Virus record (IMG/VR): IMGVR_UViG_3300042261_002390
Location: 1-64,000 of that record
Strand: one strand, 5' to 3'
Length of the DNA: 64,000 nucleotides
This document shows, in pieces, positions 1 through 64,000 of this stretch. Both the position numbers and the translations under genes were made by a program. The notes below the pieces were generated by a model that saw only the letters and a list, made by a program, of their open reading frames with translations, was not told the origin of the DNA and did no database searches. Each line of letters starts with the position of its first letter. Positions within the stretch are counted from its first letter, which is position 1.

Positions 1-402
1 TTATATCCTAATTTTATCATTGCATTTTTTACTAATGTCTGTGCTTGTGAGATACTTATTGGTTTTTTTTTGTGGATTAAAACCAGTGGTACTTAGCCAT
101 TCTTGAAATCCATCTTGGAACTCTTGTGGTGTATCGATACGAGATGCAGCATATTTGACTGATGCTGATTTATCTGTTGCTTTTTGTAAATATGCCACAT
201 CAGCAGGTACTTTGTATTGCGTCGTTGGTAATTGTTCGTCAATTGGTACGCAGTTAGGTACTTCTTTACCTTCCTTATCTTTCATACCATATTGTTTATA
301 GCCATCCCAACATGAATCTTCTTCATTTAACACCGTTTTATATCCGGGATTTATTTTTCCCATCATTTCAAATAGTTTCTGTTTATTTTGAACATTTTTC
401 AT
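1..402 (-). CDS. Putative head-associated/internal protein with shared N-terminal leader and CWxGY...VPNC motif
   Basis: Likely true start MKNVQNKQKLFEMM at 402 (GGTATTTATA motif on the minus strand at ~418-426); contains CWDGYKQYGMKDKEGKEVPNCVP, a motif type seen in T4-like phage late proteins; TAA stop at 1-3. Confidence 0.6.
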   Translation of the reverse strand: MKNVQNKQKLFEMMGKINPGYKTVLNEEDSCWDGYKQYGMKDKEGKEVPNCVPIDEQLPTTQYKVPADVAYLQKATDKSASVKYAASRIDTPQEFQDGFQEWLSTTGFNPQKKTNKYLTSTDISKKCNDKIRI

Positions 403-434
403 GTCACCGATTTTAATATAAATACCACAATAAC

Positions 435-466
435 AAAAAAATGCACCAAGAAATATGGTGCATTTT
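435..466 (-). terminator. Intrinsic terminator-like hairpin
   Basis: AAAATGCACCA (438-448) / TGGTGCATTTT (456-466) 11-bp stem with T-run on the minus strand. Confidence 0.6.
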
Positions 467-641
467 AATCTCATCAGTCAGTCTCAAATTTTACGTAACC
501 ACTGTCTGGCAATAAAATTTTGAAAAATCATTCCTGATTTTCTCTCAGACATAACTTAATTCATTCATACATTAAGCAATGATTTTCATTTAATAAATAC
601 TGTATTTCATGAAATTTATTATGGATTAATATAAAACATTT

Positions 642-650
642 AGTATTTAT
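642..650 (+). promoter_or_regulatory. Putative late promoter motif AGTATTTAT (first of ~25 copies)
   Basis: Same GTATTTAT core recurs ~15-70 nt upstream of starts at 402(-), 667, 3909(-), 3986, 5177, 7760, 10254, 10863, 13002, 15110, 21296(-), 22811, 30013, 32212, 35920, 38615(-), 40772(-), 41076, 43980, 44419, 48997(-), 53850, 54986, 57942; CTATTTATA variant before 21398 and 22025. Confidence 0.75.
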
Positions 651-666
651 TATAAATTTTAAATCG

Positions 667-1266
667 ATGAGCACAAAAAATTTAATAAAAATCATTAATG
701 AAACTATTGAAGAATTTGATTTTCTCAATAACGAATCTTCGCTTATGGAACAGGAAACCATTGAATTGCTGAAAAATGAAGATTTACAGAAACGATTTAT
801 TTGTGATTCATTATTGGAGAGAAATGATAAAATAAAAATCCTTAATAATGAAACAGCTAGTTTAGACGGTAATTGGGAAGATGACCCTGAAAACGCAAAC
901 ATGCTTTCAATTCAATATGACCTAAAGTTACAATACACATATGATTCGAGTAAAGAACCTTTAGTATTTAATTTATTTTTTTATGGTGATAATGTTAGTA
1001 TTTCTACAGCAGATAGATTTGAAAAGGGCGATTATTACTCACCATCAGAAGGAGAATCTTGGTTTAGAAATATTGAATGGGATGATATTAATGTTGAATT
1101 GGCAACCGAAGAAGGTGATGAAATTAGATTTATAGCATTTGAAAAAGCACCGTATAATATTAAAAGAATATTCATACGTGAATTTGTCGAAAATTTTATT
1201 AGTTCATATACGAATATGGATGTTCGTGATAATATTGATAAATCACAAGTAACACAATTCTGCTGA
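667..1266 (+). CDS. Hypothetical late protein (acidic)
   Basis: 199-aa ORF behind late motif; N-terminal LIKIINE; no recognisable catalytic motif. Confidence 0.6.
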   Translation: MSTKNLIKIINETIEEFDFLNNESSLMEQETIELLKNEDLQKRFICDSLLERNDKIKILNNETASLDGNWEDDPENANMLSIQYDLKLQYTYDSSKEPLVFNLFFYGDNVSISTADRFEKGDYYSPSEGESWFRNIEWDDINVELATEEGDEIRFIAFEKAPYNIKRIFIREFVENFISSYTNMDVRDNIDKSQVTQFC

Positions 1267-1267
1267 G

Positions 1268-1681
1268 ATGAACGAAGAAAAAAAGAAAATACTCGATAAG
1301 ATTAATTTGCTCATCGATAAAAGAAAGGATGAGTTACTTCAAAGATTTCCACATATACATGAAATCGAAGATGGTATCATTATTCGATTTTTTACTAATT
1401 GGAATAATTGCAGTAATAATGAAGAAGTTAGATATAAAAGGTTTGTTAATGAAAGTGATGATGACGATATTACTGTTTTACATTTTATTCCAAAAGGAAC
1501 AAAACTTGAGTTAATGAAGCACGAGTATATCAACTCAATAATATGTATCAACGGTAGAATAAAAATTAAAATAGATAGTGAAGCATTTATACTTGAATCC
1601 AATAAAAAACTATATCTACCTAACAATGAGTTTGAAGCATACGCTTTTGAAGATACTTATGTAATTACACAAAATAAGTAA
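1268..1681 (+). CDS. Cupin-like beta-barrel protein
   Basis: Pattern HFIPKGTKLELMKHEYINSIICINGRIKIKID...ILESNKKLYLP resembles the cupin double-stranded beta-helix. Confidence 0.4.
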   Translation: MNEEKKKILDKINLLIDKRKDELLQRFPHIHEIEDGIIIRFFTNWNNCSNNEEVRYKRFVNESDDDDITVLHFIPKGTKLELMKHEYINSIICINGRIKIKIDSEAFILESNKKLYLPNNEFEAYAFEDTYVITQNK

Positions 1682-1894
1682 TTACCATTTCTTTTTAGGT
1701 GCTGCACAAGATGAATACCTGCTTCTTACTTTAGCTGGCATATAGCATCCACATAAATTACATGTTTTATTTGATTTTTTAAAGTCATCACATTCAACAC
1801 AAATCTCTATTCTTTTTTTTGCCAATTCTTCAGCTTCAGGATTTTCAAAAATTAAATTTTTCCAGCCATCATAAATTTCCAATAAAATGCTCAT
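1682..1894 (-). CDS. Small Cys-rich putative metal-binding protein
   Basis: CVEC...CNLCGC..K......C....W pattern in 70 aa. Confidence 0.55.
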   Translation of the reverse strand: MSILLEIYDGWKNLIFENPEAEELAKKRIEICVECDDFKKSNKTCNLCGCYMPAKVRSRYSSCAAPKKKW

Positions 1895-1896
1895 AA

Positions 1897-3909
1897 TTAT
1901 CGATAAATAATTCTACCACCTTTACTCACTAAAATATTTTCATTTACTTTTGATTCCCAAATAGCATTATGTAATACTTCAGGAGATGTTAATGCATTGT
2001 CATATATTCTTAACTTCTGAATACCACCAATAAATGATGTGTTAAAGTTTTGTTCAATAGTTAAATCATTTTTTCTCAAGTCTTGTACTAAAATATCAGA
2101 TGCGGTATATCTAAAGTTCTTAATAAATAAAGGTTTATCAATGTTAAAAGTATTTGATGTTTGAATCAATAAACCAACATTAATGAAATTTTGTCCACTA
2201 TTATCTGATGTTTTAATTACAGATTTTAAGTTATTCCATGTATTTTGACCAGTAATCAAGCTATTTTGAACAGTTCCACCAGTTAGTACACTATTTGCAT
2301 ACCAACCATAGTTGCTTAAATTTCCAAACATATCAATAACTGGTTCACCTGTTTCGCCATAATACATAATACCGTTAGTATATATGTATTCAAATTCATC
2401 CGGGAATGGATGTAACCCAAGTCTTTCTGCTGTTTGTATACTATTAACAGTAATTGGGAAAGAATATTCAATAGCATTATACACATTAACATCAGTAGTA
2501 TCACTGTATGCTAATATTGATAATAAGTTTGTTACAGAATTACCACTACTATCAACATTTCTAAAGAAACCATCATCAAATATTGATACATCGAAAGTAT
2601 AATCTCTATTAGACAACACTGATATTGGGTTATTAAATTTGATGAAATATGTATTTCCAGTACCACCGGTATAATCAACACGGAAAACAGTATAATCAAA
2701 CTTTTGTGTATCTGCACTTAATACTAGTCCTGATAATGGATTATCACCAATAAGCGGGTTTTCTTGAACCGAAAAATTGGTGTTTATATATGTAGTATCT
2801 TCGCCACTATATAATCCATACGTTTGATAGTCATAATGCCACGAATGTTCTAATCCAAATGAACCGCCACCCCAACTAATTGAATAAGGGACTCCGATTT
2901 GTTTTTCTCTTTGGTTAACAAATCCATGAAAATAAAACTCAGGAAAATTATATATAATCCAATTTGCTCGACCATTTACATAAAATATTAATTTACCTGT
3001 TCTTTGTTTACCACACTCTAGCGATATTGGAGAATTGAATACATAATCGGGAGTAAATACAACATCAATCATAGTAAATCCAGTTACTGTTATTGGTGTT
3101 GGAGATGTATTTGTAATAGTAAATCCAGATAAATCAATATATTTATATGCTAATCGTTTGTCATTTGTTAATTCAAATGCAATCATGTTATTCTTTATAT
3201 TATTGACTTGTGGGTGTTCACTATATTTAATCTCAGTGCTATCTTCGGGATAAATAAAACCTTTTTTAGTTATAGTTTCGCCAACAAATGCATTTAAATA
3301 ATCCCCGGCACTTGTAGTTACACCACTAGTTATTGTTATACCAGTAATTGTCTCACCGCTAAAATATGGATTATATTTATCTTCGGCACGAGCACCCATC
3401 ATAAAGAAAATCCCATGTGATTCGGGTAGAATATTTAAAACAGTTTCAATTGTAATACCATTATTATATCTTGCCGGGAATATAGTATAATTATAATCTT
3501 CTAATTTAAAAAATCCATGTAAATATCCACCGTTCAAATTAAAATAATTTCCACTTGTTGCAGTAATTCCGGTAATTGGTAGATATTCAGTATTAATTGT
3601 CGCACCACTCGTTTGACCAGTAGTTGGATTTAATATGTCATAAAATCCAATTTTATTCATTTTTAGGTACGTGTCATTAGGTGTAAGTGTTTCACCTTCC
3701 CACATTAGTCCATTAGCAACGTCAAATGATGTTAATCCAAAATCATATAAATTAATATTATCAGAAACAGCATTAGTCCACTTATTTAAACTAATTGTAG
3801 TTAGTCCAGTATTGAAGTCAATCCACGATTTAACGTTTGTTAAATCAATATGTATTGCTAAATTATTCGTAATTATACCATTTAAACATTCTAAATTCAT
3901 TTTGCACAA
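1897..3909 (-). CDS. Virion structural protein with LamG/concanavalin-A-like C-terminal motif
   Basis: 670 aa, Thr/Gly/Asn-rich beta-type composition; C-terminal FIGGIQKLRIYDNALTSPEVLHN is LamG-like; late motif upstream; start may be 3900. Confidence 0.5.
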   Translation of the reverse strand: MCKMNLECLNGIITNNLAIHIDLTNVKSWIDFNTGLTTISLNKWTNAVSDNINLYDFGLTSFDVANGLMWEGETLTPNDTYLKMNKIGFYDILNPTTGQTSGATINTEYLPITGITATSGNYFNLNGGYLHGFFKLEDYNYTIFPARYNNGITIETVLNILPESHGIFFMMGARAEDKYNPYFSGETITGITITSGVTTSAGDYLNAFVGETITKKGFIYPEDSTEIKYSEHPQVNNIKNNMIAFELTNDKRLAYKYIDLSGFTITNTSPTPITVTGFTMIDVVFTPDYVFNSPISLECGKQRTGKLIFYVNGRANWIIYNFPEFYFHGFVNQREKQIGVPYSISWGGGSFGLEHSWHYDYQTYGLYSGEDTTYINTNFSVQENPLIGDNPLSGLVLSADTQKFDYTVFRVDYTGGTGNTYFIKFNNPISVLSNRDYTFDVSIFDDGFFRNVDSSGNSVTNLLSILAYSDTTDVNVYNAIEYSFPITVNSIQTAERLGLHPFPDEFEYIYTNGIMYYGETGEPVIDMFGNLSNYGWYANSVLTGGTVQNSLITGQNTWNNLKSVIKTSDNSGQNFINVGLLIQTSNTFNIDKPLFIKNFRYTASDILVQDLRKNDLTIEQNFNTSFIGGIQKLRIYDNALTSPEVLHNAIWESKVNENILVSKGGRIIYR

Positions 3910-3985
3910 GAATTTATAATAAATACTATTGGACTTTAATTAATATTATCGTATTTATAGAAAATAATAAATTCTAAAGAATCTC

Positions 3986-5149
3986 ATGAATAAAAACATT
4001 AAACTAAGATTATTCGAAATGATGAATAGAGTTGGTGGAATGCCAATTGTTAATGAAGCTGATTCATTACCACCCGGAATTACTAATAATGACATCATTT
4101 CATTGGATGATTTTGTTGATTCAGGCAATATTCAAGAAGATACGACTGGTGTTCAAATGCAACCAGCAGATATAAAAAAAATTGTCGATAAAAGGAAATC
4201 TGATGCTCCACGTGATAGAGAAGACCCATATATTCATTCTAAGACAATTGAAATTATTGATAAAAATGGTAATGAAATCGACCAAGAACAGCTAAAAAAA
4301 ATAATAACGCAAAGACCACCAACACTTTTAAGTAGTAATGAAAAAGTGGGTAAAACAGGTATCTTAAAGATATCATTGCCTGCATATAAAGGATTATATT
4401 ACGATGAAAAAGATGGACAATTTAAAGTAGTTAATACGTGTCCAAACGCTGGTGAATGTAAACTATATTGCTATCAACAAAAGGGTAGGTCTGTTATGTA
4501 TGATAATGCTGCAATTAGTAAAACCAGAATATTAAACTTTTTACTAAACCATTGGGATGCATTTAAATATAAAATGGTTGATGAAATTGAAACAGCCAAA
4601 ATGAGCAATGATAAAAAGGGATTAAAAACTATCGTAAGATGGCATGATTCCGGGGATTTTATTTCTGATAAGTATCTTGATTTAGCTATGGATATTGCAA
4701 GGGAAACACCAGATGTTTTACATTATGCATATACTAAAATGGTTTCATCAGCAAAACGAGCAAACGTACCTAGTAATTTTGTGTTTAGATATTCATTAGA
4801 TACTGGTTCACCCGAAACCGGATTAGTTAACAAATATGAGGATAAACATACTGAAGTAGTGCCTAAGCAATTATTTAAAGACTTAATGTATGCTAAAAAA
4901 GAACCGATTAAAGGTGGAAAAGAATTTAAAAATATTTGGCATTATAATTCAAAACACGATTTAATCGAATTTAAAAACAGATTATCAAAACAATATGGAA
5001 TCGATGTAAATACAATTATAACATTTGATGAAATGCAAAAAATTCCTGAGCAAGGTGATAATAAGTGGAACGTAATTGTTACACCATCAGACCCGGACAC
5101 TGCAGCACATAGAAAAGATGTATTAGGTGTTTATTTATTGATTCATTAA
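3986..5149 (+). CDS. GP88-like phage protein (Cys cluster, radical-SAM-like)
   Basis: NTCPNAGECKLYCY Cys triad, IVRWHDSGDF and HYAYTK motifs characteristic of the Gp88-like family; N-terminal leader KLRLFEMM...IVNE. Confidence 0.65.
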   Translation: MNKNIKLRLFEMMNRVGGMPIVNEADSLPPGITNNDIISLDDFVDSGNIQEDTTGVQMQPADIKKIVDKRKSDAPRDREDPYIHSKTIEIIDKNGNEIDQEQLKKIITQRPPTLLSSNEKVGKTGILKISLPAYKGLYYDEKDGQFKVVNTCPNAGECKLYCYQQKGRSVMYDNAAISKTRILNFLLNHWDAFKYKMVDEIETAKMSNDKKGLKTIVRWHDSGDFISDKYLDLAMDIARETPDVLHYAYTKMVSSAKRANVPSNFVFRYSLDTGSPETGLVNKYEDKHTEVVPKQLFKDLMYAKKEPIKGGKEFKNIWHYNSKHDLIEFKNRLSKQYGIDVNTIITFDEMQKIPEQGDNKWNVIVTPSDPDTAAHRKDVLGVYLLIH

Positions 5150-5176
5150 TAAGTATTTATATAAAATTTAGTAATT

Positions 5177-5632
5177 ATGAAAAAGAACGACAAACAAAGA
5201 CTTTTCGAAGTCATGGGTAGGTTAGATAAAACATTTAAGCCAAAACTCAATGAAGACATAATGAACGCCGAACCAGAAGAACACCAAAACGAAGGCGCAA
5301 CCAATAAAGCTAAGTTAGAAGAATTGGTTAAAATGGCAAAGAAAGCATATAAACATTTGCCAGATGGTGAATTACCTTCATGGGTTCAAGATAATATTAC
5401 AATTGCAAAAGAACGCTTAGGTAGTGTTTGCGGTTGGTTGCATAGCGAAGAAGAAGCCGAAGAAACTGACATGGAAGGTGAACATCGTGATATGGATGAC
5501 GAAGAAGAACACGATGAAGAAGCCGAAGAAACTGAAACTGATGAAGAAGAATCTGACGATGAAGAATCAGAAGAAGAGTCTGAAGAACCAGAAAAAGAAT
5601 CAAAACCAAAAATTCCAGTAAAGAACTGGTAA
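5177..5632 (+). CDS. Putative head internal protein, acidic C-terminus
   Basis: Leader KQRLFEVMGRLDKTFKPKLNE; ELPSWVQDNITIAKERL motif; poly-Glu/Asp tail; late motif at 5152-5160. Confidence 0.6.
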   Translation: MKKNDKQRLFEVMGRLDKTFKPKLNEDIMNAEPEEHQNEGATNKAKLEELVKMAKKAYKHLPDGELPSWVQDNITIAKERLGSVCGWLHSEEEAEETDMEGEHRDMDDEEEHDEEAEETETDEEESDDEESEEESEEPEKESKPKIPVKNW

Positions 5633-5645
5633 TACGTTATCGATT

Positions 5646-6422
5646 ATGTACAACGAAGCTGATGATAAAAAAACACATAAATCTGGCATATACGTAATTA
5701 AAAATATAATTAACAATAAAATATATGTTGGTCAAACTATTAATATTATTGAAAATAGAATAAAAAGGCATCAATACGAATTGAAAAATAATAAACATGC
5801 TAATATTTATCTACAAAGAGAATTTAATAAGTTTGGTATACATTGTTTTGAATTTAATATATTATATTTCGGCATAATAACTATTGATGAATTAAATGAA
5901 ATTGAAATTAATCTAATTCAAAAATATAAATCGAATGATGAGAATTTTGGTTATAACATCTTACTTGGCGGTAAAAATCAAAAATTACCAGAAACTGTAA
6001 AAAATAAAATAAGCAAATCGTTGTTAAATAATAAATTTACATCAAAAAAAATTGTTCAATATGATATACAAACCGGAAATATTCTTAAAACATGGGATTC
6101 GTTTAATGAAATTAAACGTCAGCTTGGGTTCAATATAGGAAATATTGCCCAATGTTGTAAATTAAATCCGCAATATCCACATTCAAATAAATTTGGTTGG
6201 AGATATTTAGATGATTACGAAAAATCAAATAAAAATGATTTAATGTATGATTTAAATTCAAAAAAACATAAAAAAATTATTGCAATAAACTGTGATGAAA
6301 TAATAGAATTTAAATCAATAAAAGAGGCTGAAGTTTATTTTAATGTTCACAGAAAATTCATACATAGAGTATTATCAGGAAAAAGAAAAAAATATCATAA
6401 TTATGAATTTAAATATGTATAA
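5646..6422 (+). CDS. Free-standing GIY-YIG homing endonuclease
   Basis: SGIYVIKNIINNKIYVGQT (GIY-YIG), HANIYLQREFNKFG, GYNILLGG, NUMOD-like ETVKNKISKS and C-terminal HTH (FKSIKEAEVYFNV). Confidence 0.9.
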   Translation: MYNEADDKKTHKSGIYVIKNIINNKIYVGQTINIIENRIKRHQYELKNNKHANIYLQREFNKFGIHCFEFNILYFGIITIDELNEIEINLIQKYKSNDENFGYNILLGGKNQKLPETVKNKISKSLLNNKFTSKKIVQYDIQTGNILKTWDSFNEIKRQLGFNIGNIAQCCKLNPQYPHSNKFGWRYLDDYEKSNKNDLMYDLNSKKHKKIIAINCDEIIEFKSIKEAEVYFNVHRKFIHRVLSGKRKKYHNYEFKYV

Positions 6423-6427
6423 TTTAA

Positions 6428-7438
6428 ATGAAAGAAAATGAAACAATATTAAATAAACCTAGACGAAGCCCAGAAGGACCTAAAAAATATACTGTTTCGG
6501 TAAAAGACCCGAGTACTGGTAATGTTAAAAAGGTTAATTTTGGCGACCCTAACATGGAAATTAAACGTGATAATCCTGAAAGACGTAAGAATTTTCGTGC
6601 TCGTCATAATTGTGATACTGCCACAGATAAAACAACGCCAAGATACTGGTCATGTAAATTTTGGTCAAAAAGAAACGTATCTGACTTGTTGAAAGAAGTA
6701 ATTGAACCAGATAGTGTTGATGTATCATCAATTCAAATGAATGATACATTAAATCCATTAATTTGGGATGAAAATGAAAAGCTTAAAACCGATGTTAGAA
6801 AAGTATTATTATTGAATGCCAAACGATTCATTGAGTTTTCTGATGTTGAAAATCTTAAATTCAACGACATAATTCTAACTGGAAGCATGGCTAATTATAA
6901 CTACAATGACGAATCTGATTTAGATGTACATATCATTATGGATTTCACACAAATATCAGAAAATATTGATTTTGTAGGTGATTTTTTAAAACTAAAAAAA
7001 CAATTATGGAGTGAATTAATACCGATTCAAGTAAAAGGTCATGATGTTGAGATGTATTTTCAAGACATTAATGAACCTCATCATTCATCTGGAACATATT
7101 CACTTATGAAAAACGATTGGGTTCGTAAACCAACGAAAAAAATTGTAAATATCGATGTGGCTAATGTTCAATTAAAATCAGCAGACTTGATGAACGCCAT
7201 TGATGATTTGGAGTCCAATAGAAGTGAAAAGAATTTTTTAAAAAAACACGAACAATTAAAAGATAAAATCAAAAAATACAGACAATCTGGCTTAGACAGC
7301 AATGGTGAATATTCCACCGAAAATCTAGTATTTAAGATACTTAGAAATTCTGGATATTTAAAAAAATTGGTTGACATTAAAAACGATTATCTGACAAACG
7401 AATTAAGTTTAGATGAATTTTTAAATCCAGATTTATGA
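6428..7438 (+). CDS. Pol-beta-superfamily nucleotidyltransferase fused to an N-terminal basic RRKNFRARHNC domain
   Basis: IILTGSMANYNYNDESDLDVHI matches hG[GS]x9-13Dh[DE]h, with a third acidic residue in DVEMY; N-terminal VKKVNFGDPNM...RRKNFRARHNCD...RYWSC. Confidence 0.75.
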   Translation: MKENETILNKPRRSPEGPKKYTVSVKDPSTGNVKKVNFGDPNMEIKRDNPERRKNFRARHNCDTATDKTTPRYWSCKFWSKRNVSDLLKEVIEPDSVDVSSIQMNDTLNPLIWDENEKLKTDVRKVLLLNAKRFIEFSDVENLKFNDIILTGSMANYNYNDESDLDVHIIMDFTQISENIDFVGDFLKLKKQLWSELIPIQVKGHDVEMYFQDINEPHHSSGTYSLMKNDWVRKPTKKIVNIDVANVQLKSADLMNAIDDLESNRSEKNFLKKHEQLKDKIKKYRQSGLDSNGEYSTENLVFKILRNSGYLKKLVDIKNDYLTNELSLDEFLNPDL

Positions 7439-7683
7439 AAAAATTTATTGTAAAAAAAGAGCAATTAGTTGAATATGTTGAAAAGAAAAAAGCCGAAAAA
7501 ACCTTTTATGACATATTAGAGCAATTACACTTAAGTACCAAAATGTTAAATGAAAACGTATCACATTTAAAGGTAAACCAGTCGATAATTGACAATTACA
7601 GAAGAAAAGATTTAATTACGCCTATGGTGTATGAAATGCTTGTTACATATAAAGTAATTAATGAAAATTATGAAATATTATAA
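7435..7683 (+). CDS. Small hypothetical protein
   Basis: 82-aa ORF overlapping upstream stop (ATGA). Confidence 0.5.
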   Translation: MKKFIVKKEQLVEYVEKKKAEKTFYDILEQLHLSTKMLNENVSHLKVNQSIIDNYRRKDLITPMVYEMLVTYKVINENYEIL

Positions 7684-7759
7684 CAAAATATCTTTTTTAC
7701 ACTAAAATAAGTATTTATGAGAAATGTAAATAATAATAGCTATTAATAAAACATAAAAA

Positions 7760-10171
7760 ATGAAAAGTCATACATCAAAAGAGGCATTATTCGAAAGAAT
7801 GAGAACGTTAGCCGAAGTAAACAAAACATCGCTTAAAGAATCGCTAAATCGTACATTAGGTACGTTGATTGATTATAAAAGAGCAGCAGATGGTGTTGTT
7901 TATGGTATTGTTAAAGAAAATCACCTATATTACATAAAGAAAGGTGGTATTAAATCAGACCCAGACGTAACTGATTTTGCATATATTGGTGGTTTAGCAA
8001 ACATCACTAATTTCCAATATAAATCATTATCTGAAGCAGATAAAAATCGTAATATGCTTTTACATACAATCAATGAAGCATATTCATTGAATATGGGTAA
8101 GAAAAAAATTAATGAAGATGCTGCTGAAGACGAAATCGACAACGCTGAAGCAAGATTAGGTGATTTAGATGCTGCAACTGCTGCAGAAACTGAACCTGAT
8201 GATGTTCAGATGGCTGCTGGATTAGAAGCAGAACCAATGGGTGATGAACCTGCACCAGAAGGCGGTGAAGAAGAATTGCCAGCACCAGAAGGTGAACCTG
8301 CACCAGAAGGCGGTGAAGAATTGCCTACTGACGGCGGTGAAGAAGAATTGCCAGTTGATGGTGAACCTGCACCAGATGGTGAAGAAGAATTACCTACTGA
8401 TGGTGAAGAAGAATTACCTGTTGATGGTGAACCATCACCCGAAGGAGGCGAAGATGAAAATATTCGTGAATTAGAAAAATCTATTGGTAAATTAACCAAT
8501 GTTATTAGAAAAACGGATTTAGAACCAACACAATCAAAATCCTATCTTAAGTCATTGATTCAGTCGTTTAAAGATAAATTACCTGAACTTGAAATTGAAG
8601 ATAGAAAGGAAATTGCAAACATGATTACTAAAGTAGTACCACCTGAAGATGTTGAGGATTTGAGTAGTGTCGTTCCTCAAGACGATGAAGCAGGTATGGA
8701 AGAAGCAGCATGTAATGAATGTGGTAGTTTTGCAAAATATGCAGAATCAAGAGGATATGGTAGCGCAGATGCATTAATGGAATGTGGTGAAGAAGAAGTT
8801 GGTAATCTTGTAAGCGGATATGCTAATGCAAACGCTGAAGGTATGAACGACGGTGACCATGAAAATGTTGCACTTGTAATCAAATTAGTCAATCCTGAAA
8901 TTTTAAATAGTTTAAAGGGTGATTATGGACACGAAGAATATGCAAATAAACTCACACCATATGTTGATTCAATGAACGAAGAAACCGAAGAAGAAGGTTA
9001 CACAAAACTCAACGAATTGTTCGGTAGTTTAGGACGTGGTTTAAAGGGTGCTTTTGGTAAAGTAGGTGGTGATGTTGCAAAAGGTGTTAGCGACAAATAT
9101 ACAGCAGCAAAAGAAAAAGTTCAGCAATATGGTACTGGTGTAAAACAAGCTTACCATCAAGCTAACGTTGGTGCTGAAATCGATAAGCTTGAAACGCAAG
9201 CAAACGAATTAAGACAGCAAGTACTCGCATTAGCAGATAGAGCAAAAAAAGCAGGTCAAACTGACGTTAACGTCAATAGTTTACTTAGAAGTATTGGAAA
9301 TCAAATAGTTACTGGTAACATAAATATTGGTGGTACTAAGGCAGGTTCAACAATTCAAAGAGAAAATATTGACCCGGCAAATATTGAAACGCAATCACTT
9401 TATGAAGAAGATGAAGAAATTGACAATGTTGAAGTTGACGATACCGAAGCTACTGAAGAAAAACCAGAAATTAGTTTTGCACCTGCAGCACAAACATTAG
9501 GTGCTGGTGTAAATAAGCCCGATGGTGCTCCAACAACAATTAGTGTAACTTCAAAAGAAGGTGCTAAAGTTGATGTTAGTTTGAGTGAAGTTGTTAAAAA
9601 GTTAAGAGAAATTGTTGCTGAAGGTAAAGTTAAAGAAGGTAATGCGTTTACTGCTAAATTAGCTAATACTCCAAAAGGTAAGGATTTTAAACTTGGTGAC
9701 AAGAAAATGAAAGATACTTCGGATTACGATAAAGAAAACGTTGAAGAAGCAGCAAAACCATCTGCCGGATTATCGAAAGAAAAGAAATCAGCTATTGTAA
9801 AAAAAGCTAAAGCTGGTGAAGATATTGGTAAGAAGGGAAAGGGTTTTAAAGAAGTCGAAAAAGCAGCAAAAAAAGGTGGTGCTGAAGACCCTAAAGCAGT
9901 AGCTGCAGCAGCTATGTGGAAAAATGTAAAGCGTGAAGGTGTTGAGGCAAAACCAATGAAGAAGAAAATGGAAGAATCTTTCGTAGCAAACAATGGTTTC
10001 ACTGTTGAAAATATCCGAGAATATACTAGACATAGATTAGGTATTTTAAGCGGTAAGGAAAAAGAATCTTTAACAGAAGCATCAACAAATCAAAAATTCG
10101 AAAAAGCATTGAGTATGTTAAACGAAGCAATTGAAAAACAATTCAACGTAGCTAAATCGAAATTTAAATAA
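7760..10171 (+). CDS. Large acidic low-complexity head-associated protein (core/internal protein candidate)
   Basis: 803 aa; leader KEALFERMRTLAE..LKE; Glu/Pro/Gly repeats; late motif at 7710; terminator downstream. Confidence 0.55.
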   Translation: MKSHTSKEALFERMRTLAEVNKTSLKESLNRTLGTLIDYKRAADGVVYGIVKENHLYYIKKGGIKSDPDVTDFAYIGGLANITNFQYKSLSEADKNRNMLLHTINEAYSLNMGKKKINEDAAEDEIDNAEARLGDLDAATAAETEPDDVQMAAGLEAEPMGDEPAPEGGEEELPAPEGEPAPEGGEELPTDGGEEELPVDGEPAPDGEEELPTDGEEELPVDGEPSPEGGEDENIRELEKSIGKLTNVIRKTDLEPTQSKSYLKSLIQSFKDKLPELEIEDRKEIANMITKVVPPEDVEDLSSVVPQDDEAGMEEAACNECGSFAKYAESRGYGSADALMECGEEEVGNLVSGYANANAEGMNDGDHENVALVIKLVNPEILNSLKGDYGHEEYANKLTPYVDSMNEETEEEGYTKLNELFGSLGRGLKGAFGKVGGDVAKGVSDKYTAAKEKVQQYGTGVKQAYHQANVGAEIDKLETQANELRQQVLALADRAKKAGQTDVNVNSLLRSIGNQIVTGNINIGGTKAGSTIQRENIDPANIETQSLYEEDEEIDNVEVDDTEATEEKPEISFAPAAQTLGAGVNKPDGAPTTISVTSKEGAKVDVSLSEVVKKLREIVAEGKVKEGNAFTAKLANTPKGKDFKLGDKKMKDTSDYDKENVEEAAKPSAGLSKEKKSAIVKKAKAGEDIGKKGKGFKEVEKAAKKGGAEDPKAVAAAAMWKNVKREGVEAKPMKKKMEESFVANNGFTVENIREYTRHRLGILSGKEKESLTEASTNQKFEKALSMLNEAIEKQFNVAKSKFK
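8243..8452 (+). repeat. Degenerate coding tandem repeat EPAP(E/D)G(G)EEELP
   Basis: GAACCTGCACCAGAAGGCGGTGAAGAA at ~8246 and ~8294, with variants at ~8365 and ~8429. Confidence 0.85.
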
Positions 10172-10197
10172 TGATTAATTAAATTCAATTCGATAAT

Positions 10198-10223
10198 AAA
10201 AGCCACAGCAATGTGGCTTTTTT
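10198..10223 (+). terminator. Intrinsic terminator
   Basis: AAAAGCCACA-GCAA-TGTGGCTTTTTT. Confidence 0.85.
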
Positions 10224-10253
10224 CGTTTCGAGTATTTATAAAAAAAATTTAAT

Positions 10254-10742
10254 ATGATTTACGATGATGAAAAATTGAAACTAATTTATGTTTTGAAAAT
10301 TGGTTATAATTCAAAAGAAGAAGGGTTGTATGAATTTATATTTTCAACAGACGAAGCCAATATCGATATGGAAGGATGGTGTTGGGATATATCCCCTGCA
10401 TGTGATAATGCAACGCCACCAACTGAAGAATTTTATGATGCAGTTTTTAATTTAAAAACTAAATCATTTGATTTATTCTGCTTACATGAAGCAGTTGATA
10501 GAGAATATATGCATGGGTATTATACTATACACGCATTAGCATATGAAATACCGCCACAAAAAGATGATGAAAACGGTGGATTCAGTGATTATGAAAAAAT
10601 GTTCGAAAACGATAATGACGATTTACCATTATTAGTTTTCCACTATGGCATGTCGTTGAAAAAAATCAAAGATATGCTTGAGCCAAGAAAGATTATTTTA
10701 AAGAACAATGAATTTATTGAGATATCTTCCATGAAATTTTAG
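10254..10742 (+). CDS. Hypothetical protein upstream of terL (terminase small subunit candidate by position only)
   Basis: 162-aa ORF, late motif at 10231, immediately 5' of terminase large subunit; no diagnostic motif. Confidence 0.4.
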   Translation: MIYDDEKLKLIYVLKIGYNSKEEGLYEFIFSTDEANIDMEGWCWDISPACDNATPPTEEFYDAVFNLKTKSFDLFCLHEAVDREYMHGYYTIHALAYEIPPQKDDENGGFSDYEKMFENDNDDLPLLVFHYGMSLKKIKDMLEPRKIILKNNEFIEISSMKF

Positions 10743-10784
10743 TATTTATATATTGAGTTCATCTACCATTCGGAAGAAAGAAAT

Positions 10785-10822
10785 CGAGGCTCGACACGTC
10801 ATCAGAAATGTGTCGAGCCTTG
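10785..10822. other. GC-rich inverted repeat upstream of terL
   Basis: AGGCTCGACAC (10787-10797) / GTGTCGAGCCT (10810-10820), 11-bp perfect stem without a clear U-tract. Confidence 0.8.
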
Positions 10823-10862
10823 CTATTTTATAATTAATAGTATTTATTATAAAAAATTATAA

Positions 10863-12923
10863 ATGACGACTGAACGTAATAACAATACACACGAAAAAGA
10901 AGATATATTTCCTGAACATATTCCAATAATACCATTGGATATTGAGAGAGAAAAAGCCAAAGAACAAGCTAGAAAACTGGCTGATGACTTAAGAAAAAAA
11001 ACAGGAAAAATTGAGCCAATTATAATCACTAAGGCTGGTAAGGCAAAAAAAGCATCGGATTTAATATACTTCGAACAAGAAGACGAAATTATTAGATGCA
11101 TTTCAGACCCGGTGTATTTTATTGAAACCTATCTAACGGTTTTCGACCAAACACAAGGTACTGCTGGTATGATTGTCCCGTTTAAATTATTTGATTTTCA
11201 AAAAGAATTAATACAAACATATCGAGAAAACCGATTTATTGTTGCCAATAAATATCGACAAGCAGGTATTTCAACAACTACATGTGCATATATTGCATGG
11301 TACATAATGTTTAACAATAATAGACAGGTTGCTATTATTGCAAATAAACTAGAAACAGCACGTGATGAAATCATGAGTGATGTTGTATTATTTATTGAAG
11401 GATGTCCGGATTGGTTAAGACCTAAAACAGGTAAAGAAACTAAAGGCAAGTATAAAGACACACAAAAATTAAAAATATACGATAATGACTCAAAGTTGGG
11501 GGCGTTTTCAGCTAAGGGTGGTCTTCGTGGTATGACACCTACACTAATTTTTTGGGATGAAACAGCGTGGACTGAAAAGGGCGATACTTTTTGGACTGCA
11601 GCAAAGCCAACTCTTGGTACTGGTGGTGGTGCAATCATGGTTAGTACTCCGTCCGGGTTAGATGCTGTATTTTATAAACACTTTAATGAAGCACGTAAAG
11701 GTAAAAATAGTTTTAAAGCAGTTGAATTATGGTGGTTTAATGACCCACGCTATAATAAAGGTTTGGAGTGGGTAAAAAACAAAAATAAAGAAAACGAAAT
11801 TAGAATTCAAGATGAAAATTGGGATAAAATCAGAAGAATCCAAATGATGGATGATGGCTGGGAAGCTACATCACCTTGGTTCGAAGAACAAGTAAGGGAT
11901 GCTAACGGTGATATGCGTAAAATTGCACAAGAGTTACTTTGTTCATTCTTAGGTTCTGGTGATAATTTTATTGCTGAAGAGTATTTAAAAAGAATTCAAG
12001 AAAATGAAATAAGAACACCAATCAGACAAGAATATCTTGATTTAAATATGTGGATATTTGAAGACCCACAACCATTAGAAACATATATAATGGCACTAGA
12101 TGCATCTCCGGGTCATGGTGAAGATAATTCAACACTAAATATGTTAAAAACAGTTGAGATTATTGAAGAAAAAATAATCACAAAAAACGGTAAGCCAAAA
12201 AGAGTTAAAATAAAAAGGCATAAAGTAGAACAAGTGGCAGAATACTATGGAAAAGTTTCTCCCCAAATGCTTTCAGAAATTGCTTACCAATATGGCAGAC
12301 GATATAATAATGCATACTGTGTCGTTGATATAACTGGTGGTTACGGTGTTCAAACTGTTGAGAAATTACTTGAAATTGGCTATGAGAACGTTCATTATGC
12401 TGAAGTTACACATAAACCGTCTCGTGATAGATTACAAGGTTATATTAAAAAAGGTCAAAAAGTAATGCCAGATGGTGCAGTAATGAATGTTGACCTAATA
12501 CCGGGTTTCTTTATTGGCAATAACCGTCCATCAGTATTGCTTGAAATGCAAAGAGCTATTCATCTTGAAGATGTTATAATCAGGTCAATTCGATTGTTAG
12601 ATGAATTAAAAACATTTGTTACTGTTCCGGGGAATCGTGTTGCTGACCATAAACGTTCATTCCATGATGATTCAGTGATGGGACTTGCAATCGGATTATT
12701 TGTATTAAATTTTGATATGGCAAGATTTAAGCAAAGTAAAGGTGTGACAGAAAAAATGTTAAATGCAATAATAACTAATAATGAAATAGGGGAGATTGGG
12801 AAAAGAATAGCTGATGATATGGTAAAAAACAACAAACCAATTGTTTCACCAACAAGTGTTTCACCTAACAATCCATATTTAGCACATAATTGGCTATTTA
12901 ACGGATTAAATAGAAGAAACTAA
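10863..12923 (+). CDS. terL: Terminase large subunit (T4 gp17-like)
   Basis: PFKLFDFQ adenine-binding motif, NKYRQAGIST Walker A, LIFWDE Walker B, VSTPSG motif III, ALDASPGHGED and HDDSVM RNase-H-type nuclease motifs. Confidence 0.95.
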   Translation: MTTERNNNTHEKEDIFPEHIPIIPLDIEREKAKEQARKLADDLRKKTGKIEPIIITKAGKAKKASDLIYFEQEDEIIRCISDPVYFIETYLTVFDQTQGTAGMIVPFKLFDFQKELIQTYRENRFIVANKYRQAGISTTTCAYIAWYIMFNNNRQVAIIANKLETARDEIMSDVVLFIEGCPDWLRPKTGKETKGKYKDTQKLKIYDNDSKLGAFSAKGGLRGMTPTLIFWDETAWTEKGDTFWTAAKPTLGTGGGAIMVSTPSGLDAVFYKHFNEARKGKNSFKAVELWWFNDPRYNKGLEWVKNKNKENEIRIQDENWDKIRRIQMMDDGWEATSPWFEEQVRDANGDMRKIAQELLCSFLGSGDNFIAEEYLKRIQENEIRTPIRQEYLDLNMWIFEDPQPLETYIMALDASPGHGEDNSTLNMLKTVEIIEEKIITKNGKPKRVKIKRHKVEQVAEYYGKVSPQMLSEIAYQYGRRYNNAYCVVDITGGYGVQTVEKLLEIGYENVHYAEVTHKPSRDRLQGYIKKGQKVMPDGAVMNVDLIPGFFIGNNRPSVLLEMQRAIHLEDVIIRSIRLLDELKTFVTVPGNRVADHKRSFHDDSVMGLAIGLFVLNFDMARFKQSKGVTEKMLNAIITNNEIGEIGKRIADDMVKNNKPIVSPTSVSPNNPYLAHNWLFNGLNRRN

Positions 12924-13001
12924 ATATTAATTGTATTTATAATATAAACATACTTTTCGAAAATTATTAAGTATTTATAAAAAAATATAATATTTTATAA
13001 A

Positions 13002-15029
13002 ATGGCAGAACAAGAAAAAAAGGGTACAATATATCAACAACTCAATAAACTATTGAATTTAGATGGATTTGGCTTTCAAGATGCACAACCTTCGGTGTCA
13101 CAATCAACGCCTGCGAAAGAAACTAAGGTTATTATCAAAGGTAATAGTCCTGAAGAAATAATGAAAAAAGGTTTGGAGCTTGAGCAAAAACGTGAACTCC
13201 AAAATAAATTTTTTAGGACAACTGATAGAGGATTTCAAAAAGCACTTCAATATGAAGCAGCTAGGCTTCCTGCATATCTCGACTATGAAGGTATGGAATA
13301 TTACCCAATCATCTCATCAGCATTGGATTTATTCATGGAAGAAGCAACTACTATCGGTGTTAATGGTAAAATGTTGAATATCTATTCCAATAAAGAGCGT
13401 ATTAAAACCTTATTGGAGGAATTTTTCTACGATATTGTTGACGTTAATGTAAATTTACCTTTTTGGACTAGAAATATGGTAAAATATGGTGATAATTTTA
13501 TTCTTTTATATGGTGAGAGAAAAAAAGGTATCACACATGTTAAACAATTAGTTAATTACGAAATTGAAAGATTTGAGAGAATTCAAAATGGCGTACCAAT
13601 TGTTAAATTTAAAGAACGTATGACTGGTGATGAATTTAATCTGTTTGAAATAGCACATTTTAGATTACTTGGGGACGATAAATACATTCCTTATGGTTCA
13701 TCAGTTTTAAATAAAATTCGTCGTGTATTTAGACAATTAGTTATGGCTGAAGATGCTATGTTAACTTATCGAATAATACGTGCTGGTGAAAAAAAGGTAT
13801 TTAAAATTGACGTGGGAAATATTGATGAAGACGATATTGAAGATTACATCTATAAAGTAGCCACCAAGTTTAAAAAAATTGCACAAGTAGCACCAAACGA
13901 TGGTCAAATCGACTATAGATTTAATATTCTAGGAAACGATGAAGATTATTTTTTACCTGTAAGAAATGCAAACACTCAAACTGGTATTGATACCCTTCCC
14001 GGGGCATCTAATTTGGATGCTATTCAGGATATAGAATATCTCCGTGATAATTTATTTGTTGGACTTGGTATACCTAAACCATTTTTAAGCTTTCAAGATG
14101 CTGCTGGTGCTGGAAAAAACATGGCACAATACGATATTCGTTTTGCAAAAAAAATCAATCGTATTCAGCAAGCATTGATTCAAGAGTTGAATAAAATGGC
14201 AATGATTCATTTACTTTTATTGGGATATAGTAATGAAGATTTAACCGATTTTCAATTAACATTAACCAATCCATCAGTACAACAAGAATTGATGAAGTCT
14301 GAATTAATGCGAGATAAAGCTCAAACATATACTGAATTAACTCGTGGTGAAAACGGTATTGCTGCAATGTCACATACGAACGCTAAGAGAATGATTTTCA
14401 ACATGAGCGATAAAGAAATCGTTGAAGACTTGAAGCAGCAGAAAATGGAAAAAGTTGTCATGCAAGAACTTGCAGATGCACCAGTTTCAATTAAGAAGAG
14501 TGGTTTATTTACCGACATCGATAAAAGATTTGCAGAACCTGAAGGAGCATTAGGAATGTCACCGTCAGGTGGTACTGAAGCAGGTGGTATGCCACCTGTT
14601 GGTGGCGAATTGGGTGGAGCACCCGGAGCACCAGCATTAGGTGGTGAAATGGGTGGAGCACCAGCATTAGGTACACCTGCCCCAACACCCGGAGCACCTA
14701 TGGGTGGTGGTGAAATCGGAGGCGGTGGTGAAATCCCACCATTAGCTGAATCACAAGGAAAATTATCTTCAGAAGAATTTGCCAAACATGTTGAAAATCT
14801 AGTTTTTGGAAGTAGCTTGAAGATAAACCCAGCTAAAACTAAAAGAACAAGAAAAATAATCAATGAAAATACTGAAACAAACGAAAAGTTAAATAAAAAA
14901 GCACTTAACATGATTAGTGAAATCGATGATATACTAAAAAATTCAGAATCAATCAATAAAAAAAGAGTAACAAAAAATACTGAAAATGTGGATTTGGATG
15001 ACTTAAATGATATTGATATACCTGAATAG
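13002..15029 (+). CDS. Portal protein (T4 gp20-like)
   Basis: EDAMLTYRIIRAGEKKVFKIDVGN, EDYFLPVR, TGIDTLPGASNL, DIEYLRDNLFVGLGIP, DIRFAKKINRIQ match gp20 conserved blocks; follows terL. Confidence 0.95.
   Translation: MAEQEKKGTIYQQLNKLLNLDGFGFQDAQPSVSQSTPAKETKVIIKGNSPEEIMKKGLELEQKRELQNKFFRTTDRGFQKALQYEAARLPAYLDYEGMEYYPIISSALDLFMEEATTIGVNGKMLNIYSNKERIKTLLEEFFYDIVDVNVNLPFWTRNMVKYGDNFILLYGERKKGITHVKQLVNYEIERFERIQNGVPIVKFKERMTGDEFNLFEIAHFRLLGDDKYIPYGSSVLNKIRRVFRQLVMAEDAMLTYRIIRAGEKKVFKIDVGNIDEDDIEDYIYKVATKFKKIAQVAPNDGQIDYRFNILGNDEDYFLPVRNANTQTGIDTLPGASNLDAIQDIEYLRDNLFVGLGIPKPFLSFQDAAGAGKNMAQYDIRFAKKINRIQQALIQELNKMAMIHLLLLGYSNEDLTDFQLTLTNPSVQQELMKSELMRDKAQTYTELTRGENGIAAMSHTNAKRMIFNMSDKEIVEDLKQQKMEKVVMQELADAPVSIKKSGLFTDIDKRFAEPEGALGMSPSGGTEAGGMPPVGGELGGAPGAPALGGEMGGAPALGTPAPTPGAPMGGGEIGGGGEIPPLAESQGKLSSEEFAKHVENLVFGSSLKINPAKTKRTRKIINENTETNEKLNKKALNMISEIDDILKNSESINKKRVTKNTENVDLDDLNDIDIPE
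14575..14745 (+). repeat. Gly/Pro/Ala low-complexity repeat in portal C-terminal tail
   Basis: GGELGGAPGAPALGGEMGGAPALG; GCACCAGCATTAGGT occurs twice. Confidence 0.75.
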
Positions 15030-15109
15030 TACTATCTCATTTATTTTTAGTTAAAAATGTCAACATTTACAGTTAAAATTAGTATTTATTATTAAATCAA
15101 TCTAACAAT

Positions 15110-15889
15110 ATGAAAAACGTCAACATAGGAATTGTTAATTATATAATTTCTAATAAATTAAAGGAATCTTATTTTAGTAATACTTTAATCAATGAATCAA
15201 AGGAAATGACTTTTAATTTTTTAGAGGTTGTGAAAAATTCACCAATTCTACAGCTTGAATTTAAGGTATTTAATAATCTTGAAAATATTCACATTGAAAA
15301 TGATGTTATTGCAGCACGTTATATTGATAACAACATCAAATTATTTGAAGTTTACACTCTTCAAGAAATAAAAGAAGAACATAATAAACTCAAATCATTT
15401 ATTACTGAAAATGTGACATCAATAGATACACATAAATTGCAACTATACAGTTCAATAAATAGATTAATTAAAGAATCACTTAAATTAAGTGATGAAGTTG
15501 ATGTTGATAAAATACATGAATCATTTACATTTGTGTTAAATCATATTAAACAACCAAAAAAATCAAACATCAGCGATATTGATAATACAGTTATCAATGA
15601 AGAGGTTATTGAGATTGCCGTTAATAAATTTAATGAAAAATACGAATCATTAAATGAAGAAGATTTAAATCTCGTACATAACTTAATCAAGCTTAATGAT
15701 GATGATAAGAAAAATTTACTTGAGTCATATAAAGCAGAAACAATATCCTTACTTGAAGGAATTAATAGTGAAGCAGTTAGAGAAAACAAATTGAAATCAA
15801 TTCAAAAGATTACTTCAATGAGTTTTAATCAGTTCAGTGTAGACGATGACATTATCAGTCTACACGAACTTAAGAAAAACTTACTATAA
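15110..15889 (+). CDS. Hypothetical late protein downstream of portal
   Basis: 259-aa helical ORF, late motif at 15081. Confidence 0.6.
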   Translation: MKNVNIGIVNYIISNKLKESYFSNTLINESKEMTFNFLEVVKNSPILQLEFKVFNNLENIHIENDVIAARYIDNNIKLFEVYTLQEIKEEHNKLKSFITENVTSIDTHKLQLYSSINRLIKESLKLSDEVDVDKIHESFTFVLNHIKQPKKSNISDIDNTVINEEVIEIAVNKFNEKYESLNEEDLNLVHNLIKLNDDDKKNLLESYKAETISLLEGINSEAVRENKLKSIQKITSMSFNQFSVDDDIISLHELKKNLL

Positions 15890-16768
15890 TTAACTATATT
15901 TATTACTACTTGCAACATCAGCATTGAATGCGTTAAATTCTGATGTAGGTGCTGACATGTTTAAATGTGTATAATTGAATTTACCATCCAATAGCTTAAA
16001 AATTTTATATACATAGTCAACGCCTTCATTTTCATAACCTATTTTTTTTGACCTTGCAGCAGCAATAGAATCACTATAATTTTGTCTAATATAACCCGGT
16101 CCTCTGTTGTAACCAAATAATACATTACTTGCCAATGAACCATATTTATTGGCAAGATATTTCATATATCTATATTGTGCTTTAATCATTATTTCCGGAT
16201 TATCGATTACGTTTTGATGTAAAATTGGTCTATTCTGTCTACCTAATGCAGTTTTAACTCTTAAATTATCAATATCGTTGTAATTACCGATAAGATTTTT
16301 GGTGATTGCAGCTATTTCATTATCACTCATTTTTATTGAAACATAGCCATCAATATAGCTAGAAGTTTTGATAATAATATCATATATTGCATCTACCAAA
16401 AATTGACTAATACCTGATGCTGTACTAGTTAATGCATAATTCCAAACTTTATATCCAGATTCTTGATATGATTGAGCTGCAATAAAATTAGCATCCATTT
16501 GAAACTCTTTTCCATATTTGTCAAACCAATCTATTAATGCTTCACCCAACTCTTGATTAGTTGTGATTAGCTTACCATTATGTTTGGCATGTGATGTCCA
16601 AATAATAACAGCACCTGCTTCAGGTGTTGGGTAAAATAACGGTAATACGCCGTTTGGATTCTCTTTAGTTTTACTCGTATTTCTACCGGATAGCAATGAA
16701 TTACTACCGCCTGAACAAACTTTCCTAATAAATGATTTGCCGTCTTCTGTTAATTTTACATATGCCAT
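15890..16768 (-). CDS. Lytic transglycosylase (SLT/lysozyme-like), probably virion-associated
   Basis: AAQSYQESG catalytic Glu, ASGISQF, and GYNRGPG motifs of the SLT fold. Confidence 0.85.
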   Translation of the reverse strand: MAYVKLTEDGKSFIRKVCSGGSNSLLSGRNTSKTKENPNGVLPLFYPTPEAGAVIIWTSHAKHNGKLITTNQELGEALIDWFDKYGKEFQMDANFIAAQSYQESGYKVWNYALTSTASGISQFLVDAIYDIIIKTSSYIDGYVSIKMSDNEIAAITKNLIGNYNDIDNLRVKTALGRQNRPILHQNVIDNPEIMIKAQYRYMKYLANKYGSLASNVLFGYNRGPGYIRQNYSDSIAAARSKKIGYENEGVDYVYKIFKLLDGKFNYTHLNMSAPTSEFNAFNADVASSNKYS

Positions 16769-16769
16769 G

Positions 16770-19700
16770 TTATTGAATATTAATAGTATACATTGAATTA
16801 TATTTTGCTTTATCTGGATTTAATTCACTTGATGCACCTTGAACAATTTCCCCAATACTTTGAGATGAAAGCGGTGTATTATAATTAGTTTCATCCGAAC
16901 TACCACCCTGAAATCCCATACCAGCAGCAGGATTTAATACTCTAGGCATTGGGTATCTTAATATTTTTGTGCCAGAAAAACTAGTTTTCATACTATTCGC
17001 ATTAATTTCATGCTCGACTGAAACAATTAAATATGCTCCATTATATAGTGGTACATTATCTAATTGAAAGTATTGTGTTGGTTGAATCATTGCATTCCCA
17101 AGTCCACTAATAGTTGCTTTATATGCACGATTTTCATATAAATTATATAGATTTTGTCCTTTTGGAATTGGTGCATTTTTACCCTCATCCCCAGCCAACC
17201 TAGCTAATATTTGTATTGATTCGTTGGTTTCCGGGTATTCTTTGCTGTCAATTTTAATGCTACTAAACATCGACTGATTTTGTTGCCCAAATTTGACGTT
17301 AAATGCACGTACTTGTCTCCAAGGAAAATTACTACTATTTCGTTGGTATTGACTATCATATTCAGGATTTGGTACACTGTTTGAGCTAAATTCTTTAGCA
17401 TCAGTAGTCCCAATATTAAGAATTCCATCATTTTTAAATCCGTTATTAATATTGGTTGGGTAACTTGATGAACCACCAATGTACATGCACACAAATGCCG
17501 ATGTTTGCTCAACTTCACCAACAGGGTCTATTTTAAACGTGTCTGTCCAACTATTATCACTATATGTCATGAAATTTTGTAATGGAAAAAATTCAAACCC
17601 ATTCATTGATAATATTTGAGCTAAAACACTATAAACCGAAACATTTGTATCATTAAATAAATCAAGTAATATTTCCGGGTTAATAACAGTATCGCCAATA
17701 GGATTCATCGCTCTATCGACAAAAGCAAAAGAGTCAATTAATTCTTTATTTGGTTTATTGAATGGATATCCGTCGTTTGCACCTAATTTTCTTTCAGGCG
17801 AACACAGCCATTTATCATTAATATTTTTAAACGAATAATATGTTTGTGTTAATATATCCTCATCACCACTTAATTTTTTCGTTTCTTCATCTTCCTTAAT
17901 TTTTTTATTCTCTTTAGCAACCAATTCACTACCAATTCTCTCCATCAGACCTTTAAAATATCTATCATTAACGGCTTTTTTATTTGCATTCAAATTTACG
18001 TTAATTAATGAATCGTATTTTTCTTTTTTCGGCACATTTTTAAAAGTATTTTGACTAAAGATAACTATATTTGTTTTTGTCAATAATTGTCCTAAGATTG
18101 GTTTGAAAAAACTACCATGATTTTCAGGATTTTCTGTTTTAGGATTTAAATATGACTCATATGCAGTATATTTATTCATTTTTTTACTATTCACTAACGA
18201 TTTAACTTCATTATACATCAGTTTTAATTGTGCTCTCATCGTTAGGTAATAACTAGTTCTAAAAACCTCATATTTAGCAGCAAATGTTTCTTTATCTTTT
18301 TCAGACAATATTTTATCAATATCTTCGATATCAGCAAACATATATAAATTAACCAATCCATTGAATTTAGAGCCACCACCAGTACTATAAAATGCTTTTA
18401 ATTCATCAAGTAAGCCGTTATTTTTTGCATTAACCAATCCACCAATATAATATTGAAGATAGTTAGGTACTTCAACAACCGCAGGTGTTTGAAAAATTAC
18501 ATGATTTAAATTTTTTGGGTAAATATTAAAACAACTTAAAGTGTATCCAAAATTTGATAGTAAGATTATCGCACTTAAATCAGATTCAGTATTAATAACA
18601 TCATCAAATAAATCATCATCATATGCAGATAAAGTTTTTATCCACCTATCTACAACATTTGAAAACGATTTTAACCCATAATTTTCAGAAGGTGGATTTA
18701 AACCCAATTCAGCAAATCCAGCATTACCCTTATCCAATAACACCTCAATCGCAGCGTTTGCTGTTTTTTCATTATTGAATGATGCGACACTTGTTAAATA
18801 TCTAGTCTGCAATGAAATGCCTTCAAAATCGTCAATTTCTTCGTCATTAACAGCATTATTTTTAACGAAAGCATCTTTGATAAAAATAAGATTTTGCGTA
18901 GTGAATAAATATGATTCTTCCGGTAATCTGCCATTAAATAATTTTTTAAAAAAGCCTCGTTCTACAGTACTAACAAAAATATCAAGTGGTTTACTACCAT
19001 CAGCAGTTGGCTGTTGTAAATCTATTGCCTCATCAACAATATTTAACCCAACATAATTTGGGTTTGTCTTATCAACATATGCACCATTAATATTGTCGAT
19101 GCTTTCTACTCCAAACTCCGGAAATGCATAAACATCAGTTAAATTATTACTCAAATATTTATAAAAATTATCCGGATTTTTATTATTATTTGCAAATGTT
19201 TTTAAATTACTAGATAATCCAGTATTATTAATCGATAATATTAAATTCAATGCTTCTGATTTTGAATATAAATCAACATATGCGCCATTTGCTTCAGTTA
19301 CGTTATTATAGAAACCATCAGGCAATGAACTTTGAGTTAGCACGTAAAATCTGTCTAGCAATATTTTTAATATTTGGTTTATCCTACTATCTGCACTAAG
19401 ATTAACCGACCCGGTAGTTGAATCAATATTAGAATATGGCGATGCTGGATTATTTGTAGATAATGATGAATCAAATGGGGATATTGGTATCCACACATTA
19501 TTACCTTCAGCATCAGTTTCTTCTTTCATCATCGCATCTGCAGCTTTTTGTCTTTGCAAAGTAAACGTATCTATGAACTTAGTAACTAACTGCATTTCAG
19601 GGAATGGGTCTGAAGCAGGTAAACTTTTATTAATTAATATTGGTGATATTCTAACTTCTTGGTCATTATTCTGTTTGCTGATAATTAGTGGAAATGCATA

Positions 19701-21296
19701 TATGTTATCATTGAGATTATCATTACCACTATCTCTCATACCATAATTAGCAATAATTCTTTTAAAATCAGGCTTATTATGGTGGTCTTGTGCAGATATT
19801 GATGTTGCCCTTAAAATATTGAAGAATTTATCAACATCATTCAATATTATTTTAAAGATGTTATATATGGTGGGTCTCATACCCAAAGTTTGCTCAATTG
19901 AATTATTAATTTTCTCATTAATTGATTTAGCTACATCTTTTTTGCTTTTTTCAATATCAATTTTCGATTTATATAATTTAACATAAAAATCAGTAACATC
20001 AAGAACAGCATATTTTAGTTCAAGATTTGAGTTGTTTGAATTGGTAGATAAATCAAAATTATTGTAAATCACCGTTAATGAAATATCGCTATTAACAATA
20101 CTTCCCTTAGTACCGCTCATAGCACCACTTGTTAATAATTGTGTACGATATATATCCAATCTATTGTTAAGAATAGCTATATTGCTTGGGTTTGAAATAT
20201 ATCCAACATATAATCTTTTAGATGTAGTACTTGGAGTATCTGTAGCATTAAAATTCTTAATAACATCATCATATTCGTAAATTGTTTTTAGTGGGGTGAT
20301 AACATTATCACCAACTTTACTTGTTGCAGGAGGATTTGCAATAGAATAAGATAGCGATGCATCAATATATTGACCTACAACACCTGATATTAAATTTTCA
20401 TAACCAATAGGTTGTGATGAGGCACTTGTATCACTAATAAACACATATGGAATTGCATTTCCATCACTTTTTAATGCATCATAAAAATTAGCTAACGCTT
20501 CTGTTGCTGTTTTATTTGCTTGTAGCTCGTTATTTAATGCATCATATTTATCACTATCACTATTTGTTTTAAGCTGCTTATCGACAACGCTATATAAATT
20601 TCTCAATTTTAAAATCAAATCATTTGTATTTGCAGGAGGCTGCGAAGTGTCTGAATTTATAGATTGGGCATTATTATCCATTAATGGAAAATTAACGATA
20701 TATCTAAACAATACATCACTCAACGGTGCAAACGTAATCGCAACAAATTCACCATTAATAATAAAATTACCACTTTCTGAACTAAATTCAGTGGTATATT
20801 TTACCAAATGTAGTTTATAGCTTAATGTTCTACCATAATAACCCTTAATTTTTAATTCAAAAGTTGGTGGTGGAAAATCAAACAATATTCTATATGGTGA
20901 ATTTTCTTGGTTAAAGAATGATAAACCTCTCAAGTCAACAAATTGTATTGATACTTGAGGAATAAATGATGAATTAATAACTACTTTAATATTAGTAATA
21001 CCAAATGATTCAAATTGTGTTTCATTATTCATTGTACTACCATCATAATAATTTGTGGTAAAATTAAGATAATTTGGATTGTCAGGATTTTGATTGTTTC
21101 CTAAAAAATTTACAATTACATCAACATCAGTTTTTAAACCTTCACCAACCACGATAACACTTCTTCCTTTCCTAGAAGCAGTTAATTCAGCAAATATGTG
21201 CATATCCTGATATTGTGGAATTGCATTAGGTATTGCAGTATTAATGTTAACACTGTTTGGGTCATCTAAATATTTGATATTGTTTTGACTTGGCAT
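16770..21296 (-). CDS. Very large baseplate hub-like protein (gp27/GPD-type C-terminus)
   Basis: ~1508 aa; N-terminal FGITNIKV...SIQFVDLRG; C-terminal ATISGLGNAMIQPTQYFQL...GAYLIVSVEHEI...TSFSG typical of hub proteins; start MPSQ at 21296 follows the late motif (21313-21321, minus strand). Confidence 0.6.
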   Translation of the reverse strand: MPSQNNIKYLDDPNSVNINTAIPNAIPQYQDMHIFAELTASRKGRSVIVVGEGLKTDVDVIVNFLGNNQNPDNPNYLNFTTNYYDGSTMNNETQFESFGITNIKVVINSSFIPQVSIQFVDLRGLSFFNQENSPYRILFDFPPPTFELKIKGYYGRTLSYKLHLVKYTTEFSSESGNFIINGEFVAITFAPLSDVLFRYIVNFPLMDNNAQSINSDTSQPPANTNDLILKLRNLYSVVDKQLKTNSDSDKYDALNNELQANKTATEALANFYDALKSDGNAIPYVFISDTSASSQPIGYENLISGVVGQYIDASLSYSIANPPATSKVGDNVITPLKTIYEYDDVIKNFNATDTPSTTSKRLYVGYISNPSNIAILNNRLDIYRTQLLTSGAMSGTKGSIVNSDISLTVIYNNFDLSTNSNNSNLELKYAVLDVTDFYVKLYKSKIDIEKSKKDVAKSINEKINNSIEQTLGMRPTIYNIFKIILNDVDKFFNILRATSISAQDHHNKPDFKRIIANYGMRDSGNDNLNDNIYAFPLIISKQNNDQEVRISPILINKSLPASDPFPEMQLVTKFIDTFTLQRQKAADAMMKEETDAEGNNVWIPISPFDSSLSTNNPASPYSNIDSTTGSVNLSADSRINQILKILLDRFYVLTQSSLPDGFYNNVTEANGAYVDLYSKSEALNLILSINNTGLSSNLKTFANNNKNPDNFYKYLSNNLTDVYAFPEFGVESIDNINGAYVDKTNPNYVGLNIVDEAIDLQQPTADGSKPLDIFVSTVERGFFKKLFNGRLPEESYLFTTQNLIFIKDAFVKNNAVNDEEIDDFEGISLQTRYLTSVASFNNEKTANAAIEVLLDKGNAGFAELGLNPPSENYGLKSFSNVVDRWIKTLSAYDDDLFDDVINTESDLSAIILLSNFGYTLSCFNIYPKNLNHVIFQTPAVVEVPNYLQYYIGGLVNAKNNGLLDELKAFYSTGGGSKFNGLVNLYMFADIEDIDKILSEKDKETFAAKYEVFRTSYYLTMRAQLKLMYNEVKSLVNSKKMNKYTAYESYLNPKTENPENHGSFFKPILGQLLTKTNIVIFSQNTFKNVPKKEKYDSLINVNLNANKKAVNDRYFKGLMERIGSELVAKENKKIKEDEETKKLSGDEDILTQTYYSFKNINDKWLCSPERKLGANDGYPFNKPNKELIDSFAFVDRAMNPIGDTVINPEILLDLFNDTNVSVYSVLAQILSMNGFEFFPLQNFMTYSDNSWTDTFKIDPVGEVEQTSAFVCMYIGGSSSYPTNINNGFKNDGILNIGTTDAKEFSSNSVPNPEYDSQYQRNSSNFPWRQVRAFNVKFGQQNQSMFSSIKIDSKEYPETNESIQILARLAGDEGKNAPIPKGQNLYNLYENRAYKATISGLGNAMIQPTQYFQLDNVPLYNGAYLIVSVEHEINANSMKTSFSGTKILRYPMPRVLNPAAGMGFQGGSSDETNYNTPLSSQSIGEIVQGASSELNPDKAKYNSMYTINIQ

Positions 21297-21397
21297 ATTA
21301 TTGGATTTTTTATATAAATACGAACCCACAAAAATTACAAAATTATAATAATTATTGAAACTATTTAACTATTTATATCCATAATATATTAACATAA

Positions 21398-21838
21398 ATG
21401 ATTTCATATATAATCAACATATTTTTATCTTCCACAGTAGGCGTACCGATTTGGTATTATAATGCATTTTTTTACCTATTCGTTGTTCTCATGATAGTAT
21501 CTGGAATACTTGTTTATTTTTTAGCAAAAAAAATAACAATTAAAACTGCAGAAATGAAATTAGTACAACAGCAATACGCAGCTAAAATTGATGTTATTAG
21601 AAAAGAACATGCTGAAACATTAGAAAAAATTAGGGTCGATATGTTAAATCGTGAACAGGAAAGAACACGTCAATGGATTGAATCTGAAAAAGAAACATTG
21701 CATGTATTAAATGGTGTATCAAATTTGCTCGATTTAAATGAGAAAATAAACAAGTTTGAATCAGATAAAATTTTAGAAAAACTTAATGAAATACAAATTA
21801 AAGTCGAAAAATTAACGGACAATAACAATAATAAATAA
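21398..21838 (+). CDS. Membrane protein with N-terminal TM segment(s) and coiled coil (holin/spanin-like candidate)
   Basis: Hydrophobic AFFYLFVVLMIVSGILVYFLA followed by long heptad region. Confidence 0.4.
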   Translation: MISYIINIFLSSTVGVPIWYYNAFFYLFVVLMIVSGILVYFLAKKITIKTAEMKLVQQQYAAKIDVIRKEHAETLEKIRVDMLNREQERTRQWIESEKETLHVLNGVSNLLDLNEKINKFESDKILEKLNEIQIKVEKLTDNNNNK

Positions 21839-21841
21839 CCT

Positions 21842-21994
21842 ATGTCAAATAAGCTAGATAAGTTGAGAGAGATTAACTCATTGCTTCATAAAAAAATACG
21901 TAATATTGAAATAGCAATGTTTATTGAGGATTATGACATGTTTGATAAGGAATCAAAACAATCACATAAAAAAACGAAACAAACTCAAAAATAA
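21842..21994 (+). CDS. Small ORF not in track (MSNKLDKLREINSLLHKKIRNIEIAMF..., 50 aa)
   Basis: ATG 21842, TAA 21992-21994; fills the gap exactly. Confidence 0.5.
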   Translation: MSNKLDKLREINSLLHKKIRNIEIAMFIEDYDMFDKESKQSHKKTKQTQK

Positions 21995-22024
21995 GACTAT
22001 TTATATAAAATTTAGTAAATTATT

Positions 22025-22726
22025 ATGAGTAGAATATTGCAAGCAGGTGAAAAAGGATTTGGAATTTTAATTGAAAGTGATGCTGGTTATATCAGTACTG
22101 ATTTAAATCCTGCGTTTATAAATGAAGGTTTTGAATTAAAGCCAAATGAACCTGTTCTAATTAATTGTATTTTACAGAAATGGGGTGTTAAAAATAAAAA
22201 TGGTCGAATATATCCAAAATCAGTATTAGTTCCCCAAGTTGAATCATATCAACAATTAGTATCTAATAATAGTGCTGTTTCTGAAGCAGACCATCCAGAT
22301 TCATCAATAATTTCATTACAAAATATCTCACACATGATTACTAAAATGTGGTGGGGTAAAGGCGACCATGAAAATGTATTATATGGTCAATTGAAAATCA
22401 TTGTTAGCCCGGGTTATATTAAATATGGAGTTGTTTCGGTTGTAGGTGATAAAATAATATTATACATACAAAATAAAATAAGATTAGGCATCTCATCACG
22501 TGGGGTTGGTAGTCTTAAAGAAATAAACGGCGAAAATTTAGTACAGTCAGATTTTGAGTTAATTGGTTTTGACTTAGTTGCAACTCCAAGTACTCCGGGT
22601 GCATATTTATTTCCTGAACAATCAAATTCAGTAACATTCGGTGAAAATTATGTACAAAAGAATGGAATTTATTTGAAGGAAGATGATGAGAAAATCATAA
22701 ATACACTCAATAAATTCTTATTATGA
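22025..22726 (+). CDS. Prohead protease (T4 gp21-like)
   Basis: KNKNGRIYP, SEADHP (catalytic His), GISSRGVGS (catalytic Ser), FDLVATPSTPGA. Confidence 0.95.
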   Translation: MSRILQAGEKGFGILIESDAGYISTDLNPAFINEGFELKPNEPVLINCILQKWGVKNKNGRIYPKSVLVPQVESYQQLVSNNSAVSEADHPDSSIISLQNISHMITKMWWGKGDHENVLYGQLKIIVSPGYIKYGVVSVVGDKIILYIQNKIRLGISSRGVGSLKEINGENLVQSDFELIGFDLVATPSTPGAYLFPEQSNSVTFGENYVQKNGIYLKEDDEKIINTLNKFLL

Positions 22727-22810
22727 TAGATTTTAAGTAGATTTTTATTAAAAAATATACTTTTTTAGAATGATTATGTATTTATATAAAAATTAACAAC
22801 ATTTCGAAAT

Positions 22811-24433
22811 ATGGCAGACGAAGAAAAAACATCAATTATTAAAGAAGCATTAGCTGATTTAAATGCTATTAGAGAAGCTGCGGAACTTAATGCCATGAAA
22901 AGATTGGCTCAAAGCAATCCGAATAACTTCGATAAATTGTTAAAAGAAGAATTAAATAAAAATAAAAAAGCAAAAGAATCTTATAAAAAAATAGATGATG
23001 CTGAAGAGTCTGAGCAATCAGATAAAACAAAATTAAAAAACGAATCTGATATGAAGAATCAAGCAAATGAGACCGTAAAGGTTGTTGACACAGTTGGAAA
23101 AGGCGAACCTTTTGAAAAAAAGGTTAAAGGTGGTAAACCTGTAGAAGAAGATGTACACATTAAAAAAGGTGGTGGTGTAACCATTACTGACACTATCGGA
23201 AAAAGCGACCCATTTTCTGAAAAGAAAAAAGGTCAAAAAATCGAAGAAGAACGTGAAAAAGATTTTATGGGCGATGTTGAAAGCGATACTCCAAACCAAG
23301 CTAAAGGCGAAACAGGTAAAGGTGTTGCATTTAAGGAAAAAATTAAACCACCTACTGTAGGTAAACCTATTTCAAATTTGAAAGAAGAATTCAACATTTC
23401 AGAACTTGACATGAGTACTGTAGGTACTGCATTGGATAATGCCGACGAAGAAGATGAAATCATCACTATTGATGAAATCGAAGAAGAAATTCAAGGCATG
23501 AGTGGATTACCCCGTCCTGAATTACAGAAACGTGGCGAACCACTTGGACAAACAGGTGATGCTTATCAACAATTAGTTAGTATGAGAAATCAAATTGACG
23601 AAATGTTAAAAGGTATGAATCCTGAAGAAGAAAGTGCTGGCATGGAAGAAGAAGGTATGGAAGAAGGCGATGATATTACTACTGCTGATATTGAATCAGT
23701 ATTAGGTTCAGCACCGGAAGAAGAAGAAGAGGAAGAAGAATCTTACGCTCCTGAAGAAGAAGAGGAAGAAGAATCTTATTTACCTGAACAGGAAGAAGAA
23801 GAAACTTATAAACCTGAAATCGAAGAAGCTTTAGGCGTTTCACATGCAACAAATAAAATTACAACAGCTCATAATCCACGTCCTGCGTATGCTAGTAGTC
23901 CAGCAGCAGTTGAAAGAAGAAGACCATCGACACAAGGCATGTATGAAAGCAAGAAATTTAATAGTTTAATTGAAGAAAACAAAAAGTTAACTAAAAAATT
24001 GAACGAAACAAAAAAATTGAAAGATTCTGCTACGTCATTGGTTGAAAGCTACAAAACAGCACTCGAAAAATATCGCAATCAATTGAAAGAAATGGCAGTT
24101 TTCAACACCAATTTAGCACACGTTAATAATTTATTGGTAAATGAAAGCTTGGCATTAACTCAAGATGATAAAATTAAAATTATCAACGGATTTAAAAAAG
24201 TTGATAGTATTACTGAATCACAGAATGTTTATAAAACTTTCTTAACAGAAATGAATGAAAGTGGTAAAAAAACAATTTCTGAAGGTATTAAAGGTAAAGT
24301 ATCAGCCTCGATACAGCCATCTTCAAAACAAAAACTTGATGAAGTAGTCGAAAAAACAGCATATTCAAATAATGAGCATGTTTCACGCATGAAAAATCTT
24401 ATTGAATATGTAGAAAAAAGAGGTAAAAAATAA
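22811..24433 (+). CDS. Prohead core/scaffold protein
   Basis: Acidic, coiled-coil protein between protease and MCP; C-terminal RMKNL motif. Confidence 0.75.
   Translation: MADEEKTSIIKEALADLNAIREAAELNAMKRLAQSNPNNFDKLLKEELNKNKKAKESYKKIDDAEESEQSDKTKLKNESDMKNQANETVKVVDTVGKGEPFEKKVKGGKPVEEDVHIKKGGGVTITDTIGKSDPFSEKKKGQKIEEEREKDFMGDVESDTPNQAKGETGKGVAFKEKIKPPTVGKPISNLKEEFNISELDMSTVGTALDNADEEDEIITIDEIEEEIQGMSGLPRPELQKRGEPLGQTGDAYQQLVSMRNQIDEMLKGMNPEEESAGMEEEGMEEGDDITTADIESVLGSAPEEEEEEEESYAPEEEEEEESYLPEQEEEETYKPEIEEALGVSHATNKITTAHNPRPAYASSPAAVERRRPSTQGMYESKKFNSLIEENKKLTKKLNETKKLKDSATSLVESYKTALEKYRNQLKEMAVFNTNLAHVNNLLVNESLALTQDDKIKIINGFKKVDSITESQNVYKTFLTEMNESGKKTISEGIKGKVSASIQPSSKQKLDEVVEKTAYSNNEHVSRMKNLIEYVEKRGKK
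23714..23818 (+). repeat. Three coding repeats PE(E/Q)EEEE(S/T)Y
   Basis: GAAGAAGAGGAAGAAGAATCTTA repeated twice plus a variant. Confidence 0.85.
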
Positions 24434-24461
24434 TAACTTAAAATAAAAAAAATTTAATAAC

Positions 24462-26144
24462 ATGGGATTTTTAACAGAAAGTGCTGAAGTTGGTAATATC
24501 GGATTAAAACAACTTCGTGAGCAAAGAGAAATTACAACTAACCGTTGGGAAAAAATCGGTTTATTGGAAGGTTTGGAAGGTAATGTAAAAGAAAATTGTG
24601 CTCAATTATTTGAAAATCAATTGTCTTATATGATTAACGAATCTTCAGATTCGACCAATTCAGGTCAATTTGAAACCGTAGCGTTCCCGGTTATCCGAAG
24701 AGTATTTGCAAAATTACTTGCTAACGACATCGTGTCGGTTCAAGCATTGAATTTACCTATTGGTAAATTGTATTACATTAACCCAAAAGCTAGTGTTCGT
24801 GTACAAGATGGTACTCATACAAACGTAGCTGGTCTTGAGCATACTTCACCTGATGGTGCTTATGGTAATGCTGCAACAAAACCATCAACTTCAAGAACAC
24901 AGTTCGAAACTCGTTCATTATACGATGCATTCTATGCAAGTGAATATAATGAAGAAGGTACTTCATTGTTCGACCGTTCAAAAGGTGACATGACTGTTCA
25001 CACTGGTGCAACTTCTGCATCTACTTTCGTTATCGGTACTGATAAATTTATCACTGTACAAATTGGTGGTTTCTTGGTAGCAGATTCAGGTAAATTAGTA
25101 GGTCCTGCTGGTGTTCAGATGGATACTGAATCATTCCTTGCTTCTTTGAAAATTACTGCTGATGCTGACTTAGTAGCTCCTGCTGGATTTACTGACCAAA
25201 ACATTCCTGCTGGTTCTTCAATTCCTTTCAACGTAAAGGTACAGAAATACGGTCAGGCAATCGTTGACAAAGCTGGTATTATTACTTTAGTTGTTGACGT
25301 TCAGTATGCCGGAACTAATGGATATCAACCATTGAGTGCTACAACTACTCCTACATTCAACTACGAATATAGAAGTTATTCAGACCTTGAAGAAGATTCA
25401 AGAATGGCTGAAGTTACTTTCCAACTTGACCAAGTTACTGTTTCCGTAGAAACTCGTAAAATGCGTGCTATGTGGACACCTGAATTAGCTCAGGACGTTA
25501 GTGCATTCCATAACATTGATGCTGAAGCTGAATTAACTGCTTTATTGTCAGAACAAATGGCTGCTGAAATCGACCGTGAAATTCTTCGTGACCTTCGTAG
25601 AGGTGCTGCTTGGACTGCTCGTTGGGACTACAACGGATTGCGTCGTCAATCAAATACTTACTATGGAACACAAAAAGACTGGAATCAGACATTAATCACT
25701 AAGATTAACCAGATTTCTGCTCAAATCCATAAAGCTACTCTTCGTGGTGGTGCATCTTGGGTTGTTGTTTCTCCTGAAGTAAGTGCTGTATTCGATGACC
25801 TTGAATACTTCCACGTATCAAACGCTGCTCCTGAACAGGACAAATATAACATGGGTATCGAAAAAATCGGTACATTGAGTGGACGTTACATCGTTTACCG
25901 TGACCCATATTCACCTGCTAATACTATCCTTATTGGACACAAAGGTAATAGCATCTTAGAGACCGGTTACATATACGCTCCATACGTACCAATGCAGTTA
26001 ACTCCTGTAATGTACAACCCATTCGATTTCACTCCTATTCGTGGTATCATGACTCGTTATGCTAAGAAAATGGTATTGAACCGTTACTACGGACGTATCT
26101 ATTGCGATGGTCTTCAAACTTTTGGTATTGGTGATTTGCAATAA
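24462..26144 (+). CDS. Major capsid protein (T4 gp23-like)
   Basis: VRRVF-like PVIRRVF, DIVSVQAL, TRKMRAMWTPELAQDVSAFHNIDAEAELTALLSEQMAAEIDREI, GYIYAPYVP, RGIMTRYA. Confidence 0.97.
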   Translation: MGFLTESAEVGNIGLKQLREQREITTNRWEKIGLLEGLEGNVKENCAQLFENQLSYMINESSDSTNSGQFETVAFPVIRRVFAKLLANDIVSVQALNLPIGKLYYINPKASVRVQDGTHTNVAGLEHTSPDGAYGNAATKPSTSRTQFETRSLYDAFYASEYNEEGTSLFDRSKGDMTVHTGATSASTFVIGTDKFITVQIGGFLVADSGKLVGPAGVQMDTESFLASLKITADADLVAPAGFTDQNIPAGSSIPFNVKVQKYGQAIVDKAGIITLVVDVQYAGTNGYQPLSATTTPTFNYEYRSYSDLEEDSRMAEVTFQLDQVTVSVETRKMRAMWTPELAQDVSAFHNIDAEAELTALLSEQMAAEIDREILRDLRRGAAWTARWDYNGLRRQSNTYYGTQKDWNQTLITKINQISAQIHKATLRGGASWVVVSPEVSAVFDDLEYFHVSNAAPEQDKYNMGIEKIGTLSGRYIVYRDPYSPANTILIGHKGNSILETGYIYAPYVPMQLTPVMYNPFDFTPIRGIMTRYAKKMVLNRYYGRIYCDGLQTFGIGDLQ

Positions 26145-26163
26145 TAATTTCTAATATATTCTT

Positions 26164-26194
26164 AAAAAGGTTGCATATTATGCAACCTTTTTTT
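26164..26194 (+). terminator. Intrinsic terminator after the MCP gene
   Basis: AAAAAGGTTGCAT-AT-TATGCAACCTTTTTTT palindrome. Confidence 0.85.
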
Positions 26195-26201
26195 ATCTTT
26201 G
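26171..26201 (+). promoter_or_regulatory. Bacteroidota-type sigma promoter (TTG-N20-TATCTTTG)
   Basis: TTG 26171-73 and TAnnTTTG 26194-26201; matches the known Bacteroides -33/-7 consensus; overlaps the terminator. Confidence 0.6.
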
Positions 26202-26230
26202 TACGTGTTTATGCATAAACACATAGTTTT

Positions 26231-27688
26231 ATGGTTTCATATCAATATAAAATTAGAAAAGAAAAAGAATTGTCTGAAGTGCTTGATTTTGATATTAATC
26301 ATGTAAATCTACATAATACGACAATAAGAGAAATTAATAAAAAAACAGCAACAAAAATAATATTAGAGTATGAATATTTACATTCAATGCCTTTTGCTTG
26401 TAAATATTTTTTTGGGATATATTTTAATATTAATAATTGTGAATATTTGGGAGGTGTTTTAGTTTTTGGCAATGAATATTCTGAAAATACTGGTGCTTGG
26501 CAAAAATATGGATACGAAGATAAGATTCTGCTATTAAGTCGTGGGGTTTGTTTATGGTGGACACCAAAAAATACAGCATCATATTTTATTAGCAGGGTTT
26601 GTGATATACTAAAAAAAACCACCAACTATAAAATAATTACAGCTACTGTAGACCCTGCTGCTGGTGAGATTGGGACAATTTATCAATCATTAAATTGGTA
26701 TTATGTTGGCTTAATGAGTGGCAATTATCATGGTAATAAAATGGCAACTCGATTCGGAGTTATAATCAATGGTAAATTACGATTGTCACGGTGGATACGT
26801 AATAAAATAGGTAGTATGCGCCGTGAAGAAATTTTAAAGCATTATCCGGATGCTATATTTGTACCACAATACAGAAAACAAAGATATTTTTATTTCATCG
26901 GTAATAAAACAGAAAATAGAAAACTTATTAATAGTATTAAGCATCTATTATTACCATATCCCAAAAGAAATAATCAGATTTCAGGAATAATTTATTTAAT
27001 AAAAAATGAAATTAACAATAAAATATATGTAGGGCAAACAATTCGTTCATTACGTGATAGAATTCGTGAATATGAAAAAGGATTTGGCAATGTATATTTA
27101 AACAATGCATTTAAAAAATATGGTTGGAGTAATTTTAAATTTGAAGTAATTGATACTGCAGAGAATTTGGAAGAATTAAATGAAAAGGAAATCTCTTACA
27201 TTAAAAAATATAATTCAAACAATAAAGAATTTGGGTATAATATTGAATCCGGTGGAAAAAATGCAATTCCTGATACTGAGACGTTAGAGAAAATGTCTAA
27301 ATCACATTTAGGCATTGTTCAATCTGAAGAATGGATTAACAGAAGAATAGCTAAAGCAGGTACTGATGAAGCAAAAAAATACGGTAAAACAAAAACAGAG
27401 GATGAAAAAACACAATTAAGTATTAATTCTCCAAAATATTGGAAAGGTAAATCTCGTGATACTAAGACTAAAGAAAAAATCAGTAAAACAAAACTTGAGA
27501 ATGGATTGTCTGAAAAACAAAAAGAAGTATTATTAAAAAAAGTATATAAAGTAGATATTATCAACAATACTACAATAGAATATGAGTCAACATTATCTGC
27601 ATCAATAGCAGAAAACGTAAATCAATCTACAATATCAAGACGATGTTCGAAAAATAAAATAATAAAAAACATATTGTGGAAATATTAA
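26231..27688 (+). CDS. Mom-family DNA-modification (GNAT-like) domain fused to a GIY-YIG homing endonuclease
   Basis: N-half: EYLH...GVLVFG...LSR...KNTASYFI...VDPAAGEIGTIYQSLNWYYVG...KQRY...YPK (Mom pattern); C-half: GIIYLIKNEINNKIYVGQT, GYNIESGG, NUMOD3-like repeats, C-terminal HTH. Confidence 0.75.
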   Translation: MVSYQYKIRKEKELSEVLDFDINHVNLHNTTIREINKKTATKIILEYEYLHSMPFACKYFFGIYFNINNCEYLGGVLVFGNEYSENTGAWQKYGYEDKILLLSRGVCLWWTPKNTASYFISRVCDILKKTTNYKIITATVDPAAGEIGTIYQSLNWYYVGLMSGNYHGNKMATRFGVIINGKLRLSRWIRNKIGSMRREEILKHYPDAIFVPQYRKQRYFYFIGNKTENRKLINSIKHLLLPYPKRNNQISGIIYLIKNEINNKIYVGQTIRSLRDRIREYEKGFGNVYLNNAFKKYGWSNFKFEVIDTAENLEELNEKEISYIKKYNSNNKEFGYNIESGGKNAIPDTETLEKMSKSHLGIVQSEEWINRRIAKAGTDEAKKYGKTKTEDEKTQLSINSPKYWKGKSRDTKTKEKISKTKLENGLSEKQKEVLLKKVYKVDIINNTTIEYESTLSASIAENVNQSTISRRCSKNKIIKNILWKY

Positions 27689-27714
27689 AGGGTCGGTAAT
27701 TCCGACCCTTTTTT
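27687..27714. terminator. Bidirectional intrinsic terminator
   Basis: AAAGGGTCGG-TAATT-CCGACCCTTTTTT between convergent genes. Confidence 0.85.
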
Positions 27715-27997
27715 ATTCTTCTAATTCAACCTTCTGAATATAATTAAAACCTTCAGATAAATTATCATACACTTCTCGCCTGATTTTTAATTTATCGTGT
27801 ATCGTAGATATTGTCGTTCTTATTACATTTAAATCAATGTCAGATGTAGTAACACTAATCTCTTCAGTAGAAAAATCAATCCAGCCATGTGATTTAGTTC
27901 TATATTTACCAGTAAACACCAAACTATCTTTCAATGGATGATACACAACTTCAATTTTTTCACGCTCATTTTTTTCAACAACAATTGTCCATTTCAT
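27713..27997 (-). CDS. Hypothetical protein
   Basis: 94-aa ORF with AGGAGA upstream on the minus strand. Confidence 0.55.
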   Translation of the reverse strand: MKWTIVVEKNEREKIEVVYHPLKDSLVFTGKYRTKSHGWIDFSTEEISVTTSDIDLNVIRTTISTIHDKLKIRREVYDNLSEGFNYIQKVELEE

Positions 27998-28020
27998 ATT
28001 AATTTTCTCCTATTTTTAAT

Positions 28021-29496
28021 TTATTCATCCTTCCAATTATTATCGTAAATTAATTCTAAACGTGCTCTTGTGATAGCTACATATTCGAGATTTTTTTCTT
28101 GAATATACTGCCAACTTCTTGTATTTGGCAATGGCAATAAATCCGGTCTAACAATAAAGACACGATTAGCTTCCAATCCCTTAACCTTATGAACAGTTGC
28201 TAAACAAATGCCCTCAATTTTATCACTAAAAATCGCTTTAATTTTAATTTTTAGGTCTTCAACACTAGTAGCAAATTGTGCTAAAAACAACAAAGTAGTT
28301 ACCTTATCTTCCAATGCGGAATATCCACTATGTTCCACCGGGTTTAAGATACCTGTTGATTTTAAATCTTTCTTAAACCTAGATAATTCATCTTCCCAAA
28401 ATGTTTTTAATTTTTCAAGACTATTGATTTTACCAATCAATTCAATTAAATGTATACCTATATCGCTACCTTTAATAATTGCCTTTTTGTGTTGTGTTAA
28501 AAACTCAAAAAATAATTTAACTAAAGGCATTGTTGTTCTACAAAGTACAAAATCACCACCCTGTGCTTCGGTCAAGACGTTTCCTTCACGAACTATGCCA
28601 TCAGGAGCGTCATCAAGTGCCTTAATATCGGGAACAATTTCTTGTGCCTTTTTTATTACGTTTTTTGAACACCTAAATGAGGTTGATAATGGTAATATTT
28701 TAGTATTTGGGAATTTCTCAAACCATTCAAAAGATTTTTCATCAGCAGCATTAAAACCATAAATTCCTTGAAATGAATCTCCAACTGCAATTAACCTACC
28801 AATAGTTTTACCACTTGTTTTATCTTTTTTCAACAATTTTTCAATAATCTTAATTTGACAACGATTTAAGTCCTGAACTTCATCAACAAAAACATAATCT
28901 TGTGGAAACATCCAAATACTGTTATCGACTGCAGGTAAAAAAATCATATCAGTGAAATCATACAAATTTCTATCATTTGTTGCTTCATCTAATACTTTAA
29001 GTACTCGCTTAAAATCGTTTGGTTTTCTTAAGTTTACTTCATAGCGGTCAGCAATATATGGAACATATTCAGGCTTTAATGTTAATGTTAAACGGCATAA
29101 ATTAACTACTTTCTTTATTGAATTTAAGTAAATTGATATTTCTTCATCACTATCAAATTCCTCGTCTAATTTCCAAGATTTTGCCTTCTTTTGAATGATT
29201 TTATCAATTTTAAACTCATCAAAAACTATCTTATCACCATATTTACGTTTAATTGCTGAATTGCCTAACCCATATGTCGTATAACACCTAACGTGTTCCG
29301 GGAGTTTTGTTGATAATTCTTCTTGAATATGCTTGTTGAAAGCTAAAAACATTATTGATTTGTCTTTAGGTAATAATTTTACTGCTTCAACAATAGTAAA
29401 TGTCTTTCCACAACCCGCAAAAGCCTTAATTAATATGTTCTCGGGTCTTTTTTTCGTGAATAATAGTATTCTTTCTTGTTCTGATGTTAGTTTCAT
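28021..29496 (-). CDS. UvrD/Rep-family SF1 helicase
   Basis: AFAGCGKT, FVDEVQD, AVGDSFQGIYGF, SFRCS, TVHKVKGLE, YVAITRAR; start MKLT overlaps the upstream TGA (ATGA). Confidence 0.92.
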   Translation of the reverse strand: MKLTSEQERILLFTKKRPENILIKAFAGCGKTFTIVEAVKLLPKDKSIMFLAFNKHIQEELSTKLPEHVRCYTTYGLGNSAIKRKYGDKIVFDEFKIDKIIQKKAKSWKLDEEFDSDEEISIYLNSIKKVVNLCRLTLTLKPEYVPYIADRYEVNLRKPNDFKRVLKVLDEATNDRNLYDFTDMIFLPAVDNSIWMFPQDYVFVDEVQDLNRCQIKIIEKLLKKDKTSGKTIGRLIAVGDSFQGIYGFNAADEKSFEWFEKFPNTKILPLSTSFRCSKNVIKKAQEIVPDIKALDDAPDGIVREGNVLTEAQGGDFVLCRTTMPLVKLFFEFLTQHKKAIIKGSDIGIHLIELIGKINSLEKLKTFWEDELSRFKKDLKSTGILNPVEHSGYSALEDKVTTLLFLAQFATSVEDLKIKIKAIFSDKIEGICLATVHKVKGLEANRVFIVRPDLLPLPNTRSWQYIQEKNLEYVAITRARLELIYDNNWKDE

Positions 29497-29963
29497 TTCA
29501 CAATAGTCCAATTATCATTAGTAATTCCGTCTTTTAACTCAAACAACTGTAATCCAGTTAATTCAGATAATACAAATACTTTTAGACCTTCTTGTCTTTG
29601 ATAAATTTTATCACCATAAACGATAAATTCGGGTAACGCATCTCGTTCTTCAATAGTATCAACACATATATGGTATCGTTTATCCATCATCATATCCATA
29701 TCACCAGCAGCTTTCATATTATTAAATAAAATTTCAGCCATTTCATCGCTCACCTGTCCTAATAATGATACTGAATTTTCAATAATTTCTGCAGCATTTG
29801 AGTCTAGTTGAGCTTTTCTTCGAAAATAAGTGCCTTCCAATAAATATCTAGCAAGTTCAAACACAAAGAATTTATCCTCCGGTTTATTGTCATAATCATC
29901 AGATAATGAGACGTATGGTCTACCTGATTCATTTAATTTTATTTCATATTCAATTTTATGCAT
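29493..29963 (-). CDS. Hypothetical protein
   Basis: 156-aa ORF, first gene of the helicase operon. Confidence 0.6.
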   Translation of the reverse strand: MHKIEYEIKLNESGRPYVSLSDDYDNKPEDKFFVFELARYLLEGTYFRRKAQLDSNAAEIIENSVSLLGQVSDEMAEILFNNMKAAGDMDMMMDKRYHICVDTIEERDALPEFIVYGDKIYQRQEGLKVFVLSELTGLQLFELKDGITNDNWTIVK

Positions 29964-29997
29964 AATAGTACGATTATAAAGTATTTATACTAAAATG

Positions 29998-30028
29998 CAA
30001 ATATAGTATATTATGGGATTAATTACAA
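29998..30028 (-). promoter_or_regulatory. Bacteroidota-type promoter (TTG-N20-TATATTTG)
   Basis: Plus-strand CAAATATA 29998-30005 and CAA 30026-28. Confidence 0.6.
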
Positions 30029-31131
30029 CGGTTGATAAAAATAAATTATACCTACATGTTAAACACGAACTTGGTTTTCCTCTCAGACCATTTGAAATTA
30101 AAGATGAGATGATGGATTCATATCTCGAAATGGTTGTTGAAGATTATTCATCAATTGTAAATAATTGGTTGATTGAACAGCAATGGATTAGTTTAGAAGG
30201 TATGAGTAAAGAAAATGGCGATTTTCTTTCAGCATTTTCGAATAAATCGAATCACTATATGGAATCATTTACCTACGCATATTCAAAACAAGTAGGTTTA
30301 GGTACTAATGCACCAGCAGCACCGGGATGGGAATTAAAACGTGATTTCATTGTTACTGAAGCTAATACACAACATTATATGATACCTGCAGGTAGGGAAG
30401 TTAATGAAGTATTATGGGAAACTCCACCTGAAATAGACCAAGGTTTGGTTGACCCATTTGCATTAAATGCTTGGTCGCCGGGTATGGTTGGATGGTCATA
30501 TCTTGGTCGTCCTGCGATGTATGTGCAACCAACATTTTCAACACTTTTAGCTGCACAAGATAGAAGGATGAAACAAAGAGTTTTACAATCAACATTAACT
30601 TATCGCATCACAGGTTTGGCAAATGGAGAAAAAATATTACATTTGTACCCGATTCCCGGAGACCGACATGAAATTTCAGGTGCTTGGGGTAAACATTATG
30701 CCGGAAGAAAGGTATGGTATTGGTATTATGAAACCAATCCACAAACAAGGGATAAGTGTTTAGAGGAAAATGATGATACTGTAAAATTACCATCAGACCC
30801 TCCAACCAAAGTGCTGCAATGGGGTAATTTAAATGATGTTGCTCATCAACAAATTCGTAATTTACTTATTGCTAAAGTAAAAATGGTTATCGGTGGAATT
30901 CGTGGCTTTTATAGCGGTGAATTAGGTGTTGCCGAAAAGCAATTGACAATGGATTATCGTCATTTGCTTGATGAAGGAACTAAATTGAAAGATGATACAG
31001 AAAAGTTAATTCTTGAGCAATTAGGTAGAATTAGTCAAGCAACCTTAACCGAAACACGTGCTAAAATAGCTGAAAATGTTAACAAGGAACGTGGCTATCA
31101 ACCGCCAATGTTTCCTATTATCGCTATTTAA
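30013..31131 (+). CDS. Neck/head-completion protein (T4 gp13-like)
   Basis: KHELGFP...EIKDEMMD N-terminus, LHLYPIP, AKVKMVIGGIRG...GEL; late motif; precedes gp14-like gene. Confidence 0.7.
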   Translation: MGLITTVDKNKLYLHVKHELGFPLRPFEIKDEMMDSYLEMVVEDYSSIVNNWLIEQQWISLEGMSKENGDFLSAFSNKSNHYMESFTYAYSKQVGLGTNAPAAPGWELKRDFIVTEANTQHYMIPAGREVNEVLWETPPEIDQGLVDPFALNAWSPGMVGWSYLGRPAMYVQPTFSTLLAAQDRRMKQRVLQSTLTYRITGLANGEKILHLYPIPGDRHEISGAWGKHYAGRKVWYWYYETNPQTRDKCLEENDDTVKLPSDPPTKVLQWGNLNDVAHQQIRNLLIAKVKMVIGGIRGFYSGELGVAEKQLTMDYRHLLDEGTKLKDDTEKLILEQLGRISQATLTETRAKIAENVNKERGYQPPMFPIIAI

Positions 31132-31132
31132 A

Positions 31133-31636
31133 ATGGAAAATTTGTTGAAATTAATGTCAAAAAAACCAAAACTAATATTATTAGTTGGTATTTCAGGAAG
31201 TGGTAAATCTACTTGGGTTAGATTACATGCCGACCCAAACGCTATTGTAGTATCCTACGATATGCTTAGATTTGAAATTAATGGTAATGTTGATGACCAT
31301 CCTAATTCATCTAAGATTCACTTAATTGCATTAAGCAGAATTGTTAAAGGATTATGCGATGGTAAGGACGTTATACTTGATGCAACTAACGTATATTCTA
31401 AAGGACGTAGAGAACTATTAGCTGAAATCCGTGAAATGGCTGATGTTGATTTCGTAGCATGTGCAAAAATTTTTCCAGCTAACCCTGAGTTAAGTAAATT
31501 AAGAATCGAAAACGACATTAAAGCAGGATTAAACCGTTCTAATGTTCCTGTTGAAGCAATTAACAGGCAATATCAAATGTTTTGTGAAAACACACATAAA
31601 TTAGAGCGTGACGGATATAAAATTATTGTAGTATGA
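31133..31636 (+). CDS. P-loop kinase (AAA_33 / polynucleotide-kinase-like)
   Basis: LVGISGSGKSTW Walker A, VILDATN, R-lid motif RIENDIK; likely start MENLL at 31133. Confidence 0.8.
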   Translation: MENLLKLMSKKPKLILLVGISGSGKSTWVRLHADPNAIVVSYDMLRFEINGNVDDHPNSSKIHLIALSRIVKGLCDGKDVILDATNVYSKGRRELLAEIREMADVDFVACAKIFPANPELSKLRIENDIKAGLNRSNVPVEAINRQYQMFCENTHKLERDGYKIIVV

Positions 31637-32184
31637 AAAAGAAAAAACAAATAATTGACTTAGAACAAGATAGATATGGATTATTTATGTCAGACAATTC
31701 GTTTGATTTAGATGTGATGTATGGTAGAAACTTCCTGCAAACGGATAATGCGCAGGAAGTTATTATACATAAAATTAATGTGATTGAGACTAAAACCCAT
31801 GCATTATATGGTCAAGCAAAAACTAAGGATAAAAAATTTATGCCACCTGTGCGTATAAATGTGATGGTAGGTGTTACCGAAGCCAAACAAAACTATTATG
31901 GTGATAATCCGGGGGGAATTACTCGTGATGATACAGGTACAATTACATTTGGTGTTTATTTAAAAGAACTTGAAGAAAAGCAATTGGAAATTGACCGTGG
32001 TGATATTGTCGAATATAATATGAGTGGTGAGAAAAGTAGATTCTATGAAGTAGAAAATGCTAACAACGTAACTGACGAAACACTTAAAACTATTGGTGGA
32101 TTTAAACCATACTGGAAAAAAATTACTGGTACTCCTGTGAAAGAAGACGTTGTGCCATTTTTGCATGAAACAAAAGGAAACTAA
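31633..32184 (+). CDS. Neck/head-closure protein (T4 gp14-like)
   Basis: ALYGQ...KFMPPVRI, ITFGVYLKELEE, IDRGDIV, FYEVEN pattern; position after gp13-like gene. Confidence 0.65.
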   Translation: MKKKKQIIDLEQDRYGLFMSDNSFDLDVMYGRNFLQTDNAQEVIIHKINVIETKTHALYGQAKTKDKKFMPPVRINVMVGVTEAKQNYYGDNPGGITRDDTGTITFGVYLKELEEKQLEIDRGDIVEYNMSGEKSRFYEVENANNVTDETLKTIGGFKPYWKKITGTPVKEDVVPFLHETKGN

Positions 32185-32211
32185 TTAGTATTTATATTAA
32201 AACTTTATAAA

Positions 32212-32625
32212 ATGGCAAATAATAATAAAAAACAACGATTGTTTGAGGTAATGGGTAAAGTAGATAGCTCATTTAAACCAAAATTAAATGAAGAAATGAC
32301 ACAGCCTGTTGATGAAATGTCTAAATGGGGTGTAACCCGTGCGAATCCAAAATATTCTCACTTTGCAGTTTTAAAAGGCGTTGACCCAGCAGTTGATGGT
32401 AAAATTGTTAATGGTTGGGAATATGGTGGTTATGACCCGGCAGAATTACGTCAATTTAAGAAAGATTATTTCTTCCAAGATATAAAAGATAATCAAATCA
32501 ATCCAAAATTAGTAAATATTGTAACCGCAAAACATTTACAAAAACAAGGAATTGACCCTTACGATTTTAAAAATTGGTATAAAAATGATAGGGACGGCTT
32601 TGTAGACCAAATATTCACAATGTAA
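32212..32625 (+). CDS. Putative head internal protein with shared leader
   Basis: KQRLFEVMGKVDSSFKPKLNEE nearly identical to the leader of the 5177 ORF; own late motif and terminator. Confidence 0.65.
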   Translation: MANNNKKQRLFEVMGKVDSSFKPKLNEEMTQPVDEMSKWGVTRANPKYSHFAVLKGVDPAVDGKIVNGWEYGGYDPAELRQFKKDYFFQDIKDNQINPKLVNIVTAKHLQKQGIDPYDFKNWYKNDRDGFVDQIFTM

Positions 32626-32660
32626 AAAAAAAAAGGAGTAGCTTAACTACTCCTTTTTTT
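32626..32660. terminator. Bidirectional intrinsic terminator
   Basis: A-run GGAGTAG-CTTAA-CTACTCC T-run. Confidence 0.85.
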
Positions 32661-32970
32661 ATTCAGTTTCAGATGTAACATCATCAACAGGTTCTGCATT
32701 ATCATCAAATAATGCATCGTCTACCCATATAGGTGTTTTTTCACCCACATATGCGCCAGCAACATTAAAATCGAAATATTCAATAGCTTCCTCATATGTC
32801 ATACCATCTCTTTCCATGAGAATTTTTAAACACTTGCTTATAGAATATACAATAACATATACCCCACTCGGCTTAAGTTCACTAACACCAATAATAGCAT
32901 CATCAAATCCATCAGCAGAAATAAATTCCTCATCGATAAATATATCGGTCAATAATTCAAGTTTATTCAT
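32659..32970 (-). CDS. Conserved-type phage hypothetical protein
   Basis: ADGFDDAIIG...YEEAIEYFDFNVAGAYVGEKTP pattern. Confidence 0.6.
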   Translation of the reverse strand: MNKLELLTDIFIDEEFISADGFDDAIIGVSELKPSGVYVIVYSISKCLKILMERDGMTYEEAIEYFDFNVAGAYVGEKTPIWVDDALFDDNAEPVDDVTSETE

Positions 32971-33200
32971 TTTATCTTTTTTTTAATTTTTTCAAGTTCA
33001 TCAACTAATTTTTTATGTTGTTCTTTTGATTGAATACCTAAATCATCGCCATATTGTTCAAATATATCAATAACGAAATAAACATATTCCTTTTCCTTAT
33101 CTGACAAGTATATGGTTTTTTTTAATAAAGCATATATTGATGCAGCTAAGAATAATATGACAATTGTTAATAATCCAATAGAAACATATAAAAATGGCAT
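32967..33200 (-). CDS. Small membrane-anchored protein
   Basis: N-terminal hydrophobic helix LYVSIGLLTIVILFLAASIYALL. Confidence 0.55.
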   Translation of the reverse strand: MPFLYVSIGLLTIVILFLAASIYALLKKTIYLSDKEKEYVYFVIDIFEQYGDDLGIQSKEQHKKLVDELEKIKKKIK

Positions 33201-33475
33201 TAATGTGATAATTTTTTCTCTCTAACTAAAGCAATATGTGCTTCGCCAATTATTTTTATCCAAGGAACGGGCTTATTATTTTCACGATAATCTTTTAAAT
33301 ATTCGTTCATTTTATCAAAAAAACGTTCTTCTTGTGATTTACCGTTATAATGTAAACCTCTTTCTTTCCATGTATCACCATAACGTTTTTCGTCTTCTAT
33401 TAACTGTTTTTCAACATCAATAAATGTGAAATCAAGTTCATTGATAAGGCTAACGTCTTTTAATCTATCATTCAT
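33200..33475 (-). CDS. Hypothetical protein
   Basis: 91-aa ORF coupled to thyA. Confidence 0.55.
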   Translation of the reverse strand: MNDRLKDVSLINELDFTFIDVEKQLIEDEKRYGDTWKERGLHYNGKSQEERFFDKMNEYLKDYRENNKPVPWIKIIGEAHIALVREKKLSH

Positions 33476-33477
33476 AA

Positions 33478-34596
33478 TTAGGTTAATAAAGGTGCTTTAA
33501 TATATGACTGAGGATAGTAATTAATCAATTCAATATCATTAGCATTAACATCATCAATTGAAGTTAATTTACGTTTGATATTTAATTTGGCTTTACAAAA
33601 AGTTATATCATTTTCATTCAATAAATTTACATTTTTTCCAATATAATTATCTTCGAGAAGTTTATAATATCTTCTAAGATATTCCTGAGCAGCCTCAAAA
33701 TGTACGTCATATAAATGACAATCAATTGCAGTACACACAACTTCTTTAGGAATCATGTTAACAATATTAGCAATAATATGCACTAATAAAGCATATGATG
33801 CCATATTATATGGCTGACCCAAGAAGAAATCATTCGAGCGAATATTAAACCATAAGTTCAAATAAAATTTAGGTATGCCGTATCTATCCAATTTTTCTTC
33901 AGTATCGAGTTCTTGAGTATCAATCGGAAATCTTTCTTTTTTAATTGCTAATCTTTCTTCAAAACTTAACGGCACGGTATGAAATTGAAACATATTATGG
34001 CAACTCGGTAAGCCAACGATACCATTTTCAATATCAGTAGGGTTATGTGCCACAACAATCATTCTCCGGTCATCAGGGTTTTTTAACAAGGTATTGATAC
34101 AATTTTGTAATTGGTCTGTTTGACCATTAAATTCACGCCATTGCTTACCATATACTCGACCTAATTCTCCCCAACGATTCTTTTCTTTTTTAGCTAATTC
34201 AATAAACGTTTCCTTATCAAGAGGTTTAAATTTATCGTTGGGTTTTTTTCCATCAACATCAGCACCATCACCATAGATTTTAATATATTCTGCCTTCATG
34301 CTTTCTTGCTTTTCTTTATAATAGCGATAAGCATCGTCAGTCCAAATATTACAACCGTTCTCAATGAGGTATTTAATGTGAGTATCGCCAGCAATAAACC
34401 ACAATAATTCATGCATAATATTGCTGAATTGAATTTTCTTAATATCCATTAAAGGAAATTCTTCCTGTAAATCAACACGCATTATTTCAACAAAACGACC
34501 ATGTATATCACCGATGCGTGACGGTCTTTTTTTCAATGGATTCTCAATTAATTCATTAAGAATCCTAGCATACTGAGATTGATACGATACTGCCAT
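33478..34596 (-). CDS. thyA: Thymidylate synthase
   Basis: ELLWF, LGRVYGKQWR, RRMIV, LPSCH (catalytic Cys), RSNDFFLGQPYN (dUMP-specifying Asn), DCHLY. Confidence 0.95.
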   Translation of the reverse strand: MAVSYQSQYARILNELIENPLKKRPSRIGDIHGRFVEIMRVDLQEEFPLMDIKKIQFSNIMHELLWFIAGDTHIKYLIENGCNIWTDDAYRYYKEKQESMKAEYIKIYGDGADVDGKKPNDKFKPLDKETFIELAKKEKNRWGELGRVYGKQWREFNGQTDQLQNCINTLLKNPDDRRMIVVAHNPTDIENGIVGLPSCHNMFQFHTVPLSFEERLAIKKERFPIDTQELDTEEKLDRYGIPKFYLNLWFNIRSNDFFLGQPYNMASYALLVHIIANIVNMIPKEVVCTAIDCHLYDVHFEAAQEYLRRYYKLLEDNYIGKNVNLLNENDITFCKAKLNIKRKLTSIDDVNANDIELINYYPQSYIKAPLLT

Positions 34597-34796
34597 TATA
34601 CTGCAATTCTATTTAATCGGTTATTTAATGTTTCAATTTCCCGGTTTATTCGAGAAATATCAGTAGTGGTTAACGGTATTTGTGTTACCGTTGTTTTACC
34701 ATTAACCTTTTCAGGCTTAGTGCCTTTTTTCAACTGTGCTTCTAATAATTTCTTAGCACTTTCTCTTCTCATCTTGATTCCAGTTCTACCCTTCAT
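34596..34796 (-). CDS. Small basic hypothetical protein
   Basis: 66-aa ORF, translationally coupled. Confidence 0.5.
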   Translation of the reverse strand: MKGRTGIKMRRESAKKLLEAQLKKGTKPEKVNGKTTVTQIPLTTTDISRINREIETLNNRLNRIAV

Positions 34797-34822
34797 AATC
34801 TTGATATATTTATATGTTATAA

Positions 34823-35260
34823 TTATTTTCCAGAATGTCCAAAACCGCCAGCACCTCTAAGTGTTTCCGATAGTTCGTCAACTTCAATCATCTCTGCCGA
34901 TGGTAAATATAAAAATACCATTTGACCAATCCTATCGCCCACACTAAAGATTTCTTTTTTCTGAGTTACAGAATATTCTTTAGTGTCATTAAAGATAAAC
35001 ATAACCTCGCCACGATATGTAGCGTCAATTACACCTACACCATTTTTCAGCATTAAATCCTTGTTCACAACAGAACTTCTAGGAAATGCTAAACCCACCA
35101 TACCTGTAGGTATTTCAACAGCAATTCCTGTGTGGTAAATTATTTTTCCCGGCAATCTTTCAATTGACGTACAATAGAAATCAAACCCAGCATCTTCATT
35201 ATATTTTCGAAAAGGCGTTTGTGCTTCGGGTATTAACTTTTTAAATTTGATTGTTTCCAT
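34823..35260 (-). CDS. dut: Trimeric dUTPase
   Basis: DAGFDF, PRSS, GVIDATYRGEV, GDRIGQM, RGAGGFGHSG (five dUTPase motifs). Confidence 0.97.
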   Translation of the reverse strand: METIKFKKLIPEAQTPFRKYNEDAGFDFYCTSIERLPGKIIYHTGIAVEIPTGMVGLAFPRSSVVNKDLMLKNGVGVIDATYRGEVMFIFNDTKEYSVTQKKEIFSVGDRIGQMVFLYLPSAEMIEVDELSETLRGAGGFGHSGK

Positions 35261-35544
35261 ATCTTTTTTAGGTTTTCTAATTCGTTCTCTAATTTATTTA
35301 ACATTGCATCTTCATCATCAATCATCAAAGAATCATCATATTCTTTTTTCATTTTTTCATATTGTGCATTAACTTCATCTATTTTTGATAAGGCAAATCT
35401 AGCTTGAAATCCACCATCGATAGTCATTTCTTCAACACTTGCTTTAGCATAAAAATTTAATGCAGATTTAAGTACTTCAACAAGGTTCTGATAATCTTCG
35501 ATATTATTCATCGTCATCAATGTCCTTCTTATTTTCTTCAACAA
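35233..35544 (-). CDS. Hypothetical protein
   Basis: ORF between KTSC gene and dut; true start probably MNNIED. Confidence 0.5.
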   Translation of the reverse strand: MLKKIRRTLMTMNNIEDYQNLVEVLKSALNFYAKASVEEMTIDGGFQARFALSKIDEVNAQYEKMKKEYDDSLMIDDEDAMLNKLENELENLKKIWKQSNLKS

Positions 35545-35851
35545 TTTGTTTCAATTCCTGTACTTCGTTAGGATATAGAGTAAATTCCTTTCGAGGTGGA
35601 TATGATTTATTGTTGTTTATTTTTTTGTGGAAAAATACGCCTTGTGAATCAGAATTCTCAAATTCATCATACAATTCTTGAGATACATTTCCATAAGAAT
35701 ATGTATGCCCTCTGCTAAAAGCAATGTACAATCTTTGAATAGCCGGAAAATATGTTGTTTTTAATACATTACCTGATTCGAAAACAGATTCAATATATCC
35801 AATATTACCGTCATCTTCAATATGTTCTTTACGTTCTACTAACATTATCAA
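35504..35851 (-). CDS. KTSC-domain protein
   Basis: SGNVLKTTY...LYIAF..G..Y.Y.NV...LYDEF..SDSQGVFF. Confidence 0.8.
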   Translation of the reverse strand: MIMLVERKEHIEDDGNIGYIESVFESGNVLKTTYFPAIQRLYIAFSRGHTYSYGNVSQELYDEFENSDSQGVFFHKKINNNKSYPPRKEFTLYPNEVQELKQIVEENKKDIDDDE

Positions 35852-35863
35852 TAATTTTCATCG

Positions 35864-35894
35864 CAAATATAATCGATTAATAATTAAAATCAAA
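35864..35894 (-). promoter_or_regulatory. Bacteroidota-type promoter (TTTG-N19-TATATTTG)
   Basis: Plus-strand CAAATATA 35864-71 and CAAA 35891-94; full consensus match upstream of the KTSC-dut-thyA operon. Confidence 0.7.
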
Positions 35895-35919
35895 GAGTAT
35901 TTATATAAAAAATTAAAAT

Positions 35920-36684
35920 ATGTCATTACCAAAAAAAGTTAAATATACATTAGACACAAATCCACCTGCAGTAGGTACTGAATATCTTCACTATGGCATT
36001 GAAAGAATTGAAGAATTAATGCGTCAAACTGATGTAAAAACAAAATACTTGCCAAGAACAATCTTACTTGAGGATTTAGACCAAGGCGTGTTTGACTATG
36101 TAAATCAAGACGGTATGAAAGCGGTTCTCGATGGAAGAAACGTGCCTACTTTTTATCTTGATAATGACCGTTGGGGTGAATTTTCTAAGACATGGAAGTT
36201 TATGGATAATGATAAAAACGTTCCAACACCATATATAACAGTAAGACGTATTGACAAACAACCCGGGACTAGATTAGGAACTAAATTCCGTATTCCACAA
36301 CCACGAAAATTCAGATATTTAAATGTTCCAATACTTGATAATAGTGAGATTATTTATTTGCAATTTAGAATGCCAGAACCAACAAATGTCGATTTAACTT
36401 TTGAAGTGGCGTTGTTTACAAAATACAGGGTTGACGTAAACCAATACGACGAACAAGTATTAAAAAACTTTGCATCTCGTCAAGAATATGTATTTATTGA
36501 TGGTAACCCAATGCCACTACTTTTTGAAGGATTTGCTGAATCAAACCCAATCGAAAACATTGATGGTGATAGATTTTTCGTATCTAAGTATGCATTAAAA
36601 ATACTTGGATTTATTCAGGATGAAAAAGAATTTGAAATAGTTAAAACAACACGCAAACCTAAAATTGGTTATACTATAGTGTAA
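35920..36684 (+). CDS. Tail terminator/sheath stabiliser (T4 gp15-like)
   Basis: VPTPYITVRR, PEPTNVDLTFEVALFT...VNQYDEQV; late motif upstream. Confidence 0.6.
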   Translation: MSLPKKVKYTLDTNPPAVGTEYLHYGIERIEELMRQTDVKTKYLPRTILLEDLDQGVFDYVNQDGMKAVLDGRNVPTFYLDNDRWGEFSKTWKFMDNDKNVPTPYITVRRIDKQPGTRLGTKFRIPQPRKFRYLNVPILDNSEIIYLQFRMPEPTNVDLTFEVALFTKYRVDVNQYDEQVLKNFASRQEYVFIDGNPMPLLFEGFAESNPIENIDGDRFFVSKYALKILGFIQDEKEFEIVKTTRKPKIGYTIV

Positions 36685-36687
36685 TAT

Positions 36688-37467
36688 TTATTTTTGTGTA
36701 CTATAGGTATTAGTTTTATAATTATAACTATTACCTGATGGATATACTTGCGTAGTGCTATCAAATTTAGAGAAAGTATTATCAATTCTTTCTGAATATT
36801 TTGATGTTGTTGAGATATCAATGCCTTCAGCGAAGAAATCAATAAGATTTAATATCTTCCATGTTTTATTTTTGTGATTTAATTCAGATTTAAAATACAT
36901 TTTTTCAGGTGTACTTAATTCTGCATTATTTTTATTATAAAACAATGTTATTTTACCTGTTTTAGCATTATAAAAGCTAAATTTTACATATCCAATACTA
37001 GTTTCACCAGTTTGAGTACTAATATAAGATTCAGGAACATACCAATAAAATATTTGACTTGTATTTGATGAAACTGGATAGTAAGGTATGTTGGTTAATT
37101 TTGTAATATACGTCGTAAATATTTTAGTTTGAGTATATGGATTATAATCATTGTAATAATCTAATATAAAAAAACTATTTGCAAATGATTTAGAATTTCC
37201 CAATATTTCATCTAAAGTAAATCCTGCCTGAGTGAAAAATGCCTGACCATTAAAACTAAACTTAAATATTACAATTTCAGCAGATATGTCAAATTTATAT
37301 TTTCGTTTTTCAACATCAACAACAGGATTAATTAGTTCATTACCTGTTAACTCAGTAAGATTGTCTATTTCCTGCTGATAACCAATAAAATCATCATTAT
37401 TGCCGATTGTAAATTTAACCGACATATTACTACCGATATATTTTATTTTTTCACGTATTATTGACAT
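36688..37467 (-). CDS. Hypothetical virion (baseplate/fibre-associated) protein
   Basis: 259 aa, aromatic-rich; in a late minus-strand operon. Confidence 0.45.
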   Translation of the reverse strand: MSIIREKIKYIGSNMSVKFTIGNNDDFIGYQQEIDNLTELTGNELINPVVDVEKRKYKFDISAEIVIFKFSFNGQAFFTQAGFTLDEILGNSKSFANSFFILDYYNDYNPYTQTKIFTTYITKLTNIPYYPVSSNTSQIFYWYVPESYISTQTGETSIGYVKFSFYNAKTGKITLFYNKNNAELSTPEKMYFKSELNHKNKTWKILNLIDFFAEGIDISTTSKYSERIDNTFSKFDSTTQVYPSGNSYNYKTNTYSTQK

Positions 37468-38615
37468 GGTTTTCCTATGTTATTGATATTAGTAATTGGT
37501 TTAAAATATTGAGAGTCTGTATTATTTTCAAACCAAACCTCACTAAATGCATTTTTGGTTATCAAATCATCCAAATCAGGACTTATATCAAATATCATTG
37601 CTGAAAATGCATATCTCTTTTTGTTTACAAATGGATTGTTAGTTCCAATTCCGGTTAATGGGTCGGTATAGCCTTCTGGCATAATATTTCTCCAAATAAA
37701 ATTACCTGTATTGACCGGATATTCTGTTGCATATGGTGGTATAGATTGTACTAAATCATAAGATGTACTACCAGTATTTGCTTTATATAAGTCACTTGTT
37801 AAATATCTTAATCTTATTGGCATAAATGGATTATATTTCCAAACTAATCTTGTTGAGCTATATGGCGTATAAATGTAAAAATATTGTGAATATTTTTGTG
37901 TTTGAGTAAATCCAGATTTATTATATGTAATAACATCACAAATTTTCTCATCATTTAATGTTTTTACAATATCATCGACATTCATTGTTTTTGTTAATAT
38001 CTCAGATTTTGTTGATGCCCCACCATTTGACCAAAACATACCAAATAATGATTCTTCCGGGGACAATACTTTCTTATATTGAGCATATAAATATAATTCA
38101 GTTACCGGAAATTTAAATTCATCATAATAATTCGATACATCTATATCTACATTGAAATTAAATGAATATATTTGTTCTCCAAATAAATTATTTGAAAACC
38201 CAACTGGAAATAATTCAAAATCATTTGGTGTTGCAATTACTTTAAAACATCTGCTATAACTATTTCCGCTAATATTAGTATAGCCTGTTGATGGTCTAAC
38301 TAAATAAAAATCAAATGAATTCAATAAGTTTTTACTATTTCCGCTATATTGAGGTGAAAAGAAATCTTCAAAATCATAATAGTCATTTTTTAGACCATTA
38401 AGTAATGACATATATTCAATTCTGCCATAAATTCGATATATTTGATTTTCGGCTCTTTCAGCATAAAAAACTTCAGTAGCACTAAGAAAATTATTAATAT
38501 CGTATTCGATAATTTCCTTAGTTTTATTCATTAGTTCAACCTTACCTGACATGTCAGTATTAATTGACACTATATTTTGTTTACTACCTAATAATATTTC
38601 AAATTTATTATCCAT
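37458..38615 (-). CDS. Hypothetical virion protein
   Basis: 385 aa; late motif at ~38619-38627 on the minus strand. Confidence 0.45.
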   Translation of the reverse strand: MDNKFEILLGSKQNIVSINTDMSGKVELMNKTKEIIEYDINNFLSATEVFYAERAENQIYRIYGRIEYMSLLNGLKNDYYDFEDFFSPQYSGNSKNLLNSFDFYLVRPSTGYTNISGNSYSRCFKVIATPNDFELFPVGFSNNLFGEQIYSFNFNVDIDVSNYYDEFKFPVTELYLYAQYKKVLSPEESLFGMFWSNGGASTKSEILTKTMNVDDIVKTLNDEKICDVITYNKSGFTQTQKYSQYFYIYTPYSSTRLVWKYNPFMPIRLRYLTSDLYKANTGSTSYDLVQSIPPYATEYPVNTGNFIWRNIMPEGYTDPLTGIGTNNPFVNKKRYAFSAMIFDISPDLDDLITKNAFSEVWFENNTDSQYFKPITNINNIGKPCQ

Positions 38616-38639
38616 ATCTTATAAATACCAATAATTTTA

Positions 38640-40772
38640 TTAGTTAATTAATCCCAATTCATATAAATATTCAATGCAGTCAATACTACCTAAACCCTTA
38701 TAAAAATATGTGTTTGTGTCTGGTATGTTTGAAGTAGGTATGCCATATAATTTACCGCCATTAAAAGGACATGGAGCACTCCATTTTGTTGGGTCTGGAT
38801 TATATACACCATTGCGATAGTTACCAGTTAAACCTCCACTCGATATAAAACCTTTATCTGGTATGGTTTTCATATATTTAATGTCAGGTAACGGTACTTC
38901 TATAATATCAGTCCAATGTAAATCTGAACGAGCAAACCATTTAGTATTATAATCCCCACCAGCAATTATCTGTGTATTATCCTCAAGGAAAAAATCATTA
39001 TAATATGCACCACTAGCATAAACTTGATATGTGAAATTATCAGCAATTCTAATGTCTTTAACAAATCCGAACCCACTCTTCAAATAACCAGATTGTGGTA
39101 GATATATACTTAAGTTCATCCAATTTGCTCCAAAAGAATTAATGTTGGTGTCATTAACACCATTTGATGGATATTTATAGATTGAATTTTGAATAACGAT
39201 GTCACCACCATCATAAATGTCGCCAGTGACAATAATTCCAACATTTCTATGGGGACTATAAGTAACATTGTTTAATTTGCTATTACCCAAAAACGTATCA
39301 GATTTATTATTCTGAGAATTATCACCAATCATACTATTATATGTTAAACCGTGAAATTTTGATAAACTATAAAATTTATTAAATTCAAACTTATATGATT
39401 GAGTTCTCCAAGCATTGGTGTTTGCCGAATCGTCTTCAACATCAAAACTTTTAGTCTCATCAGCGTGTTGTGGAAATTTAAATTTATATCTCATTGGTAC
39501 AACAACTGTATCAGCACCGATAGCACTGGTTATTGTAATGGGTGCATCATTGGTTGTTATTTCAAGTGTAATAAAGCCTCTAAATTCAGTAAATACACCT
39601 TCCGTTGAATTATACGATATTTCGACTGGTTGACCGTATTCATTAGTGACAATTCTTTTTCTATTGCATGAAATAACATATACAAAATTACCGTCTTTTT
39701 GATATATTGAATAATAAGACGGGTCTAATAAAATCATATCACTACCGTCAGGTTCAACATTTCCATTATCAATATCACCATCACTAATATTCGGTGGATA
39801 ATAATATATTTTTTCTGAAACTTTTCCTGTTCTTTTTGATGTAATACCTACATTAGTATTTCTTTCAGTAACATTATTTCCTACGACTAGAAAAAGTTCG
39901 GATATTTGTCTTGAGCTATTTGCATCATCACCCCATAATGTTTGACTACTATCTGTAAAAATGTTTCCGAATATTACAAATGTGTTGTTTAATACCGACC
40001 TAATTCTAAAATCTTGTCGAGTAATACCAATTTCAAAATTTTCAGTATCTCCCCAGAATGGAATAATATCTACACTAATTTCCTGAGTTTCAATATTTGG
40101 TAAGTCAGTTAAATCGCTACTTGGCTTAATTCTACTATTATTATTGGTAAATAAATTAGGTGAATAACCGAGATTACTTACCATTGATGCTGGATTCATA
40201 CTATATTTTCCTATATCTGTAATGTCAACACTCATATGTACTGTTTGAGTTCCGGTAGGAACACCAAATATCATATAATCGCCAGCTTCATTCGTTAATG
40301 CGGTATATTTATAATATTTTTTATATACATTTAAAATATTAGTGTTTGTAACAATTTCTTCTTTTATTGGAAATGAACCAAATGGCTGTTTAGGCATCCA
40401 TTGACCGACTTCTTGATTATATGTTGAAACACGTGGTAATAGATTATATCTTTTACCTTCATTATTTTTATCTCTAGGTGTAGTATACGGATAAATGCTT
40501 ACAATTTCACTATCTACCGAATCTTCATCGGTAAGAGGAATAAATATACTAATTTTCGCATTAGGCACACCAACACCATCATTAGCGATTATTCTCCCAA
40601 CTAAAACACCATAATCAGAATTGAAGTTTTGATAAACGTCTTCAGCATCGATACTCATACTTAAAAATTCAATAGTATTAATATTTTGTTCGAGTTTTAC
40701 TTTAATGTGAGCATCGTTTCCGACATTGCTAGTATTTCCACTACCAAGATAAATGCGTTGCGATAAATTCAT
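38640..40772 (-). CDS. Hypothetical virion protein with carboxypeptidase-regulatory-like (Ig-type) N-domain
   Basis: GVLVGRII...GVPNAKISI...TNEAGDYMIFGVPTGTQTV pattern; late motif upstream. Confidence 0.5.
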   Translation of the reverse strand: MNLSQRIYLGSGNTSNVGNDAHIKVKLEQNINTIEFLSMSIDAEDVYQNFNSDYGVLVGRIIANDGVGVPNAKISIFIPLTDEDSVDSEIVSIYPYTTPRDKNNEGKRYNLLPRVSTYNQEVGQWMPKQPFGSFPIKEEIVTNTNILNVYKKYYKYTALTNEAGDYMIFGVPTGTQTVHMSVDITDIGKYSMNPASMVSNLGYSPNLFTNNNSRIKPSSDLTDLPNIETQEISVDIIPFWGDTENFEIGITRQDFRIRSVLNNTFVIFGNIFTDSSQTLWGDDANSSRQISELFLVVGNNVTERNTNVGITSKRTGKVSEKIYYYPPNISDGDIDNGNVEPDGSDMILLDPSYYSIYQKDGNFVYVISCNRKRIVTNEYGQPVEISYNSTEGVFTEFRGFITLEITTNDAPITITSAIGADTVVVPMRYKFKFPQHADETKSFDVEDDSANTNAWRTQSYKFEFNKFYSLSKFHGLTYNSMIGDNSQNNKSDTFLGNSKLNNVTYSPHRNVGIIVTGDIYDGGDIVIQNSIYKYPSNGVNDTNINSFGANWMNLSIYLPQSGYLKSGFGFVKDIRIADNFTYQVYASGAYYNDFFLEDNTQIIAGGDYNTKWFARSDLHWTDIIEVPLPDIKYMKTIPDKGFISSGGLTGNYRNGVYNPDPTKWSAPCPFNGGKLYGIPTSNIPDTNTYFYKGLGSIDCIEYLYELGLIN

Positions 40773-41075
40773 ATAGAAAATATTTTTCTATAAATACTAA
40801 ATTCATAAAAACCATATTAATATGAAAAAAAATAAAAATTTTGCAAATATTTTTTTTGAGAAATTTAACATGATTTTCAACAAAAAAATTAAAAAATCGA
40901 AAAATATGACTTCGAAAAACAAAAAAAGTGAAAAATTATGATTTTATGGTATATATGAGGCAATTACAATATTATTATGAAAGCTCCTTTTGCATTATTT
41001 TTTAGTATTTATTGATAACAGCAAAATATTGCTTAGAGATTTAAAATAACAAGAAAATTTAAATAATTAATAAAC

Positions 41076-43886
41076 ATGGCAGAATTTGTATTTACCTCAC
41101 CGGGGTTAAAATTTAAAGAACGTGATTTAACATTCGTTACACGTAATGTCGGTATTACTACATTAGGTCTTGTTGGTGAAACGTTAAAAGGACCTGCCTT
41201 TGAACCAGTTTTCATTCAAGACAAAACACAGTTTGCTGATAGATTTGGTGGTCAGAGTGCTAACAGATTTCCAGAAGGAAATCTTCAATATCAATTACCA
41301 TATGTAGCTAATACATATTTAGAAGAATCTAATCAGCTTTGGGTTACTAGAGTATTAGGTTTAAGTGGATATAATGCAGGTAAGGCATGGGCAGTTACCT
41401 TAAACGCAGGTGTTGACCCATCAACAATTGCAATTGATACTGTATTAGCACCATACAGTGCATCATTTACTGAAAATGCATATTTGGGTGTAACATTAAA
41501 TGCATCAGGCGATACTGGTGTAAGCTTTTCAGGCTTTGAAAAAATTAATGATACTGATTTTACTGGTACTTCATATTCATTTATTGTAACATCATATACT
41601 GCTAGTACTGGAAGTGGTGTTGTATCGGTAACAGCTACAACGTTTACTGGTACTGAATATACTGATTACAAAAATATGGTACTTGCAGTTATTAGAAGTA
41701 GAGGCATTGTAATTGATAATGTTAACCTACCTGCTACAACTACATGGCAAACAAGTACATTAGGATTAAGTGCAAACACAACCAATTTAGGTACTGGCGA
41801 TTTATTTGGTACATTTAAATTGACAGCAACCAGTGGTACTAGTGAAACATATGTAGTTTCATTAAATCCTGATGCAAGTAGCTTTATACCAAACGTAATT
41901 GGTTTTGAGCCAAAAGATAAAAACACTAAAATTTGGGTTGAAGCAGTATATCCAGATTTAATTAAAAAGATTGATAGTTTTGGTGATAGTATTTTATCAT
42001 ATCCAGCAACATCAGGATTTACATCGTACGGTATTCCAACAACACTACCATATGCGTATGGAATAAATGACAATTTACTTGTTTGTGGTACTACTTCAGG
42101 CAGTGATAATTTCAGCAATTATAAGACTCAATATAAAACTCCTGAAACTCCTTGGGTTGTTTCACAAGTTAAAGGTAATGCTGTTAGTAGATTGTTTAAA
42201 TTCATCAGTATTTCAGATGGTGATGCAGCAAATGAAGAAATTAAGATTAGTATTGCAAATATTAATCCGGCAACGCTTGAATTTGATATTCAGATTCGTA
42301 GTTTTTATGATACTGATGATAATATTAATTTATTAGAATCATTTACCAAGTGTACTTTAATTAAAGGTCAAAATAGTTTCATCGGTCAGCGTATCGGTAC
42401 ATCGGATGGTGAATATGACCTTTTAAGTAAATATGTAATGGTTGAATTAGCTTCTGATTTGACCGTTGGCGATTTTCCTGCAGGTTTCGAAGGATTCTTG
42501 TTTACAAATTTTGCACAATCAGCAACAACTGGTTCATATGAAGCAATTGCACCTAAAATTTTCTACAAAACATATTATGACTATAATGCTGGTGATAAAG
42601 TTAAGAAAGTATATTTAGGTGTTTCTGAAAACGCATATGATACTGATAATGTTGTTGGTACTGGTATTAACCAAAATTTCTTTAATTTTAATGGTCTAGA
42701 CGGTACTCATGTAAACTCTGAAGGTTTCCATATGGATAAATATGCATCTGGTGTTACATCAAATGGATTTAGTTTTCAATGTGGTATTGATAAATTCCAG
42801 ACATACGCTGATGTAAGCAGTCCGACTTCTGAATATTATTTATTAGCATCAAGAAAATTCACATTAGTACCTTTTGGTGGTTTTGATGGATGGAATGTAA
42901 ATAGAAATAATCGTTCATATGACGACGGATTCCAGCAAAACGGAATCTTTGATGGCGTTGCAATTAATGTAATACCTAATAATGATTTCCAAGCATGGCA
43001 AACAGCCATTAATACATTTGCAAATCCAGAAAAAGTAACAATCAATTTATTTGCAACTCCGGGTATTGATTGGAGTTCTCAAAATATTTTAGTTCAAGAT
43101 ACTATTGAGATGATTGAAACACAAAGAGCAGATACATTATATGTTATTGATTCACCCGATGTTAACATTCCAGTAACTGTTGGTGAAAATAAAGCAGACG
43201 TAGTTGCATCTGAAGATATTGTAGATTTGCTCGATACTGCAGACATTGATTCTAGTTATTCATGTACTTATTTTCCTTGGATTCAAGTGAGAGATACTCA
43301 GAATAATATCAATGTATATATTCCACCAACAGGTGAAGTTGTGAGAGCAATGGCATTTACTGATAATACAGCATTTCCTTGGTTTGCTCCTGCAGGTTTG
43401 AATCGTGGTGTAACTAATGCAAGAAAGTCAAAATATAAAATATCTCAAGAAGCATCTGATATTTTATATGCAGGCAGAATTAATCCAATTAAAGATTTCG
43501 CTGAAACTGGAACTGCTATTTTTGGTCAAAAGACACTTCAAGTTAAAGACAGTGCACTTAACAGAATCAATGTTCGTAGATTATTGCTTCAAATTAAAGT
43601 CCTTATTTCAAATATTGCAATCAGACTTGTATTTGAACAGAACGACCAAACAACAATTGACCAGTTCTTAGCTAAAGCAACACCTGTGCTTGACACAATT
43701 AAACGTGAAAGAGGTTTGTACGACTTCAGAATTAAAATGGATGACAGTAACAATACTCCTGAAACACGTGATAGAAATGAATTATATGGTGAAATATTCT
43801 TAAAACCAACACGTGCTGTTGAATTTATTGGAATTACATTCACAATTACACCATCAGGTGCATCATTTGCTGATGTTGGTGCATAA
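41076..43886 (+). CDS. Tail sheath protein (T4 gp18-like)
   Basis: FTSPGLKFKERDL N-terminus, GETLKGPAFEP, PWFAPAGLNRG, GQKTL...LNRINVRRL, IKPT-like LKPTRAVEFIGITF. Confidence 0.95.
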   Translation: MAEFVFTSPGLKFKERDLTFVTRNVGITTLGLVGETLKGPAFEPVFIQDKTQFADRFGGQSANRFPEGNLQYQLPYVANTYLEESNQLWVTRVLGLSGYNAGKAWAVTLNAGVDPSTIAIDTVLAPYSASFTENAYLGVTLNASGDTGVSFSGFEKINDTDFTGTSYSFIVTSYTASTGSGVVSVTATTFTGTEYTDYKNMVLAVIRSRGIVIDNVNLPATTTWQTSTLGLSANTTNLGTGDLFGTFKLTATSGTSETYVVSLNPDASSFIPNVIGFEPKDKNTKIWVEAVYPDLIKKIDSFGDSILSYPATSGFTSYGIPTTLPYAYGINDNLLVCGTTSGSDNFSNYKTQYKTPETPWVVSQVKGNAVSRLFKFISISDGDAANEEIKISIANINPATLEFDIQIRSFYDTDDNINLLESFTKCTLIKGQNSFIGQRIGTSDGEYDLLSKYVMVELASDLTVGDFPAGFEGFLFTNFAQSATTGSYEAIAPKIFYKTYYDYNAGDKVKKVYLGVSENAYDTDNVVGTGINQNFFNFNGLDGTHVNSEGFHMDKYASGVTSNGFSFQCGIDKFQTYADVSSPTSEYYLLASRKFTLVPFGGFDGWNVNRNNRSYDDGFQQNGIFDGVAINVIPNNDFQAWQTAINTFANPEKVTINLFATPGIDWSSQNILVQDTIEMIETQRADTLYVIDSPDVNIPVTVGENKADVVASEDIVDLLDTADIDSSYSCTYFPWIQVRDTQNNINVYIPPTGEVVRAMAFTDNTAFPWFAPAGLNRGVTNARKSKYKISQEASDILYAGRINPIKDFAETGTAIFGQKTLQVKDSALNRINVRRLLLQIKVLISNIAIRLVFEQNDQTTIDQFLAKATPVLDTIKRERGLYDFRIKMDDSNNTPETRDRNELYGEIFLKPTRAVEFIGITFTITPSGASFADVGA

Positions 43887-43902
43887 TACACAAAATAATT
43901 AT

Positions 43903-43932
43903 GAAAACCCACATTATTGTGGGTTTTCTTTT
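43903..43932 (+). terminator. Intrinsic terminator
   Basis: GAAAACCCACA-TTAT-TGTGGGTTTTC-TTTT. Confidence 0.85.
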
Positions 43933-43979
43933 ATTACGTATTTATATAAAAAATTACAACAATTAAAAATAATTTTAAA

Positions 43980-44354
43980 ATGGTAAAGAAAAAAAATGAA
44001 AATATCGTTGTAGACGAAAATTTGGTTAATACAACCCCTATTTTAGACGATGAAGTGGTTTTAAATGAAGCTCAAGCAATAGATAAATTAAGCTCAAATA
44101 TCGAAGAAAATGAGCCAAAAACGGAAGATATTGAGTCAAATATTGATGAACAGACTGAAAAAGTTGTTGACGAGCAACCAGAATTGATTGAGCCTGCTAT
44201 TATTGAGGAAGAACAAGCTGAATTAGTAGTAGATGAAATTGTAGAACCTGTGGTGGAAGTATTAAAATCGGAAGTTAAACAACTTAACAATGTTAACGAA
44301 TTAAACTATTCACAACATAGACATTATTTAAGAACTGGTCGAATTCCGAAGTAA
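43980..44354 (+). CDS. Acidic hypothetical late protein
   Basis: 124 aa, Glu-rich, basic C-terminal tip; late motif upstream. Confidence 0.55.
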   Translation: MVKKKNENIVVDENLVNTTPILDDEVVLNEAQAIDKLSSNIEENEPKTEDIESNIDEQTEKVVDEQPELIEPAIIEEEQAELVVDEIVEPVVEVLKSEVKQLNNVNELNYSQHRHYLRTGRIPK

Positions 44355-44418
44355 TATTTTTAATACGACAGTATTTATTAAAAAAACATAAATAGTATAA
44401 ATTAAATAGTTAAATATT

Positions 44419-44910
44419 ATGGCAGGAGAAATGATTAGGGGTATCCCTTTTGAATATGAACCAAAAAGAGTAAATAGATTTTTTGCAGAATTTCCGGATG
44501 AATTAGGCATTGAGGTGTGGAAAGTGCAAAAATTCAAAAGACCTTCAATGAAAATTAATAAAGTCGAAATAGATTTTATGAATGAAAAAAATTATGTTGC
44601 TGGACGTTATACTTGGGATGAAATGACTATCGACTTTTTAGACCCGATAGGTCCTTCTTCATCACAGCAATTAATGGAATGGGTTCGTTTGCACGCAGAA
44701 TCGCTTACTGGTCGTATGGGTTATGCTGCCGGATATAAGAAAAATATCTTATTGAAGGAATTAGACCCAACAGGTGTTGAAGTATCAAAATTTTTCTTGG
44801 AGCAATGTCAGATTGTTTCAATTGATTTTGGAGACAACGATTATTCATCAGATGACTTATCAAAAATAACTTTAACAATACAACCTTGGCGTTGTATCTT
44901 AAACTTATAA
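44419..44910 (+). CDS. Tail tube protein (T4 gp19-like)
   Basis: EPKRVNRF, RPS...AGRYTWDEMTIDFLD, MGYAAGYKKNI, ITLTI; follows the sheath gene. Confidence 0.9.
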   Translation: MAGEMIRGIPFEYEPKRVNRFFAEFPDELGIEVWKVQKFKRPSMKINKVEIDFMNEKNYVAGRYTWDEMTIDFLDPIGPSSSQQLMEWVRLHAESLTGRMGYAAGYKKNILLKELDPTGVEVSKFFLEQCQIVSIDFGDNDYSSDDLSKITLTIQPWRCILNL

Positions 44911-44938
44911 AAAAAGCCACAGCGATGTGGCTTTTTTT
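44909..44938. terminator. Bidirectional intrinsic terminator
   Basis: AAAAAGCCACA-GCGA-TGTGGCTTTTTTT; one mismatch from the terminator at 10198. Confidence 0.85.
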
Positions 44939-45728
44939 ATGCAACTAAATCAAACTTTCGATTTTCAATAATTTTATTTACAAAATAACTCCGGTCTTTA
45001 GCCTCAATAATCTTATAATTATCATTATTGTGTGAAAACCATACTAAATATGATTTACCTAATTTTATTGGGATGTACTTTTCAATAATGTATTTATAAA
45101 TTCCTAATTGCAATGAGTATATTTCTAAATCGCAATCTTCTAAAACAAACAAATCATTCAATAAATGATTTTTCTTATTTTCAAAGCTAAATTCTTTATT
45201 TGTTTTCCAATCCCATATTTGAAATTCTTTCATTTTCACATTATAAAACAGAATATCTAGCATTCCACCAATAAGAGTTTCGGCATCATGCATGACCAAT
45301 TCAGTTCTAATTGGTATTAACTTTCCAAACGTATCATGATAAAAGTTATCGACATGTTTTTTAGTTATTTCATATTCCTTTAGAATGGGGTCAAATCCAA
45401 ACTCTTTATAAATTAATTCTTTTGGGTATTTAAAAATCTTATTTAAAAACAAATTTTCAGCATAATCATGAATAATTGACCCTTTTGTAGTACCCTTTAA
45501 ATTAATAAAATTCCATGCTCTAATGATTTCATATTGCTTCAATCCTAATTGATTGCTTTTATACTGAGACCAGTATTCTTCATCAAAATTTTCTTGATAT
45601 TTATGGATTAAAGTTGTAACTGAAATCAATTCCTTATTATCCACATAATATTTATGTGGTTCATCGAAATATACTATTTTATTAAAAACAGTAAATAATT
45701 CTGGTGGTATTTGTATTTCAATATTCAT
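44937..45728 (-). CDS. PD-(D/E)XK exonuclease
   Basis: SVTTLI, GSIIH, TE, GGMLD, DWKT, YSLQLGIY. Confidence 0.85.
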   Translation of the reverse strand: MNIEIQIPPELFTVFNKIVYFDEPHKYYVDNKELISVTTLIHKYQENFDEEYWSQYKSNQLGLKQYEIIRAWNFINLKGTTKGSIIHDYAENLFLNKIFKYPKELIYKEFGFDPILKEYEITKKHVDNFYHDTFGKLIPIRTELVMHDAETLIGGMLDILFYNVKMKEFQIWDWKTNKEFSFENKKNHLLNDLFVLEDCDLEIYSLQLGIYKYIIEKYIPIKLGKSYLVWFSHNNDNYKIIEAKDRSYFVNKIIENRKFDLVA

Positions 45729-45750
45729 TGCGACAAATATAGTAATAATT

Positions 45751-46641
45751 TTAGTTTATTACTATATTTTCATTAATTATCGCATTAAGGTCTATTTTTT
45801 CCAAATCATTAATAATTGCAGTTTTGTCTGCAGGCAGTCCGGAATATCCGTGTATGTGATTAATTAATGCTCTTCTAAATATCTCAAGCACTTCCATGAT
45901 AATATCACCCCTTCCAATAGGGTGACCTTCTTTAAAAATTTTTTCTCTATCTTTATTTTCAACACGAGCTGCTTTAAATTGTGGATTACCTGAATGTGAA
46001 ATTAAAGCAATTTTATCACTTGTAATGATACTACTGCTTCTATATTTAGAAGTACCAGATATTGGCTCATAAACTAAACTAATTTCTGCCGGATTTACTG
46101 TATTAAGTTTTAATATATTATCATTTTCATGTTTTCCAGCACGAATATGAACCTCATTTATACGCAATATCACATCTGTATTTATTCTTCCTACAATTGC
46201 AATATCGGTTTTTAGTGGGAAAACACCATCAGCATCGGGATATTTTGATGGAGCAGGCTCTGGTACAGTTAAACCATAATTTGTTGTTGAAAGAGCAGTA
46301 TATATTGAATCATAGCCAATTTTTTGTGGCTGTGATATAATACTTCCCTGCCAAAATCTACTTCTTTCAGGATATTTAATATTTTCAATAAAAATTCTAA
46401 CCACTTCACCAATACGTGGATATGCATGAAAAAATTTTGGCATCATTGGGTAACACCAAGGCAATTCGTCATTAGAGGTTTTATTATCAAAACCCTGAAT
46501 TCTTACCTTAATTCTTCCACCATCAGTGGGGTCATCAATCGAAATAACTTCACCGTAGTATATTGTTCTAGTAATTTCAAATGTACTAGCTTCCTTTTTA
46601 AAAGGATTTGATGTTTGTATTACTGGTTTATCGTATCCCAT
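45751..46641 (-). CDS. Baseplate central spike, gp5/VgrG OB-fold protein
   Basis: GEVISIDDPTDGGRIKVRI...LPWCYP...PRIGEVVRIF...FWQGS. Confidence 0.8.
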   Translation of the reverse strand: MGYDKPVIQTSNPFKKEASTFEITRTIYYGEVISIDDPTDGGRIKVRIQGFDNKTSNDELPWCYPMMPKFFHAYPRIGEVVRIFIENIKYPERSRFWQGSIISQPQKIGYDSIYTALSTTNYGLTVPEPAPSKYPDADGVFPLKTDIAIVGRINTDVILRINEVHIRAGKHENDNILKLNTVNPAEISLVYEPISGTSKYRSSSIITSDKIALISHSGNPQFKAARVENKDREKIFKEGHPIGRGDIIMEVLEIFRRALINHIHGYSGLPADKTAIINDLEKIDLNAIINENIVIN

Positions 46642-46847
46642 TATCTTTTCATATATTCTCCAACAAAAATAACATAATTATTTTCAAGACCTTCCATTTC
46701 AATTATTTTTTCATTAATAATGTTTTGAAGTCTATCTATTTCAAAGCTTAAATCAATGATTTCATTTTTTATTTTATCATGACTAAGATTAATATCGTTA
46801 ATCGTCTTTTGTAATTCAATAGCACTATATTTACTTAAATCTTCCAT
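46641..46847 (-). CDS. Small coiled-coil protein
   Basis: 68 aa, heptad pattern, coupled to the gp5-like gene. Confidence 0.5.
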   Translation of the reverse strand: MEDLSKYSAIELQKTINDINLSHDKIKNEIIDLSFEIDRLQNIINEKIIEMEGLENNYVIFVGEYMKR

Positions 46848-46849
46848 AA

Positions 46850-47257
46850 TTATTGTATTACAGCATAACCTTTTGAATAAATAATTGTTGACCCAAAAAC
46901 AGAAACAGGTCCTGTAGGCGATATACCCGCAGCAGTTAATGATATTCCCGGAGGAATTGCTACAGTTATAATTGCTTCTTGTTGTAATGCATTAACAATT
47001 TCTTCAATTCTAATTCTCTCCATAATTTCATCAGGACTTGCACCACCTGATGGCAAAATACCCACTGGTAACCCTGCTTCACTTTTTCTTGATATAATTC
47101 GTGAAGCAATTTTTGTTGGGGATAACCCGGTACGTTGTGGTACTCCAACCAATATAAGTGGTACTGGTACTGGTGGTGGACTTCCAACTGAAGAAAGACT
47201 TAAAATTCTATCAAATCCCTCAATAATTGAGTCAATACTTGTAAAATCAATGCTCAT
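46850..47257 (-). CDS. Hypothetical virion protein (spike-associated candidate)
   Basis: 135 aa, Pro/Gly-rich beta C-terminus; two genes upstream of gp5-OB. Confidence 0.4.
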   Translation of the reverse strand: MSIDFTSIDSIIEGFDRILSLSSVGSPPPVPVPLILVGVPQRTGLSPTKIASRIISRKSEAGLPVGILPSGGASPDEIMERIRIEEIVNALQQEAIITVAIPPGISLTAAGISPTGPVSVFGSTIIYSKGYAVIQ

Positions 47258-47270
47258 TTTTCTATTTAAA

Positions 47271-48602
47271 TTACGTAGTATTAATTGTTTTAATAATTTT
47301 ACTTGAAGTAAGACTTCTAATTAATTTTATAAACTGATTTATCTTTTCTTCAGTAACTTTTTTTATTATGGGGGTTAATAATGATATTAAATAACCAATT
47401 GCTAAATTATAAATAAATTCACTAATGGTTGCAATAATTTTTTTTACTAAACACATGATAAAAATTTTAAATTTTTTCATATCTTGCAATGGTGTGCTAA
47501 TTTCATTATTACCACCCTGAATAAAACTAAAGATAGACAACAAAGCACGTATTTGTGGTGACTGCGTTGATATTTGTGATATTTGTGTTACAAATATGTT
47601 TATTATTTTTTGAAAAAATCCGTCTTTAATTGTTTCATTATTTTCTGCAGTAATGTTTTGGGATGCAGTACTACCACTAGTGCTTTCATTAATAGTATTT
47701 TCAATAGCATTACTAACCACAAAAGGGTCTGTTGAGCCAGATATTGTTGAAACTAAATTATTTAATGAATTAAATGATAATGAAACACCCATATATCCGC
47801 AACCCATATCATAATACCCAATACCCTCTGACATTAGTTTTGATTTTTCCTCCAAGTCATTCAAATCTTTAACTGGAATAATGAAAGAACTATTATCATT
47901 TGCTGCCTGCTCTAACAATTTTTGAACCTTTAAATCTTCAAGTATTTGTTGAGGTGTTCTATTGTTTTTATTTGAAAATGTGCCATATATGCCATCCATT
48001 ATATTTGTAACCAATTCATTCTTATTAATAATTTCGGCATTATCAATATAATCGGTAAAAAATTTACTAATCGATACGTCGCTATCAACTTTTAAATTAA
48101 ATGAATCACTATTATCATCATATTTAATTACCAAACCATTAAATGTTTTTGAGCTACCGGGATTGTTTATTGCACTATATGAAACACTATCAAAATTAGT
48201 TTTAGTTTCATTATAAATTAAACTACCACTATCCGAATTAGGGTCAATTTTAAGTTTTTGTTTTAAATCGATATTTTTTACTGGAATATCAATACCATCA
48301 TTTTTTATGGTGCTTGGAATATCGTCATCAGAATTATTTTGAGTAAATTGCTGTTTTAAAGTATTTTTCACTTGTGTTTCTGATATATCAACTAATTCAG
48401 TAACCATTCCACCCATCAATTGTTTTAAAGCTTCGCTTCCGGCAACAGTTTTTAACACATCTAATAAATAAGGTATTACATCTTTTTTATTATTTATTGA
48501 TGGAAACATTTTTCCCTTTCTCGCTAACTTACCTTGCTGTGCAAATGAAGTATACGAGCTAATTTTAGTGAAAACATCATTTTTTTTATCAGCTAAACTC
48601 AT
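47271..48602 (-). CDS. Hypothetical late protein
   Basis: 443-aa ORF in a late minus-strand operon. Confidence 0.55.
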   Translation of the reverse strand: MSLADKKNDVFTKISSYTSFAQQGKLARKGKMFPSINNKKDVIPYLLDVLKTVAGSEALKQLMGGMVTELVDISETQVKNTLKQQFTQNNSDDDIPSTIKNDGIDIPVKNIDLKQKLKIDPNSDSGSLIYNETKTNFDSVSYSAINNPGSSKTFNGLVIKYDDNSDSFNLKVDSDVSISKFFTDYIDNAEIINKNELVTNIMDGIYGTFSNKNNRTPQQILEDLKVQKLLEQAANDNSSFIIPVKDLNDLEEKSKLMSEGIGYYDMGCGYMGVSLSFNSLNNLVSTISGSTDPFVVSNAIENTINESTSGSTASQNITAENNETIKDGFFQKIINIFVTQISQISTQSPQIRALLSIFSFIQGGNNEISTPLQDMKKFKIFIMCLVKKIIATISEFIYNLAIGYLISLLTPIIKKVTEEKINQFIKLIRSLTSSKIIKTINTT

Positions 48603-48997
48603 TATTTACCCGTTTTTTGTTTATCTCTTTGTTCAATTGCATCATGAACCATATTTAGCAATTCATTTCTTCTGTCAGCAGAAACACTTCCACTACCTTG
48701 ACTTGAGCTTTCACCACCATCACCATCGTTATTTTGTTTATTTACAAAAACAACTTCTTTTAGATATCTTAAAAGCATTATTTTTTGGTCTTGGTTCTTT
48801 GCTTCTGCAGCAATAAGTTTTACAATTTGGTCACCAATCGCAGCAATTTCACCACCTTCTTTTACCTTAAGTTCCCATTTAGTAAATAATCTATTTATTT
48901 TTGCTTTAATATTATGACTTTCATCATATATTTCTTGAAGAAGTTTATTTACACTTTCTTCATTAAATTCTAATCGTTTTCTTTGAGGTCTCGGCAT
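48602..48997 (-). CDS. Hypothetical helical late protein
   Basis: 131 aa; late motif at ~49048-49057 on the minus strand. Confidence 0.55.
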   Translation of the reverse strand: MPRPQRKRLEFNEESVNKLLQEIYDESHNIKAKINRLFTKWELKVKEGGEIAAIGDQIVKLIAAEAKNQDQKIMLLRYLKEVVFVNKQNNDGDGGESSSQGSGSVSADRRNELLNMVHDAIEQRDKQKTGK

Positions 48998-49065
48998 ATT
49001 ATTAATATTTACATTGATTTTATTTTTTCTAAAATAGTTTTAGTACATATAAATACTAATTATTA

Positions 49066-49105
49066 AAAATTAATGGTGACCGATAATTCAATCACCATTA
49101 ATTTT
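49066..49105 (-). terminator. 14-bp hairpin at the end of the sigma-like gene
   Basis: AAAATTAATGGTGA / TCACCATTAATTTT. Confidence 0.6.
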
Positions 49106-49871
49106 AATCATCTAAATAATCATTTTTTTCAATAAAATAAATGTCTTTGAATGGTTTAATAGCTAATCTAATTTCTTTTGTAGTTAAATTAGTTTGTTCT
49201 TTCAAGTATAGTAAAATTTTATTTTTTGCAAATTTATTTGTAACTCTTTTATTGTATTTACCTGATGGACTGTCTTCCATAAACAATAAATGCCAATTTT
49301 TTAGAATATTAATAATTGCATCACCCACTATAATTTCATTCTTTTTCATTAACTTGTCACTATCAATTCTGATTTCAATTTTTTCAACAACTAAGTTAAT
49401 CAATTGCTCTAAATGATGTTGTGTTTCTAGCTCAATTTCATAGCTATAATCACTATTTTCATTTATCTCATCAACAAAATCATCGTAACATAAATTAATT
49501 TTTTTCTCTGAATAACTTTTTCTACTATGGTCACGATAATAATTTCTAATAATGGTCTGGCAATAGCTAAATGCTTTAGTTCTATTGCCAGACTTAGTTA
49601 TTTTATTAGGATTAAATTTAACCATGTGCTCAATCAAATGAGATAATGCATTTGATTCAACTTCATTCATATCGTAATTTCCAATATGAATTGGATATCT
49701 CCTTAATATTGATTGTATCATTTTGCGAAATGGCTCAATCAGAATTTCATTATATATCTGGTTCTTTTCTTCAATTGAATTTGAATTTATATAATCAATA
49801 ACTGCTTGTTCTTCTCTTTCTGCAAAATATGGTGCACCATTGTCACTATTTCTCATTTTACATAAATTCAA
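49104..49871 (-). CDS. Phage sigma-factor-like protein (sigma70 region 2; late-sigma candidate)
   Basis: PYF...YNEIL...MIQSILRRY...HLIEHMVKFNPNK...AFSYCQTIIRNYY resembles region 2.1-2.4 (F(N/D)P, AFSY). Confidence 0.65.
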   Translation of the reverse strand: MNLCKMRNSDNGAPYFAEREEQAVIDYINSNSIEEKNQIYNEILIEPFRKMIQSILRRYPIHIGNYDMNEVESNALSHLIEHMVKFNPNKITKSGNRTKAFSYCQTIIRNYYRDHSRKSYSEKKINLCYDDFVDEINENSDYSYEIELETQHHLEQLINLVVEKIEIRIDSDKLMKKNEIIVGDAIINILKNWHLLFMEDSPSGKYNKRVTNKFAKNKILLYLKEQTNLTTKEIRLAIKPFKDIYFIEKNDYLDD

Positions 49872-49887
49872 AACTAAATGTTATTTA

Positions 49888-50700
49888 TTATACAACTCTC
49901 AATTTAGATAATCGAGTCATATCAATTTGTCTGTCGGTAATAAAATTAGCTTCAGTAGTTGCAGTATCAAACCAAAATTTTCTTTCATTAACAGGCATCG
50001 TTTTCAAATAATTATCAAATAAACTATTCTCTCTTGTTGCCAAATGTTTATATCCAATTTTAGGTATTGTATAAACCTTACAGGCATTATTTAATGCTCT
50101 AAGTAAGAACTCATACATGAATGCTAATTTAATATTTACTTTATATCTACCAAGATTAATAAATTCCGATTTTTTAATAACAGCACCGGATAATTTAAAA
50201 TCTGTATATTGTTTTAATGCATTTGCATTCAAATAACCCATTTCACCATTTTCCCCAACAAATTGTTGTGCCCATACAGTTTCATTTGTTACTTTAATAC
50301 CTTCATTTTTTTCATTAACCTCAATTAACATACTTAAAAATACATCAATATCCGGATATGCATTAATATGTTTTATAACATTGTTGAAATAAGTCGTACT
50401 AAACTCATCATCAAATTCAAGAACAGTAAAATAATCGGTTTCAATGGATTCTACAGCGAGATTTACTTGTGCTTGGTATGAGGTATCACCATTATTTACA
50501 ATTACCGTAGCTCCCGGAACATCAACCAACAATAATTTAATATCATTTTCAATGTTTGGTGGACAAACTACAATAATTTTAGGAAGACTCGTAGTATTTT
50601 CTTGTTTAACTACTGATTCAATTGATTTTTCTAAATAACTTTTAATTAAGTCATTATATTCATGTACTGGAATTATTACTGAAATATTCATATTTATCAA
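49888..50700 (-). CDS. Glycosyltransferase family 2 (GT-A)
   Basis: ISVIIPVH, SYQAQVNLAV, FTVLEFDD (DxD-like). Confidence 0.85.
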   Translation of the reverse strand: MINMNISVIIPVHEYNDLIKSYLEKSIESVVKQENTTSLPKIIVVCPPNIENDIKLLLVDVPGATVIVNNGDTSYQAQVNLAVESIETDYFTVLEFDDEFSTTYFNNVIKHINAYPDIDVFLSMLIEVNEKNEGIKVTNETVWAQQFVGENGEMGYLNANALKQYTDFKLSGAVIKKSEFINLGRYKVNIKLAFMYEFLLRALNNACKVYTIPKIGYKHLATRENSLFDNYLKTMPVNERKFWFDTATTEANFITDRQIDMTRLSKLRVV

Positions 50701-50714
50701 CTATTAACTTTTAA

Positions 50715-51857
50715 TTATTTTTCGCTCTCAACAGGATTTAATACTGTTTCAAGTAATTGTTTTCTGTTGTTAATATATTCTTCATATATATTAATCAATT
50801 GTTTTTCAGACTGTTCTTGTGTATATTTAGCAACAATATTGTCCATAGATTTATATAAATCATCAGTAATGCTATCATCTAAATATTTGATGAGAACTTC
50901 ACCAATTAATACTGGCAAATCATAGTAATTTTCAGTCCAAACACCACCACCATCAACAATCTTAGCTGGAAGACCATTTTCATCACGTTCAACCATATAA
51001 TCTGGCATGATATCGGGTTTTAAACAAATTGGGATTACTCCTGATTTCATACATTCAAGTGGAAATGTACCAAATGATGAAATTCTATCAACCCAAACAG
51101 CAGCAAAATTACCATGTAACCTCTTTGCAAAATCTACACGGCGCATTGGCTGTGGTGGTTTACTTTTAGTAAGCATTGGGTCAAAAGTAACCCAACTATA
51201 TTGAGGATATTTTGCAAAAAATAGTTTAACTAATTTTGAAATTTCATTAGCATTTCTACCAATGACAGAAATAATTGGTTTTTGTGGATTTTTTGATTTT
51301 TCAAAATATTCCGGAATACCAATATTATATGTTTTGATATTGAACTTATTACCATAGATGTTTTCAACCCATTCTTTAAGTGTTGTTGACGTAGTAATAA
51401 CTTCATTAATTCCAAATGATGACCAATCAGTTCCCGGGATTAATGAATTAATCATATAATCGACAGATTGTAATAAACCAATTCGCACACATGGTAAATT
51501 TTTAGTTTGTTCCATTACGTTAGAATAAACTTCAGGAATAATCATAAAATCTTCAGGACCTACCATTAATTTAGGGTCAGACATTGACATATGCTTATGA
51601 TTAGTCAATTCTTTTTCAATCCATGTCGGGATAACATAATCACCCTTTTCAACTAAAATTGTTACATCATATCCCATGTTTTTAACTACTGTAGCATGAA
51701 AATAAATTTCATATACACTAGCCACAGGACTTTGAGATTCAGGCACACAAAATAAAAATTTAGATTCTTTGTTAGAAATCTTATTTAATGAAACTTTTAT
51801 TTTTTCAATTTTTTCGTTTTCAGCTTGTTGAGCTGCTAAATTCATATCTTCGCTCAT
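50715..51857 (-). CDS. GT-B fold glycosyltransferase (GT4-like)
   Basis: IYFHATVVKNMGYDV, MIIPEV, SSFGTFPLECMKSGVIPI (E-G-F-G-x-P-x-E-A-M-like motif). Confidence 0.7.
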   Translation of the reverse strand: MSEDMNLAAQQAENEKIEKIKVSLNKISNKESKFLFCVPESQSPVASVYEIYFHATVVKNMGYDVTILVEKGDYVIPTWIEKELTNHKHMSMSDPKLMVGPEDFMIIPEVYSNVMEQTKNLPCVRIGLLQSVDYMINSLIPGTDWSSFGINEVITTSTTLKEWVENIYGNKFNIKTYNIGIPEYFEKSKNPQKPIISVIGRNANEISKLVKLFFAKYPQYSWVTFDPMLTKSKPPQPMRRVDFAKRLHGNFAAVWVDRISSFGTFPLECMKSGVIPICLKPDIMPDYMVERDENGLPAKIVDGGGVWTENYYDLPVLIGEVLIKYLDDSITDDLYKSMDNIVAKYTQEQSEKQLINIYEEYINNRKQLLETVLNPVESEK

Positions 51858-51862
51858 TTTTT

Positions 51863-52603
51863 TTATTGTTTTTTATATTTAATTATTTTTTCAAAATCCG
51901 GGTTATTGGTTAATTCAGCAATTTGTAATATTTCCAATACACCTTCTTTAATGTTTTCATTGTAAGGTCTTTTAACCTTAATTAATTTTTTACCCCAAGG
52001 AGTACCTAATTTTAGTATTTCAGGGTCGGTAGTAATTAGAATATCCGAATCGTTCCACATATCAATAGCATTATCAACAAAACGAATATTTTTAAATCTA
52101 CTAGTCATCTTACTTAAAAAGAACAACGTAGATGGAATGCTAAGAAAATTTTCAACAGAATAAAGTGTAAATTCCACATTATTACCATATTTTTCATAAA
52201 ATTCTTTTACGTGTAAATCCATACCACGATACATTATAGGTGCTGATGCATGTATTTCATACACATAGTCTTGATACATAAATCGATTATATACCTCTTT
52301 AGCCGTTAGTTTAATTTCTTTAGGTGCTTTAAATAAAAAAGCATCTGCTGGTGCTTCACCAAATCTTTCGTCAACCTGATATTCAAGAGGGTTTATGTTT
52401 TCAGGCATATCTTCAGGTTCTTTAAGTTCTTTTTCTGTTTCAACAGTATCTTTGAACTTATAGTGCTTGAATAAATCATAAACATATGGTTGTTCAGGTA
52501 TCCCTTCTTCACCAAATTCCTGAGCATAAAATCTATCAAATTGTAGCCATTTTGCCCTAAAAATTTCATTAATATCGATACCAACTTTAATTTTTTTACT
52601 CAT
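51863..52603 (-). CDS. HAD-family 5'(3')-deoxyribonucleotidase-like protein
   Basis: KVGIDINEIF (DxD variant), STLFFL, DILITTDP, RPYN. Confidence 0.55.
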   Translation of the reverse strand: MSKKIKVGIDINEIFRAKWLQFDRFYAQEFGEEGIPEQPYVYDLFKHYKFKDTVETEKELKEPEDMPENINPLEYQVDERFGEAPADAFLFKAPKEIKLTAKEVYNRFMYQDYVYEIHASAPIMYRGMDLHVKEFYEKYGNNVEFTLYSVENFLSIPSTLFFLSKMTSRFKNIRFVDNAIDMWNDSDILITTDPEILKLGTPWGKKLIKVKRPYNENIKEGVLEILQIAELTNNPDFEKIIKYKKQ

Positions 52604-52892
52604 TGTTTTTGTTTTTTAATAGCTCCGCTTGATATTGGAGTTCTTCGTTTAATTTTTTTATCAATTCTTCATGTTGTTCAATTAATTTTTCATTGGTAAT
52701 ATATATTGGGTTAATACACTCAATTCTGGTATCTTGTTTTTGTACTGGAATTACAATAATTTCAGCTTCAATAGATTTTGGAGATATCTTTTCAGTTATT
52801 CTCTTAACAAAAGCTGGAATATCTTCCGAACGAATCCCGGCAACGCCAACATATATTACTAATATTTGATTAATCTTTTTTTTCATTTTCAA
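52596..52892 (-). CDS. Hypothetical protein
   Basis: 98-aa ORF, coupled to neighbours. Confidence 0.55.
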   Translation of the reverse strand: MKMKKKINQILVIYVGVAGIRSEDIPAFVKRITEKISPKSIEAEIIVIPVQKQDTRIECINPIYITNEKLIEQHEELIKKLNEELQYQAELLKNKNNE

Positions 52893-53709
52893 CTAAGAGT
52901 TGTTTATTATCTTTATTTAACTTATTTGTTTTAGTTTCACCTGTTAATGCGATATATTCTTTATACTTTTCAATAATTATATTAATTATTGGGTTTCTAA
53001 CACTATCATCAGTATTATCCATTTCAATAACACCAATATCATCAACATTTTTATACATTTTAAGTAGTGGCTGTAATGAACTTTCCGATTTATTTCTTAA
53101 GTCAATTTGGTCTATATCACCAAGTAATATTAATTTACTATTACTACCAATACGAGTTAAAAGTGTGAGTGCATTATCTAACGATATATTTTGCATTTCG
53201 TCAGCGATAATAATACAATCATCTAAAGTAGTTCCTTTAATAAAAGCAAGTGGAAATGGTCTTAATATTTCTTTTTCAAGAAGTATTTCAATATTTGCTT
53301 CAGGAATTATTTTTTCCATATTAATATAGAAACTCCACATATATGGGTCAAATTTTTCCTTCACACCACCTTTTAAAAAACCAAGTTCTTCATCTTTTAA
53401 TGTTCTTACTGATTTAACTAAATATAATCTCTTATATCTATTAGTATTTTTTCGCAATAAACTAAGTGCATATGCTAAAGCAACAAAAGTTTTACCAGTA
53501 CCAGCACGACCAGAACAAATGGTAATTTCTTTATTTTTTATTGAATTAATTAATTTTTTCTGACTTTCATTTTTTGCTATAATTTTTAAGTCATTAGGAA
53601 CTAATTTTGCAATTTCGTATTTAATTAAATTAACCTGTTCAGTGCTATTAACCTTAACATTAGTTAATTCATTATAATCATTTTCTTCTTTAACTCTATC
53701 TCTAGGCAT
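52870..53709 (-). CDS. phoH: PhoH-family ATPase
   Basis: AKNESQ, SGRAGTGKT, GFLKG, IKGTTL, ADEMQN, LTRIG, GDIDQID, VRNPI. Confidence 0.95.
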   Translation of the reverse strand: MPRDRVKEENDYNELTNVKVNSTEQVNLIKYEIAKLVPNDLKIIAKNESQKKLINSIKNKEITICSGRAGTGKTFVALAYALSLLRKNTNRYKRLYLVKSVRTLKDEELGFLKGGVKEKFDPYMWSFYINMEKIIPEANIEILLEKEILRPFPLAFIKGTTLDDCIIIADEMQNISLDNALTLLTRIGSNSKLILLGDIDQIDLRNKSESSLQPLLKMYKNVDDIGVIEMDNTDDSVRNPIINIIIEKYKEYIALTGETKTNKLNKDNKQLLVENEKKD

Positions 53710-53849
53710 ATTTATAATTAAGTGTTTTTAATATAATTATTTGCTTATATATGCTATTACGTAATAAAAAAAATAATCTTGAATTATGATGAAAAAAAAA
53801 TATTCAGTATTTATCGATGAAATAATAATTAAATATAAAAAATTATAAA

Positions 53850-54755
53850 ATGAGCGATAATTTAACACCACAAAAAGAAAGTATCGGCGATGCATTAAAA
53901 AAATATAGTGAAAGTCGAGGTATTGTAAATGATGAACAAGTTGTAACTAATGTTAATATACCTAAAGCATCATATAATCAACAAGATTATGAACAATTAA
54001 TGTCTAAAGAAACTGACCCTGATTTAATTACTTCATATGAAATAGTTAAACTACCATCAAATGGTTTATTTTACTCTAACAGAATATCTGAAGTAAAAAT
54101 TGAATATATGACTTCTAAAGACGAAGATTTGTTAACAACACCTTCATTAATTGAAAATGGTACTGTATTGGATGTTTTATTAAAAAGAAAAATAAAGACC
54201 CCGGGAATTAATGTTGATACATTACTTGAAGGTGATAGAAATGCATTACTTTTATTCTTAAGAACTTCAAGTTATGGTTCAGATTATACAGTTCAAGTAA
54301 CTGACCCACGCTCTGGTATACCTTTTACAACAAAAGTAGATTTACTAAAATTGAAATATAAAACAATCAATGAATTGCCAGATGAAAATGGATACTTTAG
54401 TCTTGAGATTCCTATGAGAAAAAAGAATGTAAAAGTGAAATTATTATCATCCGGGGAAGATAGAAACATAAAAAAAAGAGCAGATGCAATTCAAGAAGCA
54501 TATAATGAAGAATTCAATCAATATAATACACTTAAATTAAAAGCAACTATAATATCAATTAATGGTAAAACAGATAGGTCATATATTGATAAATTTGTTG
54601 ATGCAATGCCAGCACTTGATGCATATGCTATTCGTAGAAAAATACTTGATGTGAGTCCGGACGTTGATATGTCATATGAATTTATGGCAAAAGACGGATA
54701 TACTTTTAATGCTAATCTAACAGTAGGAATTGATTTTTTTTTCCCCGGGATTTAG
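53850..54755 (+). CDS. Baseplate hub/tail assembly chaperone (T4 gp26-like)
   Basis: VKLPSNG..Y, YMTSKDEDLL, GDRNALL.FLR..SYG..Y, ends IDFFFP; upstream of the tape measure gene. Confidence 0.8.
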   Translation: MSDNLTPQKESIGDALKKYSESRGIVNDEQVVTNVNIPKASYNQQDYEQLMSKETDPDLITSYEIVKLPSNGLFYSNRISEVKIEYMTSKDEDLLTTPSLIENGTVLDVLLKRKIKTPGINVDTLLEGDRNALLLFLRTSSYGSDYTVQVTDPRSGIPFTTKVDLLKLKYKTINELPDENGYFSLEIPMRKKNVKVKLLSSGEDRNIKKRADAIQEAYNEEFNQYNTLKLKATIISINGKTDRSYIDKFVDAMPALDAYAIRRKILDVSPDVDMSYEFMAKDGYTFNANLTVGIDFFFPGI

Positions 54756-54943
54756 CAGGTGAGTATAAAAAAATGGTTAATGAAGAAATATATATTTTAA
54801 CAAAACATGCTAAATTCCAAGCAGATTATATAGAAAATCTTCCAATTTATCGTAGAAGACATTTTCTATATTTATTACAGAAGGAAAATGAGGAAATTGA
54901 AAAAGCTCAAGAAGCTGCAAAATCAAAAAGACCGAGAAAATAA
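54734..54943 (+). CDS. gp51-like chaperone in the -1 frame (not in track); probable programmed frameshift product
   Basis: -1 frame open from the T9 run (54734) to TAA 54941-43: ...EEIYILTKHAKFQADYIENLPIYRRRHFLYLLQKENEEIEK; internal ATG at 54773. Confidence 0.7.
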   Translation, partial: FFFPRDLAGEYKKMVNEEIYILTKHAKFQADYIENLPIYRRRHFLYLLQKENEEIEKAQEAAKSKRPRK

Positions 54944-54985
54944 AAATCCCGGTCTTTTGTATTTATAATAAACAAATTTTAATAC

Positions 54986-57523
54986 ATGGCAACTAACGAC
55001 TTAAATACACTAAAAGCACTGATTGCTGAACAAGAAGCACTAAATCAATTATATCTTAATGCAACGGATATACAACAAAAAAAAGATGCAATTGAAAAGC
55101 AAATTTTAAACGATAAAATGCTTCAACGTGAGCAAGAAAGGCTTATCGGTGAAATGTTGGCTGGTAATCTTAATCTAAGTAAAGAAGACCTTAAAACGCT
55201 TAATGGACAGGTAGATAGACATCGTAAGATAAATGAATACTTGAAGGATGAAAATAAAAATCGTAAAACTGGTGTTGATTTAGTTAAAAAGTTAAATACT
55301 GGTTTATCTAAGACTTGGGAGTATTTGATGCAATCTGATAAAGTAATCAGAGAAACAATCCGTAATTTAGGCATGTCAGGTGCTAAAGCCGATGCAATGA
55401 GAAAATCATTTGAATTATCGGCAATGAATGTTGCTCGTATGGGTGGTAGTTTAGCAACAATTCAATCAGTTATGGAAGGTTATGCTGAAGAAACTGGTAG
55501 AGCACGTGCATTAACTGCTTCAATGGTTGAAGACATTACATCCATTGGACTTGGAACTGGATTAGGAATTGAGCAAGCAACCAAATTAGGCGCACAGTTT
55601 GAATTAATGGGTTTTGACGCTAGAAAAACAGCACAATATGTTCAAGGTATTGTTGATACTTCTGAAAGAATGGGTGTTAATACGACCAAAGTATTAAAAA
55701 ACTTAAACGATAACTTTAAAAAAGTCAATACATATAGCTTTAAATCAGGAAGTAAAGGAATTGCTGAAATGGCGATGAATGCTGAAAAATTTAGAGTTGA
55801 TATGAAAGATGCATTATCTGCTGCCGATGCTGCTAAAAGCCTTGAAAAAGCAATTGATTTGGCAGCAAATTTACAGGTAATGGGTGGTGAATTTGCAAAA
55901 ACAGACCCGTTAGAATGGATGTATCTTGCACGTAATGAACCAGATAAACTAACAAAAAAATTATCTGAAATGACTAGGGGTTTAGTCACGTTTAAAAAAA
56001 ATAGTGAAGGTACATTTGAAAAATTTATTAGTCCTGCTGATAGACAAAGGCTAGAAAGTGTTGCACAATCATTAGGTATTACTGCCGAACAAATGACAGA
56101 AATAACAGAAAGACGTGCAGAACTAGACTTAATGGCTAGACAATTAGCTGGAACTGGATTAACTGACAGAGAAAAAGAATTAGTTGAAGGTGCTGCAATA
56201 TTTAATGCTAAATCAGGTAAATTTGAAGTCCAATTAGCAGGTAGAATGCAAGATATATCGACATTAACAGCAAATCAAGCAAAATCATTTGTTAAAGAAC
56301 AAGCATCGTTAAAAGAAAGAGCAATGGCTGCTCAAACATTTGATGAAGCACTTAAAGCCACAATCGAGGAATTTAAAACAGTATTGCTTCCAATGCTCAA
56401 AGGTATTAATGATATGCTTAAGTGGGTTAGACCTATTGCGGTGAGTTTCAACAACTTCATTAATAGCATTACTAAAACAGATTTAGGTGGAACATTATTA
56501 AAAGCTGCTGGTTGGATGATGGCTGCAGGTTTTTTGATTAATAAAGCAGTAATAGCTTTTAGTTTAAGCGGTAAAGGACTTGGCGAAAGGTTGATTGATA
56601 AAATATCAGGTAATGGTACAAAAACTACAGGATTAGGTGGGTATATAAACCAAAGAAGTGCAGCTAGAAAAGCTAGATTAGCTACTGGTGGTGGAATTAG
56701 TAATCCAAATGCGGGAAAAGGATTAATGCGTGGTGGTACTGGTATAGGTGCTGCTGCACTTGGTATAGGTGCTGGTATAGGTGCTGCTGCTGCAGGTATT
56801 AGTTTATTAGCAGATTCTATGTCAAAATTAACACCACAACAAGCAGAAACATTAAAAAGTATTGTAAGTTCTATTGGGTGGTTTGTAGTTGGTGGCATAG
56901 CTGCTGCAGTTGGAATTAGTTTAATTGGTAAAAGTGCTGAATTATCTGCTGCTGGTTTAGGTATGTTATCATTAACTGCAATAAGTATTGGTGCTGCAAT
57001 GGTTGGCGTTGGGTTTGGTATTAAATTAGCTGCTGATGGTTTAGCTAATTTAGTCATTTCAAGCAAAGGTGCTGGCACAGATATGTTAAAAGTTGCCGGA
57101 GGTATTGCAGCAATTGGGGCATCTTTAGCTATGTTTAGTTTCGGTGGTATTGGTTTAGGAGTTTTTGCTGCAACAATGGCAACTATTGCATTAACAACAC
57201 CAGCCTTAGTTAAAGCAGGAACAGCATTTGAGCAAATGGGTAATGCAGTACTAAATTTAAAAGGTACAAAAGAAGACTTTGTTGCAATTCAAAATGCAGT
57301 TGAATCAATATCTAAAGCGAATAATAAAGGTGGAGGTATGTTAGCTGAATTAGCAACATTATTAAAATCTCCATTAAAGGTAGAATTTGTTGACAAAAAT
57401 GTTGCAGTTGTAAGTGATATAACATTAAACATTGATGGTCAGAAGTTTATGCAAAAAGTTTATAAAGCACCTGCTGCTGTTCAAAAAAATGTTGAGGCAA
57501 AAACACAAGGTTTACCGGGCTAA
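54986..57523 (+). CDS. Tape measure protein
   Basis: 845 aa, Ala/Gly-rich helical protein with hydrophobic stretches; follows the chaperone pair; precedes baseplate genes. Confidence 0.85.
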   Translation: MATNDLNTLKALIAEQEALNQLYLNATDIQQKKDAIEKQILNDKMLQREQERLIGEMLAGNLNLSKEDLKTLNGQVDRHRKINEYLKDENKNRKTGVDLVKKLNTGLSKTWEYLMQSDKVIRETIRNLGMSGAKADAMRKSFELSAMNVARMGGSLATIQSVMEGYAEETGRARALTASMVEDITSIGLGTGLGIEQATKLGAQFELMGFDARKTAQYVQGIVDTSERMGVNTTKVLKNLNDNFKKVNTYSFKSGSKGIAEMAMNAEKFRVDMKDALSAADAAKSLEKAIDLAANLQVMGGEFAKTDPLEWMYLARNEPDKLTKKLSEMTRGLVTFKKNSEGTFEKFISPADRQRLESVAQSLGITAEQMTEITERRAELDLMARQLAGTGLTDREKELVEGAAIFNAKSGKFEVQLAGRMQDISTLTANQAKSFVKEQASLKERAMAAQTFDEALKATIEEFKTVLLPMLKGINDMLKWVRPIAVSFNNFINSITKTDLGGTLLKAAGWMMAAGFLINKAVIAFSLSGKGLGERLIDKISGNGTKTTGLGGYINQRSAARKARLATGGGISNPNAGKGLMRGGTGIGAAALGIGAGIGAAAAGISLLADSMSKLTPQQAETLKSIVSSIGWFVVGGIAAAVGISLIGKSAELSAAGLGMLSLTAISIGAAMVGVGFGIKLAADGLANLVISSKGAGTDMLKVAGGIAAIGASLAMFSFGGIGLGVFAATMATIALTTPALVKAGTAFEQMGNAVLNLKGTKEDFVAIQNAVESISKANNKGGGMLAELATLLKSPLKVEFVDKNVAVVSDITLNIDGQKFMQKVYKAPAAVQKNVEAKTQGLPG

Positions 57524-57941
57524 AAGTGTTAAAAAATGTTAAAAAATGGCATATTTGAGAAAATCACTAGAATATGTCATTTTTTTCTTGTAACTTTGAC
57601 GCAGTTTTGCTTCGCTCACGCAAGCTTCCGCTACACAACACAGCTTTTCTCGCTTCTTCGAAACCAGAAACAAACTTACAATGTTTGTGATTTGATTTAA
57701 AAATCGAACCAAAACTTGAAATAAAAGGATAGCTATGCTCATATTGTAACCAATATTCAAAAATAAAATCAAAAGTAATAAATTTATTTGAAAAATTGAA
57801 TAATTATAATTAAATCCCAATTATTGTTTTAGTATATATTGTTGATATCACTAGCTCCGGGTTTGGAGTAGACTCCGGCAATGTAAAATTAGATATTATA
57901 AATTTAATATGCAAGTATTTATTTTAAAATATCACATTTTA

Positions 57942-60900
57942 ATGGCACTTCAAGATAATAGAACAAATTCAAGATTATTAACAAGCACTAGCGTTTTAAG
58001 GGAAAAGCTAAATTCTCGTAATTTATATACACCAAATGTTGAATATCCTCTTAGTAATGATAATAATGTTAATAAAACGGTTAGTGCAATAAATACCATT
58101 ATTGCTGGATTAACACCGTTCAAGTCGTATAATCTTGAAAACACTGTTTATGGTAGAATAATAAATAATGAAACTCCATTGGCAACAATTGGTTTGGCTA
58201 TGTTGGGTAAACAAATGGCATTAAATTCAATGTCAAGTATTGCTCAAGAGAATTTTCCAAAAATAAATGTGGCAAATCTTTTTGATAAAGATAGTTCAAC
58301 TAAATTATTCACCAAACAGATTGATTATAGTGTAACCATTAAAACTGGTACTACTGCATTTAGTAGATTTTTAAGTTCTGCTGTATATTGGTATCCTCAG
58401 AAAAATAATCCATTTAAGCCAACATCAATTAACTCTGATTATATTCAACAGACAGGTATTGGACAATTAAAAAGTTTATATTCTTTAGTTAATAAAAATA
58501 TATATAAACCTGACGACACGGATGAGATTAATAGTACTTTTTATTCATATGCCGATGTTGCTGGTGTTACTATTTTGCCTAGAATAAGTATTGTGGCTAA
58601 TAGAAAATATTATGATGCCATAAAATATGCCCCATACAGTCCATTTTATAGTATCTCTGTTTCAGCTATTGTTATTGCTGATAGTAATATGATTAATTCT
58701 GTTAGTACTGAATATAATACAGAATATGCACCAAATAATTCATATGTTGAATCGTATTTTGGAAAAACTAAATTAAATAATGACGCTAAATTAAATTCAA
58801 TTTCCAATACTTGGATTGATGACGAAACTCCATTTAAAAATGATGGTCTTACTAATAAAATTGTTTGGGGTAGAGATGGTATTATTGATGAAGTAAATAA
58901 AAGTTCATCTGATTTAAGAGGTTTAGATGAAGATACATATTCTAATTTTCAAATACAGGATTTAACTGAAAAATTCAATGTAAGAGGCGGGTTATTAGAA
59001 TATACCAGAAATTTAATAAATGCTACTGAAGGTAAAATTGGTGATTTAACTAGAAAAGCGTTTCTTAATAATAATAATGAACCAATCGGTTTTAATGGTT
59101 CTGCATTATGGAATGCATCAGCCAATTCATTACCTTCATTTGCTGGTAAAACAGGTGTACGTCAACATTCTGTATTAGACCCTTATAATCGATTTGCTAA
59201 AGCAATTAGATTTGATGGCAATAGTGTATATAATGGTAATCCGGATTCAGTTATTTATAATTCAGTAATGCCTAGAATTCACCCAACTATTAATGACAAT
59301 GGTAATGGTATAAATAACAAAAACCTAATGTTTAGTATTGAAAATCTAGCCATTAACGTAATTAGTAAAGAGGGATATGGTATTATTGACGATGAATATG
59401 GCTCACAAATTCCATTAGAAGAAGTAGGTCCTTTTAATGGTCGTATTATGTGGTTTCCACCATATGCTATTGACATTAATGAAACAGCAACAGCTAAATT
59501 TGAACCAACTGTAATGGTGGGTAGAAATGAACCGATGTATAATTACATGAATTCTGAAAGAAGTGCAACATTAAATTTTAGTTTGTTAATTGACTATCCA
59601 CCACAAGTAAAAAATTTAACATCGCAAAAGGAAATTGCAGAATTTTTTGCATATGGTACGATTTTTAATGATGAAAAAAAATATGCAAGTAATCTTGAGA
59701 GTAAAATGACTTCTCTTCAGAATCAAATTGATAATATTCTTAATAGAAGAGATATTAAGTTTAATGAAATTAAAATTCCAGATGCAATTTCAATATATTT
59801 TACAAATGATTCACCTAAAGTTGGTGAAGAAAGTACTATTATTGATAAGATGTATGGCAATTATGCGTATGAAATTACATCACAAGTATTATCAAAAGTT
59901 GATAATAATAGTTATGGATATAATAAACCTGTATATTTTATAAGCGGGTTAACTTCTTATGATTATAGTGGTAAAACTATGTATCAATTCACATCAACAC
60001 CTTCATTTTCACAATATACTATGAGTGGTTTAACAGACCAATTTGGCATTGTTGAATTAAATAAAATGTTAAAAGATACTTATGAAAACGAAGAAAATCG
60101 AAAATATTATGATATTGCAATACATGGTGGTGCAACTAAATTATATACTGAAGCTAATCCGAACGATATTCAGGCTGAAATTGATTATAATAAAAAATTA
60201 GGACAGCGTAGAGCAGATGCCGCTAAAATATTAATTACTAAAAGATTGGAAGCAATGTTTGGCAAACCAATTAATCAATTAGGAATTAATATTAGTAGTG
60301 TCTCAAGTGTTGGAAGTAGTCAAGCAAGTCCAAATAATGCAACAGCAGCAGCAATATCTACATCGGAAGCAAAACAAGAAAGATATGCAAGAATAAGAAT
60401 CGTTAGAAATTCAACACCATATCAGCCAAAGCTTGATAAATTGACATCTGATGAACAAGCAACTGTTGATAAATTAAAAAGTGAAATTGAGGCAATTAAA
60501 ACTCAGTTAAGTCTTCTTCAAAATAATTCATCAACAATGATGAAAGAAAGAAGAGAAGATAAAACTGCAATTTTAGATGGTTTTAAATCAATAAAAGATA
60601 ATTATTTATATCCAGCATTTCATTCACAAACCCCGGAAGATTTTCATAAGCGTTTAACCTTCTTGCAACAATGTACTAGACAGGGTTCGGCTAAAAGATA
60701 TGATGTAAAACCTGATGCAAATGGTATTTTAAGAGCTAGAAATTCAGTGTTTGGTCGTCAACCAATATGTATTTTAAGAATTGGTGATTTTTATTATACT
60801 AAAGTGATTATTGAAACTATTAATTTTGATTATAGTGATACTACTTGGGATATGAATCCCGAAGGCTTTGGTATGCAGCCAATGATGGCTAAAATTACTT

Positions 60901-61145
60901 TAACTATGAAAATATTGGGTGGTCAATCATTGAAAGGACCTGTCGATGCATTGCAAAATGCAGTTTCGTTTAATTATTATGCTAATTCAAGTTATACTGA
61001 TAAGGGCATGTATTTATTACCTTCAGCAATGGCTGCTTTAAATGATAGTTATCGTAACGGAATTGATACTGCTAATATGTCAAGTGTCGATAATATTAAT
61101 ATAACAGGTAAATTTATTACGAGAAATTTAAATAATACTGAATAA
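57942..61145 (+). CDS. Tail-tube initiator/baseplate protein (gp48/gp54-like) with inserted OmpA-like domain
   Basis: MWFPPY...GRNEPMYNYMNSERSATLNF and QPICILRIGD...VIIETINFDY...PMMAKITLTM tube-fold blocks flank IYFTND...YNKKLGQRRA...RYARIRI; start MALQD at 57942 follows the late motif (57914). Confidence 0.65.
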   Translation: MALQDNRTNSRLLTSTSVLREKLNSRNLYTPNVEYPLSNDNNVNKTVSAINTIIAGLTPFKSYNLENTVYGRIINNETPLATIGLAMLGKQMALNSMSSIAQENFPKINVANLFDKDSSTKLFTKQIDYSVTIKTGTTAFSRFLSSAVYWYPQKNNPFKPTSINSDYIQQTGIGQLKSLYSLVNKNIYKPDDTDEINSTFYSYADVAGVTILPRISIVANRKYYDAIKYAPYSPFYSISVSAIVIADSNMINSVSTEYNTEYAPNNSYVESYFGKTKLNNDAKLNSISNTWIDDETPFKNDGLTNKIVWGRDGIIDEVNKSSSDLRGLDEDTYSNFQIQDLTEKFNVRGGLLEYTRNLINATEGKIGDLTRKAFLNNNNEPIGFNGSALWNASANSLPSFAGKTGVRQHSVLDPYNRFAKAIRFDGNSVYNGNPDSVIYNSVMPRIHPTINDNGNGINNKNLMFSIENLAINVISKEGYGIIDDEYGSQIPLEEVGPFNGRIMWFPPYAIDINETATAKFEPTVMVGRNEPMYNYMNSERSATLNFSLLIDYPPQVKNLTSQKEIAEFFAYGTIFNDEKKYASNLESKMTSLQNQIDNILNRRDIKFNEIKIPDAISIYFTNDSPKVGEESTIIDKMYGNYAYEITSQVLSKVDNNSYGYNKPVYFISGLTSYDYSGKTMYQFTSTPSFSQYTMSGLTDQFGIVELNKMLKDTYENEENRKYYDIAIHGGATKLYTEANPNDIQAEIDYNKKLGQRRADAAKILITKRLEAMFGKPINQLGINISSVSSVGSSQASPNNATAAAISTSEAKQERYARIRIVRNSTPYQPKLDKLTSDEQATVDKLKSEIEAIKTQLSLLQNNSSTMMKERREDKTAILDGFKSIKDNYLYPAFHSQTPEDFHKRLTFLQQCTRQGSAKRYDVKPDANGILRARNSVFGRQPICILRIGDFYYTKVIIETINFDYSDTTWDMNPEGFGMQPMMAKITLTMKILGGQSLKGPVDALQNAVSFNYYANSSYTDKGMYLLPSAMAALNDSYRNGIDTANMSSVDNINITGKFITRNLNNTE

Positions 61146-61146
61146 A

Positions 61147-61461
61147 ATGCCATACATAGACTATAATAGATATGCAATACTCCAAAATACAAATGGTACT
61201 ACTGATGCAATGCCATTTGTAAATCTTCCTATAAATCAGAGTGATAAATATGAATATTGGAGTTCAGTAACGAGCAGAATGGATAAATTATCTCAAAAAT
61301 ATTATGGAAATCCATTTTACGATTTCTTGATATTATATGCTAATCCAGAATATGTTTCAGAATTTGATATTTCTGACGGTGCTCTTATTAGAATACCATT
61401 TCCTTTGGCTAAAGTAAAGGCTGATTATGAGGCAACATTAACACAATATAAAAAACAATAA
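61147..61461 (+). CDS. LysM-like baseplate wedge protein (gp53/P2 X-like)
   Basis: RMDKLSQKYYGNP...ILYANP...GALIRIP. Confidence 0.8.
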   Translation: MPYIDYNRYAILQNTNGTTDAMPFVNLPINQSDKYEYWSSVTSRMDKLSQKYYGNPFYDFLILYANPEYVSEFDISDGALIRIPFPLAKVKADYEATLTQYKKQ

Positions 61462-61464
61462 TTC

Positions 61465-61495
61465 TTGCATATTTCATTTTTAATTAATATGTTTG
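61465..61495 (+). promoter_or_regulatory. Bacteroidota-type promoter (TTG-N20-TATGTTTG)
   Basis: TTG 61465-67, TATGTTTG 61488-95, upstream of the glycosyltransferase cluster. Confidence 0.6.
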
Positions 61496-61526
61496 CAGTT
61501 GCAATATACTGCAAACATATTTTTTT
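61487..61526 (+). terminator. 13-bp hairpin (terminator or operator) overlapping the promoter
   Basis: ATATGTTTGCAGT-TGCAATAT-ACTGCAAACATAT-TTTTTT. Confidence 0.6.
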
Positions 61527-62213
61527 ATGAAAAAAACAAAAATTATTGTTATTTTTTCTTCACATTTAACTGAAGATGAGAATAATAAATTTATAAAGCA
61601 TGTTTCGGACACTATTGGTGTTAACCATATTGTAGTCTGTTATCCAAATTTTAATCAATTTAGCTTACCTCAGATTTACAATACTGCACATCGTGAACAT
61701 TATAGTGATGATTCAATAATGGTTTTTTGTCATAACGATATTACGTTTAAGACAAATAATTGGGGTAGATTATTGCTTACTAAATTTAATAGTACTGATT
61801 TTGATATTATAGGTGTTGCTGGAAGTACATATTTAGCTGAAAATGGGGTTTGGTGGGATGATAAAAGTAAGATGTTTGGTATTGTTGAACATACTGACAG
61901 TATTAATACTTGGACAAGTGAATACTCTAAACATATTCCCGGGTACATTAAACCTGTTGTTTTAGTTGATGGTTTGTTTATCGCAGTAAATTACGATAAC
62001 ATTACTAATGATTGGGATGAAGATTTTAAAGGATTTCACTATTACGATATTTCATTTGGATTTAATAATGTATTGAGTGGTAATAATATTGGTGTAACTA
62101 CTGATATTAGAATATTACATCAATCAATTGGTATGGTTAACGAGCAGTGGGAAGAAAATAGAAAATTATTTATTAAAAAATATAAAAATTATTTGCCATA
62201 TTCTATTAAATAA
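61527..62213 (+). CDS. Glycosyltransferase (GT2-like)
   Basis: SLPQIYN, VFCHNDI, IIGVAG, VVLVDGLFIA, GFHYYDISF. Confidence 0.85.
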   Translation: MKKTKIIVIFSSHLTEDENNKFIKHVSDTIGVNHIVVCYPNFNQFSLPQIYNTAHREHYSDDSIMVFCHNDITFKTNNWGRLLLTKFNSTDFDIIGVAGSTYLAENGVWWDDKSKMFGIVEHTDSINTWTSEYSKHIPGYIKPVVLVDGLFIAVNYDNITNDWDEDFKGFHYYDISFGFNNVLSGNNIGVTTDIRILHQSIGMVNEQWEENRKLFIKKYKNYLPYSIK

Positions 62214-62246
62214 ATATAAACATAAACTACTAATAACATATGAAGA

Positions 62247-62876
62247 ATGATACAAGTAGATAAAATTGAAGACGGATTGCCAGTTAGTGTAATTGTTCCA
62301 TTAAGTAAACAAAGAAAGGATTTTTTCGAGAATATGGTTCTACCATTGATTGAAGCAAATGGGGTTAATGAAATCATTATCAACGATGATGAGGGTTCAG
62401 CACCTAAAAAAAGAAATGATGGTTTTAAACGTTCTACTCAACCATATGTGTTTTTTTGTGATGATGATATTTTATTGCCAGCAGACTATATTGGAGCATT
62501 GTACGAAAAACTTGAAAATAATCCTGATGTTTCATTCGTATATACCGGATATCACGGAATAGTATTATACCCTGAAACACACCCAATGCGTGGAAATTTT
62601 CAGATTCCTAATATTGAATTTAATAAGTCTGCATTAATGCAGGGAAATTATATTTCGACCATGACATTAATGCGCCGGGAAGTATTTCCGATGTTTGATG
62701 AAAATTTAAAAAGATTACAGGATTGGGATGTCTTTTTAACTATTGTTAAAAATGGTGGCAAGGGAATGCTTGTGCCAAATCAGACATTTTATGCATATTA
62801 TTTAGATTCTGGTATTACTTCAAACAACAATAATGAAATTGATGCAGTCTTTGCTATAAGAAAAAAACATTTTTAA
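62247..62876 (+). CDS. Glycosyltransferase family 2
   Basis: VSVIVP, APKKRNDG, FFCDDDI, FDENLKRLQDWD. Confidence 0.92.
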   Translation: MIQVDKIEDGLPVSVIVPLSKQRKDFFENMVLPLIEANGVNEIIINDDEGSAPKKRNDGFKRSTQPYVFFCDDDILLPADYIGALYEKLENNPDVSFVYTGYHGIVLYPETHPMRGNFQIPNIEFNKSALMQGNYISTMTLMRREVFPMFDENLKRLQDWDVFLTIVKNGGKGMLVPNQTFYAYYLDSGITSNNNNEIDAVFAIRKKHF

Positions 62877-62879
62877 ATT

Positions 62880-63815
62880 GTGAAAAGGTCTAATATCAAT
62901 AAAAAAGAATTAATTGCTAGAAAAATTAAATACAGACATGAACAAAATTTGTTTCTGAATAATATGAATGATAGAGATTTAAGACGATTTAATAAAATTG
63001 AACCAAAACCTGATGTAACCGGATTAAGTCGTGGGGATAGACGAAGTGGAAACTATTTGGATTTAGTTGAAAATAATTATATTAAAAAAGAAAATGTCGA
63101 TGTTGATATTGTAATTTGTATTCCATCACACGATAGATATGAAAAATTAAAAAGAATTATTGAACAAATAAAAGATTCTAATTCAAAATATAGTTATTTA
63201 ATTGTTATATTAAATGATGGGTCATCTGATGAAAGATATAATACGTTAGTTAATGAATACCCAAATATTATTCAGATAGTAAATAGCGTTCCGAATGGTA
63301 AAGCATTACACTGGTTTTGTTATAATCAAATGTGGAATGTTTTAAAAGGTTGTATTTGTCATGCTGTTTTACAAATGGATGATGATTTTATATTGTGTGA
63401 CAATTTTCTTGATATAATTGTTGATTTATTTTTTGAAAAGAAAAATGTTAATAGTAGAATTATGGCAATTTCACCTCATCTATGGTCATTTAAAAAAGCT
63501 TGTAAATATGAGTCGTGGTGGAATAGAAATGATTTGATTGATGGTATTGCATTGATTGATTATGATGTTATAAAATATTTGAATTTTGAATTACAGCCAG
63601 TAAATGCTAAGGATGTAATTAAACCGGGTGTACAAGTGAGAGCATGGACACAAATTTCTATGGGAATTAAAATGTATAGAGGCATTATTTTTAGAACATC
63701 CGAATCGTTGGTTTTCCATGACGGTAATGAAGATTCTAAATTACATGGTGATTTTAGAAAAGTAAAAAAAATATATACACATAATTTTATTAATAAAAAT
63801 ATTGAATATGATTAG
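62880..63815 (+). CDS. Glycosyltransferase family 2-like
   Basis: IVICIPSHDRYEKL, ILNDGSSD, LQMDDDF. Confidence 0.85.
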   Translation: MKRSNINKKELIARKIKYRHEQNLFLNNMNDRDLRRFNKIEPKPDVTGLSRGDRRSGNYLDLVENNYIKKENVDVDIVICIPSHDRYEKLKRIIEQIKDSNSKYSYLIVILNDGSSDERYNTLVNEYPNIIQIVNSVPNGKALHWFCYNQMWNVLKGCICHAVLQMDDDFILCDNFLDIIVDLFFEKKNVNSRIMAISPHLWSFKKACKYESWWNRNDLIDGIALIDYDVIKYLNFELQPVNAKDVIKPGVQVRAWTQISMGIKMYRGIIFRTSESLVFHDGNEDSKLHGDFRKVKKIYTHNFINKNIEYD

Positions 63816-64000
63816 CATAATATTAAATGTTTATAAGAGACCATATATGTTGGAAAAACAGATTGAAGCAATAAAAAATCAATCAATATCCATTAAAAGT
63901 GAAAATATTCATGTTTGGTATAATAATGGCGATGTAGTTCAACATACTCCAAATGATAAAAATATAAAAACATATTTATGTAATTGGAATAGTAAGTTTT
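63808..64000 (+). CDS. Partial GT2-like protein (truncated by window end; not in track)
   Basis: MISIILNVYKRPYMLEKQIEAIKNQS...VWYNN, open to the window edge. Confidence 0.65.
   Translation, partial: MISIILNVYKRPYMLEKQIEAIKNQSISIKSENIHVWYNNGDVVQHTPNDKNIKTYLCNWNSKF

What the first reader, a model, noticed from the sequence alone, without database searches (positions are those of the whole stretch)
26231..27688. Mom-like DNA-modification domain fused to a GIY-YIG homing endonuclease
Residues 1-~245 follow the Mom-family pattern and end at the family's typical YPK terminus (~26957-26965). They continue in-frame into a complete GIY-YIG, NUMOD3 and HTH endonuclease. Mu Mom acetyl/carbamoyl-modifies adenine to block restriction (established knowledge). 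A single polypeptide that could both modify and cut DNA suggests a self-immunising selfish element, or a phage-versus-phage exclusion system that marks its own genome and cleaves unmarked competitors (inference). It has its own host-type promoter and terminator, making it a self-contained cassette right after the capsid gene. Motif deviations (EYEYLH for HY, ATVD...GEIG for SYAD...GHxG) may mean altered chemistry or a degenerate binding-only domain.
Basis: partly seen in the sequence, partly recalled or inferred. Interest (0 to 1): 0.85.

Follow-up and report, generated by a model that had tools for sequence, protein, structure and literature searches.

The report
Mobile Mom–GIY-YIG nuclease cassette in phage
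A large T4-like phage carries, just after its capsid gene, a mobile gene that fuses a DNA-adenine-modifying enzyme (Mom type) to a homing-type DNA-cutting enzyme; the fusion is real and widespread but comes and goes between near-identical phages, and it is a new variant of a pairing already noted in jumbo phages.

Summary
ORF 26231-27688 (+, 485 aa, no stop) has a full-length Mom domain (Pfam 87 bits; best PDB fold match is Mu Mom 8BV8) joined by about 6 residues to an I-TevI/Seg-type GIY-YIG nuclease with a DNA-binding tail.

It is not an artefact. More than 100 clusters at 48-78% identity carry the same fusion, and 114 of 120 keep both catalytic sets.

It is not a fixed phage gene either. 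Among 80 phages with 76-100% identical capsids, the slot after the gp23-type capsid gene holds one of the following:
- nothing (31 loci);
- this fusion (16);
- the same nuclease chassis behind a second, Hef-type Mom-like GNAT domain (16);
- a bare nuclease (6).

Occupancy is scattered at random on the capsid tree. This is how a free-standing homing endonuclease behaves; T4 segD sits in the same place.

The H58-to-E and R151-to-A deviations also occur in stand-alone relatives, so they are not decay.

Whether modification blocks the protein's own nuclease is untested. Bare nucleases exist, and lesions are symmetric (3 in each domain), so strict dependence is not supported.

Iyer et al. 2021 already described Mom-nuclease fusions in jumbo phages, with the same idea. 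I rate this a new variant of a known kind, of moderate interest.

The parts
24462..26144 (+). Upstream flank: gp23-type major capsid protein gene. It is the conserved left border of the polymorphic slot.
   Evidence: Pfam Gp23 E 3.7e-73. It is 76-100% identical in the 80 loci L007-L086.
26164..26192 (+). Hairpin terminator after the capsid gene. The 'GTTGCA/GTTGGA' stem variant is typical of filled sites.
   Evidence: Terminator scan. Junction comparison of filled and empty sites.
26194..26230 (+). Conserved cassette leader (TATCTTTG ... GCATAAACACATA ... ATG). It is a possible Bacteroidota-type -7 promoter element, but this is unverified.
   Evidence: The leader is shared by Mom-type and Hef-GNAT-type cassettes. 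The motif is not enriched in the window and no sigma-70 signal appears.
26231..26965 (+). Mom-family GNAT domain, residues 1-245. The Mu-equivalent catalytic residues are R104 (26540-42), S117 (26579-81), D141 (26651-53) and Y151 (26681-83). Subfamily-specific residues are E48 (26372-74) and E146. A predicted HTH-like insertion spans roughly residues 174-204. The domain ends in YPK (26957-65).
26966..26983 (+). Six-residue linker (RNNQIS) between the Mom C-terminus and the first GIY-YIG strand.
   Evidence: Alignment A1 and AF2 secondary structure.
26984..27250 (+). GIY-YIG catalytic domain, residues 252-340. The active-site residues are Y255 (26993-95), Y266, R277, Y281, E320 and N337, equivalent to I-TevI Y6, Y17, R27, H31, E75 and N90.
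27251..27688 (+). I-TevI/Seg-like DNA-binding tail, residues 341-485. It consists of low-confidence helical NUMOD-like repeats followed by a C-terminal strand-strand-helix-helix module, then the stop codon.
   Evidence: PHROG 314 match runs to residue 485. NUMOD3 and NUMOD1 are called in relatives. AF2 model. It is the least conserved part, with mean pairwise identity 0.53.
27687..27711 (+). Hairpin terminator shared with the convergent downstream gene. It corresponds to the single original hairpin seen in empty sites.
27713..27997 (-). Downstream flank: convergent 94-aa gene of unknown function. It is the right border of the slot. In empty-site relatives it lies 59-95 bp from the capsid stop codon.
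   Evidence: No Pfam hit.

Best explanation
The gene encodes one polypeptide with two apparently active enzymes. The first is an N-terminal Mom-family GNAT, which in Mu acylates adenine N6 in double-stranded DNA using glycyl-tRNA. The second is a C-terminal I-TevI/Seg-type GIY-YIG endonuclease with its own sequence-reading tail.

The gene sits on a cassette of about 1.5 kb (terminator, leader, gene). The cassette occupies the intergenic slot between the gp23-type capsid gene and a convergent small gene, in a clade of T4-like jumbo phages (contigs up to about 365 kb, possibly infecting Bacteroidota).

Shown here:
- The fusion is real, conserved and catalytically intact.
- The cassette is present, absent or replaced among near-identical phages, as a free-standing homing endonuclease gene would be.
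- The nuclease chassis exchanges its N-terminal domain between two different Mom-like GNATs.

Inferred:
- In mixed infections the nuclease cuts cassette-less relatives near the slot, and recombinational repair copies the cassette in.
- The tethered Mom domain acylates adenines at or around the nuclease's recognition region, and perhaps more widely. This reduces re-cutting of carrier DNA and possibly host restriction, which gives the phage a reason to keep the element.
For: - Reality and conservation: more than 100 clusters, 48-78% identical, on contigs up to 340 kb. The protein atlas has a 53-member viral 'GIY-YIG/Mom' cluster.
- Folds: 8BV8 Mom E 2e-9 and I-TevI TM 0.78.
- Catalytic residues: R104, S117, D141 and Y151 are kept in 118-119 of 120 relatives. 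Y255, Y266, R277, E320 and N337 are kept in 117-120 of 120. Both sets are intact in 114 of 120.
- Mobility: among 80 loci with capsids 76-100% identical, 31 are empty, 16 carry the Mom fusion, 16 the alternative-GNAT fusion and 6 a bare nuclease.
- Scattered distribution: the Mom label needs 15 changes for 16 rows on the capsid tree, and 416 of 500 shuffles do as well.
- Closest filled/empty pair: L017 is filled and L018 is empty, with nearly identical capsids.
- Empty sites: a single hairpin and a 59-95 bp gap.
- Shared leader: Mom-type and alternative-type cassettes have the same upstream leader.
- Domain swap: L040 (Mom) and L058 (Hef-type GNAT) share a tail that is about 90% identical, while their N-terminal halves are unrelated.
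- Recurrence of the pairing: Hef-type homing endonucleases combine an REase-fold nuclease with a Mom-like GNAT. Iyer et al. 2021 noted Mom-REase fusions in jumbo phages.
- Positional precedent: T4 segD is a free-standing GIY-YIG gene between genes 23 and 24 (PMC2988022).
Against: - No activity, cleavage site or DNA modification has been measured.
- Bare nuclease modules occur in the same slot without any GNAT: L011, L012 and L063. The nuclease can therefore be carried without a fused modifier.
- Lesions are symmetric, 3 Mom-only and 3 nuclease-only. A modifier that its nuclease depends on would predict an asymmetry.
- Mom-plus-DNA-binding-tail proteins without a nuclease form stable families: P0098, P0123 and a 51-member atlas cluster. 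Mom can therefore also use the tail on its own.
- The co-conversion signal in the capsid gene is weak. Only 2 of 837 columns pass correction.
- Mu's essential R151 and important H58 are replaced, so the chemistry or substrate may differ from Mu Mom.
Confidence: 0.55

Rival explanations
1. Hitch-hiking anti-restriction payload. The Mom domain protects the phage genome from host restriction and has no functional link to the nuclease. The homing nuclease only spreads it, and the fusion keeps payload and driver from being separated by recombination.
For: - Stand-alone members of the same Mom subfamily (45-58% identical) are common in phages and prophages at other loci.
- Bare nucleases and nuclease-less Mom proteins both exist.
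- The slot also carries unrelated cargo in some phages, L024-L028.
- Pairing of a homing endonuclease with a beneficial gene has been proposed for other large phages (PMC12619734) and for SegB (PMC13096335, abstract).
Against: - Payloads that travel with homing endonucleases are normally separate ORFs.
- Here at least two nuclease folds are fused in-frame to Mom-like GNATs: GIY-YIG in this family and an REase/Vsr-like fold in Hef. PHROG 559 is also annotated HNH.
- The linker is short and the fusion is kept over about 50% sequence divergence.
- These points suggest coupling rather than chance linkage.
Confidence: 0.25
2. Restriction-modification-like weapon, the model of Iyer et al. 2021. The nuclease degrades unmodified host or superinfecting-phage DNA broadly, while momylation protects the carrier genome. 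Under this model it is not a homing element.
For: - The model is published for Mom-REase fusions in jumbo phages.
- From my own knowledge, T4 EndoII (DenA) is a GIY-YIG nuclease that attacks unmodified host DNA and spares modified phage DNA.
- Both domains are catalytically intact.
Against: - The nuclease is of the I-TevI/Seg type, with a long sequence-reading tail typical of site-specific homing enzymes.
- Occupancy is random among near-identical phages at one fixed site, which is not expected for a core weapon.
- Bare nucleases exist without a modifier.
- A second Seg-like gene without Mom lies in the same window at 5646-6422.
Confidence: 0.08
3. The Mom domain is catalytically silent. It serves only as an extra DNA-binding, base-flipping or dimerisation module for the homing nuclease.
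For: - Mu's essential R151 is missing and H58 is Glu.
- Mu Mom has a DNA-binding HTH-like insertion and forms dimers.
Against: - The equivalents of R111, S124, D149 and Y159 are invariant in 118-119 of 120 relatives.
- The same deviations occur in stand-alone homologues that have no nuclease to assist.
- Mom is the most conserved part of the protein, 0.655 against 0.625 and 0.528.
- Mu's dimer residue W48 is not conserved.
Confidence: 0.07
4. The fusion is an assembly or sequencing artefact, or a recent accidental read-through of two genes.
For: None found.
Against: The same full-length architecture occurs in more than 100 independent clusters from JGI, ENA, Logan and NCBI assemblies, at 48-78% identity, and in 16 IMG/VR loci.
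Confidence: 0.01

Closest known systems
Bacteriophage Mu Mom (PDB 8BV8; Pfam PF25680)
   Same: - GNAT fold with a Mom-specific HTH-like insertion.
- Best PDB fold hit, E 2e-9, TM 0.70.
- Full-length Pfam match.
- Equivalents of R111, S124, D149, Y159 and Y59, and the C-terminal PYPK, are kept.
   Different: - About 20% identity.
- H58 is Glu, the essential R151 is Ala or variable, R154 is Glu, and the dimer residue W48 is not kept.
- It is fused to a nuclease.
- It lies in a lytic T4-like jumbo phage rather than a transposable temperate phage.
- I did not see a com-like regulator upstream.
- The acyl donor is unknown.
I-TevI and the free-standing Seg endonucleases of T4-like phages, especially segD (between genes 23 and 24)
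   Same: - GIY-YIG catalytic domain with all key residues, TM 0.78 to 1MK0.
- N-terminal catalytic domain followed by an extended DNA-binding tail.
- Free-standing cassette with its own regulatory signals in an intergenic slot next to a conserved gene.
- Sporadic presence among relatives.
- Same position after the capsid gene as T4 segD (PMC2988022).
   Different: - It carries a 245-residue Mom domain in front of the nuclease.
- Its orientation is co-directional with the capsid gene, whereas T4 segD is antisense.
- Cleavage site and homing have not been demonstrated.
Hef-type (EDxHD / Vsr-like REase) homing endonucleases, i.e. the 'Mom fused to REase-fold endoDNase' proteins of jumbo phages (Iyer et al. 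2021)
   Same: - A homing-type nuclease and a Mom-like GNAT in one polypeptide.
- Found in T4-like and jumbo phages.
- The Hef-type GNAT even replaces Mom on the same GIY-YIG chassis at the same slot in sister phages.
   Different: - Different nuclease fold (REase/Vsr-like against GIY-YIG).
- Opposite domain order (nuclease then GNAT).
- The GNAT is a different, more divergent family: a weak Pfam Mom hit only for true Hef proteins, E 1.5e-4, and none for the domain at this slot; not significant by hhalign against Mu Mom.
- Hef of phage U5 has demonstrated endonuclease activity (cited).
Single-chain restriction-modification enzymes (Type IIG/IIC). This is a functional analogy from my own knowledge and was not tested.
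   Same: One polypeptide combines a DNA-modifying domain, a DNA-cutting domain and shared target recognition.
   Different: - The modifier is a GNAT acyltransferase, not a SAM methyltransferase.
- The nuclease is of homing type.
- The element is phage-borne and mobile.
- No evidence yet that the modification blocks cutting.

Membership tests
Mom family (PF25680; Mu Mom-like DNA adenine N6-acyltransferases) | Profile match above the curated threshold over the full domain | tested here: met
   87.1 bits against a cut-off of 27.1, profile 2-202/202. PHROG 1384 E 2.7e-27.
Mom family (PF25680; Mu Mom-like DNA adenine N6-acyltransferases) | GNAT fold with the Mom-specific HTH-like insertion | tested here: met
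   In the AF2 model the best PDB hit is 8BV8, E 2e-9, TM 0.70, ahead of generic GNATs. A predicted hairpin plus two helices at about residues 174-204 align to the Mu insertion region. This is model-level evidence only.
Mom family (PF25680; Mu Mom-like DNA adenine N6-acyltransferases) | Essential residues R111, S124 and D149, plus Y159 and Y59 (Mu numbering) | tested here: met
   R104, S117, D141 and Y151 are invariant or nearly so, 118-119 of 120. Y49 is Y or W.
Mom family (PF25680; Mu Mom-like DNA adenine N6-acyltransferases) | Essential R151 and important H58 (Mu numbering) | tested here: not met
   Position 143 is A, M, S or L. Position 48 is an invariant Glu. The same holds in stand-alone subfamily members. 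Whether these two residues define the family or only Mu's branch is unknown.
Mom family (PF25680; Mu Mom-like DNA adenine N6-acyltransferases) | Transfers glycine from Gly-tRNAGly to N6 of adenine in dsDNA, giving 6-NcmdA | not testable with these tools
   Needs biochemistry. No tRNA gene is present in the 64-kb window.
GIY-YIG homing endonucleases (I-TevI / Seg type) | GIY-YIG fold and catalytic residues (I-TevI Y6, Y17, R27, E75, N90) | tested here: met
   PF01541 E 3e-9. PDB 1LN0/1MK0 by sequence, E 4e-5, and by fold, TM 0.78 and rmsd 2.1. Y255, Y266, R277, E320 and N337 are kept in 117-120 of 120. The R27 equivalent is assigned from the conserved R-x-x-x-[YH] pattern; HMMER's own alignment is ambiguous in this helix, placing S273 at R27 and R277 at H31.
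GIY-YIG homing endonucleases (I-TevI / Seg type) | C-terminal modular DNA-binding region (NUMOD repeats or HTH) | tested here: inconclusive
   PHROG 314 and 7168 alignments cover the tail, and relatives carry NUMOD3 or NUMOD1. Pfam calls no NUMOD in the window protein, and the AF2 linker region has low confidence.
GIY-YIG homing endonucleases (I-TevI / Seg type) | Sporadic presence/absence at a fixed site among close relatives, with intact empty sites | tested here: met
GIY-YIG homing endonucleases (I-TevI / Seg type) | Cleaves cassette-less DNA near its own insertion site and homes by gene conversion | not testable with these tools
   There is only a weak linkage signal at the 3' end of the capsid gene.
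Mom-endonuclease 'momylation R-M-like' fusions of jumbo phages (Iyer et al. 2021) | Mom-family domain fused to an endoDNase in a group-2 (T4-like, gp23 capsid) jumbo phage | tested here: met
   Described in PMC7824862.
Mom-endonuclease 'momylation R-M-like' fusions of jumbo phages (Iyer et al. 2021) | The nuclease partner is of the REase (PD-(D/E)xK) fold | tested here: not met
   The partner here is GIY-YIG. That paper does not mention GIY-YIG.
Mom-endonuclease 'momylation R-M-like' fusions of jumbo phages (Iyer et al. 2021) | Modification protects DNA from the fused nuclease | not testable with these tools
   Indirect evidence is neutral to negative: bare nucleases exist and lesions are symmetric.

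The most novel reading that the evidence does not exclude
A broad class of phage homing endonucleases carries a Mom-like GNAT that chemically marks adenines in the enzyme's own target region. The class would include the GIY-YIG Seg-like enzymes described here and the Hef/EDxHD type in T4-like, Campylobacter, AR9-like and Lak phages.

The result would be a self-immunising homing endonuclease, a hybrid between a homing element and a restriction-modification system. It would explain how free-standing endonucleases that can cut their own unmodified sequence in vitro (reported for Hef) avoid destroying carrier genomes. It would also mean that the DNA-binding tail sets the sequence specificity of a tRNA-dependent DNA acylation.
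Probability: 0.25. Interest if true: 0.8.

Novelty: new variant of a known kind. Interest (0 to 1): 0.55.

Why it matters
Mom chemistry was solved only in 2026, as glycyl-tRNA-dependent acylation of adenine in dsDNA. How Mom-like enzymes choose their sites and donors is still open.

This family offers a natural Mom joined to a sequence-reading homing-nuclease tail, in more than 100 variants. It includes natural nuclease-deleted forms and forms with a swapped GNAT domain. That makes three questions directly testable:
- Does a homing-endonuclease tail target DNA acylation to particular sites?
- Does acylation gate the nuclease?
- Do the E48, A143 and E146 substitutions change the acyl donor?

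It also links two literatures that have not been connected: Hef/Seg homing endonucleases and 'momylation' systems. Finally, it shows that the slot after the capsid gene in T4-like jumbo phages is a hot spot where such cassettes compete.

If the coupling is only hitch-hiking, the finding is still a clear example of a homing element carrying an anti-restriction function.

Tried and rejected
- Megablast of the locus against GenBank phages found nothing. tblastn found no record with both halves in one place. The fusion is therefore absent from deposited phage genomes and known only from metagenomes.
- phmmer of the Mom half against PDB found nothing. A family profile reached 8BV8 only at E 0.077. 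Fold search was needed.
- hhalign of the alternative N-domain against Mu Mom (E 0.11) and against the Mom-fusion family (E 0.27) was not significant. Its GNAT/Mom-like nature rests on the AF2 model plus Foldseek and on a weak Pfam Mom hit in true Hef proteins.
- Vertical inheritance was my first reading, from the conserved synteny. The census and the capsid tree rejected it.
- An R-M-like dependence predicts nuclease-only lesions and no Mom-only lesions. I found 3 of each, so it is not supported.
- The co-conversion test along the capsid gene gave only a weak signal limited to the 3' end.
- The sigma-70 promoter scan was not above chance. TAnnTTTG was not enriched in the window. No tRNA genes were found.
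- Iyer et al. 2009 (PMC2995806) is not held in the library, so I could not check it for earlier mentions of Mom fusion partners.
- The sequencing-artefact explanation was rejected.
Full report
**1. What is in the sequence**

Window 26231-27688 (+) is a single open frame of 485 codons.
- Residues 30-245 match the whole Pfam Mom model: PF25680, 87 bits against a cut-off of 27.1, profile 2-202 of 202.
- Residues 252-331 match GIY-YIG (PF01541).
- PHROG 1384 ('Mom-like DNA modification protein') and PHROG 314 ('homing endonuclease', aligned to residue 485) give the same split.
- The Mom part ends in Y243-P244-K245 (26957-26965). This aligns with the C-terminal PYPK of Mu Mom. Six residues later the first GIY-YIG strand begins.
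- An AlphaFold2 model built on 28 relatives (pLDDT 80) has Mu Mom 8BV8 as its best PDB match (E 2e-9, TM 0.70). The I-TevI catalytic domain follows (1MK0, TM 0.78, rmsd 2.1 A).
- Two hairpin terminators flank the gene, at 26164-26192 and 27687-27711 (2 found, 0.4 expected).

The gene lies between a gp23-type capsid gene (24462-26144) and a convergent 94-aa gene (27713-27997), which is followed by a UvrD-like helicase. A T4-type prohead protease lies upstream.

Two details are not confirmed. Pfam does not call NUMOD3 in this protein, only in relatives. No sigma-70-type promoter stands out.

**2. The fusion is real and both halves look active**

A search of 5.8 billion proteins returned more than 100 distinct clusters with the same full-length Mom plus GIY-YIG architecture. 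Identities range from 48% to 78%. The clusters come from JGI, ENA, Logan and NCBI assemblies, on contigs up to 340 kb. The protein atlas holds an automatically named 53-member viral cluster with both domains. GenBank phage genomes contain neither the locus nor the fusion.

I mapped the residues shown to matter in Mu Mom (Silva et al. 2026, PMC13219725) by profile alignment:

| Mu Mom residue | This protein | Conservation in the family |
|---|---|---|
| R111 | R104 | 118-119 of 120 representatives |
| S124 | S117 | 118-119 of 120 |
| D149 | D141 | 118-119 of 120 |
| Y159 | Y151 | 118-119 of 120 |
| H58 | E48 | invariant Glu |
| R151 (essential in Mu) | A143 | variable |
| R154 | E146 | invariant Glu |

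The three differences are shared by stand-alone homologues of 250-270 aa that are 45-58% identical. They are therefore traits of a Mom subfamily, not decay caused by the fusion. They could mean a different acyl donor.

The nuclease keeps Y255, Y266, R277, Y/H281, E320 and N337. These are the equivalents of I-TevI Y6, Y17, R27, H31, E75 and N90.

Both catalytic sets are intact in 114 of 120 representatives. Three have a lesion only in Mom and three only in the nuclease. Mean pairwise identity is 0.655 for Mom, 0.625 for GIY-YIG and 0.528 for the tail.

**3. It is a mobile cassette, not a fixed phage gene**

The first two relatives I examined had the same gene order, which suggested vertical inheritance. 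I then fetched 80 IMG/VR loci through the capsid protein (76-100% identical, contigs up to 365 kb) and scanned the region after the capsid gene with domain HMMs. The slot contents were:

| Content of the slot after the capsid gene | Loci |
|---|---|
| Nothing of this kind | 31 |
| Mom-GIY-YIG fusion | 16 |
| ~500-aa protein: same nuclease and tail behind a different ~260-aa N-terminal domain | 16 |
| Nuclease and tail alone | 6 |
| Mom match without a nuclease match (L070 in the slot, a 187-aa ORF; L052 further downstream on the opposite strand) | 2 |
| Alternative fusion plus bare nuclease together | 1 |
| Too short to tell | 8 |

- In eight of the empty loci the capsid stop codon is followed by one hairpin, and 59-95 bp later by the convergent small gene.
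- On the capsid tree the Mom label needs 15 changes for 16 carriers. That is no better than shuffled labels (416 of 500 shuffles do as well).
- L017 (filled) and L018 (empty) have almost identical capsids.
- Filled sites of both cassette types share a hairpin variant and a conserved leader upstream of the ATG.
- Some phages carry two such fusions in tandem, with different tails (L002 and L040).
- Some phages carry unrelated small genes in the slot (L024).

This is the pattern expected of free-standing homing endonuclease genes. In T4 itself the GIY-YIG gene segD lies between genes 23 and 24 (Edgell et al. 2010, PMC2988022). The window holds a second Seg-like GIY-YIG gene without Mom at 5646-6422.

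A test for co-conversion found little linkage between capsid polymorphisms and occupancy, except near the 3' end. One synonymous Thr codon about 190 nt before the stop codon reached p = 2.7e-5, but only two of 837 columns pass correction. I treat this as a lead only.

**4. The alternative N-terminal domain is a second Mom-like GNAT, the Hef domain**

- Pfam does not recognise it, and profile comparison with Mu Mom is not significant.
- Its AF2 model (pLDDT 81) has Mu Mom 8BV8 as its best PDB match (E 3e-8), followed by about 150 GNATs.
- It matches the C-terminal 200 residues of PHROGs 3339 and 559, annotated 'homing/HNH endonuclease'.
- By tblastn it matches 222 phage records. These include Campylobacter phage Hef58 and Hef168, 'Hef-like homing endonucleases' of T4-like phages, Dickeya F-LimX, AR9, PA5oct and Lak phages.
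- A real Hef-like protein (Proteus phage SJ_PmiM) has Zn-ribbons, then an REase_MTES_1575 (Vsr-like) nuclease, then this domain. The domain gives a weak Pfam Mom hit (E 1.5e-4) and a strong match to the alternative domain (hhalign E 4e-17).
- Hef-type enzymes were placed in the EDxHD/Vsr-like homing family by Taylor et al. 2011 (PMC3239194).

This REase plus Mom-like architecture fits what Iyer et al. [quoted passage not shown] That paper does not mention GIY-YIG. Full-text searches found no paper describing a Mom-GIY-YIG fusion.

**5. The architecture is modular**

- A tree of the nuclease-plus-tail modules puts Mom-linked and Hef-GNAT-linked modules in two sister groups. Bare nucleases are nested in both groups, and one Hef-GNAT protein (L058) is nested among Mom-linked ones (support 99/96).
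- The proteins from L040 (Mom) and L058 (Hef-GNAT) come from closely related phages. Their tails are about 90% identical, but their N-terminal 245 residues show no detectable similarity.
- P0098 (16 contigs) has a clean deletion of the nuclease core and keeps Mom and the tail.
- Proteins with Mom plus a NUMOD-like tail and no nuclease form their own families (P0123; a 51-member atlas cluster).
- In another related phage, the Mom after the capsid gene carries an unknown N-terminal extension instead (L006).
- In bacterial genomes only stand-alone Mom homologues were found. The one exception is a fused copy on a 9.6-kb contig binned with a Bacteroidales MAG.

**6. How it most likely works**

*Shown:* the protein is a conserved two-enzyme fusion on a mobile cassette at a fixed intergenic site, with both active sites under constraint.

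*Established elsewhere:* Mu Mom acylates adenine N6 in dsDNA and blocks restriction. I-TevI/Seg enzymes cut near their own genes and spread by gene conversion.

*Inferred:* the nuclease drives the cassette into cassette-less relatives during co-infection. The Mom domain, held on the same DNA by the same tail, modifies adenines in or around the nuclease's target, and perhaps more widely. This limits re-cutting of carrier genomes and possibly host restriction.

In-frame fusion of Mom-like GNATs to at least two nuclease folds argues for a functional link. Against a strict dependence, bare nucleases occur in the same slot, lesions are symmetric (3 and 3), and Mom-plus-tail proteins persist without a nuclease. 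The main rival is that Mom is an anti-restriction payload that simply travels with the nuclease.

My estimates:

| Explanation | Probability |
|---|---|
| Mobile homing cassette with functional coupling | 0.55 |
| Hitch-hiking payload | 0.25 |
| Broad R-M-like weapon | 0.08 |
| Catalytically silent Mom | 0.07 |
| Artefact | 0.01 |

**7. Host and promoter**

The leader contains TATCTTTG (26194-26201), which fits the Bacteroidota -7 consensus TAnnTTTG as I recall it. The element is conserved in position in 8 of 11 filled loci inspected. However, the motif is not enriched in the window (114 against 121 expected). The 'host-type promoter' therefore remains unverified.

A recently described lineage of large aquatic phages predicted to infect Flavobacteriia (PMC12619734) may be related. 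I did not test this.

**8. Verdict**

The gene is a new domain-architecture variant (Mom plus a Seg-type GIY-YIG nuclease) of an already noted theme (Mom-like GNAT plus nuclease in jumbo phages).

The evidence added here is that the gene behaves as a homing cassette, that it alternates with a Hef-type GNAT on the same chassis, and that the Hef domain is itself Mom-like. Interest is moderate at 0.55. It would be higher if the modification is shown to gate the nuclease.

Noticed in passing
L015:7742-9277, L057:8083-9594, L058:7785-9299, L073:7695-9257, L077:8063-9568 and about 10 more loci (alignment A2): At the same slot after the capsid gene, sister phages carry a ~500-aa protein with the same GIY-YIG plus tail chassis behind a different ~260-aa N-terminal domain. 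That domain is GNAT-fold, and its best PDB match is Mu Mom (E 3e-8). It is homologous to the conserved domain of Hef-type homing endonucleases.
   Followed up: yes
L087:973-2349 (Proteus phage SJ_PmiM, 'Hef-like homing endonuclease'); L088:889-2361 (Campylobacter phage NCTC12673, Hef168): Annotated Hef homing endonucleases have Zn-ribbons, then a Vsr-like REase domain, then a C-terminal Mom-like GNAT (weak Pfam Mom hit, E 1.5e-4 and 0.014). None of the papers I searched or read says that Hef enzymes carry a Mom-like domain. tblastn found 222 phage records with this domain, with up to 11 copies per genome.
   Followed up: partly
window 5646-6422 (+): A second free-standing Seg-like GIY-YIG endonuclease gene (258 aa; GIY-YIG, NUMOD1 and an I-HmuI NUMOD-like domain) without any Mom domain.
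   Followed up: partly
L002:6297-9485 and L040:7725-10966: Two Mom-GIY-YIG fusion genes lie in tandem after the capsid gene. One is of the ~490-aa class and one of the ~570-aa class. The longer class has a different C-terminal tail (Psq-like HTH), and the gene order differs between the two phages.
   Followed up: partly
P0098 (421 aa, 16 contigs); P0123; protein-atlas cluster 'Mom + I-HmuI NUMOD-like': Natural derivatives have the GIY-YIG core cleanly deleted while Mom and the DNA-binding tail are kept. This suggests Mom can use the homing-endonuclease tail on its own.
   Followed up: partly
Capsid gene, about 190 nt before the stop codon (ILETGY region; approximately window 25950-25960); alignment column 1691: A synonymous Thr codon is ACC in 25 of 29 filled sites but ACA, ACT or ACG in 12 of 15 empty sites scored at this column (p = 2.7e-5), whatever the cassette type. 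It may be a nuclease target or immunity polymorphism, or a co-conversion mark.
   Followed up: partly
L024:7777-8632 (also L025-L028; a similar ~1-kb gap in L030, L031, L045, L046, L051, L056, whose contents I did not examine): In L024, and the four loci with identical capsids, the slot holds two small ORFs: a 160-aa protein with a hydrophobic N-terminus that looks like a signal peptide (by eye; not tested) and a 147-aa protein. The site is therefore a general hot spot for variable cargo.
   Followed up: no
L006:7001-8194 (P0133, 397 aa); P0147 (338 aa): In another related T4-like phage, the gene after the capsid gene is a Mom with an unknown ~180-aa N-terminal extension. P0147 instead has an N-terminal HTH. 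The Mom subfamily therefore combines with several DNA-binding add-ons.
   Followed up: no
window 26164-26201: The capsid terminator hairpin of filled sites contains a TTG about 21 nt upstream of TATCTTTG. The terminator may therefore double as the -33 element of a Bacteroidota-type promoter for the cassette. The motif is not statistically enriched in the window.
   Followed up: partly
window 16770-21329 (-) and 22811-24433 (+): Two large ORFs (1519 aa and 540 aa) next to the head-morphogenesis genes have no Pfam match. Both are conserved in position in relatives (L001, L002).
   Followed up: no

Follow-up and report, generated by a model that had tools for sequence, protein, structure and literature searches.

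In bacteriophage lambda, the tail assembly chaperones gpG and gpGT are produced from two overlapping ORFs located directly before the tape measure gene, the short form being made in excess and the rare long form carrying an extra domain that binds the tail tube subunit. This arrangement is conserved as a frameshift in the tail chaperone genes of long-tailed phages (Levin 1993; Xu, Hendrix and Duda 2004, 2013, 2014; cited via PMC5009743). The lambda slip site is G_GGA_AAG, and no strong stimulatory RNA structure is known for it. T4-type phages are not usually listed among the examples of this rule. In T4, gene 26 (208 aa) and gene 51 (249 aa) are divergently transcribed, paralogous neighbours without a frameshift, both belonging to Pfam family PF12322, and a review of T4 tail assembly still lists gp51 as an essential hub-assembly protein of unknown function (PMC3004832). 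T4-like cyanophages, e.g., Prochlorococcus phage P-HM1, carry a gp26 gene and a short "gp51" annotated as a separate gene. Homopolymers can also be used for transcriptional slippage, and runs of nine A or T give efficient slippage by bacterial RNA polymerase, which is used productively in Thermus dnaX (run of nine) and in Shigella type III secretion genes, mxiE among them (PMC5009743). Here, we analyzed a gp26-like gene within a window of 64,000 nucleotides, i.e., the first 64 kb of the 246-kb freshwater virus record IMGVR_UViG_3300042261_002390. A preliminary description, made from the sequence alone, had proposed that a T run at the end of this gene causes a programmed -1 frameshift into a gp51-like ORF, comparable to lambda G/GT.

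Results

Anatomy of the locus

The sequence features given in the preliminary description were all confirmed. The gp26-like ORF (53850–54755, plus strand, as are all features given below with coordinates) encodes 301 aa and ends GAT TTT TTT TTC CCC GGG ATT TAG, with TAG at 54753–54755. The T9 run is located at 54734–54742 and, together with the following C (54743), holds two overlapping X_XXY_YYZ heptamers, T_TTT_TTT (54734–54740) and T_TTT_TTC (54737–54743), both frames reading F-F-F-P across it. The -1 frame has a TGA at 54731–54733, followed by 69 sense codons (FFFPRDLAGEYKKMVNEE...RPRK) and a TAA at 54941–54943 (extension, 54734–54943). Ordinary translation gives the short form, ending ...VGIDFFFPGI, whereas a -1 shift would give a long form of 364 aa, i.e., residues 1–295 of the short form followed by FFFPRDLAGEYKK...RPRK. 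An internal ATG at 54773–54775, preceded by AGGTGAG at 54757–54763, is the start of the 56-aa ORF that gene callers report. A contig from an independent lake sample covers 54693–54864 without a single difference or gap, so the run length is not an assembly error.

The next gene (54986–57523, 845 aa) starts 43 nt after the extension and probably encodes the tape measure protein. It occupies the same position as the annotated tape measure genes of relatives, shows weak collinear similarity to the tape measure protein of Flavobacterium phage immuto (E 0.002–0.003), and has a helical N-terminal and a Gly/Ala-rich hydrophobic C-terminal part, while no Pfam or PHROG hit was obtained. The tail sheath gene (41076–43886; phrog_23, E 6e-64) and the tail tube gene (44419–44910; phrog_4542, E 5e-26; 40% identity to the gp19-like tube protein of Microcystis phage Mel-JY01) are not adjacent but lie 9 kb upstream, with a block of minus-strand genes in between. 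Pfam profiles PF06841 and PF04984 did not find the tube and sheath genes, which were identified by a relative's protein and by PHROGs. A hairpin (54926–54967; AAAAGACCG ... CGGTCTTTT) overlaps the end of the extension and is followed by the conserved GTATTTATA, possibly representing a terminator followed by a promoter in front of the tape measure gene. Its arms change in a compensatory way among relatives (AGGCCGAG/CTCGGCCT, AGACCAAG/CTTGGTC, and GGAACTAA/TTAGTTCC), although this was read by eye and RNAalifold gave no consensus structure on that alignment.

Family assignment and predicted folds

The 301-aa protein matches PF12322 (T4_baseplate, T4 gp26/gp51) over residues 62–257 with 35.6 bits (E 1e-8; gathering cut-off 24.5), and phrog_150 "baseplate hub". 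A search of the whole genome gave the same result and revealed only one PF12322 gene. The 69-codon peptide matches nothing directly, and no tail-chaperone family appears among the Pfam or PHROG hits of either ORF, so that the pair is not a sequence member of the named tail-chaperone families. A blastn search of the region against phage genomes found no match.

An AlphaFold2 model of the 301-aa protein is confident (pLDDT 88.7) and matches 68 entries for T4-like baseplate hub subunit or assembly proteins among predicted viral structures (BFVD) at E 0.001 or below. Foldseek against the PDB found nothing significant. In a structural comparison with 48,161 PDB chains, the three best matches were 3fgx (Z 6.8, model residues 58–151), 3klu/YqbN (Z 5.8, residues 178–270), and 2ob9/HK97 gp13 (Z 5.7), the three solved tail assembly chaperones (PMC9603447); these Z-scores are modest (in the middling range of the method), and what carries weight is that the top three all belong to this class. 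The body of about 300 aa appears to hold two chaperone-like domains (residues 58–151 and 178–270 of the model). The extension on its own is predicted as a confident three-helix domain (pLDDT 86.5). A predicted complex of tube protein and extension scored 0.00, which counts neither for nor against binding.

Conservation in close relatives

Conservation of the slip site in relatives had been named beforehand as a test of the frameshift. IMG/VR holds 12 further distinct sequences at 55–69% amino acid identity, and all 13 distinct sequences of the clade keep GATTTTTTTTTCCC exactly (GA-T9-CCC), have the frame-0 stop exactly four codons after the run, and have an open -1 frame encoding the same peptide (67–84 codons in the relatives). 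Of 32 two-fold-degenerate columns with an invariant amino acid in the gene, only seven have an invariant codon, and four of those are the consecutive D-F-F-F codons of the run. Ten of the 13 sequences have ATG at the position of ATG 54773. In the remaining three, here called L007, L008, and L009, the codon is TTA and the first ATG/GTG/TTG of the -1 frame is codon 54–57 of 72, so the conserved peptide there has no start of its own; the locus L018 has ATA at this position. Between the run and the ATG, the -1 frame is conserved as protein (P-x-x-L-A-G-E-Y-K-K) with variation mainly at third positions, the variable sites by codon position being 4/1/7 there and 20/9/35 further on. The AGGTGAG is not a ribosome-binding site, as only 1 of 47 ORFs of 150 aa or more in this 30% GC window has any SD-like pentamer upstream; those bases encode the conserved Ala-Gly-Glu of the -1 frame. 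The internal ATG, considered an alternative independent start in the preliminary description, is therefore probably just an internal Met codon of the long form.

No conserved stem-loop or pseudoknot follows the run. RNAalifold only paired the U-run with the Lys-codon A-run, and the single-sequence fold had a z of -1.8.

A +1 arrangement in distant relatives

A profile search found several hundred more family members, of which 80 loci were retrieved and scanned with an HMM of the extension in all three forward frames. In 68 distinct loci at 33–40% identity, the homologous peptide (FFGLxxEYxxxLHEEIFxLxYxGxGGFxxxxVYNMPxxLRRFY) lies in the +1 frame and overlaps the end of the gp26-like ORF. Of these 68 sites, 64 have exactly T7 (N TTT TTT TGG CC or TTT TTT TAC CC), and the base before the run is never T, Asp always being GAC and Asn always AAC. 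A few sites lack a homopolymer (TTC TTT TGG, TTT CTT TGG, and the Firmicute phages). Most of these +1 ORFs have no start codon before the conserved Met of "NMP". The same +1 layout is present, unannotated, in six cultured phages, i.e., Flavobacterium phage immuto, Microcystis phage Mel-JY01, Streptococcus phage GXN1, Bacillus phages SP-15 and HSE3, and Listeria phage LIS04, and in the huge uncultured phage LR756508. In the six cultured phages the gene order is sheath, tube, gp26-like, tape measure (the LR756508 record carries no annotation), and in 64 metagenomic loci the tube gene is directly upstream. PA5oct and Xoo-sp13 showed no clear extension in any frame.

The extension corresponds to the tail of T4 gp51

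T4 gp51 matches PF12322 over residues 1–201 and has about 48 further residues, whereas T4 gp26 ends ...GLKEFFELL, three residues after the same G-L-x-E-F-F motif at which the window's gene shifts, like the short form. The T4 proteins carry Cys pairs that the window's protein lacks, and direct sequence similarity between T4 and the window is low (no tblastn hit, hmmsearch not significant). Direct comparisons of the extension with T4 gp51 were likewise negative: hmmsearch scores were near zero, hhalign of the extension alone against the gp51 family was not better than shuffled controls, and no PHROG hit was obtained at E 0.1 or below. The gp51 profile phrog_634 ("baseplate hub assembly catalyst") was not found in the genome and was hit by only 1 of 80 relatives (E 0.0016), and precomputed tables, in which the gp51 tail is PF28602, showed no Pfam domain on more than 300 homologues. 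The one exception is the +1-fused Mel-JY01 product, which aligns with phrog_150 through the junction to profile position 274, a part of the profile that T4 gp51 reaches and T4 gp26 does not.

The lead came from a structure search with the extension model, which listed, among otherwise insignificant matches, the 53-aa "Gp51" of P-HM1. In P-HM1, gp26 ends TCT GAT TTT TTC GTA TAG, gp51 lies in the -1 frame, which is open from the TGA just before the run, and the genome has only one PF12322 gene. The slip site sits at the same F-F codons (GAT TTT TTC) as in the window, yet the run is T6 rather than T9 and the frame-0 stop comes two codons after it rather than four. Across 53 distinct T4-like cyanophage loci at 41–100% identity, gp51 is always in the -1 frame and the site is always NNT TTT TT(C/A), a canonical heptamer, while about 25 loci have no start codon before the conserved NM(I/M)PWER. 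Profile–profile comparison by hhalign then linked the window-type extensions to cyanophage gp51 (probability 96.4%, E 1.1e-9), and cyanophage gp51 to positions 200–252, the tail, of T4-type gp51 (probability 97.1%, E 5.4e-11), whereas reversed controls gave E 0.24–0.27. BLASTP of P-HM1 gp51 against T4 gp51 residues 211–249 gave 40% identity. The downstream ORF is thus gp51-like in a precise sense, corresponding to the C-terminal tail of T4 gp51, and T4 gp51 as a whole, a gp26 paralogue plus this tail, has the architecture of the frameshift product.

Discussion

The interpretation given in the preliminary description, i.e., a -1 programmed frameshift linking a gp26-like to a gp51-like ORF in the manner of lambda G/GT, is supported by our analysis. 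In layout, the locus agrees with the functional definition of this class: the -1 ORF is open from a conserved slippery run, the start codon of the extension is absent in L007–L009 and in many distant relatives, and the gene lies directly before the probable tape measure gene, in 64 relatives and in cultured phages also directly after the tube gene, which in the window, however, lies 9 kb upstream. Compared to lambda, the extension is only 66 aa long and the site is a T9 homopolymer instead of G_GGA_AAG. We regard as established by the analysis the anatomy, its conservation, the homologies, and a modest similarity of the predicted model to the chaperone fold, whereas it is inferred that the long form is made, at what ratio, by which slipping machine, and with which binding partners.

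We propose that the gp26-like gene is the tail assembly chaperone gene of this 246-kb myovirus and gives two proteins from one start. In this view, most ribosomes would stop at TAG 54753 and give the 301-aa form, while a minority would slip back one base on the U-run, with tRNA-Phe re-pairing on U_UUU_UUC or U_UUU_UUU, and read on in the -1 frame to 54940, giving the 364-aa form with an extra 66-residue, predicted three-helix domain. By analogy with lambda gpG/gpGT, both forms would coat the tape measure protein through the shared body, and the extra domain of the rare long form would recruit the tail tube protein (the expected partner by analogy with lambda gpV) or the hub to start tube polymerisation, neither form staying in the virion. 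Recoding of some kind is, in our opinion, highly likely, although it is inferred from conservation and not observed. For the slipping machine we favour the ribosome with moderate confidence. The run contains perfect -1 heptamers, and the homologous cyanophage site is a bare T_TTT_TT(C/A) heptamer, too short for efficient polymerase slippage. The base before the run follows the rule expected for tRNA re-pairing, being always T in the 53 -1 cyanophage sites and never T in the 68 +1 sites, and some +1 sites have no run at all, so RNA polymerase slippage cannot explain them.

RNA polymerase slippage nevertheless remains a real, if less likely, alternative or contributor, as the sequence cannot tell the two machines apart. 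Here, the polymerase would add one U to some transcripts, and the U10 transcripts would be translated normally into the same long form. T9 is exactly the length at which bacterial RNA polymerase slips efficiently (PMC5009743), and the run is exactly T9 in 13 of 13 sequences, including the T of the GAT codon, which the last heptamer does not need. Exact run lengths are also kept in the +1 clade, and no downstream stimulator for ribosomes was found. On the other hand, homologous sites work with T6 or without a homopolymer, and the C after the run and both F codons are also explained by the need to read F-F-F-P in both frames.

Two independent genes, with the 56-aa ORF translated on its own from ATG 54773 and the overlap being incidental, are very unlikely. 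This reading could draw on the ATG in 10 of 13 sequences, on the 55–60-aa proteins that gene callers report for more than 300 clusters, and on the separate annotation of P-HM1 gp51. However, L007–L009 have no other start before codon 54, residues upstream of the ATG (FFFPxxLAGEYKK) are conserved with third-position variation, SD motifs are not used in this genome, most +1-clade and about half of the cyanophage loci lack a start codon, and in T4 the tail is covalently part of gp51. Stop-codon readthrough or another genetic code was rejected, as the extension is in another frame and relatives use TAA, TAG, and TGA as the frame-0 stop. An artefact or decay (a homopolymer length error, a length-variable run, or a recently broken single gene, a T10 run being sufficient to fuse the frames) is very unlikely. 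Homopolymers are error-prone and mutable, but the same T9 occurs in the independent contig and in 12 other distinct metagenomic relatives, none with T8 or T10, the frame-0 stop lies at a fixed distance in all of them, and other clades show the same two-frame layout with different sites.

Programmed frameshifting in tail chaperone genes is a known rule for long-tailed phages; what seems to be new is its presence in the gp26/gp51 family and the reading that follows for T4. A full-text literature search on gp26 or gp51 in connection with frameshifting, tail assembly chaperones, or cyanophages found no paper describing it, although the library searched was limited and prior description elsewhere cannot be excluded, and none of six annotated records inspected has a joined CDS at this site. 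The window's gene bridges the two: inferred from its sequence, the rule operates in the gp26/gp51 family. We consider it more likely than not that the T4 "hub assembly" proteins are the tail assembly chaperone of the T4 superfamily, gp26 being the short (G-like) and gp51 the long (GT-like) form. Across large myoviruses, this one chaperone would then be expressed in four interchangeable ways, including -1 slippage (T9 here, T6 in T4-like cyanophages), +1 slippage (T7, or CUU_U/CCC_N types), and gene duplication with an in-frame tail (T4). That would explain why gp51 is essential yet absent from virions and acts "catalytically", and would mean that the gp51 genes annotated in T4-like cyanophages are frameshift extensions of gp26. 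The finding gives a concrete, testable role for gp26 and gp51, would correct the annotation ("baseplate hub" plus a small hypothetical protein or "gp51") in hundreds of phage and metagenome records, and offers a natural series (T6, T7, T9, no run; -1 and +1) for studying how slip sites evolve at a fixed position in a protein.

Genomic Context of the Probable Chaperone Gene

The last codons and the stop of the extension are overlapped by a hairpin (AAAAGACCG...CGGTCTTTT; window 54926-54967), which is followed by an invariant GTATTTATA about 20-40 nt before the start of the probable tape measure gene. The hairpin arms show compensatory changes among relatives, and the element may be a terminator plus a phage promoter, separating chaperone and tape measure transcription. 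Directly after the tape measure gene, we found a 1078-aa ORF (57909-61145) without any Pfam or PHROG match, which by position may encode a hub or distal tail protein. On the other side, about 9 kb of minus-strand ORFs (44937-53709) sit between the tube gene and the chaperone gene, whereas these two genes are adjacent in more distant relatives.

Across the whole window, GC content is 30%, and SD-like motifs occur upstream of only 1 of 47 long ORFs. This suggests a host that does not use Shine-Dalgarno initiation, possibly Bacteroidota-like. The record is labelled 'provirus' in IMG/VR; however, relatives are contigs of 324-371 kb, so it looks like a free jumbo phage. One homologue of the small ORF (protein P0147), located on a 363-kb contig, is deposited at NCBI as 'Candidatus Paceibacterota bacterium', and this is probably a jumbo-phage contig binned into a bacterial MAG.

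The Extension in Other Phages

The homologous extension is also carried by cultured phages, in the +1 frame after their 'baseplate hub' gene and with no frameshift annotated, which applies to Bacillus phage SP-15 (locus L097), Listeria phage LIS04 (L095), Bacillus phage HSE3 (L096), Streptococcus phage GXN1 (L003), and the loci L001 and L002. The sites of the Firmicute phages have no T-run (for example GCC CGA TTC, CCC CGA TTT, and CCC AAG TTT), suggesting +1 slippage at CC(C)_N before a rare codon. One relative (L049:3636-4091) has TTC TTT TTT CCC and a -1 frame extension with a roughly 20-residue insertion and an ATG of its own 17 nt after the frame-0 stop, and may represent a lineage in which the extension became a separate gene. 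In T4-like cyanophages (loci L105-L184 and L104:2860-3058), the gene annotated as 'gp51, baseplate hub assembly catalyst' lies in the -1 frame behind a conserved T_TTT_TT(C/A). As it has no start codon in about half of the loci, its annotation as a separate gene in these phages is probably wrong.

What the first reader, a model, noticed from the sequence alone, without database searches (positions are those of the whole stretch)
59780..60410. OmpA-like peptidoglycan-binding domain inserted inside the tail-tube initiator fold
Between the two halves of the gp48-like tube fold lies IYFTND...IAIHGG...YNKKLGQRRADAAK...GINI..VSSVG...RYARIRI, matching the OmpA/MotB C-domain pattern (N..L...RA..V and terminal R.V.I). 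It is flanked by coiled coils and followed by a LysM wedge gene. Inference: a baseplate arm that anchors to peptidoglycan during injection.
Basis: partly seen in the sequence, partly recalled or inferred. Interest (0 to 1): 0.6.

Follow-up and report, generated by a model that had tools for sequence, protein, structure and literature searches.

The report
OmpA-like domain inside phage tube initiator
A large uncultured freshwater phage carries a cell-wall-binding type (OmpA/Pal/MotB-like) domain on a helical stalk, spliced into the protein that starts its tail tube, so the tube tip may grip the host's cell wall during infection, although no binding has been tested.

Summary
ORF 57909-61145 (+), probably starting at 57942, encodes a protein of about 1,070 aa. 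Residues 617-835 fold as an OmpA/Pal/MotB-like domain. The AF2 model is confident only in this part. It aligns to the A. baumannii OmpA-like domain at VIA Z 10.7, with 118 of 119 residues aligned. The domain profile hits only Pal/OmpA-type chains in the PDB. Pfam OmpA matches 17 of 44 family members, though not this protein itself.

The flanks (about 451-590 and 905-1003) together form a contractile-tail tube or tube-initiator fold (Afp7/Pvc7, T4 baseplate chain; Z 7-8.5). The gene lies between a tape-measure-like gene and a LysM/gp53-like gene.

One nested natural homologue (P0108) lacks exactly residues 611-852, so the domain is a separable module, ancestral in this family and lost once.

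Three of the four DAP-contact residues (N761, L764, R768) are invariant. The canonical Asp position holds Ser/Thr, and about half the members, this one included, have an Asp at the right spacing after a loop insertion.

Peptidoglycan anchoring is plausible but untested. I rate this a new variant of a known kind.

The parts
57942..61145 (+). Gene for the tube-initiator-like protein (P0001). The ORF opens at 57909, but homologues start at the Met at 57942 (M12).
   Evidence: M12 invariant; consensus starts MA...; 889 full-length relatives
57942..59258 (+). N-terminal region, aa 12-450. It is conserved in the family, mostly helical in the model, and has no recognised fold or family.
   Evidence: (low pLDDT)
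59259..59678 (+). First half of the tube/tube-initiator beta fold (aa ~451-590; FSIENLA...GRIMWFPPY...GRNEPMYNY).
   Evidence: model range 1..332 of P0108:452-851; 6j0n_b aligned over 451..1003
59685..59741 (+). Ascending stalk helix (aa 593-611).
   Evidence: In the insert-less homologue the two helices are joined by a short turn (H147-163, H168-203).
59757..60413 (+). OmpA/Pal/MotB-like domain (aa 617-835).
   Evidence: pLDDT 83-94; Z 10.7, 118/119 residues of 3td5_A
59817..60053 (+). Family-specific subdomain of about 80 aa inserted in the beta1-alpha1 loop of the OmpA-like fold (aa 637-715). It contains a beta hairpin (681-694) and invariant Y654 and Y703.
   Evidence: Canonical domains are 108-120 aa, against 219 aa here.
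60165..60224 (+). Core ligand-pocket motif D753-x6-Y760-N761-x2-L764-G-x-R767-R768-A769. T743 occupies the canonical 'GHTD' Asp position.
   Evidence: residue roles taken from the TagL paper PMC8253398
60447..60524 (+). Descending stalk helix (aa 847-872).
60621..60917 (+). Second half of the tube/tube-initiator fold (aa ~905-1003; FHSQTPEDFHKRLTFLQQCTRQG helix plus three strands).
59739..60464 (+). Segment (aa 611-852) absent from the natural homologue P0108. These are the limits of the separable module.
54986..57523 (+). Upstream 845-aa gene, tape-measure-like: N-terminal coiled coil and Gly/Ala-rich hydrophobic segments. This is inferred from composition and position only.
   Evidence: sequence; no family hit; same synteny in L002
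61147..61461 (+). Downstream 104-aa LysM/gp53/gpX-like small baseplate protein.
   Evidence: phrog_7145 baseplate wedge subunit, E 2.8e-6; Atlas clusters LysM / Phage_gp53 / Phage_tail_X, 0.95-0.98
53850..54755 (+). T4-type baseplate hub protein.
   Evidence: PF12322, E 1e-8; phrog_150 baseplate hub, E 4.4e-9

Best explanation
P0001 is the tube-initiator (tube-to-hub adaptor) protein of a large uncultured freshwater contractile-tailed phage. Its tube-fold core is interrupted, between the long beta hairpin and the outer helix, by an antiparallel two-helix stalk. At the tip of the stalk sits an OmpA/Pal/MotB-like domain enlarged by an ~80-aa subdomain in a pocket-lining loop. Shown here: the fold, the insertion topology, the modularity and the conservation of the pocket. 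Inferred: the ring of initiators sits at the distal end of the tube next to the spike. When the sheath contracts, this end is driven through the outer layers of the host envelope. The stalked OmpA-like modules then meet the peptidoglycan and bind it non-covalently through the conserved Asn/Leu/Arg pocket. This would hold the tube tip on the sacculus while a genome of roughly 330 kb is delivered.
For: OmpA-like identity rests on four results. Pfam OmpA matches 17 of 44 members. The PDB profile hits are all Pal/OmpA-type. Foldseek's best 50 are all OmpA-like. VIA gives Z 10.7 with whole-domain coverage.

Tube-initiator identity of the flanks is supported as follows. Foldseek E 4e-4 to 1e-3 at probability 1.0 to CIS baseplate chains from Streptomyces, PVC, AlgoCIS, Anabaena and AFP, and to the cyanophage A-1(L) baseplate initiators. 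VIA gives Z 7-8.5 across both halves, including a T4 baseplate chain. BFVD gives 41 hits at E <= 1e-3, and the named ones are 'CIS tube protein N-terminal domain'. The synteny is hub, tape-measure-like gene, this gene, LysM-like gene.

Modularity: P0108 lacks aa 611-852 cleanly and keeps the same synteny.

Pocket: N761, L764, R767 and R768 are invariant in 44 members, A769 is present in 39 of 44, and D753 has the same D-N-L-R spacing as TagL D486/N494/L497/R501. The module is kept in 119 of 120 family representatives that carry both flank motifs, and in a 36%-identical outgroup.
Against: No binding data exist. The canonical Asp of 'GHTD' is Ser/Thr in all 44 members when aligned by the strand. 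An Asp at the helix-register spacing is present in only 26 of 44 aligned members and 54 of 114 motif-bearing members. P0001's own domain does not reach any Pfam threshold. One nested lineage lost the module, so it is dispensable at least there. The tube-fold model is of low confidence (mean pLDDT 60) and its Z scores are in the range the tool calls middling. The host and its envelope type are unknown. Six bulky arms, plus a 450-aa N-terminal domain per subunit, may not pass through the baseplate and the outer membrane. Where the module lies in the virion is unknown.
Confidence: 0.45

Rival explanations
1. The OmpA-like fold is a purely structural baseplate module. As with the LysM-like folds of gp53/gpX-type proteins, an old cell-wall-binding fold has been recruited for protein-protein contacts, for instance to lock the initiator ring to the wedges until triggering, and it never touches peptidoglycan.
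For: The canonical Asp is replaced by Ser/Thr throughout the family. The module lies inside a protein that sits in the core of the baseplate. A LysM-like protein with a presumed structural role is encoded next door. The module can be lost.
Against: The residues that contact DAP and are needed for wall binding in TagL (Asn, Leu, Arg, Ala) are invariant or nearly so, although the module averages 40% column identity. Ser/Thr at the Asp position is itself conserved (44 of 44), which suggests a maintained pocket. Presentation on a helical stalk suits reaching out better than packing.
Confidence: 0.3
2. The module binds a ligand other than canonical meso-DAP peptidoglycan. Candidates are a modified stem peptide, or another envelope polymer met at the cell surface. 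It would act as a central secondary receptor-binding or triggering element.
For: The Asp-to-Ser/Thr change alters the pocket chemistry. A conserved ~80-aa subdomain (invariant Y654, Y703; near-invariant I656, G670, N672, Q702) is inserted in the beta1-alpha1 loop, one of the three loops that line the binding crevice in TagL. The beta2-alpha2 loop varies in length among members.
Against: Nothing positive points to another ligand. The Arg/Asn/Leu set is the one that holds the DAP residue in solved complexes. Every solved relative found is a peptidoglycan binder or presumed to be one.
Confidence: 0.15
3. The motif resemblance is chance, or the ORF is not a real gene.
For: P0001 alone gives no Pfam, PHROG or PDB sequence hit.
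Against: 889 relatives were found, with full-length conservation. Profile, member-wise Pfam and structural matches all point only to OmpA-like domains.
Confidence: 0.01

Closest known systems
OmpA-like peptidoglycan-binding domains (Pfam PF00691: OmpA C-domain, Pal, MotB, RmpM, YfiB, T6SS TagL/TssL, ZorB)
   Same: Same beta-alpha-beta-alpha-beta-beta core: Z 10.7 to 3td5_A with 118/119 residues, Z 10.4 to TagL 7bba_D with 110/111. Same YNxxLGxRRA helix, with invariant Asn, Leu and Arg. Non-catalytic.
   Different: It is not periplasmic and not membrane-anchored. It is embedded in a virion protein with no signal peptide. The domain is about 219 aa rather than 108-130, because of an 80-aa insert in the beta1-alpha1 loop. 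Ser/Thr replaces the canonical Asp. About half the members, this one included, have a ~10-aa insert in the beta2-alpha2 loop that brings another Asp to the canonical spacing.
Tube initiators or tube-baseplate adaptors of contractile systems (Afp7/Pvc7/Cis7-type chains of eCIS baseplates, cyanophage A-1(L) baseplate initiators, the T4 baseplate chain 5iv5_BE, probably gp48 by its residue numbering)
   Same: The tube-like beta fold aligns over ~120-145 residues, Z 7-8.5. The gene lies after the tape-measure-like gene and next to a LysM-like gene.
   Different: There is no sequence-level similarity. The protein is three to five times longer. It has an extra 450-aa N-terminal region. The LysM part is a separate gene rather than a fused domain. 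The fold is interrupted by a stalked OmpA-like module. No OmpA-like domain in a tube initiator was found in the papers searched.
T6SS wall anchors (TagL, TssL extensions; PMC8253398)
   Same: An OmpA-like domain attached to a contractile injection machine to fix it to peptidoglycan. The same pocket residues are present apart from the Asp.
   Different: In the T6SS the anchor holds the machine to the wall of the cell that fires it, from the inside, through a membrane complex. Here it would hold the tube tip to the wall of the target cell. The analogy is functional, and membership of that system is not implied.
Virion-associated cell-wall-binding modules on phage tails (LysM, SH3b)
   Same: Two BFVD structural neighbours of the tube-fold part are myovirus proteins named as SH3b / lysin wall-binding (A0A8S5UFK2, A0A8S5PQM2). 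This hints that tube-fold baseplate proteins carrying wall-binding modules occur elsewhere.
   Different: The binding fold is different. Those names are automatic annotations that I could not inspect. No lytic domain was found in P0001.

Membership tests
OmpA-like domain (PF00691 / OmpA-Pal-MotB superfamily) | Sequence match to the family model | tested here: inconclusive
   P0001's own piece gives no Pfam hit at E <= 1, and the six-frame search of the genome gives none. However, 17 of 44 orthologous pieces hit PF00691 (best E 4e-6). The family profile hits only OmpA-like PDB chains (best E 0.003).
OmpA-like domain (PF00691 / OmpA-Pal-MotB superfamily) | beta1-alpha1-beta2-alpha2-beta3-alpha3-beta4 fold covering the whole domain | tested here: met
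   The AF2 model has pLDDT 83-94 over aa 600-870. VIA: Z 10.7, rmsd 3.0, 118/119 residues of 3td5_A; 108/108 of Pal 4g4w. The best 45 rows are all OmpA-like, as are Foldseek's best 50.
OmpA-like domain (PF00691 / OmpA-Pal-MotB superfamily) | Pocket residues that hold the DAP residue: Asn, Leu and Arg of NxxLxxxR (TagL N494, L497, R501) | tested here: met
   N761, L764 and R768 are invariant in 44 members, and A769 is present in 39 of 44. Residue roles come from PMC8253398.
OmpA-like domain (PF00691 / OmpA-Pal-MotB superfamily) | Canonical Asp after strand beta2 ('GHTD'; TagL D486) | tested here: inconclusive
   In the strand register the position holds Ser (40) or Thr (4) of 44. A gapless alignment of the short-loop member P0098 to E. 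coli Pal pairs 'GAAS' with 'GHAD'. In the helix register P0001 has D753 exactly 8 residues before N761, as do 26 of 44 aligned members and 54 of 114 motif-bearing members. Which residue sits in the pocket could not be read from the model.
OmpA-like domain (PF00691 / OmpA-Pal-MotB superfamily) | Binds peptidoglycan | not testable with these tools
   This needs a sacculus pull-down or muropeptide binding assay.
Contractile-tail tube initiator / tube-baseplate adaptor (gp48/gp54, Afp7/Pvc7 type) | Tube-protein-like beta fold | tested here: met
   Foldseek E 4e-4, probability 1.0, to eCIS baseplate chains and the A-1(L) initiators. VIA Z 7-8.5 with 120-145 residues aligned across both halves. BFVD gives 41 hits at E <= 1e-3. 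Caveat: the model's mean pLDDT is 60 and the Z values are in the range the tool calls middling.
Contractile-tail tube initiator / tube-baseplate adaptor (gp48/gp54, Afp7/Pvc7 type) | Gene placed with the tape measure, hub and LysM-type baseplate genes | tested here: met
   Hub gene at 53850-54755. Tape-measure-like gene at 54986-57523 (inferred). LysM/gp53-like gene at 61147-61461. The same order is seen in L002.
Contractile-tail tube initiator / tube-baseplate adaptor (gp48/gp54, Afp7/Pvc7 type) | Sequence homology to T4 gp48/gp54 or to PHROG/Pfam initiator families | tested here: not met
   No PHROG, Pfam or PDB sequence hit for P0001, for the 44 members scanned singly against PHROGs, or for the family profile against the PDB outside the OmpA part.
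Contractile-tail tube initiator / tube-baseplate adaptor (gp48/gp54, Afp7/Pvc7 type) | Forms the ring between hub and tube in the virion | not testable with these tools
   This needs cryo-EM of a family member. No cultured member was found.

The most novel reading that the evidence does not exclude
A widespread family of large freshwater and groundwater phages carries non-lytic peptidoglycan anchors on the first ring of the tail tube. After contraction the tube tip would be clamped to the target cell's sacculus by up to six stalked OmpA-like domains with a remodelled (Ser/Thr for Asp, enlarged) pocket. This would be a phage-side, outside-in counterpart of the TagL/TssL and MotB wall anchors, and a previously undescribed step in genome delivery.
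Probability: 0.35. Interest if true: 0.7.

Novelty: new variant of a known kind. Interest (0 to 1): 0.55.

Why it matters
Little is known about how contractile tails hold their tube in place in the periplasm while DNA passes. The known wall-directed tail modules are mostly lytic (lysozymes, transglycosylases, peptidases), or are LysM/SH3b binders. A conserved, non-catalytic OmpA-like module sitting exactly at the tube-hub junction suggests a mechanical anchoring step, and the idea is directly testable with pull-downs and pocket mutants. The family is large (889 hits) and is absent from cultured phage collections and from PHROGs. The finding therefore also gives a function-bearing annotation to a very common 'hypothetical protein' of environmental large phages. 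The natural insert-less variant supplies a ready control.

Tried and rejected
- **Direct family scans.** Pfam and PHROG scans of P0001 gave nothing. A PHROG scan of all 44 members gave nothing above noise. phmmer of P0001 against the PDB gave nothing useful.
- **Cultured phages.** tblastn against 50,697 GenBank phage records gave no match.
- **Own genome.** The Pfam OmpA model against the genome in six frames gave no match.
- **Profile against the PDB.** The whole-family profile against the PDB found only the OmpA helix and nothing for the tube part.
- **Whole-protein fold.** The AF2 model of the whole protein was poor outside the OmpA module. I therefore folded the flanks using the natural insert-less homologue, and that model is still of modest confidence.
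- **Module in other architectures.** A word search with the domain profile, limited to proteins of 124-394 aa, found only a fragment of the window's own protein. The search is word-limited, so this is weak negative evidence.
- **ESM Atlas.** The search with the domain gave only sub-threshold leads (best 0.86; an OmpA cluster at 0.82).
- **Host inference.** The genome collection gave only three MAG contigs, labelled Paceibacterota, Nealsonbacteria and Psychracetigena. These are most likely mis-binned phage contigs and are no host evidence.
- **RNA features.** Rfam and tRNA scans of the window found nothing.
- **Literature.** Searches found no report of an OmpA-like domain in a phage tube initiator. 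The library is incomplete, so this is not proof of novelty.
- **Not run.** I did not run the large representative-protein search or a complex prediction, because no claim here rests on them.
Full report
**Setting**

The window is the first 64 kb of a 246-kb IMG/VR virus record, estimated 75% complete and labelled 'provirus'. Its G+C content is about 30%. The stretch is held by freshwater and lake-water metagenome runs.

The window encodes a large terminase, a portal, a major head protein and a tail sheath. Around the finding it also encodes a T4-type baseplate hub protein at 53850-54755 (PF12322 E 1e-8; phrog_150 E 4.4e-9). This is a large contractile-tailed phage. It has no close relative among 50,697 GenBank phage records.

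**The gene**

The finding lies in ORF 57909-61145 (+), 1,078 codons, stored as P0001. Homologues begin at the Met at 57942, which is M12 and is invariant.

The word-index search found 889 relatives. The best 120 are almost all 1,050-1,150 aa long and align over 95-99% of the query. They sit on metagenomic contigs of up to 372 kb and are nearly all unnamed. One (P0098) was named 'OmpA-like peptidoglycan-associated protein' by JGI.

Neither P0001 nor the 44 members scanned one by one match any PHROG. P0001 matches no Pfam family.

**Is the OmpA-like domain real?**

Yes. Four lines of evidence agree.

1. I cut the corresponding piece from 44 members (alignment A2) and scanned each against Pfam. 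PF00691 OmpA was hit by 17 of the 44 (best E 4e-6). No other family was hit by more than three. P0001's own piece did not hit.
2. A profile of A2 against all PDB sequences returned Pal, P6, OprF, YfiB, RmpM and other OmpA-family lipoproteins as its best 20 hits (best E 0.003). These aligned on D-x6-YNxaLGxRRAxA.
3. An AF2 model of the whole protein is poor overall (mean pLDDT 61) but confident precisely over aa ~600-870 (block means mostly 83-94). There it shows strands 627-630, 734-741, 794-802 and 826-833 and a long helix 754-784.
4. Foldseek's best 50 PDB matches for that model are all OmpA-like domains: OmpA-C, MotB, Pal, YfiB, RmpM, TssL, ZorB and PorE. The VIA second look gives Z 10.7, rmsd 3.0 Å, with 118 of 119 residues of the A. 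baumannii OmpA-like domain aligned to model residues 617-835. It also gives Z 10.3 with 108 of 108 residues of Pal, and Z 10.4 with 110 of 111 of TagL. The best 45 rows are all OmpA-like.

The domain is about 100 residues longer than canonical ones. A conserved subdomain (aa ~637-715, with a hairpin at 681-694 and invariant Y654 and Y703) is inserted between strand 1 and helix 1.

**Is it inserted in a tube-initiator fold?**

Among the relatives, P0108 (851 aa) aligns to P0001 residues 12-610 at 52% identity and to residues 853-1073 at 64%. It has only about 13 residues of its own in between, so it lacks residues 611-852 cleanly. Its contig has the same gene order: a 984-aa gene, this gene, then a 104-aa gene.

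I folded P0108:452-851 with the family alignment (A3). The result has mean pLDDT 60 and pTM 0.53, with strands at 66-83.

- Foldseek's best PDB matches are baseplate chains of extracellular contractile injection systems (Streptomyces, PVC, AlgoCIS, Anabaena, AFP), the 'baseplate-initiators' of cyanophage A-1(L), and pyocin R2. E values are 4e-4 to 1e-3 at probability 1.0.
- VIA gives Z 7-8.5 with 120-145 aligned residues to the same chains, and to initiator or tube chains of phiCD508, phi812, P1, E217, Pa193, XM1 and Mu. It also matches a T4 baseplate chain, 5iv5_BE, with chain range 59..355. From my memory of the T4 protein lengths, that range fits gp48 rather than gp54.
- The model ranges are 1..332, so both halves are used.
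- In the whole-protein model, PVC chain 6j0n_b aligns across 451..1003, straddling the OmpA module (Z 8.2).
- In BFVD there are 41 matches at E <= 1e-3. The named ones are 'contractile injection system tube protein N-terminal domain' proteins of myoviruses.

The Z values are in the range the tool itself calls middling, and the model is of modest confidence. I therefore treat this as good but not conclusive evidence. It is reinforced by gene order. The upstream 845-aa protein has the coiled-coil plus Gly/Ala-rich hydrophobic make-up of a tape measure (inference, no family hit). The downstream 104-aa protein matches phrog_7145 'baseplate wedge subunit' (E 2.8e-6). Its nearest Atlas clusters are LysM, Phage_gp53 and Phage_tail_X (scores 0.95-0.98). 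In eCIS initiators the LysM domain is fused to the tube domain, whereas here it is a separate gene.

The two helices that flank the module (593-611 and 847-872) form an antiparallel pair joined by a short turn in the insert-less protein. In P0001 the OmpA-like domain therefore sits at the tip of a two-helix stalk.

**History of the module**

Of 120 representatives that carry both flank motifs, 119 have the long spacing (360-420 residues) between WFPPY and FHSQTPED. Only P0108 has the short one (170 residues).

A 36%-identical relative on a MAG contig (L005) also has the module, without obvious flanking coiled coils.

I built a FastTree (LG+gamma) on the flank columns only, rooted on L005. It places P0108 deep inside the family, as sister to P0001-P0003. 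Support values were not examined, and all 47 rows were kept. The module is therefore ancestral and was lost once. This shows that it is separable and, at least in that lineage, dispensable.

A word search with the module profile among proteins of 124-394 aa found nothing but a fragment of the window's own protein.

**The pocket**

In TagL the DAP residue is held by D486, N494, L497 and R501. N494, L497, S498, R501 and A502 are needed for wall binding (PMC8253398).

P0001 has D753, N761, L764 and R768 with identical spacing, followed by A769. In the 44-member alignment:

| Position | Conservation |
|---|---|
| N761, L764, R767, R768, Y760 | invariant |
| G765 | 41 of 44 |
| A769 | 39 of 44 |

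The Asp is the weak point. Members with a short beta2-alpha2 loop lack it. In a gapless alignment of such a member (P0098) to E. coli Pal, 'GAAS' pairs with 'GHAD'. The canonical Asp position therefore corresponds to residue 743, which is Ser in 40 and Thr in 4 of the 44 members.

P0001, together with 26 of 44 aligned members and 54 of 114 motif-bearing members, has a ~10-residue loop insert that brings another Asp to exactly 8 residues before the Asn. I could not read from the model which residue lines the pocket.

Most of the pocket is under strong constraint, but it is not fully canonical. In addition, the beta1-alpha1 loop, which lines the crevice in solved structures, carries the conserved 80-aa subdomain.

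**How it most likely works**

Shown here: an OmpA-like module with a largely conserved ligand pocket, on a helical stalk, inserted in the tube-fold core of the protein encoded between the tape-measure-like gene and the LysM-like gene.

Inferred from what is known of contractile tails: initiator rings sit at the distal end of the tube on top of the hub and spike, and this end is driven into the envelope on contraction. The stalked modules would then be the tube-borne parts that come closest to the wall. My best explanation is non-covalent anchoring of the tube tip to peptidoglycan during delivery of a very large genome (confidence about 0.45).

The main rivals are:
- a purely structural role inside the baseplate, as for LysM-like folds (about 0.3);
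- binding of a different ligand by a remodelled pocket (about 0.15).

Several points count against the anchor model:
- the missing canonical Asp;
- the loss of the module in one lineage;
- the bulk of six such subunits, each also carrying an unexplained 450-aa N-terminal region;
- the unknown host envelope. The three genome-collection hits are MAG contigs labelled as CPR or other taxa, probably mis-binned, and give no host evidence.

**Comparison and novelty**

As a fold and by sequence profile, the module belongs to the OmpA/Pal/MotB superfamily. As a peptidoglycan binder it is untested.

The host protein works like a gp48/Afp7-type initiator by fold and by context, but it shows no sequence membership in any described initiator family.

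I found no paper describing an OmpA-like domain in a phage tube initiator or baseplate. The hits concerned T6SS anchors (TagL, TssL) and Zorya.

Two BFVD neighbours of the tube fold are myovirus proteins auto-named as SH3b / lysin wall-binding, which hints that wall-binding modules on such proteins may be a wider theme.

I rate this a new variant of a known kind, with interest 0.55.

Noticed in passing
window 57524-57941: There is a gap of about 420 nt with no convincing ORF between the tape-measure-like gene and the initiator gene. A similar ~490-nt gap exists in the relative L002 (3346-3838). Several blocks are shared (e.g. TTTTTTGTAACTTTG, ACAATGTTTGT, CTATGC.CAT), and small hairpins lie near 57850-57880. 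It gives no Rfam match. It could be a promoter or regulatory region, a small RNA, or the minus-strand ORF 57539-57820.
   Followed up: partly
window 61527-63815 and 49888-50700: Three consecutive family-2 glycosyltransferase genes lie directly downstream of the baseplate genes, and a fourth lies upstream on the other strand. This is an unusual place for them. They might glycosylate virion proteins or DNA, or modify the host surface.
   Followed up: no
window 26231-27688: A 485-aa ORF next to the major head gene combines a Mom-like DNA modification part (phrog_1384, aa 22-254) with a GIY-YIG-type homing endonuclease part (phrog_314/7168/5123, aa 252-485).
   Followed up: no
window 15890-16768 (-) and 16770-21329 (-): A 292-aa ORF with a weak SLT lytic transglycosylase match (E 6.8e-5, below the cut-off) lies next to a 1,519-aa ORF. 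This may be a virion-associated wall-degrading pair. A clearer SLT gene lies at G000 181842-182195.
   Followed up: no
window 57942-59258 (P0001 aa 12-450): The N-terminal 450 residues of the initiator-like protein are well conserved in the family (many invariant positions), but have no family or fold match and a low-confidence model.
   Followed up: partly
L003 (JBAZIW010000001.1, 362,763 bases), L004, L005: Relatives of this phage gene sit on contigs filed in MAGs of Candidatus Paceibacterota, Nealsonbacteria and Psychracetigena. A further one (P0115, on a 357-kb contig) is labelled Dehalococcoidia. These look like large-phage contigs binned into bacterial genomes.
   Followed up: no
G000 as a whole (window = G000:C1:1-64000): The record is labelled 'provirus' by IMG/VR and is 246 kb at 75% estimated completeness. 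Relatives lie on 320-372-kb contigs. The gp25-like wedge gene is far away at 145322-145579, so the baseplate genes are split between at least two clusters.
   Followed up: partly
BFVD entries A0A8S5UFK2 and A0A8S5PQM2: Two structural neighbours of the tube-fold part are uncultured myovirus proteins of 748 and 568 aa, auto-named 'Lysin-wall binding, endolysin, PBC5, SH3b' and 'SH3 domain protein'. They may be other tube-fold baseplate proteins that carry wall-binding modules.
   Followed up: no
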